Positions 1-39,078 of a stretch of DNA of 39,078 nucleotides are shown here, piece by piece; position 1 is the stretch's first letter, and each line of letters opens with the position of its first letter. The notes beneath the pieces were generated by a model that worked only from the letters and a program-made list of their open reading frames with translations, did no database searches and was not told the origin of the DNA. A program made the position numbers and the translations under genes. The DNA lies in sequence record SRR22947727_5188. One strand, given 5' to 3'.

Positions 1-30
1 AAAAAAACCAGCCCTAGGGCTGGTTTTTTT
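1..30. terminator. Bidirectional intrinsic terminator downstream of recA
   Basis: Perfect palindrome AAAAAAACCAGCCCT/AGGGCTGGTTTTTTT with A and T tracts, 21 nt past the recA stop. Confidence 0.85.
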
Positions 31-51
31 GCAAGAGCATTTTAGAGGTCT

Positions 52-1059
52 TTATTTTCCTAAGGCTTTAAGCGCTTCTTTAATTTTTCCTTCTAACTCA
101 TCCATTAAATCAGGATTGTCTAATAAAAGCGTTTTCACAGCATCCCTTCCTTGGCCCAATTTGGTCTCGCCATAGCTAAACCAAGAACCACTTTTTTTAA
201 TAATTTCAAAATCTACCCCAAGGTCTATCACTTCTCCTACTTTAGAGACTCCTTGACCGTACATAATGTCAAATTCAGCCGTTTTAAAAGGTGGGGCTAC
301 TTTGTTTTTAACCACTTTAACCCTTGTTTTATTTCCCTGTACATCTCCGTCCGTGTCTTTAATCTGTGTAGACCTTCTAATGTCTAAACGTACAGAGGCA
401 TAAAATTTAAGTGCATTACCTCCAGTAGTGGTTTCTGGATTTCCAAACATTACCCCAATTTTTTCCCTCAATTGGTTAATGAAGATTACCGTACAATTGG
501 TTTTACTAATAGAACCTGTCAATTTTCTAAGTGCTTGTGACATAAGCCTGGCGTGAAGCCCCATTTTAGAGTCTCCCATTTCTCCTTCTATTTCACTCTT
601 TGGCGTAAGGGCAGCTACCGAGTCAATAACCACAATGTCAATTGCCCCTGAGCGAATTAAATTGTCTGCAATTTCAAGCGCTTGCTCTCCATTGTCTGGT
701 TGAGATATAATAAGGTTGTCTATGTCTACGCCGAGTTTCTGAGCGTAAAAACGGTCAAAGGCGTGTTCTGCATCTATAAAGGCAGCAATACCACCTGCTT
801 TTTGCGCTTCTGCCATGGCATGAAGGGTCAATGTAGTTTTTCCAGAAGACTCAGGTCCGTAAATTTCAATCACCCTTCCCCTTGGATATCCTCCAACACC
901 TAAGGCCAAGTCCAATCCCAAAGAACCTGAAGAAATGACTTCTACGTCTTGGGCAACACTGTCTCCCATTTTCATTACGGCGCCTTTACCGTAGGTCTTG
1001 TCCAGTTTGTCTAGCGTGAGTTGTAAGGCTTTTAGTTTGGATGCTTGTTCGCTGCTCAT
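52..1059 (-). CDS. recA: Recombinase RecA
   Basis: GPESSGKTT Walker [31 protein letters not shown]. Confidence 0.99.
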
Positions 1060-1126
1060 AATCTTTTTATTAGGACTGCTAAAGTAAGCTAACTTTTTTC
1101 AAATAGCAATATATTTTAAATTTTTT

Positions 1127-1162
1127 TTGGAAATTTTCCAACTTTTTTTGGAGATCTTCCAA
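1127..1162. promoter_or_regulatory. Two tandem TTGGA-N5-TCCAA palindromes, candidate SOS operators
   Basis: TTGGAAATTTTCCAA (1127-1141) and TTGGAGATCTTCCAA (1148-1162), 21 bp apart, in the recA/trhO intergenic region. Confidence 0.65.
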
Positions 1163-1216
1163 TTATTCCCTCAAATGCAGCTACAGTCCTTTAAAAAGTG
1201 AGTGTAATAAAAGATG

Positions 1217-1224
1217 TATCTTTG
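1217..1224 (+). promoter_or_regulatory. Bacteroidota -7 promoter element for trhO
   Basis: TATCTTTG matches TAnnTTTG, 32 nt before the ATG. Confidence 0.7.
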
Positions 1225-1256
1225 AAGTATCTTAACCCTTAAAACATTGGTATAGC

Positions 1257-2288
1257 ATGCAACTGTACAATACTTTAAGCGCTGAGGAGAGAAAAGCTTT
1301 AATCGCTGAGGCTGGCCTGGAAAGGCTTACCGTCTCTTTTTATGCCTACCACCAGATTGGAAACCCTTCCCTATTTAGAGATTATTTATTCATTCACTGG
1401 AATGAACTGGCCGTACTGGGACGTATTTATGTAGCCCACGAGGGCATTAACGCCCAATTATCTGTTCCCGCACTTCATTTTGAAGCTTTTAAAAGCCATT
1501 TAGACAGCATTACTTTCTTGGAAAATGTCCGACTCAATATTGCCATTGAACAAGACAACTTTTCTTTTTTAAAACTGAAGGTTAAAGTGCGTCATAAGAT
1601 AGTAGCAGACGGATTGAATGACGCCTCTTTTGATGTGACCAATATAGGGGTTCATTTAGATGCGGAGAGATTCAATGATATTATAGAAGATCCTAATACG
1701 GTGCTTGTAGACATGCGCAACCATTATGAAAGTGAAATAGGCCACTTTAAAAATGCCATTACCCCAGATGTAGACACCTTTAGAGATTCTTTGGACCTTA
1801 TAGAAGAAGACCTCAGAGAACACAAAGAAGATAAAAATTTAGTGATGTATTGTACAGGGGGTATTCGCTGTGAAAAAGCCTCTGCTTATTATAAGCACAA
1901 AGGATTTAAAAATGTGTTTCAGTTAGAAGGCGGCATTATTGAATATACCAGACAGGTAGAAAACAAAGGCTTGGAAAATAAATTCATTGGTAAAAATTTT
2001 GTTTTTGACCACAGAAGGGCAGAACGCATTTCACCAGATGTGATTGCTCATTGTCACCAGTGTGGAAATACTTGCGACACCCATGTGAATTGTGCCAATG
2101 AGGCTTGTCATTTGCTCTTTATTCAATGCCCTACCTGTGCCAATGCTATGGACGATTGTTGTTCAGACGCTTGCAAAGAAGTGCATAATTTGTCTTTTGA
2201 GGAACAGAAAGCGCTTAGAAAAGGAAAAACGGTGAGTAATAAAATATTTAAGAAAGGCCGTTCAGAAGTTTTGAAGTACAAGAAATAA
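1257..2288 (+). CDS. trhO: Oxygen-dependent tRNA uridine(34) hydroxylase TrhO (UPF0176/YceA rhodanese family)
   Basis: GRIYVAHEGIN, DMRNHYESEIGHF, MYCTGGIRCEKAS, Cys-rich C-terminus. Confidence 0.92.
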   Translation: MQLYNTLSAEERKALIAEAGLERLTVSFYAYHQIGNPSLFRDYLFIHWNELAVLGRIYVAHEGINAQLSVPALHFEAFKSHLDSITFLENVRLNIAIEQDNFSFLKLKVKVRHKIVADGLNDASFDVTNIGVHLDAERFNDIIEDPNTVLVDMRNHYESEIGHFKNAITPDVDTFRDSLDLIEEDLREHKEDKNLVMYCTGGIRCEKASAYYKHKGFKNVFQLEGGIIEYTRQVENKGLENKFIGKNFVFDHRRAERISPDVIAHCHQCGNTCDTHVNCANEACHLLFIQCPTCANAMDDCCSDACKEVHNLSFEEQKALRKGKTVSNKIFKKGRSEVLKYKK

Positions 2289-2331
2289 GGCATTTGTGAC
2301 TCAAAATAGGGCCTAAAAGCCCCCTTAGTCT

Positions 2332-2362
2332 AAAGCCCCACATTTATATGTGGGGCTTTTTT
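2332..2362 (+). terminator. Intrinsic terminator of trhO
   Basis: Stem AAAGCCCCACAT/ATGTGGGGCTTT, TTAT loop, T tract. Confidence 0.85.
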
Positions 2363-2514
2363 AGGGAGCAGAATTTGTAGTATCTTTACATCAGCGCTGT
2401 TATTTGGGTGCCCATCATTAAGGCATCGGCCGGAGGCCAAAAACAAATTAGGGCGTGCATTCATTACTAATCTAGTGTCTGGGATTTTTTCCAGGCTTTG
2501 AGAATATAAAACAT

Positions 2515-3870
2515 ATGGGCTGTAGTAGTTGTGCCACAGGCGCAGACGGACAACCCCGAGGCTGTAAGAGCAATGGCACTTGCGGTACGGATAGTTGTAA
2601 TAAATTAACGGTTTTTGATTGGCTTTCCAATATGAGTCTTCCTGCGGGTGAGGCGCCATTTGATTGTGTGGAAGTGCGGTTTAAAAACTCTAGAAAAGAA
2701 TATTTCAGAAATGCAGAAGGCTTTCCCCTTCAGATTGGTGATTTAGTGGCCAGTCAGGCGGCTTCTGGACACGACCTTGGGATGGTGACCCTGACAGGCT
2801 CACTCGTAAAGGTGCAGATGAAGAAGAAAAAGGTGTCTTTTACCGGTGACGACCTTCCTAAGATTTACAGAAAAGCCACCGAAAAAGACATTGCCATTTG
2901 GCAGCGCTGTAGGGACCGTGAAGAGGAGATTAAGAAGCGCTCTAGAGAGATTGCTATTTCGTTGAATTTACAGATGAAACTATCCGATGTAGAATTTCAG
3001 GGAGATGGTTCTAAGGCTACTTTTTACTACACGGCAGAAGATAGGGTAGACTTTAGACAGCTCATAAAAGACATGGCCAAGGCCTTTGGTATTCGCATTG
3101 AAATGCGTCAAATTGGTTACAGACAAGAAGCCCAGCGATTGGGCGGTATTGGTTCTTGTGGTCGAGAATTGTGTTGTTCTACCTGGCTTACAGATTTTAG
3201 GTCTGTGGGTACGGCTGCAGCAAGGTATCAGCAGTTGTCTTTAAACCCTCAAAAATTAGCGGGACAGTGTGGTAAATTGAAGTGCTGTCTCAATTTTGAA
3301 CTAGACGTCTATGTAGACGCCCTCAAAGACTTTCCATCTGCAGACACCAAGCTGTTTACAGAGAAAGGACTGGCTTTTTGTCAAAAAGTAGACATTTTTA
3401 AAGAAAAACTCTGGTTTACTTATCGCGATGAGCCCAACAATTGGCACACCCTTTCTAAGGATCAAGTAAACGAGATACTGGCCAAAAACAAGGCCAAAGA
3501 ACCGGTGCCTAGTTTGGAGGCTTATGCCATTGAAGAGGAACAGGTTGCTGCTGAGGTGGTTTTTGAAAATGTGGTGGGCCAAGACAGCCTCACCCGTTTT
3601 GACGTACCTAAAGGCAGACGCAATAAAAACAATAAGAATAGAAACAAGAATAAAGGACCTAGGGATAAAGCAGCAGTTCACGGGGGCGACAACAACAAGC
3701 CCAGACAAGCCAATAAACCCAGGTTGGTAGGGAAATCTTCACGAGACAATGCCCCAAAAAGCGACGCAAATGGGGCGCCACCCAATAAAAAAAGACCGCA
3801 GAGAAACAATAAAACCAAAGGCAATAACAAACCTAATAATGAGAACCAGCAAGACACTTCTAAGCAGTAG
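2515..3870 (+). CDS. ricT: PSP1-domain Fe-S protein RicT/YaaT-like, with a low-complexity N/K/R-rich tail
   Basis: FYYTAEDRVDFRQLIK, GGIGSCGRELCCS, KLAGQCGKLKCCLNFE. Confidence 0.9.
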   Translation: MGCSSCATGADGQPRGCKSNGTCGTDSCNKLTVFDWLSNMSLPAGEAPFDCVEVRFKNSRKEYFRNAEGFPLQIGDLVASQAASGHDLGMVTLTGSLVKVQMKKKKVSFTGDDLPKIYRKATEKDIAIWQRCRDREEEIKKRSREIAISLNLQMKLSDVEFQGDGSKATFYYTAEDRVDFRQLIKDMAKAFGIRIEMRQIGYRQEAQRLGGIGSCGRELCCSTWLTDFRSVGTAAARYQQLSLNPQKLAGQCGKLKCCLNFELDVYVDALKDFPSADTKLFTEKGLAFCQKVDIFKEKLWFTYRDEPNNWHTLSKDQVNEILAKNKAKEPVPSLEAYAIEEEQVAAEVVFENVVGQDSLTRFDVPKGRRNKNNKNRNKNKGPRDKAAVHGGDNNKPRQANKPRLVGKSSRDNAPKSDANGAPPNKKRPQRNNKTKGNNKPNNENQQDTSKQ

Positions 3871-4351
3871 TTTTTTGTGTGGGGTGGCCCTATGGTTGCT
3901 CCAATCTTGTAGTGGTGCCGGCACCCAATCTGATTTTCAGGAACTCCCTGAGGCGGGTTGGCCACTGAAGGCGCCTGTTCGTTTTAGCCTAAGTGTTAAA
4001 GACAGCTCGTCTGACCAATCCCTTTGGATTGCACTGAGGCACGACCAAGACTATCCATTTAGCAATATTTTTTTAATTACCACCCTGGGTCATCCAAACG
4101 GTTCGGTTATTACAGACACCCTTTCCTATGATTTGGCTGCTGCAGACGGGCAGTGGTTGGGTAGTGGAAACGGTATTATCACCCACCAATTGCCCTTTAA
4201 AAAAGGGGTGCGCTTTGACAGTGCTAAGCCCTATGAGCTTTCCATTTATCAGGCCGTTAGAAGCCTTGGTTCAGCAGAAGGCATGGCCATTTTGCCTGGA
4301 GTGCTGTCTGTAGGCTATGTGGTAGAAAAAGAAACCTCAAAATCTAATTAA
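3839..4351 (+). CDS. gldH: Gliding motility lipoprotein GldH
   Basis: Start taken at ATG 3839 (MRTSKTLL...LLQSC lipobox); YPFSNIFLI, DTLSY, GQWLGSG; ricT-gldH-PBP1A order. Confidence 0.88.
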   Translation: MRTSKTLLSSSFLCGVALWLLQSCSGAGTQSDFQELPEAGWPLKAPVRFSLSVKDSSSDQSLWIALRHDQDYPFSNIFLITTLGHPNGSVITDTLSYDLAAADGQWLGSGNGIITHQLPFKKGVRFDSAKPYELSIYQAVRSLGSAEGMAILPGVLSVGYVVEKETSKSN

Positions 4352-4356
4352 TCCCT

Positions 4357-6723
4357 GTGGCTAAAGCAAACACTCCTTCAAAAAACGCTAAAAAGCAAAC
4401 CATGCCCAAAGGCTTTAAAACCTATGCAAGGATTTTTTGGGCCCTATTTTTATTAGGTGTTACCGGCTTTTTTAGTCTTTTTTACCTCGCTTCTATAGGC
4501 GTCTTTGGAGACATGCCTACCTTTGATAGGTTGGAAAATCCCCAGACCAATCAGGCCACTCAAATCATCAGTTCAGACAATAAAGTATTGGGTACTTTTT
4601 ATTTAGAGGAGAACAGAAACCCAGTGGCTTTTGAGGAGCTTCCTGAAAACCTGGTGCAAGCCTTATTGGCTACCGAAGATGTTCGTTTTTACGACCATTC
4701 AGGCATTGACGCTATTGGTACACTAAGGGCGGTGGCTTATTTAGGCACTAGGGGAGGCGCGAGCACCATTACCCAACAACTCTCTAAACTGCTCTTTACC
4801 AAAAGAGCCTCTTCCAATACATTTGCCAGACTGCTCCAGAAAGTCAAAGAATGGGTCATTGCCACGCGATTGGAGCGCCAGTACACCAAGAACGAGATCA
4901 TGGCCATGTACCTCAATATTTACGATTTTGGAAACAATGCAGACGGGATTCGCTCTGCAGCCAATATTTATTTTGGCAAGGAACCTATTGAACTGGATCC
5001 TAAAGAGTCTGCTATGCTAGTGGGCATGCTTAAAAATTCCAGCCTCTACAATCCCATACCATCTAGAAATCCTGAGGGCACCAGAAACAGGAGAAATGCA
5101 GTCTTGGCCCAAATGGAGAAGTACGATTTTATAGATCCTGCTACCAAAGACTCTTTGCAAGCAAGGCCTTTGGACTTGAATTTTAGTCCTCAGACGCATA
5201 GAGACGGAAAAGCCACCTACTTTAGGATGTACCTTCAGGGCTTTTTAAAGCGCTGGATTGCAGAAAACCCCAAAGAAGACGGCAGCAAATACAATTTGTA
5301 TTTAGACGGCCTAAAGGTCTACACCACTATAGATTCTCGCATGCAGGCCAATGCAGAAAACGCAGTAAAGGGACATATGAAAAACCTTCAGACGGCCTTT
5401 TTTAAACAGAATACCAAAAAGAAAAATCCAACCACTCCTTTTAGAGATATTGAAACGGAACAGGAAGAGGCCATTATAGACCGCGCTATTAGAACTTCTG
5501 AACGCCGCAGACAAATGCGAGAGAAAGGCTTTACAGAGGCCCAGATTGCCGCCAGTTTTAAGGTGAAAAGATCCATGCAGGTGTTTGATTGGAATAGTCC
5601 CAACCAACAGAAGGACACCCTAATGACCCCGCTGGATTCTATCCGATATTACAAATCTTTTTTACGTGCCGCCATGATGTCTATGGAGCCGCAAACAGGC
5701 CATGTACGCGCTTGGGTAGGGGGGGTAAATTACCGCCACTTCCAGTACGACCATGTCATTCAAGGAACCAGGCAGGCAGGCTCTATCTTTAAACCTTTTG
5801 TTTATGCCACCGCTATAGACCAGCTCAGGCTGTCTCCTTGCGAAACCCTTCCAGACACCCAGTTCTGTATTGCCGCAGGCAAGCATGGAAATATGGAGCG
5901 CTGGTGTCCTAAAAACTCTGGAGGCACCTATACCGGGGAAATGCTCACTTACAAACGCGCACTGGCCAGGTCTGTAAACTCCGTGACCGCACAGGTCATA
6001 GACAAGGTAGGTCCCAATCCAGTGGTGCAATTGGTCAAAAACTTGGGGATTAAAAGCGACTTACTTCCCGTACCTTCTATAGCGCTGGGTACCGCAGACG
6101 TGAATGTCTATGAAATGGTGGGTGCCTACGGGACTTTTGCCAATAAAGGGGTGTATGTAAAACCTGTAATGGTTACAGCTATTACAGACAAGGCAGGCAC
6201 TTTGTTGTACGAATACGTTCCTGAAACCAAAGACGTCATGTCTCAAGATGTGGCCTATACGGTCACCAATTTATTAGAGGGGGTGACCAAAGACGGCTCT
6301 GGAATTAGACTCCGCACAGAAGGGGCAGAGGAATACCGCCCTGAATACAAAGAAATAGTGACCGGTTATCCTTGGGCTTTTAAAAACCCTATTGCTGGAA
6401 AAACAGGGACCACACAAAACCAGTCAGACGGTTGGTTTATGGGTATGGTGCCCAACCTGGTTTCTGTGGTTTGGGTAGGGGGAGAAGAACGCGCCACCCA
6501 TTTTGAAACCATAGCCTATGGACAAGGCGCCTCCATGGCCCTACCCATTTGGGCCAATTATATGCGCGACAACTATGCCATTCCTGAATTGGGCATTTCA
6601 ATGGAGGCTTTTGAACGACCAGAAAATCTAAGTATTGTGGTAGATTGCGAGCCTGTAGTCACAGAAGAAGGGGATCCTGGCATTGATTTGGCAGAAGACG
6701 ACCTAGAAGGACTGGATTTTTAA
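4357..6723 (+). CDS. mrcA: Class A penicillin-binding protein 1A (transglycosylase/transpeptidase)
   Basis: N-terminal TM helix; ATEDVRFYDH, GASTITQQL; SIFK, SVN, KTG motifs. Confidence 0.93.
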   Translation: MAKANTPSKNAKKQTMPKGFKTYARIFWALFLLGVTGFFSLFYLASIGVFGDMPTFDRLENPQTNQATQIISSDNKVLGTFYLEENRNPVAFEELPENLVQALLATEDVRFYDHSGIDAIGTLRAVAYLGTRGGASTITQQLSKLLFTKRASSNTFARLLQKVKEWVIATRLERQYTKNEIMAMYLNIYDFGNNADGIRSAANIYFGKEPIELDPKESAMLVGMLKNSSLYNPIPSRNPEGTRNRRNAVLAQMEKYDFIDPATKDSLQARPLDLNFSPQTHRDGKATYFRMYLQGFLKRWIAENPKEDGSKYNLYLDGLKVYTTIDSRMQANAENAVKGHMKNLQTAFFKQNTKKKNPTTPFRDIETEQEEAIIDRAIRTSERRRQMREKGFTEAQIAASFKVKRSMQVFDWNSPNQQKDTLMTPLDSIRYYKSFLRAAMMSMEPQTGHVRAWVGGVNYRHFQYDHVIQGTRQAGSIFKPFVYATAIDQLRLSPCETLPDTQFCIAAGKHGNMERWCPKNSGGTYTGEMLTYKRALARSVNSVTAQVIDKVGPNPVVQLVKNLGIKSDLLPVPSIALGTADVNVYEMVGAYGTFANKGVYVKPVMVTAITDKAGTLLYEYVPETKDVMSQDVAYTVTNLLEGVTKDGSGIRLRTEGAEEYRPEYKEIVTGYPWAFKNPIAGKTGTTQNQSDGWFMGMVPNLVSVVWVGGEERATHFETIAYGQGASMALPIWANYMRDNYAIPELGISMEAFERPENLSIVVDCEPVVTEEGDPGIDLAEDDLEGLDF

Positions 6724-6785
6724 ATAGCCCTTTCAGGCCTTCTCAGGCCGATGCTTTTTTCGTACCTTAACATAAACCATTTTTT

Positions 6786-7487
6786 ATGATTAATAAAGTA
6801 GTTCCTTCTGTACAAGCCGCTATAGAAGGGGTGCAAGACGGCCAAACATTTATGTTGGGTGGTTTTGGGCTCTGTGGGATTCCAGAAAACACCATTACTG
6901 CCTTAGTGGCCAGTGGCGTAAAAAACCTGACTTGTATTTCGAACAATGCTGGGGTAGCAGATTTTGGCATTGGCCTCATGCTTTTAAAGCATCAGGTAAA
7001 AACCATGGTTGCTTCTTATGTAGGGGAAAATGACGTCTTTGAGCAGCAAATGCTCTCTGGGGTTTTAGAAGTTATCCTGACACCTCAGGGCACATTGGCA
7101 GAAAAATGTCGGGCGGCCCAAGCGGGTATCCCCGCTTTTTATACGCCTGCAGGTTACGGTACAGAAGTAGCAGAGGGCAAGGAAACTAGGGAATTCAACG
7201 GCAAAATGCATCTCTTAGAAACGGCGTATAAAGCAGACTTTGCTTTTGTAAAGGCTTGGAAAGGAGATACCGCTGGAAATTTAATTTTCAAAGGGACTGC
7301 GAGAAACTTTAACGCCTGCATGGCTGGGGCCGCCACCATTACCGTGGCTGAGGTAGAAGAATTGGTCCCAGCAGGGCACTTAGACCCCAACCAAATTCAT
7401 ATTCCCGGCATTATGGTACAGCGCATTTTTCAGGGCACGAATTACGAAAAGAGAATAGAACAACGCACCACCATAACGAAGGTTTAA
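6786..7487 (+). CDS. scoA: 3-oxoacid CoA-transferase subunit A
   Basis: [27 protein letters not shown]. Confidence 0.92.
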
Positions 7488-7497
7488 ACAGCTCATT

Positions 7498-8154
7498 ATG
7501 CTAGACAAAAACGGTATTGCAAAACGCATTGCACAGGAAGTTCAAGACGGCTATTACGTAAATTTAGGGATAGGAATTCCCACTTTGGTGGCCAATTTTG
7601 TGCGGGAAGACATCTCGGTAGAATTTCAATCTGAAAACGGTGTATTGGGTATGGGTCCTTTCCCTTTCGAAGGCGCAGAAGACGCAGACCTGATCAATGC
7701 AGGAAAACAGACCATTACCACCCTTCCAGGGGCCGCTTTCTTTGATTCTGCCATGAGTTTTGGTATGATCCGCGCCAAACAGGTACACCTTACTATTTTA
7801 GGGGCTATGGAAGTGGCCCAAAACGGCGACATTGCCAACTGGAAAATCCCAGGGGTCATGGTTAAAGGTATGGGTGGCGCTATGGATCTTGTGGCTTCTG
7901 CAGACAATATTATTGTGGCCATGATGCACACCAACAAAAAAGGAGACTCCAAACTCCTCAAACGCTGCTCTCTACCGCTTACAGGCGTAGGCTGTGTAAA
8001 AAAAATAGTCACCAACCTAGCCGTGATAGAAGTGACCCCAGAAGGCTTTAAACTCCTCGAACGCGCTCCAGGGGTTTCTGTTGCAGACATTCAGGCCGCC
8101 ACCGAAGGACAGCTCATTATTCCAGCAGTGGTTCCTGAGATTGTGGTGTGGTAG
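7498..8154 (+). CDS. scoB: 3-oxoacid CoA-transferase subunit B
   Basis: NLGIGIP, QSENG (catalytic Glu), GMGGAMDL. Confidence 0.92.
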   Translation: MLDKNGIAKRIAQEVQDGYYVNLGIGIPTLVANFVREDISVEFQSENGVLGMGPFPFEGAEDADLINAGKQTITTLPGAAFFDSAMSFGMIRAKQVHLTILGAMEVAQNGDIANWKIPGVMVKGMGGAMDLVASADNIIVAMMHTNKKGDSKLLKRCSLPLTGVGCVKKIVTNLAVIEVTPEGFKLLERAPGVSVADIQAATEGQLIIPAVVPEIVVW

Positions 8155-8168
8155 GTAACACTAGTTAC
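8155..8168. promoter_or_regulatory. GTAAC-N4-GTTAC palindrome upstream of a TATCTTTA -7 element (8191-8198)
   Basis: GTAACACTAGTTAC, centred about 41 bp upstream of the inferred transcription start. Confidence 0.5.
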
Positions 8169-8220
8169 AAATGAACCCATTTGCGACCCGTATCTTTAGG
8201 TAAATTAAAACCCCGAGATT

Positions 8221-8823
8221 ATGAGAAATGTAGCCTTAATTTTCGCCTTAATACTGAGTGTGAGTTGTTCTAAAGACGACACTATAGAAACCGTTACAAC
8301 CGCTGAATTAACCCCTCAAGAAATAGCAGATTTAAGTGTGCTTCGTGAAGAAGAAAAGCTTGCGAGAGACGTTTATTTATATGCATATGACACCTACGGA
8401 CTAGCCATTTTTAATAATATTTCCAAGAGTGAGCAGACCCATATGGATAAAGTCCTTAGCTTGTTAGATGCCTATGGATTGGAAGATTCTGCCCATCCAG
8501 ATCGAGGTGTTTTCAATAAGGTTGAATTATCTGAGCTTTATGAATCCCTTACCACCAAAGCAGCCCTTTCGTTGGAAGACGCGCTACAAGTGGGGGCAAC
8601 CATTGAAGATTTAGACATATCTGATATCAATGAGTTTTTAAGCCGAACGCAAGAACCTTCGATTGTCGTTGTATATGAAAGTTTGAAATGCGGTTCTAAA
8701 AACCACATCAGATCCTTTAACGGACAAATAGAAAGCCATGGTGATACGTATGCACCTCAATTTATTAGCCAGGATGAATTTGAAACAATTCTCAGTCAGC
8801 CTAGTGGAGGTTGTGGTAATTAA
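8221..8823 (+). CDS. DUF2202-like ferritin-fold lipoprotein
   Basis: Lipobox SVSC; LREEEKLARDVY, SEQTH, IEDLDI, GSKNH carboxylate/His motifs. Confidence 0.8.
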   Translation: MRNVALIFALILSVSCSKDDTIETVTTAELTPQEIADLSVLREEEKLARDVYLYAYDTYGLAIFNNISKSEQTHMDKVLSLLDAYGLEDSAHPDRGVFNKVELSELYESLTTKAALSLEDALQVGATIEDLDISDINEFLSRTQEPSIVVVYESLKCGSKNHIRSFNGQIESHGDTYAPQFISQDEFETILSQPSGGCGN

Positions 8824-8834
8824 CACGGACCATA

Positions 8835-8868
8835 AAAAAACCCCTTAGCTCTCGCTAAGGGGTTTTTT
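8835..8868. terminator. Bidirectional terminator between convergent DUF2202-like gene and sdhB
   Basis: AAAAAACCCCTTAGC-TCTC-GCTAAGGGGTTTTTT. Confidence 0.9.
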
Positions 8869-8908
8869 AGTGCACTGGGCGGAGCCCAAAATATATTTAT
8901 AAGGATTT

Positions 8909-9655
8909 TTATCCCTTGATGTTTGCGCTTAAGAATTCACGGTTTAAACGGGCGATGTTTTCTAGTGAAATCCCTTTAGGACACTCTATCTCACAGGCGC
9001 CTGTATTGGTGCAGTTACCAAAACCTTCTAGATCCATTTGACGCACCATGTTTTCTACACGCTCTGTAGCCTCTACCTGTCCTTGAGGAAGGAGTGCGTA
9101 TTGAGACACTTTTGCTGAGGTAAATAACATGGCAGAAGCGTTCTTACAAGCCGCTACACAAGCCCCACAACCAATACAAGCCGCTGCAGCAAATGCGCTG
9201 TCTGCATCTTGTTTGTTAATAGGAATGGCATTGGCGTCTAAGGTATTTCCTGAAGTATTTACAGACACATAACCTCCTGACTGCTGAATGCGGTCAAAAG
9301 CAGAGCGGTCTACAATGAGGTCTTTGATTACAGGGAATGCTTTGGCCCTGAAAGGCTCAATGGCAATGGTGTCGCCATCTTTAAAGCTACGCATGTGTAA
9401 TTGACAGGTGGTGACCATACGGTCTGGACCGTGCGGTTCTCCATTGATTTGTAAAGAACAAGATCCGCAGATCCCTTCCCTACAATCGTGGTCAAATTCC
9501 ACAGGAGTTTCTCCTTTGTTAATCAAACCTTCATTTAAGACATCTAGCATCTCTAAGAAAGACATGTCTCCCTCAATCCCGTCAATAGGGTAGGTTTGCA
9601 TTTTTCCTTTGCTGTTGGCGCTGTCTTGTCGCCAAATTTTTAAAGTGAGCTTCAT
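8909..9655 (-). CDS. sdhB: Succinate dehydrogenase/fumarate reductase Fe-S subunit
   Basis: [32 protein letters not shown]. Confidence 0.96.
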
Positions 9656-9664
9656 AGGTCTTTT

Positions 9665-11668
9665 TTATTTGTAGCTTCTGGTCTTAACTTCTATATTTTC
9701 GTACACCAATTCTTCTTTGTGAAGCACAGCGTCTTTAGGTGCGCCCTTGTACTCCCATGCAGAGACAAATTTAAAGTTTTCGTCGTCCCTAAGGGCTTCT
9801 CCCTCTGGTGTTTGGTACTCTTCTCTAAAGTGTCCGCCACAAGATTCGTTTCTCGTTAAGGCATCTTTAGCAAACAATTCACCGAGTTCTAAAAAGTCTG
9901 CCACACGGCCTGCTTTCTCTAGCTCTTGGTTTTTGGTGTTTATATCTCCTGGGATTTTTACATTTTCCCAAAAGTCTGCTCTTAAAGCGGCTATTTCTTC
10001 AATGGCCTCGTTAAGCTCTTTTTCGTTTCTAGACATCCCACATTTGTTCCACATGATTTTTCCGAGCTTCTTGTGGTAGTAGTCTACAGAATGTAATCCT
10101 TTTCCAGCTTTCATTTTGGCCATTCTATCGGTCACCTCTTTTTCAGCGGCTTCGAATTCAGGACTGTCTGTTGGGATGGTTCCTGTGGCAATGTCGTCTG
10201 CCAAATAGTCTCCAACTGTAGAAGGCAATACGAAGTATCCGTCTGCCAGACCCTGCATTAATGCAGAGGCGCCAAGGCGGTTGGCTCCGTGGTCACTAAA
10301 GTTAGCTTCACCAGCGGCAAAACAACCTGGAATGGTGGTTTGTAAGTTATAATCTACCCAAAGACCTCCCATAGTGTAGTGCACTGCTGGGTAAATCATC
10401 ATAGGGGTTTTGTATGGGTTCTCATCTACGATCTTCTCGTACATCTGGAAAAGGTTCCCGTATTTAGCAGCAATAATGGCTTCTCCAAGTACCCTTACTT
10501 CTATGTCAGAAGCGTCTTTTTGTCCTGAGATAAGCGCTTTTTCTTTTCCGTAACGCATAATGGCAGCGTCAAAGTCCAAGTAAACGGCTTCTCCTGTTTT
10601 ATTTACCCCAAATCCAGCGTCACAACGCTCTTTAGCTGCTCTGGAAGCTACGTCTCTAGGCACTAAATTTCCAAAAGCAGGGTAGCGTCTTTCCAAGAAA
10701 TAATCCCTGTCTGCTTCTACAATTTGAGTAGGTTTTAATTTTCCAGCCCTAATGGCGTCTGCATCTTCTTTTTTTGCGGGCACCCAAATACGTCCGTCAT
10801 TTCTAAGTGACTCAGACATGAGCGTTAGCTTAGACTGGTGGTCTCCAGAAACAGGAATACAGGTAGGGTGAATTTGCGTAAAACATGGGTTGGCAAAATA
10901 AGCCCCTCTTCTGTGGGCACGCCAAGCGGCCATGACATTAGATCCCATAGCATTGGTAGAAAGGAAGAATACGTTTCCGTAACCTCCAGAAGCCAATACC
11001 ACTGCATGTGCAGAATGACGCTCAATGGCTCCAGTGACTAAGTCTCTGGCAATAATTCCTCTTGCCTTACCACCTACCAAGACCAAATCTAGCATTTCAT
11101 GGCGGTTGTAAGGGGTAATTTTACCACGGTTAATCTGACGGTTCATTGCAGAGTAAGCGCCTAATAAAAGTTGTTGTCCTGTCTGTCCTTTCGCGTAGAA
11201 AGTCCTAGATACCAATACCCCTCCAAAAGAGCGGTTGTCTAATTGACCCCCATATTCTCTGGCAAAAGGCACCCCTTGTGCCACACATTGGTCAATAATA
11301 TTTCCAGACACTTCAGCCAAACGGTAAACATTGGCCTCTCTAGAGCGGTAATCTCCTCCTTTAACGGTGTCATAGAACAAACGGTAGTTAGAATCTCCGT
11401 CGCCTTGGTAGTTTTTAGATGCGTTAATCCCTCCTTGTGCTGCAATAGAGTGCGCACGTCTGGGGGAATCTTGGTAGCAAAATGTCTTTACGTTGTACCC
11501 TAGCTCTGCGAGCGATGCCGCAGCGGCACCACCAGCCAATCCAGTCCCCACCACAATCACGTCTATCTTACGCTTATTGGCTGGGTTTACTAGGTTAATC
11601 TTGTTTTTATGTGCCGTCCATTTTTGGTCTAAGGGACCTTTTGGCACTTTTGAATCTAGTACACTCAT
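9665..11668 (-). CDS. sdhA: Succinate dehydrogenase/fumarate reductase flavoprotein subunit
   Basis: [29 protein letters not shown]. Confidence 0.96.
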
Positions 11669-11672
11669 AAGG

Positions 11673-12341
11673 CTACTGCGTTATAGGGTTTAAATGATGG
11701 TATATGGCAATAAAGGCAAATCCCAATGGGATGGCTATGGCATATACTTTGGTAAATGTTTTTATAGCGGCGCTGTATTTGTTGTTCACTCCCATGGTTT
11801 GGAAGGAAGAAGCGAAGCCGTGCAATAAGTGAAGTGCTAAAAGCACAAAAGAAATCACATACAAGCCTGTTTTGATAGGAGAATGAAATTTTTCTACGGT
11901 CTCTGCATAGTAGCGCGTAGGGTCTTCTGGGCTAAATTCCACATATTTGTAGACCATTTCATGAAACCAGAAGTCATACATATGCACGAATAAAAAAGCC
12001 AATACAGTGGCTCCTGATATAATCATATTTCTTGAGATCCAAGAAGCATTTGCGCCGCCGTTGTATTTAAAGTAACGAACGCCACGGGCTTTTCTATTTT
12101 GGATTTCTAAAACAAAGCCCATCACAAAGTGCACAATCACCCCAGCAATAAGCACCGGTTGCAGCGCGTATTGAACCAAAGGATTGTATCCCATGAAATG
12201 AGACCAAGTATTAAAGGTGTCTGGCGCAATAACGGAAGTGATATTAATCACAAAATGCTGCCCCAAGAAAAACACTAAAAATAAGCCTGATAGGGCCATC
12301 ACAATTTTTCTTGCTATGGATGATGAAGGTATTCCACTCAT
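11673..12341 (-). CDS. sdhC: Succinate dehydrogenase cytochrome b subunit (b558 family)
   Basis: Five hydrophobic segments with His ligands; [23 protein letters not shown]. Confidence 0.93.
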
Positions 12342-12361
12342 GTTCTGAATAATTTTACGAG

Positions 12362-12369
12362 CAAATTTA
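12362..12369 (-). promoter_or_regulatory. -7 promoter element for sdhCAB
   Basis: TAAATTTG on the minus strand, 20 nt upstream of the sdhC ATG. Confidence 0.65.
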
Positions 12370-12521
12370 CAGCACGGTGCTGGTTATAACAAACTTTAAG
12401 GCAGGATAATGCGCTATTTGTTCTTAAAAAAATTGTTCCCAATCATTTGTTGCAAATATAAATTCACAAGGGTGTAAAAAGGTAAACAAAAATGACACCT
12501 TGTCTACGGTTAACGCCTGGG

Positions 12522-13307
12522 TTAATCCCTTCCGAGGCAATAGGCAATGCCGCCGCTGAGGTGGTCCAAGAAAGTGGCTTCCTCAAAAGAAGCTTCTGTG
12601 TGGCCGCCGCCAGTGTAGAAAGCCCTGCCGCCAAGACTTTCATGGTACCAGGCAATGGGGTGGTTTGCACCATTGGTCCCACCACTATAAGAATCTTCTT
12701 CCAAGTTTATAAGCACCTTTATGTGTGGATTAATGTTTTTGTAATTGTACCATTCGTCTGCCCTGGTCCATGACAGCGGGAGATTTTTGGTTGCTGGGTG
12801 CTTGCTGTTTAAGACGCGCATCTGGGCAGTGAGCACATTGGGATCATTGGGGTGGCTCTCAAAATATGCCCCCACTAATTTTCCATAAAATGGCCATTCG
12901 TATTCTGTGTCTGCTGCAGCGTGAATGCCCATAAACGCACCGCCATTAGAGATGTAATTCTCAAAGGCTTTTTGCTGATTTTCATTGAGTACTTCAAGGG
13001 TAGTACTCAAGAATAATACCAATTGGTATTTTTTTAAATTGTCTGGATGAAAAGAAAAGGCATCTTCTGTTTGGGTCACTTCAAAACCGTCTTTTTCTCC
13101 GAGTGTTTTTAGGGCTTTTACGCCAGCTTCAATACTGCTGTGTCTCCAGCCTGTTGTTTTGGTAAAAACCATGATCTGCGCAGGGTCTAATGCGTTATTT
13201 TCTTGTGCAAACGCTCCAACGGAGCCAAGTAAAAAGCCTGTGAGAACTAAGGTTTTAAATAGCCAAAAAGGGTTCAGGCTTCGGGAATGAGTCATGGTGG
13301 TTTTCAT
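12522..13307 (-). CDS. Secreted ThuA-like domain protein
   Basis: Signal peptide ending AFA-Q; VFTKTTGWRHSSI, GIHAAADTEY, DEWYN, FYTGGGH; start codon uncertain. Confidence 0.85.
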   Translation of the reverse strand: MKTTMTHSRSLNPFWLFKTLVLTGFLLGSVGAFAQENNALDPAQIMVFTKTTGWRHSSIEAGVKALKTLGEKDGFEVTQTEDAFSFHPDNLKKYQLVLFLSTTLEVLNENQQKAFENYISNGGAFMGIHAAADTEYEWPFYGKLVGAYFESHPNDPNVLTAQMRVLNSKHPATKNLPLSWTRADEWYNYKNINPHIKVLINLEEDSYSGGTNGANHPIAWYHESLGGRAFYTGGGHTEASFEEATFLDHLSGGIAYCLGRD

Positions 13308-13333
13308 GTTAGTAGATGTAAAAAGTAACTAGA

Positions 13334-14230
13334 TTAAACCGCACTAGCTGCTGCTGCGGTGAGGTATTTTTTTGGTGTAGTGCCATATTTCTTTTTAAAG
13401 GCCGCTATATAGTGACTGGCCGTTGAGTAGCCTATTTTAAGTCCCACTTCATTCACATTATAGGCCCCTGAAACCAGTAATTTTCTGCCGTATTCCATCT
13501 TGTAGTCAAACAAGAAACTGTACACGGAGTCTCCGTAAACTTGTTTAAACCCTTCTTTGAGTTTTTTGAGACTCAGGCCAATTTCTTGAGACAGCTCCGT
13601 GAGGGTAGGAGGCTCCGCCATTCTAGCCACAACAATTTCTTTGGCCTTTCTAATGCGTTTTAAGTTGTCTTCATCTACTAAAAAGGGACATTGTGCGGTG
13701 TCTGCCTCTTCAGAAACATTAAAGTATAAAGCCATGAGCTCATAGACCTTGGCTTTTATATAGAGCTCCTTAATATTAGGATGCAAAGTATTGTGCATTA
13801 GCTGGCTAATCACTACCGCAATGGATGGAGACACCGCCTCCTGCGCATAGTATTTTTTGTCTTTGTTTTCGGTGCTTAAAAAAGGGATAATATGGGCCTC
13901 TTTAGAAAACAAGGTGTGGAATTTTCTCAGGGTCATGACCACAGAAAACATCCAAGCATTGGGCTGAAGCACCGCATTGAGCGGCAGGTCTTTTTGGGTG
14001 TTGTATAATAATAAAGACTGTTCTTCAGAAACAGGAAGGCTGTAAGCACCTTCATTAAAAAGAAAGTCTGCACTGCCCTTGAGGCAGAAATGAAACTGAA
14101 TGTAACTGCTGTCTATGGACTTAATGAGCTTTTGAGGTAAAGGACTGTTATTCTGTATTTTAAGTACATAAAAACCTTCTTCTAAATAAATTTCTTCGAA
14201 GGGACTCAGCGCGTTGTTTTTCTCTTCCAT
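13334..14230 (-). CDS. AraC-family transcriptional regulator divergent from hemA
   Basis: C-terminal double HTH (KLKEGFKQVYG...GYSTASHYIAAFKKKYGTTP); linker CPFL. Confidence 0.93.
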   Translation of the reverse strand: MEEKNNALSPFEEIYLEEGFYVLKIQNNSPLPQKLIKSIDSSYIQFHFCLKGSADFLFNEGAYSLPVSEEQSLLLYNTQKDLPLNAVLQPNAWMFSVVMTLRKFHTLFSKEAHIIPFLSTENKDKKYYAQEAVSPSIAVVISQLMHNTLHPNIKELYIKAKVYELMALYFNVSEEADTAQCPFLVDEDNLKRIRKAKEIVVARMAEPPTLTELSQEIGLSLKKLKEGFKQVYGDSVYSFLFDYKMEYGRKLLVSGAYNVNEVGLKIGYSTASHYIAAFKKKYGTTPKKYLTAAAASAV

Positions 14231-14250
14231 ATAGATTTTATGAAGCGTTA

Positions 14251-14277
14251 TTTTATTTAGAATTATTCTAAATAAAA
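14251..14277. promoter_or_regulatory. Perfect 13-1-13 palindrome, probable flavobacterial Fur box
   Basis: TTTTATTTAGAAT-T-ATTCTAAATAAAA between the AraC-gene promoter and its start codon. Confidence 0.8.
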
Positions 14278-14303
14278 AAGTAATACCCTAAGGCTTAGCC
14301 CAA

Positions 14304-14311
14304 CAAAAATA
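14304..14311 (-). promoter_or_regulatory. -7 promoter element for the AraC gene
   Basis: TATTTTTG on the minus strand. Confidence 0.6.
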
Positions 14312-14406
14312 AGAAACTGTGCGCATTTTAAATAAAAATGCATAGAAAATATTCTGTGGCGACACTTATAGTTCCTACAGCGTTATTTTTATCTTTATTG
14401 TGGGCT

Positions 14407-14414
14407 TACTTTTG
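14407..14414 (+). promoter_or_regulatory. -7 promoter element for the hem operon
   Basis: TACTTTTG, 35 nt before the hemA ATG at 14450. Confidence 0.7.
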
Positions 14415-14449
14415 TACTCCGTTTGAAAATCAAGAAGCTGGGCGAAAGC

Positions 14450-15709
14450 ATGAAGGACTACCACATTTCTAAACACCAATCTTTTTTTTGTGTAGGATTA
14501 AACTACCAGAAAGCAGACGCTGCTACAAGAGGCTTATTTAGCCTGCAGGACCAGCAAGTGGTTGAAATACTCGCTGCAGCCAAAGCAGAAGGTTTGGACG
14601 CACTCATGGTGGTAAGCACTTGTAACAGAACCGAACTATACGGTTTTGCCCAAGACCCACATACCCTCATAGCGCTATTGTGCGACACCACCCACGGCAG
14701 TATTGAAGCCTTTCAAGAGGTGGCCTATATTTACAAAAACAAAGAAGCCATTCACCACTTATTTTGCGTAGGTACTGGTTTAGACAGTCAGATATTGGGC
14801 GATTTTGAAATTATTGCTCAGATTAAAAAAGGCTTTACCAGCGCGAAAAAAGTAGGTCTTGCCAATCCATTTATGGAGCGTTTAACCAATGCGGTCATTC
14901 AGGCGAGCAAACGCATTAAAAACGAAACAGACATTTCTACAGGAGCCACTTCAGTTGCTTTTGCCTCTGTACAGTATATTTTAAAACAAGTAGCAGACGT
15001 TTCCAGCAAGAACATCTTGTTGTTTGGTACTGGGAAAATAGGCCGAAACACCTGTGAAAATTTGGTAAAACATACCAAAAACACCCATATAACGCTCATT
15101 AACAGAACCAAAGACACTGCAGAAAAAGTGGCAGGTAAATTTAACCTGCTCGTAAAAGACTACGGAGACCTGCCTTCTGAAATTCGCAAATCAGACATTT
15201 TAGTAGTGGCAACAGGTGCTCAGAAACCCACTGTTTCAAAGGCCCTGATACACCACAACAGACCCCTATTAATCTTAGATTTGTCCATTCCACAAAACGT
15301 AGATCCGGATGTGCAGGAACTGGAAAACGTCACCTTAGTACATTTGGATGAGCTGTCTCAAATTACAGACGGCACCTTAGAAAAAAGACGCGCACACATT
15401 CCTGCAGCTAAAGCCATAATAGCCCATATTGAAGGAGAGTTTAACGCCTGGTTAGAAACCCGTAAGTTTTCTCCGGTCATAAAAGCCCTCAAAAACAAAT
15501 TGCAGGTCATGCAGGCAGAAGAGTTGGATTTCATGCAAAAGAAAACCGCTTATTTTGACGCTGCTACTGCCCAGCAGCTCACGGATAGAATGATCCAAAA
15601 AATCACCAAACAATTTGCAGAACACCTCAAAGAGGTTCAAGACCAACCCGAAGAGAGTGTTGCCCTGATTGAAGCGGTGTTTCAATTAAAAGCCACCACC
15701 AATGGCTAA
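14450..15709 (+). CDS. hemA: Glutamyl-tRNA reductase
   Basis: STCNRTE, GLDSQILGDFEI, GTGKIG; ATG 14450 preferred over TTG 14423. Confidence 0.97.
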   Translation: MKDYHISKHQSFFCVGLNYQKADAATRGLFSLQDQQVVEILAAAKAEGLDALMVVSTCNRTELYGFAQDPHTLIALLCDTTHGSIEAFQEVAYIYKNKEAIHHLFCVGTGLDSQILGDFEIIAQIKKGFTSAKKVGLANPFMERLTNAVIQASKRIKNETDISTGATSVAFASVQYILKQVADVSSKNILLFGTGKIGRNTCENLVKHTKNTHITLINRTKDTAEKVAGKFNLLVKDYGDLPSEIRKSDILVVATGAQKPTVSKALIHHNRPLLILDLSIPQNVDPDVQELENVTLVHLDELSQITDGTLEKRRAHIPAAKAIIAHIEGEFNAWLETRKFSPVIKALKNKLQVMQAEELDFMQKKTAYFDAATAQQLTDRMIQKITKQFAEHLKEVQDQPEESVALIEAVFQLKATTNG

Positions 15710-16613
15710 GACCCTTCGCATAGGCACCAGAGATTCTGCCCTGGCTATGTGGCAGGCCAAGACGGTACAAAGTCAATTGGCCGCCCACGGAATAGCCAGC
15801 GAATTGGTGCCGGTAAAATCCTTAGGTGATTTAAAATTAGACCAGCCTTTGTACGAATTGGGTGTTACTGGTGTATTTACAAAAACCTTAGACCTAGCGC
15901 TATTGGCTGGGGAAATAGATTTGGCGGTGCACTCCTACAAAGATGTTCCCACGGTATTGGCTAAGGGACTTTTCACGGCTGCGGTATTAAAGCGGGCCTC
16001 CACGGCCGACGTCCTAGTGCACAAATCACCAGATTTCACCACCTCAGGACTTCAAATAGCCACCAGTAGTTTAAGACGCAAAGCCCAATGGCTCGCCAAA
16101 TATCCCGAACACCAATTGGTAGATATTAGGGGAAATGTACAAACCCGATTAGAAAAATTAGCGAACAATTCTTGGGGTGGTGCTATTTTTGCAGCAGCAG
16201 GATTGGCCCGACTAGACCTATTGCCTGAAAACGCTATGCGTTTGGATTGGATGGTCCCTGCGCCCGCGCAGGGCGCTATGGTGGTGGTGGCGCAAAGCGC
16301 TCACACCGTCCTTCTAGAAGAACTTTCTGTATTAAACGATTTCCAAACTGCCCTCTGCACCCAGATAGAACGCGAATTTTTAAACGAACTAGAAGGCGGT
16401 TGCACCGCGCCCATAGGCGCGCTGTGCACCACCACCCAAGACCAACTGCACTTTATTGGCGTACTACACAGTTTAGACGGCAAGCAGCATATAGAAACCA
16501 ACACCTTTGTGCCTTTGGACCAGGCCCCAGGATACGGCAGAAAAATGGCCCAAAAGATATTAAGCCAAGGCGGCAAAGCCCTCATGGCGGAGATAAAAAA
16601 AGCATTATCATAA
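15702..16613 (+). CDS. hemC: Hydroxymethylbilane synthase
   Basis: IGTRDSALA, VHSYKD, RGNVQTRL, EGGCTAP. Confidence 0.97.
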   Translation: MAKTLRIGTRDSALAMWQAKTVQSQLAAHGIASELVPVKSLGDLKLDQPLYELGVTGVFTKTLDLALLAGEIDLAVHSYKDVPTVLAKGLFTAAVLKRASTADVLVHKSPDFTTSGLQIATSSLRRKAQWLAKYPEHQLVDIRGNVQTRLEKLANNSWGGAIFAAAGLARLDLLPENAMRLDWMVPAPAQGAMVVVAQSAHTVLLEELSVLNDFQTALCTQIEREFLNELEGGCTAPIGALCTTTQDQLHFIGVLHSLDGKQHIETNTFVPLDQAPGYGRKMAQKILSQGGKALMAEIKKALS

Positions 16614-16623
16614 AAGAAAAACC

Positions 16624-17316
16624 ATGAGCACACCGACCATTCTCAGCACAAAAGCCTTGCAGCCCGCACAACGGTCTAGACTTTTAGCGGCTGGTTTTTC
16701 GGTACAGTCCTACAATGCTGTGGCGGCAGAAGCCCTTACTTTTGATATGCCAGCAGCCCCTTTTCAGGGCATATTTACCAGCCAAAACGCTGTAGCCGCT
16801 TTTTTGTCTCACGAACACCTCTCCACCGCACTCCCCATTTTAGAAGGGGTGTATTGTGTGGGAGAGCGCTCCGCTCAGAAACTCAGAAAAAAAGGGGTAT
16901 TGGTTCACGCAGTAGCAGACAGCGCAGCAGACTTAGAGAAAATCTTGTTTTCAGGGCGCTACGCTTTAGAGAGCAGCCCGCTTTACTATTTCTGTGGCAA
17001 CAGGCATTTGCCCACTTTACCCAACGCTTTTAAAGCAGCAAAGCGGCCTTTAAACATTCGTATTGTATATGAAACAAATGGGGTAGAAAAGGCTTTTGAC
17101 CGTCCTTTTGAAGCCCTATTCTTTTTCAGCCCCAGTGGTGTAGCGGCTTTTACTGAAAACAATAAAATTGGAGACGCCTTTGTAGTGGCCATTGGCCCTA
17201 CTACGGCTCAGGCCGTAGCGGCACACACCAAACAGTATGTAGTGGCCAAGAAGCCCAGTTTTGCCCATATGTTAAGTGCACTTCGGGCACATTATCCCAA
17301 AAAGGACAAGCGCTAA
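16624..17316 (+). CDS. hemD: Uroporphyrinogen-III synthase
   Basis: IFTSQNAV, VYET, FFSPSGV, AIGPTTA; position in the hem operon. Confidence 0.9.
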   Translation: MSTPTILSTKALQPAQRSRLLAAGFSVQSYNAVAAEALTFDMPAAPFQGIFTSQNAVAAFLSHEHLSTALPILEGVYCVGERSAQKLRKKGVLVHAVADSAADLEKILFSGRYALESSPLYYFCGNRHLPTLPNAFKAAKRPLNIRIVYETNGVEKAFDRPFEALFFFSPSGVAAFTENNKIGDAFVVAIGPTTAQAVAAHTKQYVVAKKPSFAHMLSALRAHYPKKDKR

Positions 17317-17336
17317 GCCCGAGCAGAGGCCTTTAA

Positions 17337-17364
17337 AAAATAGCAAAGAGAAAATAGCAAAGAG
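17337..17364 (+). repeat. 14-bp tandem duplication
   Basis: AAAATAGCAAAGAG x2 in the hemD-hemE spacer. Confidence 0.8.
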
Positions 17365-17448
17365 AACAGCAGCGGATACAGTAAAGAAAACAACCTAAAT
17401 AGGAAGCAACACAGAAATAGCGATATTAATTGCCATAAAATAGACCCC

Positions 17449-18480
17449 ATGATAAAGAATGACTTATTCTTAAAAGCCCTTAGAGGTGAAACCGTATCTA
17501 GACCACCGGTCTGGATGATGCGTCAGGCAGGAAGGTACCTTCCGGAGTTTATGGAACTCAAGGACAAGTATGATTTTTTTACCCGTTGTCAGACGCCAGA
17601 ATTGGCTTCGGAAATTACCGTACAACCCATTAGGCGTTACGGTATGGATGTGGCTATTTTATTTTCAGACATTCTAGTGATTCCACAGGCCATGAATATT
17701 GAGGTAGAAATGAAACCCAATTTTGGGCCGTATTTACCCCACCCTATTCGTGACCAAAAAGCAGTAGATCAGGTGATCGTTCCAGACATTCAAGAAACTT
17801 TGGGCTATGTGATGGAAGCCATTAAAATGACCAAAGAAAAGCTCAATGATGAGGTGCCACTCATCGGTTTTGCTGGATCTCCATGGACCATTCTATGTTA
17901 CTGCGTGCAGGGGCAAGGGAGCAAAAACTTTGACAAAGCCAAGGAGTTTTGTTTTACCCAGCCCATTGCGGCACATACTTTATTACAGAAAATTACGGAT
18001 ACGACTATAGCCTACTTAAAAGCCAAAGTGGCTGCAGGAGTGAATGCTGTTCAGGTGTTTGACTCTTGGGGTGGTATGTTGTCTCCTACCGATTATCAGG
18101 AATTTTCTTGGCAGTACATCCAACAAATTATAGACGCCTTAAAAGAAGACGCGCCGGTAATTGCCTTTGGAAAAGGTTGTTGGTTTGCCCTGAGAGAAAT
18201 GTCTCAATCTGGCGCTGCTGCCCTAGGGGTAGATTGGACCTGCTCTGCGCAAAACGCGAGATACTTATCTGGTGGTAAGATTACCCTTCAAGGAAATTTT
18301 GATCCTTCAAGACTCATGTCTCCGCCCAAGACCATCAAGAGAATGGTGCATGAAATGATAGACGCCTTTGGAAAAGACCGCTATATTGTGAACTTAGGTC
18401 ACGGTATATTGCCCAATATTCCTTTAGAAAATGCAGGGGCTTTTATAGAAGCTGTAAAAGAATACAAACCCAGAGATTAA
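17449..18480 (+). CDS. hemE: Uroporphyrinogen decarboxylase
   Basis: [24 protein letters not shown]. Confidence 0.98.
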
Positions 18481-18536
18481 AAGGGTTAAAGAGCCGCTTA
18501 AAATACGCTCTATTGCCCCTTTGAAGCACCAATAAC

Positions 18537-19442
18537 ATGAAAGAACAATTCACCACCTATATTAGAGACCTTCAAGACCGCATTTGTAAAGGCTTGGAAG
18601 ACATGGACGGTACCGCCCGTTTTCAGGAAGACCTGTGGGAGCGTCCAGAAGGGGGTGGCGGCCGGACTAGAGTGATTCAAGAGGGATCGGTGTTTGAAAA
18701 GGGCGGCGTGAATACGTCAGCCGTTCACGGCCCATTACCCAAGAGCATGCAGGCTTATTTTGGGGTAGGGGAATCTAATTTTTTTGCCTGTGGCCTGTCT
18801 TTAGTCATGCATCCTAAAAACCCCATGGTGCCTACGGTACACGCCAATTGGCGTTATTTTGAGCTCTATGATCTGGACGGAAATCGCATAGACGCCTGGT
18901 TTGGGGGTGGTCAGGACCTCACCCCTTACTATTTATTCGAGGAAGACGCGCAGCATTTTCACCAGACCTGTAAAACGGCTTGTGACGCTCACGATACCGA
19001 TTTTTATCCAAAATTCAAGGCCCGTTGTGATGACTATTTTTGGAACGAACACCGCCATGAAGCCAGGGGTATAGGGGGCTTGTTTTTTGACTATTGCAAA
19101 GCCACCCCTGAAAGAAGTTTGGAAGAATGGCACCAGTTTGTGGCCCAAGTAGGGGACTCTTTTTTAGACGCCTACCTGCCTATTGTAGCAAAGCGCAAAG
19201 AACTTCCTTACGGTCCTGCCCAAAGAGATTGGCAGGAAATTCGCCGTGGTCGCTATGTAGAATTTAATTTGGTGCACGACAAAGGCACCTTATTTGGCCT
19301 TAAAACCAATGGCCGTATAGAGAGTATATTAATGAGTTTGCCCCCACATGTTCAGTGGGTGTACGACCACCAACCTATAGAAGGCTCAGATGAAGCCGCT
19401 TTATTGGAAGTTTTAGCCACCCCCATAGAATGGGCCCAATAA
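18537..19442 (+). CDS. hemF: Oxygen-dependent coproporphyrinogen III oxidase
   Basis: FEKGGVN, WFGGGQDLTP, RRGRYVEFNL. Confidence 0.98.
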   Translation: MKEQFTTYIRDLQDRICKGLEDMDGTARFQEDLWERPEGGGGRTRVIQEGSVFEKGGVNTSAVHGPLPKSMQAYFGVGESNFFACGLSLVMHPKNPMVPTVHANWRYFELYDLDGNRIDAWFGGGQDLTPYYLFEEDAQHFHQTCKTACDAHDTDFYPKFKARCDDYFWNEHRHEARGIGGLFFDYCKATPERSLEEWHQFVAQVGDSFLDAYLPIVAKRKELPYGPAQRDWQEIRRGRYVEFNLVHDKGTLFGLKTNGRIESILMSLPPHVQWVYDHQPIEGSDEAALLEVLATPIEWAQ

Positions 19443-19459
19443 CCTAAAAAAAAGACCCT

Positions 19460-20434
19460 ATGTATCCATTGAGAAGAAACAGACGCCTGAGACAGTCACA
19501 TGCCATTCGCCATTTGGTGAGAGAGACCATCATAACGCCATCGGACTTTTTAGTCCCACTTTTTGTAGTAGAAGGAAAAGGGATCAAAGAAGCCATTCCA
19601 TCTATGCCCAATTACTACAGGTACTCTTTAGATTTATTGGCTAAGGAGGTCAAAGAATTGTGGCAAATGGGCCTTTGTGGGGTTTTGGTATTTGTAAAAG
19701 TGCCAGAGGCTTTAAAAGACAATGCAGGTACGGAGGCGTTAAATCCCAAAGGACTCATGCAGCGCGCTGTAAAAACCATTAAAGACGCCTGTCCAGATAT
19801 GCTGGTCATGACAGACGTGGCCTTAGACCCTTATTCTTCATATGGACATGACGGAATTGTGGAAGGTCAAAAAATCCTCAATGACGAGACCGTAGAAGTC
19901 TTGGCAGAAATGGCCTTATCCCATGCAGAAGCTGGCGCAGATTTTGTTGCCCCTTCAGATATGATGGACGGCCGCATTCTCACCATTAGAGAGGCATTAG
20001 AAGAGGCAGGTTACACAGACACAGGCATTATGAGTTACAGTGCCAAATACGCTTCTGCTTTCTATGGTCCTTTTAGAGACGCCTTAGATTCTGCTCCAGG
20101 ATTTGGCGACAAAACCAGCTACCAAATGGATCCAGCCAACCGTTTTGAGGCGGTAGAAGAAGCCCAGGCAGATGTAGACGAGGGCGCAGACATTATCATG
20201 GTAAAACCAGGTATTTGTTACCTAGACATTGTGCGTGAAATAAAGAACGAGATAGATGTGCCCATTGCCGTATATCAGGTTTCTGGAGAGTACGCCATGG
20301 TGAAAGCTGCTGCAGAAAAAGGCTGGTTGGACCACGACGCTGTGATGATGGAACAACTTTTGGCTATAAAACGTGCCGGTGCCAATATCATTGCCTCTTA
20401 CTTTGCCAAAGATGTGGTGAAGCTTATGGGGTAG
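19460..20434 (+). CDS. hemB: Porphobilinogen synthase
   Basis: DVALDPYSSYGHDG (Asp-type metal site), APSDMMDGR, FYGPFRDA, MVKP. Confidence 0.98.
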   Translation: MYPLRRNRRLRQSHAIRHLVRETIITPSDFLVPLFVVEGKGIKEAIPSMPNYYRYSLDLLAKEVKELWQMGLCGVLVFVKVPEALKDNAGTEALNPKGLMQRAVKTIKDACPDMLVMTDVALDPYSSYGHDGIVEGQKILNDETVEVLAEMALSHAEAGADFVAPSDMMDGRILTIREALEEAGYTDTGIMSYSAKYASAFYGPFRDALDSAPGFGDKTSYQMDPANRFEAVEEAQADVDEGADIIMVKPGICYLDIVREIKNEIDVPIAVYQVSGEYAMVKAAAEKGWLDHDAVMMEQLLAIKRAGANIIASYFAKDVVKLMG

Positions 20435-20490
20435 ATTCGCAACCATTTTATTTTAAAAGGGCTGTATTTTAAAAATGGGTATATTTAGAA

Positions 20491-21412
20491 GTGAAATCAT
20501 TAGAAATAACTTTTTATAAAACATTTTTTTTAGCCTTGCTGGCCACAATATTTACGATTGAAGTCAGTGTTGCCCAATGGCAAACAAAAGTAGACAGCTT
20601 GGTCCAAGATGCCATAGCTCAAAAAGCCTTTCCGGGCGCATTCCTCCAAGCGTTTTTCATTACAATCTTATGAAAACAGGTACATTCACAGGAATTTTCC
20701 CCGTAAAATGTTTCGCAAGATCAATAGATCTCAAGTATCTCAAGAAAAGACCTACACCTACTCAGGCCTTGCTTTTTTAATCTTCCCCAGCCTGATTGAG
20801 CAACTTACAGGAACAGACTATCGCGGGTACTTGCGCAGCCATTTTTACGATCCATTGGGTGCAGACAATTTAGGGTATTTACCTACCCAAAGACTGCCTG
20901 GCAAAAGGGCGGTGCCTACGGAAAGAGATAGCCTCTTTAGAAAGACCCTCACCAAAGGCTATGTGCACGATGAAAATGCGTCATTATTTGGCGGGATTTC
21001 TGGTAATGCTGGCTTGTTCTCTAATGCTTCGGGGGTTTATAAAATGCTTCAAATGTGGTTGCAAGGCGGAAGTGTGGAGGGGCGAAAATACCTCTCTCCT
21101 GAAACCATTGCCGCTTTTACCGCCTTGCAATACCCAGAAAACAACAACAGACGTGGTTTAGGTTTTGACAAACCTTTATTGGGCAATGACAGTCTTCCCG
21201 CTTCAAAATCTTATCCGGCACCTTCAGTGAGTCCAGAAAGCTATGGGCATTCCGGATTTACGGGTACTTTTGTTTGGGTAGACCCCACCCATGAACTCAT
21301 CTATATTTTCTTATCCAATAGGGTGTATCCTTCCAGAGCCCGAAGGGGGATTTACACCACCAATATTAGAGAGACGGTTCAAGAAGCCATTTATAAAGGG
21401 CTGGGAATTTAA
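20491..21412 (+). pseudogene. Beta-lactamase-family serine hydrolase, internally deleted and frameshifted at about 20641
   Basis: Signal peptide + VDSLVQDAIAQKAFPGA joined out of frame to SSKRF...YSGLAF...VHDENA...GNAGLFS...GHSGFTGT; catalytic SxxK segment absent. Confidence 0.8.
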
Positions 21413-21464
21413 AATATCTCTAAACTCGGGAGGTCTTATTCTCTAAAATGATCTGAACTTTCGG

Positions 21465-21472
21465 TATCTTTA
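21465..21472 (+). promoter_or_regulatory. -7-like promoter element for hflX
   Basis: TATCTTTA variant, also found at 2381, 8191 and 32727 ahead of genes. Confidence 0.55.
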
Positions 21473-21494
21473 CACCTTAAATAGCTACAAATAT

Positions 21495-22703
21495 ATGATT
21501 GAAGCCCAGGATCTAAATTATGAGAAGTCGGTGCTCATTGGTGTCATTACCAGAGCGCAGCCAGAGGAGAAAATGAAGGAGTATTTAGACGAGCTGGAGT
21601 TTTTAACTTACACTGCTGGAGGGGAAGTATTGAAACGATTTGTACAACGTATAGATGTGCCCAACCCCAAGACCTATATTGGTACAGGGAAAATGTTAGA
21701 AGTAGCAGAATTTGTAAAAGAGCACGAGATTGGTGCGGTTATTTTTGACGACGAACTTTCTCCTGGACAACAAAAAAACATTGAGCGTGAGCTCAAATGT
21801 AAGATTGTAGACAGGACCTCTTTAATCCTGGATATTTTTGCCCAAAGGGCCCAAACCTCCTATGCCAGAACTCAAGTAGAGTTGGCCCAATACCAATATT
21901 TATTACCCAGACTAGCAGGTCTTTGGACCCACTTAGAACGTCAAAAAGGGGGTATTGGAATGCGCGGTCCTGGAGAGACAGAGATTGAAACAGACCGCCG
22001 TATTGTTCGCGATAGAATTACGCTTTTAAAGAAGCAGCTTCAAAAGATTGACCGCCAGATGGAAACCCAACGCGGCAATCGTGGGGCCCTTGTACGCGTG
22101 GCCTTAGTGGGCTATACTAATGTGGGGAAATCTACCCTCATGAATGTGGTGAGTAAGTCTGAGGTCTTTGCAGAAAACAAGCTTTTTGCCACCCTAGACA
22201 CCACCGTTAGAAAAGTAGTGATTGGTAATTTACCTTTCCTTATGACAGACACGGTAGGGTTTATTAGAAAACTCCCCACCCAACTGGTAGAGAGTTTTAA
22301 AGGCACTTTGGATGAGGTGCGCGAAGCAGATTTACTATTGCACATTGTAGATATTTCTCATTCAGATTTCGAAGATCAGATTGCGGCGGTAAACGCTATT
22401 ATGGCAGATATTAAAGCGGCAGACAAGCCCACCATCATGGTGTTTAACAAGATTGACCAATACAAGCCCGAGCGCTTGGATGAAGACGATCTCATCACTG
22501 AGCGCACTAGCAAACACTTCACTATGGAAGAGTGGGAGCGTACTTGGATGCAAAAAATGGACGGAAATGCCCTTTTTATATCGGCCTTAAACAAAGAAAA
22601 TCTAGATCAGTTTAGGCAAAAAGTATACGACGCCGTGAGAGACATTCACGTGACCCGTTTCCCTTACAACAGCTTTCTGTATCCAGAGGTTTTGGAAGAG
22701 TAA
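21495..22703 (+). CDS. hflX: Ribosome-splitting GTPase HflX
   Basis: RGPGETEIETDRR, GYTNVGKS, DTVGF, NKID. Confidence 0.98.
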   Translation: MIEAQDLNYEKSVLIGVITRAQPEEKMKEYLDELEFLTYTAGGEVLKRFVQRIDVPNPKTYIGTGKMLEVAEFVKEHEIGAVIFDDELSPGQQKNIERELKCKIVDRTSLILDIFAQRAQTSYARTQVELAQYQYLLPRLAGLWTHLERQKGGIGMRGPGETEIETDRRIVRDRITLLKKQLQKIDRQMETQRGNRGALVRVALVGYTNVGKSTLMNVVSKSEVFAENKLFATLDTTVRKVVIGNLPFLMTDTVGFIRKLPTQLVESFKGTLDEVREADLLLHIVDISHSDFEDQIAAVNAIMADIKAADKPTIMVFNKIDQYKPERLDEDDLITERTSKHFTMEEWERTWMQKMDGNALFISALNKENLDQFRQKVYDAVRDIHVTRFPYNSFLYPEVLEE

Positions 22704-22712
22704 GTTCAATAA

Positions 22713-22728
22713 AAAAGCGGAAGCTTTT
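22713..22728. terminator. Weak hairpin between convergent hflX and DUF2480 gene
   Basis: AAAAGC-GGAA-GCTTTT. Confidence 0.4.
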
Positions 22729-22771
22729 AATACGTGATATAATGGCCAGGCTATGGTAGGTTAGGGTGTAT

Positions 22772-23290
22772 TTATTTTTTTTTCTTGTAAAGGGGCACCG
22801 CAGAGCAGGCTTCTCCGTACATGACGCTTTTGGCTACTTTTTGTAGGGCGGTCATGGCCCAGAGGTAGGCGTTGTTGGGAACGGGTTTTTGACTACAGCC
22901 TTTAATAATGACGGCTTTGTCTTGGTAGGGAGTCCAGTCTATTTGGGCCATGGCGGTCTGGTAGAGGTGGCTTTCTAGCGCCTCAAGATCTCCTACGACC
23001 ACTGAGCTTGTAAAGGGACCTAATTGGGCTGTGACGAGTATGTAGGCCCAAGAAGGGATTATGGCGTATGTGCTGCAAAATAGGGCCAGGTGTTGGCCTT
23101 GGTATTGGGACCAATCATGGGCTTTTAAAGCGGCCCTAAAGTCTTTTTCTCTGAGTATAAAACCCTCGTGCAGCCACTGGCTTAGGTCCAAAGTAGTCCT
23201 TTGGCCAATGGGGTAGTGGTCCTCTAAATTAAAGGTTTCTAGGGCGCTGTTGGCTACCCTATTTTCAATAGAAAAGTCTTCTGATTGCAT
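22772..23290 (-). CDS. DUF2480 family protein
   Basis: IENRVANS, ILREKDFR, IIKGCS, MYGEACSAVP; last gene of the suf operon. Confidence 0.85.
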   Translation of the reverse strand: MQSEDFSIENRVANSALETFNLEDHYPIGQRTTLDLSQWLHEGFILREKDFRAALKAHDWSQYQGQHLALFCSTYAIIPSWAYILVTAQLGPFTSSVVVGDLEALESHLYQTAMAQIDWTPYQDKAVIIKGCSQKPVPNNAYLWAMTALQKVAKSVMYGEACSAVPLYKKKK

Positions 23291-23326
23291 GGTATATAGC
23301 GCTTTAGGCCTTAAGGCCGATGCTTC

Positions 23327-23647
23327 TTACAGCATGCCCAGCTCCAGCTTGGCTGCTTCACTCATAAGTTCTTGGGTCCATGGCGGGTCAAAGGTAATTT
23401 CTACTTCTGCGTCTTTTACCGCGTCTATAGATTTCACTTTCTCTTCCACTTCTACCGGAAGGGTTTCTGCCACAGGACAATTGGGCGAGGTAAGGGTCAT
23501 GAGGATCTTCACTTCGTTGTCTTCATTAACTAGTACGTCGTAAATGAGTCCCAGTTCGTATATATCTACAGGGATTTCCGGATCGTAGATGGTTTTAATG
23601 ACTCCTACAATTTGTTCCCCTAATGCCACATCTTTTGATTCTTCCAT
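23327..23647 (-). CDS. sufT: DUF59/SufT Fe-S maturation protein
   Basis: DPEIPVDIYELGL, TLTSPNCP, FDPPW. Confidence 0.9.
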   Translation of the reverse strand: MEESKDVALGEQIVGVIKTIYDPEIPVDIYELGLIYDVLVNEDNEVKILMTLTSPNCPVAETLPVEVEEKVKSIDAVKDAEVEITFDPPWTQELMSEAAKLELGML

Positions 23648-23659
23648 AGCTGCTATTTT

Positions 23660-24094
23660 TTAGGCGTCTTTTACCTGCGTTTGATACGCCACTGCGTATA
23701 ATTTTATTTGTTTGATCATGCTCACTAGGCCGTTGGCTCTCGTGGCAGATAAATGTTCTTTTAGGCCAATCTCATCTATAAAATCTGTGCTGGCGTCTAA
23801 AATGTCCATGGGTTTTTGATTGGAGAAGGCGCGTATGAGAATGGCAATAATACCTTTGGTAATAATGGCGTCTGAGTCTGCAGTAAACACCAATTTGTTG
23901 TCTTCTAGCGCCGCATGAACCCAAACTTTGGACTGACATCCTTTAATAATGTGGTCCTCGTTTTTAAATTCAGGGTCAATGAGCGGCAAGGACTTCCCTA
24001 AAGAGATCATATGCTCATAACGCTGCATCCAATCTTCAAAAAAGGCAAATTCTTCTACAATCTCGTCTTGAATGTCTTTGATAGGTGCTAACAT
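23660..24094 (-). CDS. sufE: Cysteine desulfurase activator SufE
   Basis: IKGCQSKVW, DSDAIITKG, LSATRANGL. Confidence 0.95.
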   Translation of the reverse strand: MLAPIKDIQDEIVEEFAFFEDWMQRYEHMISLGKSLPLIDPEFKNEDHIIKGCQSKVWVHAALEDNKLVFTADSDAIITKGIIAILIRAFSNQKPMDILDASTDFIDEIGLKEHLSATRANGLVSMIKQIKLYAVAYQTQVKDA

Positions 24095-25308
24095 AACATG
24101 TCTTTTGCTTTTTGAACCCCTGCTACCAGGCGGTCTATTTCTTCAAAGGTATTGTAAAAACTAAAACTAGCGCGAACCGTTCCCGGTATGCTGTAATAAT
24201 CCATAATAGGTTGGGCGCAGTGGTGTCCGGTTCTCACGGCTATACCCATCTGGTCTAAAATGCTTCCAATGTCGTAAGGGTGCAGCCCCTTGATGTTAAA
24301 AGAGACAACGGCCGTCTTTTCTGCAGCGGTCCCGTATATTTCTAGGCCTTCAATGCCCAGCAATGCTTTGGTGGCGTACACCAACAATTCTTGCTCGTAG
24401 GCAGCTATCTTGTCAAATCCAATGCTGTGCATATAATCTAGCGCAGCGCCAAAGGCAATTCCTCCAGAAATATTGGGGGTGCCTGCTTCAAATTTATGGG
24501 GCAGTCCGGCATAGGTGGTTTTTTTAAAACTCACTGTGGCAATCATTTCCCCACCACCTTGGTAAGGCGGTAATTTTTCTAGCCATTCTTCTTTTCCATA
24601 GAGCATGCCTACTCCGGTTGGGCCGCAAATTTTATGGGCAGAGACTACATAGAAATCTACGTCTAAGGCCTGAACGTCTGCTTGAATATGGGGGGCGGCT
24701 TGCGCGCCGTCTATTAAGACGGCCGCACCCACTGCGTGGGCCGCGCCAATGATTTCTTGAATAGGATTCACGGTGCCTAGTGCATTAGAGACATGGTTGC
24801 AAAACACCAATTTAGTGGCTGGAGAAATCATGGCGTGAAAAGCCGCCATGTCCAGCGTTCCATCTATTAACATAGGAATCACCTTGAGCACTGCACCTGT
24901 TTTTTCTGCCGCCATTTGCCAAGGCACAATGTTGGAGTGGTGTTCTAGTGCAGAGACCAATAGTTCATCGCCCGCTTTTAAAAGGGCTTCAAAACCGCTG
25001 GCCACAATATTAATACTGTGGGTGGCTCCCGCCGTGAGAATGACCTCATAGGCGTGGGCGGCATTAAAGTGTTTTTGCACCTTAATTCTGGCCTGCTCAT
25101 AAGCGTCTGTAGCTTCTTGAGACAGGCTGTGCACCCCACGGTGAATATTGGCATTGTAGTAACTGTAGTAATGGGTAATGGCCTCAATGACCGCCAAAGG
25201 CGTCTGTGACGTAGCGGCATTGTCCAAATATACCAAGTCCTGCCCATGTACTTTTCTAGAAAGAATGGGAAAGTCTTTTCTAATGGCTGCAACGTCTAAT
25301 GTAGGCAT
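24088..25308 (-). CDS. sufS: Cysteine desulfurase SufS
   Basis: YLDNAAT, SAHK, RTGHHCAQP; start taken at MPTLD (25308). Confidence 0.95.
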   Translation of the reverse strand: MPTLDVAAIRKDFPILSRKVHGQDLVYLDNAATSQTPLAVIEAITHYYSYYNANIHRGVHSLSQEATDAYEQARIKVQKHFNAAHAYEVILTAGATHSINIVASGFEALLKAGDELLVSALEHHSNIVPWQMAAEKTGAVLKVIPMLIDGTLDMAAFHAMISPATKLVFCNHVSNALGTVNPIQEIIGAAHAVGAAVLIDGAQAAPHIQADVQALDVDFYVVSAHKICGPTGVGMLYGKEEWLEKLPPYQGGGEMIATVSFKKTTYAGLPHKFEAGTPNISGGIAFGAALDYMHSIGFDKIAAYEQELLVYATKALLGIEGLEIYGTAAEKTAVVSFNIKGLHPYDIGSILDQMGIAVRTGHHCAQPIMDYYSIPGTVRASFSFYNTFEEIDRLVAGVQKAKDMLC

Positions 25309-25312
25309 GTTT

Positions 25313-26629
25313 TTATAGTTCAAATCCAAGATTTACCCCTAATTTTTCTGCGATTAAGGCGTTTACCCTTTTCTTGAGTTCCGGAATACGCACACTCTCC
25401 AACACATTGTTGGCAAAGGCATACATGAGTAGCGCCTGGGCTTCTTTTTTTCCAATTCCCCTAGACTGCAAGTAAAACAAGGCATCATGGTCTAATTGAC
25501 CGATGGTACAGCCGTGAGAACACTTTACGTCGTCTGCAAAAATCTCTAGTTGCGGCTTGGTGTTTATACTAGACTTATCAGAGATAAGCAGGTTGTTGTT
25601 TTGTTGGAATGCGTTGGTTTTTTGCGCCAAACGATCCACCATTATTTTACCGTTAAATACGCCGGTACTGTTGCCGTCGTAAATTCCTTTGTAATCTTGG
25701 TGGCTCTCACAATTGGGCTGAATGTGGTGTACGAGAGTATGGTGGTCTACATGCTGGCCGTCTCCAATAATAGTCACTCCCTTCATGGTAGAGTCTATAC
25801 GCTCCCCATTTTGGTAGAAATTTAAATTGTTTCTGGTCATTTTACCGCCAAAAGAGAAGGTGTGTAGTGTCACCACAGACTTGCTGTGCTGGTCTATATA
25901 GGTGTTGTCTACCAGACTAGCGCTACTGTTGTCATTTTGAACTTTGTAAAAATCTATGATAGCACTTTTGGCTGCAAAAATTTCTGTTACTGCATTGGTA
26001 AACACCGCATTTTCACTTAAAGACTGGTGGCGTTCTAGAATTTGCACCTCTGCATTTTCTTCTACCACCACTAGGTTTCTAGGTTGTAGTAAAAGCGCTT
26101 GCTCGCGACCTGTAGCAAAATGAATGATCTCAATAGGCTTCATGGCCTGAGTATTCTTGGGAATGTGAATATAGGCCCCTTCTTTGCTAAAAGCAGTGTT
26201 GAGTGCCGTGAGGTTTTCTTCCTTGGAAGCTACCTTATTAAAATAAGCCTCAATAATAGGCTTGTACATTTCTTTTGTGAGGGCCGCAGACATAAGACAG
26301 ACGTCTATGCCTTGGTGGGTGGTCTCCGATAAAAAAGAACTGTACACCCCGTCTACAAAAACAATTTTATAGGTGTCTACTTCGTGTAAAAAGTATTTTT
26401 TAACGTCTTTATACTCTAAAGTGGCTGCTTCCTTTGGAAAAATATTAAAGTCTAATTTTTCTAAAGATTTTAGGGAAGTGTACTTCCATGCTTCCATTTT
26501 TTTGGTTGGAAATCCTTGGTTTTCAAAGACTTTCATGGCTGCAGAACGAACGTCATGCACCGGATGGTCTAAGTCTACCTGGTTCTCAAAGGCCATAAAG
26601 GCGTTTACTAGCTTGTCTTTCAGTTCCAT
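25313..26629 (-). CDS. sufD: Fe-S assembly protein SufD
   Basis: EAWKYT, KPQLEIFADDVKCSHG, LFYLQSRG. Confidence 0.96.
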   Translation of the reverse strand: MELKDKLVNAFMAFENQVDLDHPVHDVRSAAMKVFENQGFPTKKMEAWKYTSLKSLEKLDFNIFPKEAATLEYKDVKKYFLHEVDTYKIVFVDGVYSSFLSETTHQGIDVCLMSAALTKEMYKPIIEAYFNKVASKEENLTALNTAFSKEGAYIHIPKNTQAMKPIEIIHFATGREQALLLQPRNLVVVEENAEVQILERHQSLSENAVFTNAVTEIFAAKSAIIDFYKVQNDNSSASLVDNTYIDQHSKSVVTLHTFSFGGKMTRNNLNFYQNGERIDSTMKGVTIIGDGQHVDHHTLVHHIQPNCESHQDYKGIYDGNSTGVFNGKIMVDRLAQKTNAFQQNNNLLISDKSSINTKPQLEIFADDVKCSHGCTIGQLDHDALFYLQSRGIGKKEAQALLMYAFANNVLESVRIPELKKRVNALIAEKLGVNLGFEL

Positions 26630-27382
26630 CTATAGCGCTGTTTCTTGTTTGATCCAGTCGTAGCCTTTTTCTTCCAATTCAAGGGCCAAACTCGCGTCCC
26701 CAGATTTTACAATCTTTCCGTCGTACAACACATGTACAAAGTCAGGTACTATATAGTCTAACAAACGCTGGTAGTGGGTGATCACGACTACCGCATTGTC
26801 TTTTGAACGCAGTTTATTTACCCCAGCCGCTACAATTCTAAGGGCGTCAATATCCAATCCAGAATCTGTTTCGTCTAGTATGGCTACTTTGGGTTCCAAC
26901 ATGGCCATTTGGAAAATTTCGTTACGCTTCTTCTCTCCACCAGAAAAGCCTTCATTGAGGGATCTCGATAAGAATTTGCGGTCTATTTCTAACAATTCCG
27001 CCTTTTCCTTGATCATTTTAAGCATCTCATTGGCAGGCATGTCTTCCTGGCCTCTGGCTTTACGGGATTCATTAATGGCGGTTTTCATAAAGTTGGTTAC
27101 CGTCACGCCTGGAATTTCGATAGGGTATTGAAAAGACAAAAAGATTCCTTTGTGAGCGCGCTCTTCAGGAGCGTTATCGGCCAAATCTTGGCCATCTAAT
27201 AACACTTCTCCTTTGGTGACTTCAAATTCATCTTTACCTGCTACTACAGAAGCCAAAGTACTTTTACCAGCACCGTTAGGACCCATAATAGCATGGACTT
27301 CTCCAGGTTTTACCACAAGGTTAATGCCCTTTAATATCTCTTTATTGTCTACACTTGCGTGTAAGTTTTTAATCTCTAACAT
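26630..27382 (-). CDS. sufC: Fe-S assembly ATPase SufC
   Basis: GPNGAGKST, FSGGEKKR, DETDSGLDID. Confidence 0.97.
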   Translation of the reverse strand: MLEIKNLHASVDNKEILKGINLVVKPGEVHAIMGPNGAGKSTLASVVAGKDEFEVTKGEVLLDGQDLADNAPEERAHKGIFLSFQYPIEIPGVTVTNFMKTAINESRKARGQEDMPANEMLKMIKEKAELLEIDRKFLSRSLNEGFSGGEKKRNEIFQMAMLEPKVAILDETDSGLDIDALRIVAAGVNKLRSKDNAVVVITHYQRLLDYIVPDFVHVLYDGKIVKSGDASLALELEEKGYDWIKQETAL

Positions 27383-27413
27383 TTTTTTATTCTATAGGGT
27401 GACGGCGCAGTGT

Positions 27414-28859
27414 TTATCCTACTGAGCCTTCTAAACTGATTTCTAATAATTTTTGTGCTTCTACCGCAAACTCCATTGGAAGCTTGTTTAAGACCTCTTT
27501 GCTAAACCCATTGACAATTAAGGCAATGGCTTTTTCTGTAGGAATACCTCGTTGGTTGCAATAGAAAATCTGGTCTTCTCCAATTTTTGAGGTGGTGGCT
27601 TCGTGCTCAATTTGAGCCGTTTTGTTCTTCACTTCAATATAAGGAAAAGTGTGTGCGCCACATTGGTCACCCATCAGTAGGGAGTCGCATTGAGAAAAGT
27701 TTCTAGCATTTTCTGCCCTTGCACCCACTTGAACCAATCCACGGTAAGAATTCTGTGATTTACCCGCAGAAATACCCTTAGAAATAATGGTACTTCTGGT
27801 ATTCTTCCCAAGGTGTATCATCTTAGTGCCCGTGTCTGCTTGCTGGAAATTATTGGTGACCGCAATGGAGTAAAACTCTCCAATAGAATGGTCTCCTTTA
27901 AGTACGCAAGACGGGTATTTCCAAGTGACTGCAGAACCTGTTTCTACCTGTGTCCAAGAAATTTTAGCGTGGTTTTCACAAATTCCTCTCTTGGTCACAA
28001 AATTATACACCCCGCCTTTTCCTTGCTTGTCCCCAGGGAACCAGTTTTGAACGGTGGAGTATTTTATCTCTGCGTGATCTAAAGCTACAAGCTCTACCAC
28101 GGCAGCGTGTAATTGATTTTCATCTCTGGAGGGCGCCGTACAACCTTCTAAATAACTCACATAAGAGCCCTCATCTGCAATCACTAGCGTGCGCTCGAAT
28201 TGTCCTGTACCTGCTTGGTTAATTCTGAAGTAAGTAGAGAGTTCCATAGGGCAACGAACGCCTTTTGGAATATAACAGAAAGAGCCGTCGGAGAATACCG
28301 CAGAGTTTAAAGCTGCGTAATAGTTGTCTTTTTGAGGCACCACAGAACCAATATATTTTTTCACTAATTCAGGATGCTCTCTAATGGCCTCTGAAATAGA
28401 GCAGAAAATAATCCCTTTTTCTCCCAGGGTCTTTTTAAAGGTAGTGGCTACAGATACGGAGTCCATGACAATGTCTACCGCTACGCCTGCTAGCATTTTT
28501 TGTTCGTCCAATGAAATACCCAAACGCTTAAAAGTGTCTAACAATTCGGGATCTACCTCGTCTATAGAATCGTATTTGGGTTTTTTATTGGGGGCGGAAT
28601 AATAAGAAATGGCCTGAAAATCTGGCTTGGTGTAATGCACGTTCGCCCATTCCGGTTCTTCCATTTCCAGCCATGACCTGTAAGCGTCTAAACGCCACTG
28701 GGTCATCCATTCTGGTTCTTCTTTTTTCTTGGAGATGGCTACGACAATCTCTTCGCTAAGCCCAATGGAAAAAGTATCGGATTCTATGTCTGTATAAAAG
28801 CCGTACTCATACTCTTTGGTCTCCAGTTCTTTTTTTAATTCTTCTTCCGTGTATGCCAT
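27414..28859 (-). CDS. sufB: Fe-S assembly protein SufB
   Basis: [24 protein letters not shown]; start at MAYTEEE (28859). Confidence 0.97.
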
Positions 28860-28881
28860 TTTCTTTTTTTTAGGGAGTTGG

Positions 28882-29211
28882 TTATAGAGAAAAACTCTCT
28901 CCACAACCACAGGTGCGTTGGGCGTTGGGGTTGTTAAACACAAACCCTTTGCCATTAAGGCCTCCTGAGTATTCTAAGACGGTACCTACCAGATATAAAA
29001 AACTCTTTTTATCTACTAGGATACGCACCTCATTGTCTTCAAAAACTTGGTCTGTTTCACCAGCAGTCTTATCGAAAGTAAGTGCATAAGAAAGGCCACT
29101 ACAGCCGCCACTTTCAACGCCTACTCTAACATAATCTGCTTGGGCATTAAAGCCTTCTTCCTCCATGAGGGACATGACTTTTTTCTTTGCTGTTTCAGAT
29201 ACGCTGATCAT
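28882..29211 (-). CDS. sufA: A-type Fe-S carrier (HesB/IscA/SufA)
   Basis: GGCSG and CGCGESF; start at MISVS (29211). Confidence 0.93.
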
Positions 29212-29215
29212 TCTT

Positions 29216-29234
29216 AAATAGATTAATTCTAAAT
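29216..29234. promoter_or_regulatory. Degenerate copy of the Fur-type box at the suf operon
   Basis: AAATAGATTAATTCTAAAT matches ATTTAGAATnATTCTAAAT at 15/18 positions; lies between promoter and ATG. Confidence 0.65.
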
Positions 29235-29240
29235 TAGACA

Positions 29241-29267
29241 CAAATATACATAAAGATTGTATTTTTG
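29241..29267. promoter_or_regulatory. Back-to-back -7 promoters for suf (-) and thiL (+)
   Basis: TATATTTG on the minus strand at 29241-29248; TATTTTTG on the plus strand at 29260-29267. Confidence 0.7.
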
Positions 29268-29271
29268 CGGC

Positions 29272-30312
29272 ATGTTAGAAGCAAAAAATTCTCAGAAGAC
29301 CGACCTAGAAAAGCTAGGCGAGTTTGGACTTATAGACCATTTAACCAAGGATTTACCCCAAAGTCAATCCAGTACGGTGCTCTCCATTGGAGACGACGCC
29401 GCAGTGCTAGACCACCAAGGCTATCAAACGGTGGTCACGACCGATATGCTCGTAGAGGGGGTGCATTTTGATCTGGCCTATATGCCCTTACAGCACCTGG
29501 GTTATAAAGCTGTGGTGGTTAATTTGTCGGATGTGTATGCCATGAATGCTACCGCTACTCAGATTACGATTTCCCTGGCCATTTCCAACCGTTTTTCCTT
29601 AGAAGCCCTAGAGGCTTTTTATGATGGGGTGCGCCATGCTGCAGCCCATTATGGGGTAGATGTGGTGGGTGGAGACACCACTTCTAGCACAAAAGGCATG
29701 ATTATTTCCATTACTGCTTTGGGCACGGTGGTGCCTGCTAAAATTACCAAACGCTCTGGCGCTAAAGAAAACGATCTTTTGGTGGTTTCTGGAGATTTAG
29801 GCGGTGCTTATATGGGGCTTCAGGTCTTGGAAAGAGAGAAGGCTGTTTATGAGGTAAACCCCAACAGTCAGCCAGACTTAGCGCCCTACCACTACATTGT
29901 ACAGCGACAGTTAAAGCCAGAGGCCAGAAAAGACATCCCCAATTTATTGGAGGCCTTAGACGTATTGCCTACTGCTATGATTGACATTTCAGACGGCCTC
30001 TCTTCAGAGGTCTTACACCTCTGTAAGGCCAGCGGCGTAGGCTGTGATTTATATGAAGACAAGATTCCTTTAGACCCTACTGTCATTAATGCCTGTGAGG
30101 AATTCAATATAGATTCCACCACTGTAGCCCTCTCTGGAGGAGAAGACTACGAACTGCTTTTCACCATTGCTCAAAAAGATTTTGACAAGATTAAAGGCAA
30201 TCCCCACCTCACGGTCATAGGACACATTACCGCCAAAGAAAGCGGCGCCCATTTAGTCACCAGAGCCAATACTAAAATTGCCCTCCAAGCCCAGGGCTGG
30301 AATTCGTTTTAA
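29272..30312 (+). CDS. thiL: Thiamine-monophosphate kinase
   Basis: GEFGLI, IGDDAA, NLSDVYAM, DISDGL, GGEDYEL. Confidence 0.96.
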   Translation: MLEAKNSQKTDLEKLGEFGLIDHLTKDLPQSQSSTVLSIGDDAAVLDHQGYQTVVTTDMLVEGVHFDLAYMPLQHLGYKAVVVNLSDVYAMNATATQITISLAISNRFSLEALEAFYDGVRHAAAHYGVDVVGGDTTSSTKGMIISITALGTVVPAKITKRSGAKENDLLVVSGDLGGAYMGLQVLEREKAVYEVNPNSQPDLAPYHYIVQRQLKPEARKDIPNLLEALDVLPTAMIDISDGLSSEVLHLCKASGVGCDLYEDKIPLDPTVINACEEFNIDSTTVALSGGEDYELLFTIAQKDFDKIKGNPHLTVIGHITAKESGAHLVTRANTKIALQAQGWNSF

Positions 30313-31643
30313 TGAAGAAACTACTCGCTGCTTTTGCGCTGTTTTCGCTCTTTTTTGGGGCAGGGAATCTTATTTTACCCCCTTATTTAGGGGTGCAGGC
30401 AGGTGCAGACTGGGCACTAGTAGCCTTTGGTTTCGTGATCTCTGCGGTGCTTATTCCCATTTTGGGAATATTCGCACATGCCAAATTACAGGGAACCATC
30501 TATGATTTTGGGGCCCCATTGGGCAAAGTGTTCTCCCTGACTTATGCGGCCCTTATTTATGGCATTGCGCTGGCGCTTCCAGCGCCCCGTACCGCCTCAG
30601 TGACCCATGAAATGGCTATAATGCCTTTTGCAGACAGTCCTTATTGGCTCACCAGCCTGGTGTATTTCAGTTTGGTACTGCTCGCGGCATTGAACCGTTC
30701 CAAGCTTCTAGACCTCTTTGGTAAAATTACCACTCCTGGAATTTTAATCGTACTCACCGCCTTAATTGGCATGGCGGTTTTTGCACCAGAAGCGGCCTTG
30801 GCTCCAACCACCATGGAAAATCCTTTTGGGAGCAGTTTGTTAGAAGGTTATCAGACCTTTGACGCTATTGCTGCCGTAGTAATAGGAGGGGTATTGCTGG
30901 TTTCTATTCAGAAAATGCAGGCCAAGGATAATGCAAGCCCTGCAAATACAGATCAAGCCAACCAAAGCACAAACCCATACGACCTACAAAAAAGCACGGT
31001 GCGTTTTGCCGCGGTCTTTTCAGCCATTGCGTTGTCTGCCATTTATGTGGGCCTCATTTATGCTGGAGCACAAAGTCAGGGGAATATTGACTTAGAAAGC
31101 AGTAGGAGTGAAATTTTACAAGCCATGGCCAAGCTGTTTTTGGGAAATACAGCCCCTGTGGGCCTCGGTATTTTAGTGGCCTTGGCCTGTTTTACCACCG
31201 CCACAGGAATTGTAACAGGAACGGCAGATTTTGTGGCGAGTTATTTTGAAGGCCCCGCCTATGCGCCCGGAACCGCTAGAAAAGTATTTATAAGCGTGGC
31301 CATTGCAGGCGCAATATTAGGGGTGCTCATGGGGCAATTCCCCGTGGTCTATATTATTGCCATAGCCGTACCCGCCTTGGTTTTTATTTACCCCACCACC
31401 ATTATTCTTATGGCCTTGCACGTCCTGCCCGCCTCCTGGGCCACCCCAAAAGCCTTTAAGGCAGCTGTCTTGGTGTGTTTTGTAGTCAACACCCCCGCTT
31501 TTTTAGACAGTTTAGGCTACCCCACCTTGCAAGAGGCCACCGCATTTTTGCCGCTGAGCAGCCAAGGATTGGCCTGGGTTTTACCCGTACTATTAAGCGT
31601 GGTGGGCGTAAAGATTTTTGACGTATTTTTAATTAAAAAATAA
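30312..31643 (+). CDS. brnQ: Branched-chain amino acid:cation symporter
   Basis: LFSLFFGAGNLILPP, PRTA, EGYQTFD, LACFTTA. Confidence 0.92.
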   Translation: MKKLLAAFALFSLFFGAGNLILPPYLGVQAGADWALVAFGFVISAVLIPILGIFAHAKLQGTIYDFGAPLGKVFSLTYAALIYGIALALPAPRTASVTHEMAIMPFADSPYWLTSLVYFSLVLLAALNRSKLLDLFGKITTPGILIVLTALIGMAVFAPEAALAPTTMENPFGSSLLEGYQTFDAIAAVVIGGVLLVSIQKMQAKDNASPANTDQANQSTNPYDLQKSTVRFAAVFSAIALSAIYVGLIYAGAQSQGNIDLESSRSEILQAMAKLFLGNTAPVGLGILVALACFTTATGIVTGTADFVASYFEGPAYAPGTARKVFISVAIAGAILGVLMGQFPVVYIIAIAVPALVFIYPTTIILMALHVLPASWATPKAFKAAVLVCFVVNTPAFLDSLGYPTLQEATAFLPLSSQGLAWVLPVLLSVVGVKIFDVFLIKK

Positions 31644-32715
31644 TGCATCGCTTCATTTTACCGCCTTACGCTGCCCAGCGCCTCCGCCGCTGCAAGGTTT
31701 TTGCAAACCTGCTACTGCTGTTGTTGCTCAGTGTTTTTGCAGCCAGCTGGGTCCAAGCCCAAACGCTCATTAAAGGACAGGTATTAGACGCGCTGGACCA
31801 GTCTCCACTAGAGGGGGTTTCGGTATATTTTGACGGAACTTCCCTAGGCACCATTACCAATGCAGCAGGATTTTTTGAACTGCCGCTCTCACAAAAAATA
31901 AATGCAACATTAGTAGTCAGTTATTTGGGCTATGAAACCCGTTCCATTGCAGATTTACAAAACTTATCCAAGGGATTTACGGCCAAAATATTTTTAGAAG
32001 AAGCCGTAGTGTCTTTAGATGAGGTGGTGTTGGAACCAGACACCTGGTCTAGAGAGCGTAAATACCGCTTATTTAAACGCACCTTTTTAGGAGAAGACAC
32101 AGCAGCCCAGCGCACCAAAATTCTGAACCCAGAGGTGTTGCGATTTTATTACAACAAGCAAACTGCTACGCTCTACGCCTATGCGTCTGCCCCATTGAAC
32201 ATACAAAACAAATACCTGGGCTATTTGGTGCGCTTTGCCCTGACAGATTTTGAACTCTCTTTTTTCAAAGACACTGTTCAAAACGAATGGCCTCAGGAGT
32301 ACATTTCCTATTATGCGGGCACCTCTTTTTTCACACCATTAGCCCTGCAGACCAAGAGCAAATACGCCAAAAATAGGGCCAAAGCTTATGACGGATCTAC
32401 CCTTTTCTTTATACGTATGCTAATATTAGGGCAGCTCAAAGAAAATGGTTTCAGGTTTTTTACGGCCAAAAAGAAGTGCCTTGGGAAGTGGTATTTGGCT
32501 TGAATCAGGAAGAGGACTTTTTAAAAGTAACCCAAGAAATACCCAGAATCACCATTTTACACAAAAAGAAGCAATCTGTTTTAGAAGCGGTGAATGGCCC
32601 CTTTTATTTAGATGGTCTGGGAAATTTTGCGCCCGCCAACCGCCTGTCTTTTGGCGGTTATATGGGGGGTAAACGCGTGGCGGCTATGCTACCTTTAGAT
32701 TACGGAATGGAGTAG
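31643..32715 (+). pseudogene. Carboxypeptidase-regulatory-like domain secreted protein, frameshifted at a T6 run (32456-32461)
   Basis: IKGQVLDA...GTITN..GFF...SYLGY...LDEVV; one extra T fuses ORF 31643-32503 with 32476-32715, ending RVAAMLPLDY. May be a sequencing error. Confidence 0.7.
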
Positions 32716-32791
32716 ACAAATTTAATTATCTTTACCCCAGCTGGTTTAAAACACCTGCAACAACTGTCTTTAAATAACACCTTATATTTCC

Positions 32792-34090
32792 ATGAAATAC
32801 CAAGCTATTCCCAATACCCTTTTTATAAAAAACCGCCAAAAGTTTACTGCCCAAATGATCCCCGGGAGCTTGGCTGTATTTAATTCCAATGACATTTATC
32901 CGGTGTCTGCAGACAGCACTTTGCCTTTTGCACAGCATTCAGACATACTATACCTAAGTGGGGCAGATCAGGAAGAAAGCATTTTATTGCTCTTTCCAGA
33001 TGCACTGAATCCAGCCCATAGAGAAATTCTCTTTGTGCGGGAAACCAATGAGCATATTGCGGTTTGGGAAGGGGCCAAATACACCAAAGAGAAAGCCACT
33101 GCTATTTCAGGAATCCAGACCATCATGTGGTTGTCAGACTTTGATAAGGTCTTTTTTGATCTTATGACCGAAGCCCACACCATCTATTTTAACACCAATG
33201 AGCACTACCGTCAGGCGGTAGAAACCCAGACCAGGGAAGACCGTTTTATAGCCAAGTGTAAGGCCCAGTTTCCGGCCCACCAATGGCAAAAAAGCCAGCC
33301 CATTTTACAAGAAATAAGAGGGGTAAAAGAAGCAGAGGAAATTGCCCAGATGCAGGCTGCTTGTAACATTACAGGCAAAGGCATCCGCCGGCTTTTAGGT
33401 TTTATAAAGCCAGGCGTTTGGGAATATGAAATAGAAGCAGAGTTATTACATGAATTCGTGCGCAACCGCTCCAAGGGCTTTGCATACACCCCTATTATTG
33501 CTTCTGGCGCCAATGCCAATGTGCTGCATTATATAGAGAACAACCAGCAGTGCCAGGCCGGGGACCTGATCCTGATGGACGTGGCCGCTGAATATGCCAA
33601 TTACCGTTCAGACCTTACCAGGACTTTTCCCGTGAGCGGCCGTTTTACCGAGCGTCAGGCAGCCGTTTACAATGCGGTATTGCGCGTTAAAAATGCCGCT
33701 ACAAAAATGCTGGTTCCAGGAACATTATGGGCAGAATACCACCGTGAAGTAGGGGAGATTATGACCGCTGAGTTGTTGGCCTTGGGTCTTTTAGACCCGG
33801 CCGATGTCAAAAACCAAGACCCCAATAAACCCGCCTATAAAAAGTACTTTATGCACGGCACCAGCCACCACATTGGTCTGGACACCCATGACTACGGCGC
33901 GCTCAAAACTCCTATGAAAGCAGGGATGGTCTTTACTGTAGAGCCAGGTATTTATATTCCAGAAGAAGGCATGGGCATTCGCTTAGAAGACAATGTAGTG
34001 ATTCAAGAACAAGGGGAACCGCTTAACCTCATGGCCCACATTCCCATTACCGTAGCAGAAATAGAGGCCCTGATGATTGGAGAAATATAG
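32792..34090 (+). CDS. pepP: Xaa-Pro aminopeptidase (M24B)
   Basis: LHY, D..AEY..Y.SDLTRT, HGTSHHIGLDTHD, TVEPGIY, GIRLED. Confidence 0.93.
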   Translation: MKYQAIPNTLFIKNRQKFTAQMIPGSLAVFNSNDIYPVSADSTLPFAQHSDILYLSGADQEESILLLFPDALNPAHREILFVRETNEHIAVWEGAKYTKEKATAISGIQTIMWLSDFDKVFFDLMTEAHTIYFNTNEHYRQAVETQTREDRFIAKCKAQFPAHQWQKSQPILQEIRGVKEAEEIAQMQAACNITGKGIRRLLGFIKPGVWEYEIEAELLHEFVRNRSKGFAYTPIIASGANANVLHYIENNQQCQAGDLILMDVAAEYANYRSDLTRTFPVSGRFTERQAAVYNAVLRVKNAATKMLVPGTLWAEYHREVGEIMTAELLALGLLDPADVKNQDPNKPAYKKYFMHGTSHHIGLDTHDYGALKTPMKAGMVFTVEPGIYIPEEGMGIRLEDNVVIQEQGEPLNLMAHIPITVAEIEALMIGEI

Positions 34091-34166
34091 CTACTGGTGT
34101 TATATCACTTTTTTTAATGTAAGCAAAAAGTACTTATCTTAGGGGGTGAAAAATAACCTCAGCCCC

Positions 34167-37028
34167 ATGAAAAAAGTACTTTTTGTTGCCCTTTTGGCCG
34201 CTGGTTTTAGCGGTATAGCCCAAGATATTATGCCTACGACTGCTGCGGCAGTGCAGGCCAGTTTAAAGCAGCAGGCTGCCATGCAGGCCAGTTCGCTGGT
34301 TAAAAACCTGCCCTTTACTCAAATTGGTCCTACGGTCATGAGTGGCCGGGTGGTAGACGTGGCCGTGAACCCAGATAAGCCTACTGAGTTTTACGTGGGC
34401 TACGCCTCTGGAGGCCTTTGGTACACGAATAATAACGGCACCTCTTTTAGCCCTTTAATGGACAACGCACCCACCCAAAATGTGGGGGATATTGCTGTAG
34501 ATTGGGCTTCTGGCACCATTTGGGTAGGGACCGGAGAAAACAATTCTTCCCGATCTTCCTACGCCGGAATTGGGCTCTTAAAATCTACGGACCAGGGAGC
34601 TACTTGGCAGCATATGGGCCTAGAAGACAGCCACCATATTGGCCGTATCTTGATCAATCCCAGCAATCCAGAAGAAGTGGTGGTAGGGGTGCTGGGACAC
34701 CTCTACACCCCCAATGAAAACAGGGGGCTCTATAAAACTACTGATGGTGGTAACAGCTGGATCAAAACACTACATGTCTCAGACAGTGTCGGAATTATAG
34801 AAGTAGCGGCTGCGCCAGAAGATTTTAATACCCTCTATGCCGCCAGCTGGGAAAAAGACCGCAAGGCCTGGCATTTTGAAGGCTCAGGAACAGGTTCTGC
34901 CCTTTATAAAAGTACGGACGCAGGCAGCTCATGGGCGCTTATTTCTACCCCAGAGAGTGGTTTTCCCACAGGAGCAGGGGTAGGGCGTATTGGCATGGCA
35001 GTCTTTGACGCCAATACCGTTTATGCAGTGCACGATAGCCAGTTTAGAACTGAGGCAGAAAAAGATCCCAATGCCAGAAAATCTGAGGCGCTCACCAAAG
35101 AAGATTTTAAAGCCATGGACACCAAAGCTTTTATGAAGCTTTCCGACGGCAAATTGAACCAATATTTAAAATCCAATGGATTTCAAGAAAAATACCGCGC
35201 CCAAAACGTAAAGCAGTTGGTGGAGGCAGGCACGGTGAAACCAGCAGATTTGGCCACTTATTTAGAAGACGCCAACGCGCTTTTATTCAATACGCCTGTG
35301 ACTGGTGCTGAGGTTTATCTCAGCAGCAACGGTGGTACCAGTTGGACCAAACAAAACGAGCAGCCTATTGAAGGCTTGTTTTACAGCTATGGTTATTATT
35401 TTGCTCAAATCTCGGTGTCTGCGCAGGATTCGGACTATATAGTGCTTTCTGGGGTGCCCTTATTGGCATCGGCCAACGGCGGAAAAAGTTTTAAAAGTAT
35501 TGGGGGAGACAATGTGCATTCAGACCACCACCACGTATGGATAAACCCAAGGGACCCAAAGCATATGATCAATGGAAACGACGGCGGGATTAATATTACT
35601 TATGACGGCGGCGCCCATTGGATGAAGAACAACACCCCTACTGTAGGGCAGTTTTACTATATTAACACAGACAACGAAAGCCCCTACAACGTCTATGGCG
35701 GCCTACAGGACAACGGGGTTTGGAAGGCTGCGCACAGTGCGCCACTCAATACCAGCTGGCATGCCAATGGTCAAAACCCCTGGGAATCTATTATGGGCGG
35801 AGACGGTATGCAGGTACAAATAGACGCCAGAAATTCAAACATTGTTTACACCGGTTTTCAGTTTGGAAATTACTACAGATTGGACCTCAGTAGCGGGGAG
35901 CAAACCTATATTCAGCCCAAACATGAATTGGGAGACGCCCCTTTCCGTTTCAATTGGCAAACCCCAATTTTACTGTCTTCTCACAACCAAGACGTACTCT
36001 ATTTAGGCTCCAATCGCCTGCACCGCTCTATGGACCAGGGAAGCAGTTGGGAGACCATTTCTGGAGAGCTCACTCAGGGGGGTAAAAAGGGGAATGTGGC
36101 GTTTGGGACGCTCACGACTATTGGGGCGTCGGCCTTTGATTTTGACCTTTTATACACCGGTTCGGACGACGGTCTTATTCACACAACTACCGACGGTGGT
36201 GCTTCATGGAATCTGATTTCTGGCGGCCTACCCCAAGATTTATGGGTGAGTAGTTTAGAGGCGTCAGTCCATAAAAAAGACCGGCTAATTACCGCTTTAA
36301 ATGGCTATAGAAACGACCATTTTGCCCCTTACATTTTCCTTTCAGAAAATGGGGGCGATGCTTGGAAAAACATAGCTTCTAACCTACCACTTGGCGCTGT
36401 AAATTCCGTGACGGAAGATCCGAACCACGAGCATATCTTATACGCAGGAACAGACAACGGCCTCTATGTGACCTTAGATTTGGGGGCTACATGGCATGCT
36501 TTTTCTGCGAATTTACCGGCTGTTGCCGTGCACGATATAGTGGTGCAGGCCAGAGACAAACACCTTTTGGTAGGAACGCATGGTCGCTCTATTTTTAAGG
36601 CAGACATTGCCGCTTTAGGACCCTTGGCCACACAAATGGCCGCTGGAAAGACGCCAGAAGTGCAACTTTTTGAGCTGGACAAGCAGCGCGTGTCACCTAG
36701 ATGGGGCATGGCCAGAGGCTTCTCAGACCCTTATACGCCAGAAATACCGCTAGACTTTTTTGTGCCCCAGGCCGGACCAGTCTCCGTTTCTGTTCAAGAC
36801 GCCAATGGCATAGAAGTGAACGCTATGACCCTCCAAGCAGACGCTGGTTTTAATAGCACGCCCTTTCATATGAATTTTTCTAAATCAGGAAAAACAGCCT
36901 TTTTAAAGAATTATAAGTTACAAATTAACATTGCAGATGATGGAAATACTTATTTACCGAGAGGAATTTATAAGATAATTTTAAAAAGCAAAGGTAACTC
37001 TAGCTATGTTAACCTTGAATTAAATTAA
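34167..37028 (+). CDS. Secreted VPS10/BNR (Asp-box) repeat beta-propeller, glycosyl hydrolase-like
   Basis: Signal peptide; GPTVMSGR; many S/T-x-D-G-G-x-S/T-W repeats; GGLQDNG, RFNWQTP, GTHGRS. Confidence 0.88.
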   Translation: MKKVLFVALLAAGFSGIAQDIMPTTAAAVQASLKQQAAMQASSLVKNLPFTQIGPTVMSGRVVDVAVNPDKPTEFYVGYASGGLWYTNNNGTSFSPLMDNAPTQNVGDIAVDWASGTIWVGTGENNSSRSSYAGIGLLKSTDQGATWQHMGLEDSHHIGRILINPSNPEEVVVGVLGHLYTPNENRGLYKTTDGGNSWIKTLHVSDSVGIIEVAAAPEDFNTLYAASWEKDRKAWHFEGSGTGSALYKSTDAGSSWALISTPESGFPTGAGVGRIGMAVFDANTVYAVHDSQFRTEAEKDPNARKSEALTKEDFKAMDTKAFMKLSDGKLNQYLKSNGFQEKYRAQNVKQLVEAGTVKPADLATYLEDANALLFNTPVTGAEVYLSSNGGTSWTKQNEQPIEGLFYSYGYYFAQISVSAQDSDYIVLSGVPLLASANGGKSFKSIGGDNVHSDHHHVWINPRDPKHMINGNDGGINITYDGGAHWMKNNTPTVGQFYYINTDNESPYNVYGGLQDNGVWKAAHSAPLNTSWHANGQNPWESIMGGDGMQVQIDARNSNIVYTGFQFGNYYRLDLSSGEQTYIQPKHELGDAPFRFNWQTPILLSSHNQDVLYLGSNRLHRSMDQGSSWETISGELTQGGKKGNVAFGTLTTIGASAFDFDLLYTGSDDGLIHTTTDGGASWNLISGGLPQDLWVSSLEASVHKKDRLITALNGYRNDHFAPYIFLSENGGDAWKNIASNLPLGAVNSVTEDPNHEHILYAGTDNGLYVTLDLGATWHAFSANLPAVAVHDIVVQARDKHLLVGTHGRSIFKADIAALGPLATQMAAGKTPEVQLFELDKQRVSPRWGMARGFSDPYTPEIPLDFFVPQAGPVSVSVQDANGIEVNAMTLQADAGFNSTPFHMNFSKSGKTAFLKNYKLQINIADDGNTYLPRGIYKIILKSKGNSSYVNLELN

Positions 37029-38230
37029 AAGTACTTTTTTAACCCAGTTCTTATTGTTCCTGGGAAATATTCTTTCATATTTATTAAGGCATTTTCGCCA
37101 GCATAAAAATTGAACCCAGCACCAGAACCACTATAATAATATGGTAGATAGAAAAATTCTTTAGTCATTGGTCTTACTGCTTTTGGTTTTAAATGCTTCT
37201 TAGTTCCAATAGGTACTTGAAACTCAAAACCAACATTTCTTCTAGCGACACCTTTAGATTGATGTATAAAGAACCCAATAAAAACCTCATTTATTTGTCT
37301 TGTAATGTTTAGTTTAAATCCTTTATCTTGATATAAATGCTTTCCATATCTAAAATTTATATCAGTATTGAATTTTATATTTCTATAGTTTATACCAAGA
37401 TAATACATTTCTCTGTTTTGTTCTCTTGTGTAAATTGAAAAATTTGAATCAAAATAGCCAAAAGTTGTTTTAGAATAAGACCCTTCAATTCTAAACTGTT
37501 CTGAATTAAGAAAATAATAATGAGCAAGTGTGCTTAGGCCTAATCTATTTCTAGTAAATGAGCCCCCACTAATATTAATCATTATATTTTTATATCTTAA
37601 ATCTTTTGAAATTCTTGCAATCACTAACCTTGGCTTGGTTGTCTCACTTAAGTCATTAAAAGTAGTTATCGAATAATTTGCTGAAGCCGTCCAACCTTTA
37701 GAAAATACTGTTGTTATTTCTGGTTGTATATTTAATCTTAGCCTTATCGCATTATCAAAATTTCCTAACTGATAATCTAATTGAAGACCAACAGGCACAT
37801 CTATTTTCCCAAAACTTTTACTTATTAATTTTTCATTATTTAATTTATGTTCTACACCATCTGTTTTTATTGTAAATACTGAATTTTTTGACCATTCTTC
37901 AAAAGATATTTCTTTTGAATTTAAAAGTCTTAGATTTTTTAATGAGGTTTTAAGCAAAGACATTGCTATTCCTTTATGTTTTATAAGAATTGAAACTTGT
38001 TTGTTTTTTAATTCAAACGAATTGTTTACAGCTTTTAGCACAAAAGCCATTGCTTCCGCTTCAAATCGATATCGGTTATTTTCGTATGATAAATAAATAT
38101 CATTTTCATCTTCATGATATTGAAGATTTTGAAGGCCTTCACTCTTTAAAATTTCTATTAAATTATTTTGACTATAAATATTGGGGATATTTATAGTCAG
38201 TAGAAAAATAAGAAGTTTAAAAATTCTCAT
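37025..38230 (-). CDS. Outer-membrane protein resembling the C-terminal part of YjbH/GfcD
   Basis: Signal peptide, YENNRYR motif, amphipathic beta-strands (YGKHLYQDKG, GFEFQVPIG). Confidence 0.65.
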   Translation of the reverse strand: MRIFKLLIFLLTINIPNIYSQNNLIEILKSEGLQNLQYHEDENDIYLSYENNRYRFEAEAMAFVLKAVNNSFELKNKQVSILIKHKGIAMSLLKTSLKNLRLLNSKEISFEEWSKNSVFTIKTDGVEHKLNNEKLISKSFGKIDVPVGLQLDYQLGNFDNAIRLRLNIQPEITTVFSKGWTASANYSITTFNDLSETTKPRLVIARISKDLRYKNIMINISGGSFTRNRLGLSTLAHYYFLNSEQFRIEGSYSKTTFGYFDSNFSIYTREQNREMYYLGINYRNIKFNTDINFRYGKHLYQDKGFKLNITRQINEVFIGFFIHQSKGVARRNVGFEFQVPIGTKKHLKPKAVRPMTKEFFYLPYYYSGSGAGFNFYAGENALINMKEYFPGTIRTGLKKYF

Positions 38231-38955
38231 ATTTGATATCTATATGCAAGAATCCAAGAAAATCTATTATAATCTAGCATCCCAGCAGTAAAATGTATTT
38301 TTTTAAAAAAATATCCATTAATTCCGAAATTTAAATTCTCAGAGTCGTAATCTATTAAGAGACTGATGTTTTCTTTAAATGGCGTAAAAATTTCAACACC
38401 GCCAAAAACACCTTTAAATTCCTTAGCTTCTAAATTTTTTAAACCACCGCCTAATCCTAGCGTAGCGTCAATCTTGTATCCATTTTTTAATAGTAACTGT
38501 TTTGTAGCTACTATATAATTAGAAGAAAAATTCGCACATGCCTCACAACTTAAGTCAAATGCAGCACTTAAGTCTTGAAATCCAATCACTATCGCAGGTA
38601 ATTTTTTAGTTTCATTTAATACCTTAAACCTAGCAGTTAGCATTCTATCCGGAAAATACCCAGTGAGTGGTGACACCTTAATATTTAATTCATGAGTGTA
38701 CCTAAACATCACCTCCACAAAAGGCAATAAATTTACAGTGACGAATGTATTCAAACCACCATTCCCTGTTGCGAGGCCTTGACCTATTCCATATGTTCTT
38801 TTAAAAAGCCCTGGTGGTATATAAGAAGCCCCTATGGAAATTGTATTGTTTTCATACATTCTTGCGCTAGGGGACTTCATTAAGCCCCTTGTACCTGTTA
38901 AAGATTGAGCAAAAGATATATTTCCAATAAAAAGGATTAGTAATAGAATTTTCAT
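38227..38955 (-). CDS. YjbH-domain outer-membrane protein, N-terminal barrel-like part
   Basis: Signal peptide then QSLTGTRGLMKSPSARM; LPFVEVMFRYT, DR, LPAIVIGFQD, GVFGGVE, IDYDS. Confidence 0.78.
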   Translation of the reverse strand: MKILLLILFIGNISFAQSLTGTRGLMKSPSARMYENNTISIGASYIPPGLFKRTYGIGQGLATGNGGLNTFVTVNLLPFVEVMFRYTHELNIKVSPLTGYFPDRMLTARFKVLNETKKLPAIVIGFQDLSAAFDLSCEACANFSSNYIVATKQLLLKNGYKIDATLGLGGGLKNLEAKEFKGVFGGVEIFTPFKENISLLIDYDSENLNFGINGYFFKKIHFTAGMLDYNRFSWILAYRYQI

Positions 38956-38961
38956 AATATA

Positions 38962-38991
38962 AAAAATGCTGTAATTAATTACAGCATTTTT
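38962..38991 (-). terminator. Perfect 30-bp hairpin/terminator directly ahead of the YjbH-like start codon
   Basis: AAAAATGCTGTAATT/AATTACAGCATTTTT. Confidence 0.8.
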
Positions 38992-39013
38992 AATTTAATT
39001 AATGTTTTATGAA

Positions 39014-39076
39014 TTAGTTACCAGATTGACCAGTACTTCCTCCATTATTTCCTGAATCATGTTCACTACTTCCTGA
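39014..39076 (-). CDS. 3' end of a gene entering from outside the window, Gly/Ser/Asn-rich tail
   Basis: Reads ...SGSSEHDSGNNGGSTGQSGN-stop; stop is 22 nt before the hairpin. Confidence 0.6.
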   Translation of the reverse strand, partial: SGSSEHDSGNNGGSTGQSGN

Positions 39077-39078
39077 AT

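Follow-up and report, generated by a model that had tools for sequence, protein, structure and literature searches.

How bacteria of the phylum Bacteroidota control heme synthesis is the question raised by this locus. The pathway has to be kept in step with the supply of iron and within the limits set by the toxicity of free porphyrins, and the phylum includes major degraders of marine polysaccharides as well as pathogens of fish and birds that alternate between heme synthesis and heme uptake. The literature that we searched gave no description of the control of tetrapyrrole synthesis in Bacteroidota. In the stretch of DNA analyzed here (39,078 nucleotides, called the window below), a gene for a 298-residue AraC/XylS-family regulator (13334–14230, minus strand), identified by its ORF, by Pfam matches to HTH_18 and HTH_AraC, by AlphaFold2 (AF2) modeling and by Foldseek, lies back to back with hemA, hemC, hemD, hemE, hemF and hemB (14450–20434, plus strand; Pfam and NCBIfam). 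ORF calls, Pfam and NCBIfam all agreed with the divergent arrangement described in the original prediction. Five of the hem genes passed the NCBIfam equivalog cut-offs, hemD was assigned by Pfam HEM4, and hemF is of the oxygen-dependent type. The probable start of hemA is the ATG at 14450, upstream of which the listed ORF opens at a TTG at 14423; the column of this start codon was kept in 73 of 74 aligned sequences.

Conservation of the gene order, proposed earlier as a check, was assessed within a single family, the Flavobacteriaceae, using 80 loci with orthologues at least 60% identical. Two loci lacked upstream DNA, and hemA was found divergent from the regulator gene in all 78 that could be assessed, with a spacer of at most 400 bp in 74 loci. 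Downstream of the regulator gene, hemH was present on the same strand in 64 of the 80 (Pfam Ferrochelatase). The regulator gene is locked in a divergent orientation to hemA across the sampled Flavobacteriaceae. Neither Pfam nor NCBIfam detected siderophore or TonB-receptor genes beside the regulator, in the window or in the hem-side neighborhoods, and there were no iron-uptake genes among the window ORFs.

The C-terminal part of the regulator matched Pfam HTH_18 over residues 213–290 (13361–13594, minus strand; E 2.7e-16) and likewise HTH_AraC, and a profile search of the PDB returned 28 matches, to AraC-type DNA-binding domains only. No Pfam model matched the N-terminal domain. The AF2 model, with a mean pLDDT of 89.3, predicts an N-terminal cupin-like β-barrel, a flexible linker and a dual helix-turn-helix DNA-binding domain; the N-terminal domain is built from strands in residues 12–100 followed by helices, with pLDDT mostly above 90. 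When the model was searched with Foldseek, the best full-length matches were ToxT, Rns and CsvR. Isolated AraC-type DNA-binding domains aligned with TMt values of 0.74–0.86, and the barrel domain matched ToxT, Rns, the AraC dimerisation domain, BgaR and ExsA. The protein has the features expected of the AraC/XylS family, namely a C-terminal domain of about 100 residues with two helix-turn-helix motifs and, according to the model, an N-terminal barrel.

A Cys-Pro-Phe-Leu motif (Cys181–Leu184; 13679–13690, minus strand), seen in the ORF translation and in alignment A1, lies in the linker between the two domains, just ahead of the helix-turn-helix domain as previously described. Cys181 is encoded at 13688–13690 and Pro182 at 13685–13687, in the context TAQ-C-P-F-L-VD. 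The only other cysteine of the protein, C49, was present in 43 of 105 sequences. Seven CP dipeptides occur in the 12,280 residues of the 36 window ORFs, corresponding to 0.17 expected per 298 residues. A lone CP dipeptide is not unusual, and the non-random part is its conservation: CP[F/Y]L was present in 80 of 80 orthologues, and the CP motif in 121 of 121 close homologues and in 118 of 118 relatives of a distant, Cytophagales-like member, bearing out the conservation that the original prediction had asked to be checked. Among 104 full-length representatives of 50% clusters, 63 carried the CP motif, and these make up nearly the whole subfamily; CP[F/Y]L was kept almost throughout the subfamily representatives, to identities as low as about 30%. 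Among the 67 representatives that reached E ≤ 1e-30, 57 + 3 had the CP motif, and it was absent at the Cys181 column from distant representatives of about 330 residues. In alignment A1, C181 and P182 were at least 90% conserved, and the neighboring linker residues varied.

Cys-Pro followed by a hydrophobic residue is the heme-regulatory motif of Irr, Hap1, Bach1 and ALAS. The present motif shares with these the CP and the hydrophobic residue, is conserved in orthologues, and probably lies in a flexible segment, as residues 175–184 have pLDDT values below 50 between two confident domains. A possible partner is His105 (codon at 13916–13918, minus strand), which tends to co-occur with Cys181 across the subfamily: both residues were present in 59 of the 104 representatives and neither in 38, with CP only in 4 and His only in 3. 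This coupling had a Fisher p of 3e-20, but it is confounded by subfamily structure, and a tree-aware test was not significant, with each residue changing six times and only three independent pairs on supported branches. The association suggested by the alignment may be taken as a hint only.

The control region between the two genes is 219 bp long. Footprinting of 74 aligned intergenic regions revealed five conserved elements: two −7 boxes, a 33-bp block, a T-run and a palindrome in the araC leader. The araC −7 box, TATTTTTG (14304–14311, minus strand), was kept in 57–72 of the 74 regions in the form TAnTTTTG and corresponds to the box at the mapped transcription start of the Flavobacterium psychrophilum orthologue, 88 nt upstream of the ATG. 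The hemA −7 box, TACTTTTG (14407–14414, plus strand), was invariant in 73 of 74, and the same box accompanies the mapped transcription start of F. psychrophilum hemA, 23 nt before its ATG. By homology, the F. psychrophilum starts confirm both promoters. Between them is the G plus T-run (14346–14353, assigned no strand), where the window has A at a position that is G in 72 of 74 sequences.

The 33-bp block (14360–14392, assigned no strand), with the plus-strand consensus CGAYAYWWAWAGTWCYTnnAGCGTTAYTTTTAT, spans approximately −27 to −59 from the inferred start of hemA and −61 to −93 from the start of araC, and overlies the −33 region of the hemA promoter. In 72 of 78 loci no more than 140 bp separated its AACGC core from the hemA start, and AGCGTTAC occurs in the mapped F. 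psychrophilum hemA promoter. Judging from the footprint, the block is likely to be the AraC operator. Two other candidates were rejected by the same 74-sequence footprint. Copies of AGCGTTATTTT at 14244–14254 and 14379–14389 had been considered as paired AraC sites, but the copy on the palindrome side was not conserved, and neither was a GCATTTT-N5-AAAATGC inverted repeat near 14321–14341.

Published expression data from F. psychrophilum bear on how such a regulator might act. In heme-rich plasma and blood, hemA transcripts dropped and regulator mRNA was unchanged; in plasma the values were −2.1 log2 for hemA (about four-fold; adjusted P 5.6e-4) and −0.04 for the regulator. Because hemA fell with the regulator message steady, a regulator whose activity at the hemA promoter is set by a ligand fits better than one whose abundance is set by Fur, and by analogy with the F. 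psychrophilum orthologue the pattern fits control through regulator activity.

The identity of the signal is less certain. Heme would be the most economical choice, providing end-product feedback in the style of other heme-regulatory motifs, and we consider heme sensing by the regulator plausible; that heme is in fact the signal is a tentative proposal, to which we give somewhat less than even odds. Porphyrin or the thiol redox state might serve instead, and the hem operon could be regulated without any heme bound at the CP motif, either through a small molecule (a porphyrin intermediate, for example, or some other metabolite) in the cupin-like pocket, or through redox or oxygen sensing by Cys181, with thiol oxidation as the off state in air. 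By Foldseek, the N-terminal domain does share its ligand-binding barrel fold with ToxT, Rns, AraC and BgaR, and in F. psychrophilum both genes rose in oxygen limitation (hemA +1.47, araC +1.91) and in stationary phase (hemA +1.21, araC +1.48), with a slight increase of araC in peroxide (+0.57). The F. psychrophilum paper ties the induction of heme synthesis under hypoxia to demand from the cbb3 oxidase. The decrease of hemA in plasma and blood at steady regulator mRNA argues against a signal other than heme, and a redox switch would have to operate with one well-conserved cysteine per chain, given the distribution of C49 described above. Moreover, an invariant Cys-Pro-aromatic-aliphatic sequence in a disordered linker is typical of a heme-regulatory motif, as in Irr, Hap1 and Bach1, and not of a disulfide switch. 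On balance, regulation of the operon by a signal other than CP-bound heme appears rather unlikely. A different proposal, that the protein resembles PchR, YbtA or Btr in controlling siderophore genes or iron uptake and is adjacent to hemA merely by position, draws on database names: some close homologues are called 'AraC family transcriptional activator of pyochelin receptor' or 'regulatory protein PchR', the top NCBIfam match was Btr (48.9 bits against a cut-off of 900, spanning the DNA-binding domain only), and repression by Fur is well known among AraC regulators that serve siderophore genes. Against this stand the lack of siderophore and TonB-receptor genes in the window and hem-side neighborhoods, the constant presence of hemA and the frequent presence of hemH at the sampled loci, the absence of CP at the same column from the roughly 330-residue distant representatives, and the location of the conserved candidate operator block on the hemA promoter. 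We consider this proposal very improbable, and return to a regulator of the hem operon responding, perhaps, to heme.

The original prediction also included an iron input through Fur, based on a palindrome in the araC leader. A repeat search identified a perfect 13+1+13 palindrome (14251–14277, assigned no strand) 25 bp upstream of the araC ATG, with arms at 14251–14263 and 14265–14277 of 13 nt each that are 100% complementary and separated by 1 nt. Its core (14255–14273), ATTTAGAATTATTCTAAAT, matches a Flavobacteriales Fur box exactly, with 19 of 19 positions identical to the box predicted for Riemerella anatipestifer RA-YM (PMC5609570). The window contained one exact match to the 17-nt palindrome pattern and three with up to three mismatches; shuffled sequences gave a mean of 0.55 at this level, and 2 of 100 shuffles reached three. 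The location of the palindrome inside the inferred 5′ leader, as first proposed, is supported by homology through the −7 box at 14304–14311 and the F. psychrophilum transcription start, by analogy with which it would lie at roughly +26 to +45 of the araC transcript. In 72 of 79 loci, a TTTAGA-N5-TCTAAA element with at most one mismatch preceded the araC start by 22–26 bp. Of the palindrome, the outer hexamers alone were conserved: the inner AT-N-AT was present in 2 of the 72, which had 41 distinct pentamers. The lineage box is present near the start codon, as in a Fur regulon, but it is not conserved as a whole box in the orthologous leaders. Exact copies were not found outside the araC–hemA control regions in 1.23 Mb of loci plus the window, and the 12 one-mismatch matches there look like chance, so this search could not name the binding protein. 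Two related half-boxes speak for Fur, one of them in this window, between the −7 box and the sufA start, and the other in an F. psychrophilum promoter that dipyridyl induces. A known RNA element in the leader was looked for as well and rejected, with no Rfam match near the gathering score and a weak hairpin (−11.6 kcal/mol, z −1.8).

Whether Fur reads the palindrome is a question on which the evidence is divided. In EMSA, R. anatipestifer Fur bound fragments of promoters with boxes of this kind, and rhuH of that species, whose box is likewise 25 bp from the start codon, was derepressed when the Fur box was deleted. In F. psychrophilum, 25 µM dipyridyl gave a logFC of −0.13 for the regulator orthologue and +0.18 for hemA, against +2.65 for hmuY, and THC0290_1815 was also induced; this result counts against Fur gating only if the F. 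psychrophilum leader carries the palindrome. The idea that Fur sets the abundance of the regulator is thus upheld as far as the exact match to a Fur box goes, and weakened by the inner bases and by the orthologue without a dipyridyl response. Since the inner bases are unconserved and both the orthologue and hemA are silent to dipyridyl, Fur control of regulator abundance is at best unproven, and iron gating by Fur is uncertain. The element could instead belong to some other dimeric repressor that reads TTTAGA-N5-TCTAAA, or act at the RNA level, the match to the Fur box being a coincidence of an A/T-rich spacer and the iron gate absent. The restriction of conservation to the outer hexamers, the silence of the orthologue under conditions that induced hmuY and THC0290_1815, and a position past the inferred start of transcription, unusual for Fur, all favor this possibility, and the leader hairpin would permit an RNA-level site. 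On the other side, the conserved outer bases also occur in the Fur boxes of R. anatipestifer, for which EMSA and a box deletion provide support, and PMC9331221 gives F. psychrophilum a single Fur-family protein. The strict conservation of both arms, without compensatory changes, points to a protein–DNA site and not to RNA, and the region had no Rfam match. We consider a site that is not Fur's quite possible, with the odds somewhat against it; Fur acting on the leader palindrome as its operator, as suggested by the sequence comparison, has about an even chance.

These observations are consistent with a Bacteroidota-specific AraC/XylS regulator that would be dedicated to tetrapyrrole synthesis. 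The protein would bind the 33-bp block, probably as a dimer, in a class-II-type position for the control of hemA, with its own promoter as a possible second target; we lean towards activation of hemA rather than repression. Control of its activity would be post-translational and act through the invariant Cys-Pro-Phe-Leu motif of the disordered linker, with His105 perhaps contributing, and the leader palindrome would be the operator of a dimeric repressor, with Fur as the best candidate, adding an iron input. For the core of this model, that the protein regulates the hem operon, we estimate a probability of about 0.75. The entire chain, from hem regulator through a signal at the CP motif to a repressor at the palindrome, falls just short of an even chance. 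The boldest version is unlikely: that this is the first of a new class of bacterial heme sensors, in which an AraC/XylS protein ligates heme through the linker CP with His105 as second ligand, uncoupling the sensor from the DNA-binding domain and providing feedback on hemA across Bacteroidota, with a Fur operator in the leader. As the original prediction anticipated, no characterized AraC regulator of hem genes appeared in the literature searched, nor did an AraC protein with a heme-regulatory motif. The protein is probably a real, conserved and new hem regulator, and a good candidate for the switch of heme production in Flavobacteriaceae. With a dedicated regulator, a candidate operator and a single candidate sensing residue, the question of heme control becomes directly testable, and if the linker motif binds heme, heme-regulatory motifs would be extended to the largest family of bacterial ligand-responsive activators.

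The closest solved structures, ToxT, Rns and CsvR, share with the candidate the N-terminal barrel and the C-terminal dual helix-turn-helix, at 12–16% identity and with TM-scores of only about 0.35, as the two domains are oriented differently relative to each other. Their barrel binds small hydrophobic ligands (fatty acids); they are virulence regulators, and we know of no CP motif in their linkers. PchR, YbtA, AlcR and Btr are Fur-repressed AraC regulators of iron uptake that respond to ferric siderophores and act on siderophore genes. They resemble the arrangement proposed here in having a Fur-type operator on the regulator gene, a small-molecule input and a divergent neighboring operon, but the candidate adjoins hemA instead. 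In Bacillus, PerR acts on hemAXCDBL. In B. thuringiensis, Fur is reported to act on hemH1 and hemH2 (PMC11988928). The likeness is a Fur-family operator at heme-synthesis genes, which here is a candidate; in Bacillus the Fur-family protein sits directly on hem promoters, whereas the palindrome described here belongs to the araC leader and is separated from the hemA promoter by about 150 bp. In Bradyrhizobium and other α-proteobacteria, Irr is a Fur-family protein that ties the expression of heme-synthesis genes to heme and iron status, carries a Cys-Pro motif and is destroyed upon heme binding. The Cys-Pro motif is common to both, and the coupling to heme and iron is only proposed for the candidate, which, unlike Irr, is of the AraC/XylS type, is found in Bacteroidota and has its CP, with putative heme binding, in an inter-domain linker. 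If a heme-sensing AraC protein with a Fur input is indeed at work here, it would fill, in a phylum without a known regulator of heme synthesis, the role that Irr plays in the α-proteobacteria.

The regulator, an ORF of 298 aa (araC, 13334–14230, minus strand), lies divergent from hemA, hemC, hemD, hemE, the oxygen-dependent hemF and hemB (14423/14450–20434, identified by Pfam and NCBIfam), which begin 219 bp away on the opposite strand; the likely hemA start is the conserved ATG at 14450. A genome scan confirmed at least 580 loci, of which the best 80 were evaluated; these are all 60–75% identical to the query and, where named, belong to one family, the Flavobacteriaceae. The AraC–hemA synteny expected in the original prediction held at all 78 of these 80 loci that could be assessed, the other two (L023 and L044) having no upstream room. 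The spacer was at most 400 bp at 74 loci of this set, and hemC, hemD and hemE followed hemA nearly everywhere. At four loci of the 80, from four Flavobacterium species, a ≈1.7 kb insert parts the regulator from hemA (L045, 6598–7636 and 7729–7747; same arrangement in L053, L057 and L063). Its two genes, without Pfam matches, encode a 144-aa membrane protein and a 195-aa lipoprotein, whose N-terminal region appeared globin-like by eye.

Downstream of araC and co-oriented with it, ferrochelatase (hemH, by Pfam) occurred at 64 of the best 80 loci, often within 300 bp, and was not found within the window, where araC is followed by a ThuA-like gene (12522–13307, 27 bp past the araC stop) and sdhCAB. 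The contig of locus L044 (CALPLL020000090.1) is assigned to a Rhizobium sp. MAG, yet its AraC gene is of flavobacterial type (62% identity) and is followed by a hemH 82% identical to that of Flavobacterium; a mistake in binning or labelling is probable. In the window, a 273-bp gap directly follows hemB, ahead of a beta-lactamase-family ORF (20708–21412, 234 aa) that matched only positions 140–319 of the 329-position profile, which may reflect an N-terminal truncation or a misplaced start. The listed PSP1-domain and GldH lipoprotein ORFs (2515–3870 and 3749–4351) overlap by ≈120 bp, and one of their starts is probably wrong.

The Cys181-Pro182-Phe183-Leu184 motif (13679–13690, from the translated ORF) contains one of only two cysteines in the regulator, the other being C49. 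The closest 120 database relatives (71–96% identity), the named ones from Zobellia, Arenibacter, Cellulophaga, Maribacter and related genera, and a few with the automatic name "PchR/activator of pyochelin receptor", all shared xQCPFLVx with the query (121/121). The motif was also present in the orthologues at all of the best 80 of at least 580 loci (78 CPFL, 2 CPYL). Among 1.84 billion 50%-cluster representatives searched, 97 proteins reached E ≤ 1e-30 and 4,845 reached E ≤ 1e-10. When the query was aligned with 104 full-length representatives, column 181 was Cys in 69 and column 182 Pro in 71 of the 105 sequences; those lacking these residues were chiefly distant proteins of ≈330 aa, and CP was present in 60 of the 67 representatives with E ≤ 1e-30. 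The relatives of P0145, a distant representative with 34% identity, carry the labels Bacteroidia, Cyclobacteriaceae and Bacteroidota, and CP followed by two hydrophobic residues was found in 118/118 of them. The predicted conservation of CP was largely borne out among these relatives. In alignment A1 of the homologues, the residues flanking C181-P182 were variable, and the near-invariant positions outside the DNA-binding domain were M1, H105, K161, E164, C181 and P182. His105 and CP occurred together in 59 of the 104 representatives and were both absent from 38, with 4 and 3 in the mixed states. Subfamily structure accounts for much of this pattern; each trait changes six times on the tree, leaving too few independent pairs for significance, and the alignment gives only a hint that the pairing may be real.

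The only Pfam matches were two AraC-type DNA-binding models, HTH_18 (residues 213–290, E 2.7e-16) and HTH_AraC, while NCBIfam gave sub-threshold matches within the same domain only (top Btr, 48.9 bits, cut-off 900). An AlphaFold2 model built from A1 (mean pLDDT 89.3, pTM 0.58) comprised a beta-barrel (strands 12–100), helices and a seven-helix DNA-binding domain. The pLDDT fell below 50 only at 175–184, the linker carrying CPFL, which is probably flexible. The top full-length PDB matches by Foldseek were ToxT, Rns and CsvR (E 1e-12 to 1e-9; 12–16% identity), and the N-terminal domain also matched the AraC dimerisation domain, BgaR and ExsA. From the modelled domains and these matches, the regulator is predicted to be an ordinary two-domain AraC/XylS protein, its sole oddity being an invariant short motif in an otherwise variable linker.

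Alignment of 74 control regions (the window and 73 loci with 180–250 bp spacers) revealed five conserved elements: a hemA −7 box (14407–14414), a 33-bp block with a near-invariant AGCGTTA (14360–14392), a G+T-run (14346–14353), an araC −7 box (14304–14311, minus strand) and the palindrome (14251–14277). In a Flavobacterium psychrophilum study (PMC9723704), 5'-end mapping confirms both promoters: hemA starts 23 nt upstream of its ATG from a promoter with AGCGTTAC, and transcription of the divergent THC0290_0052, annotated "AraC family", begins 88 nt before the ATG, preceded by TATTTTTG. By analogy, the 33-bp block would occupy approximately −27 to −59 relative to the hemA start and −61 to −93 relative to that of araC, and the palindrome approximately +26 to +45 within the araC transcript. 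AraC-family activators usually sit where this block does, and a repressor could act there too. An 11-nt exact direct repeat, AGCGTTATTTT, occurs at 14244–14254 and 14379–14389; the hemA-side copy falls within the conserved block, and the palindrome-side copy is peculiar to the window.

The perfect 13+1+13 palindrome (arms 14251–14263 and 14265–14277, by repeat search) has a core, ATTTAGAATTATTCTAAAT (14255–14273), identical throughout to the predicted Fur box of Riemerella anatipestifer RA-YM, a closer match than the first description of a Fur-type palindrome could have known. R. anatipestifer Fur shifted promoter fragments with such predicted boxes (PMC5609570), and rhuH was derepressed once the Fur box lying 25 bp ahead of it had been deleted (PMC11967795); the window palindrome is likewise 25 bp from its start codon. 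TTTAGA-N5-TCTAAA with at most one mismatch was found 22–26 bp upstream of the start at 72 of 79 assessable loci (69 exact) among the best 80 of at least 580, L044 being left out for want of upstream DNA. The seven misses were L061, L075, L076 and the four insert loci, where copies adjoin hemA and sit upstream of the inserted genes; the inserted pair has its own copy, and the old hemA-side copy survives intact in two of these loci but has decayed in the others. No exact copy occurred beyond the araC–hemA control regions in 1.23 Mb of loci plus the window.

We interpret the leader palindrome as the operator of a dimeric repressor, which, because hemH often lies just behind the regulator, may also control hemH in those loci. 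Fur is the leading candidate for this repressor, at roughly even odds. The proposed Fur gating is favored by the identity of the core to a Fur box, but the five central bases are free (41 distinct pentamers among the 72 loci from the best 80), the AT-N-AT of the Fur consensus is kept in just 2 of these 72, and the F. psychrophilum orthologue, whose leader may or may not carry the palindrome, did not respond to dipyridyl. A complete suf operon (sufA-like, sufB, sufC, sufD, sufS, sufE and an FeS-assembly protein; 23327–29211, minus strand) has a Fur-box-like site, TTTAGAATTAATCTATT (29217–29233), flanked by a TATATTTG −7 box on one side and the probable sufA start codon (ATG, 29211) on the other. 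With three mismatches to the consensus the site is not significant alone, and the listed sufA-like ORF, beginning earlier at GTG 29241, would include it; as a sequence match it would fit an iron regulon.

In the F. psychrophilum expression data (PMC9723704), 25 µM dipyridyl changed hemA by +0.18 log2 FC (adj. P 0.27) and the regulator by −0.13 (0.36). In the same species, dipyridyl induced hmuY (+2.65) and THC0290_1815 (+2.77), the latter with TTCTAAATAAA in its promoter. At face value, iron chelation alone shifts neither hemA nor the regulator. Both mRNAs rose under oxygen limitation (hemA +1.47, regulator +1.91 log2 FC) and in stationary phase (+1.21 and +1.48), and the hemA signal was lower on blood (10.5/10.6 vs. 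≈11.7), according to PMC9723704. In fish plasma, the same data gave −2.1 log2 FC for hemA (adj. P 5.6e-4) and −0.04 for the regulator. At face value, control of the hem operon is exerted at the level of transcription, and since regulator mRNA stayed flat while hemA fell, the plasma response implies control of regulator activity.

We consider it probable (about 0.75) that the regulator controls the hem operon. The best-supported reading is a dedicated heme-synthesis regulator that would act at the 33-bp block as candidate operator; both where the block sits and the fact that the two mRNAs rise together point tentatively to activation rather than repression. The signal would be read via the CP linker motif, for which heme, suggested by the likeness to heme-regulatory motifs, is the most economical yet still tentative candidate; alternatively, the signal could be thiol redox or a pocket ligand. 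The literature, thinly covered for subscription journals so that absence is unproven, yielded neither an AraC protein with a heme-regulatory motif nor, in agreement with the original prediction, a characterised AraC regulator of hem genes. The dedicated heme-synthesis regulator would combine features of known kinds of system: AraC/XylS regulators, CP-motif sensors and Fur-gated AraC cascades.
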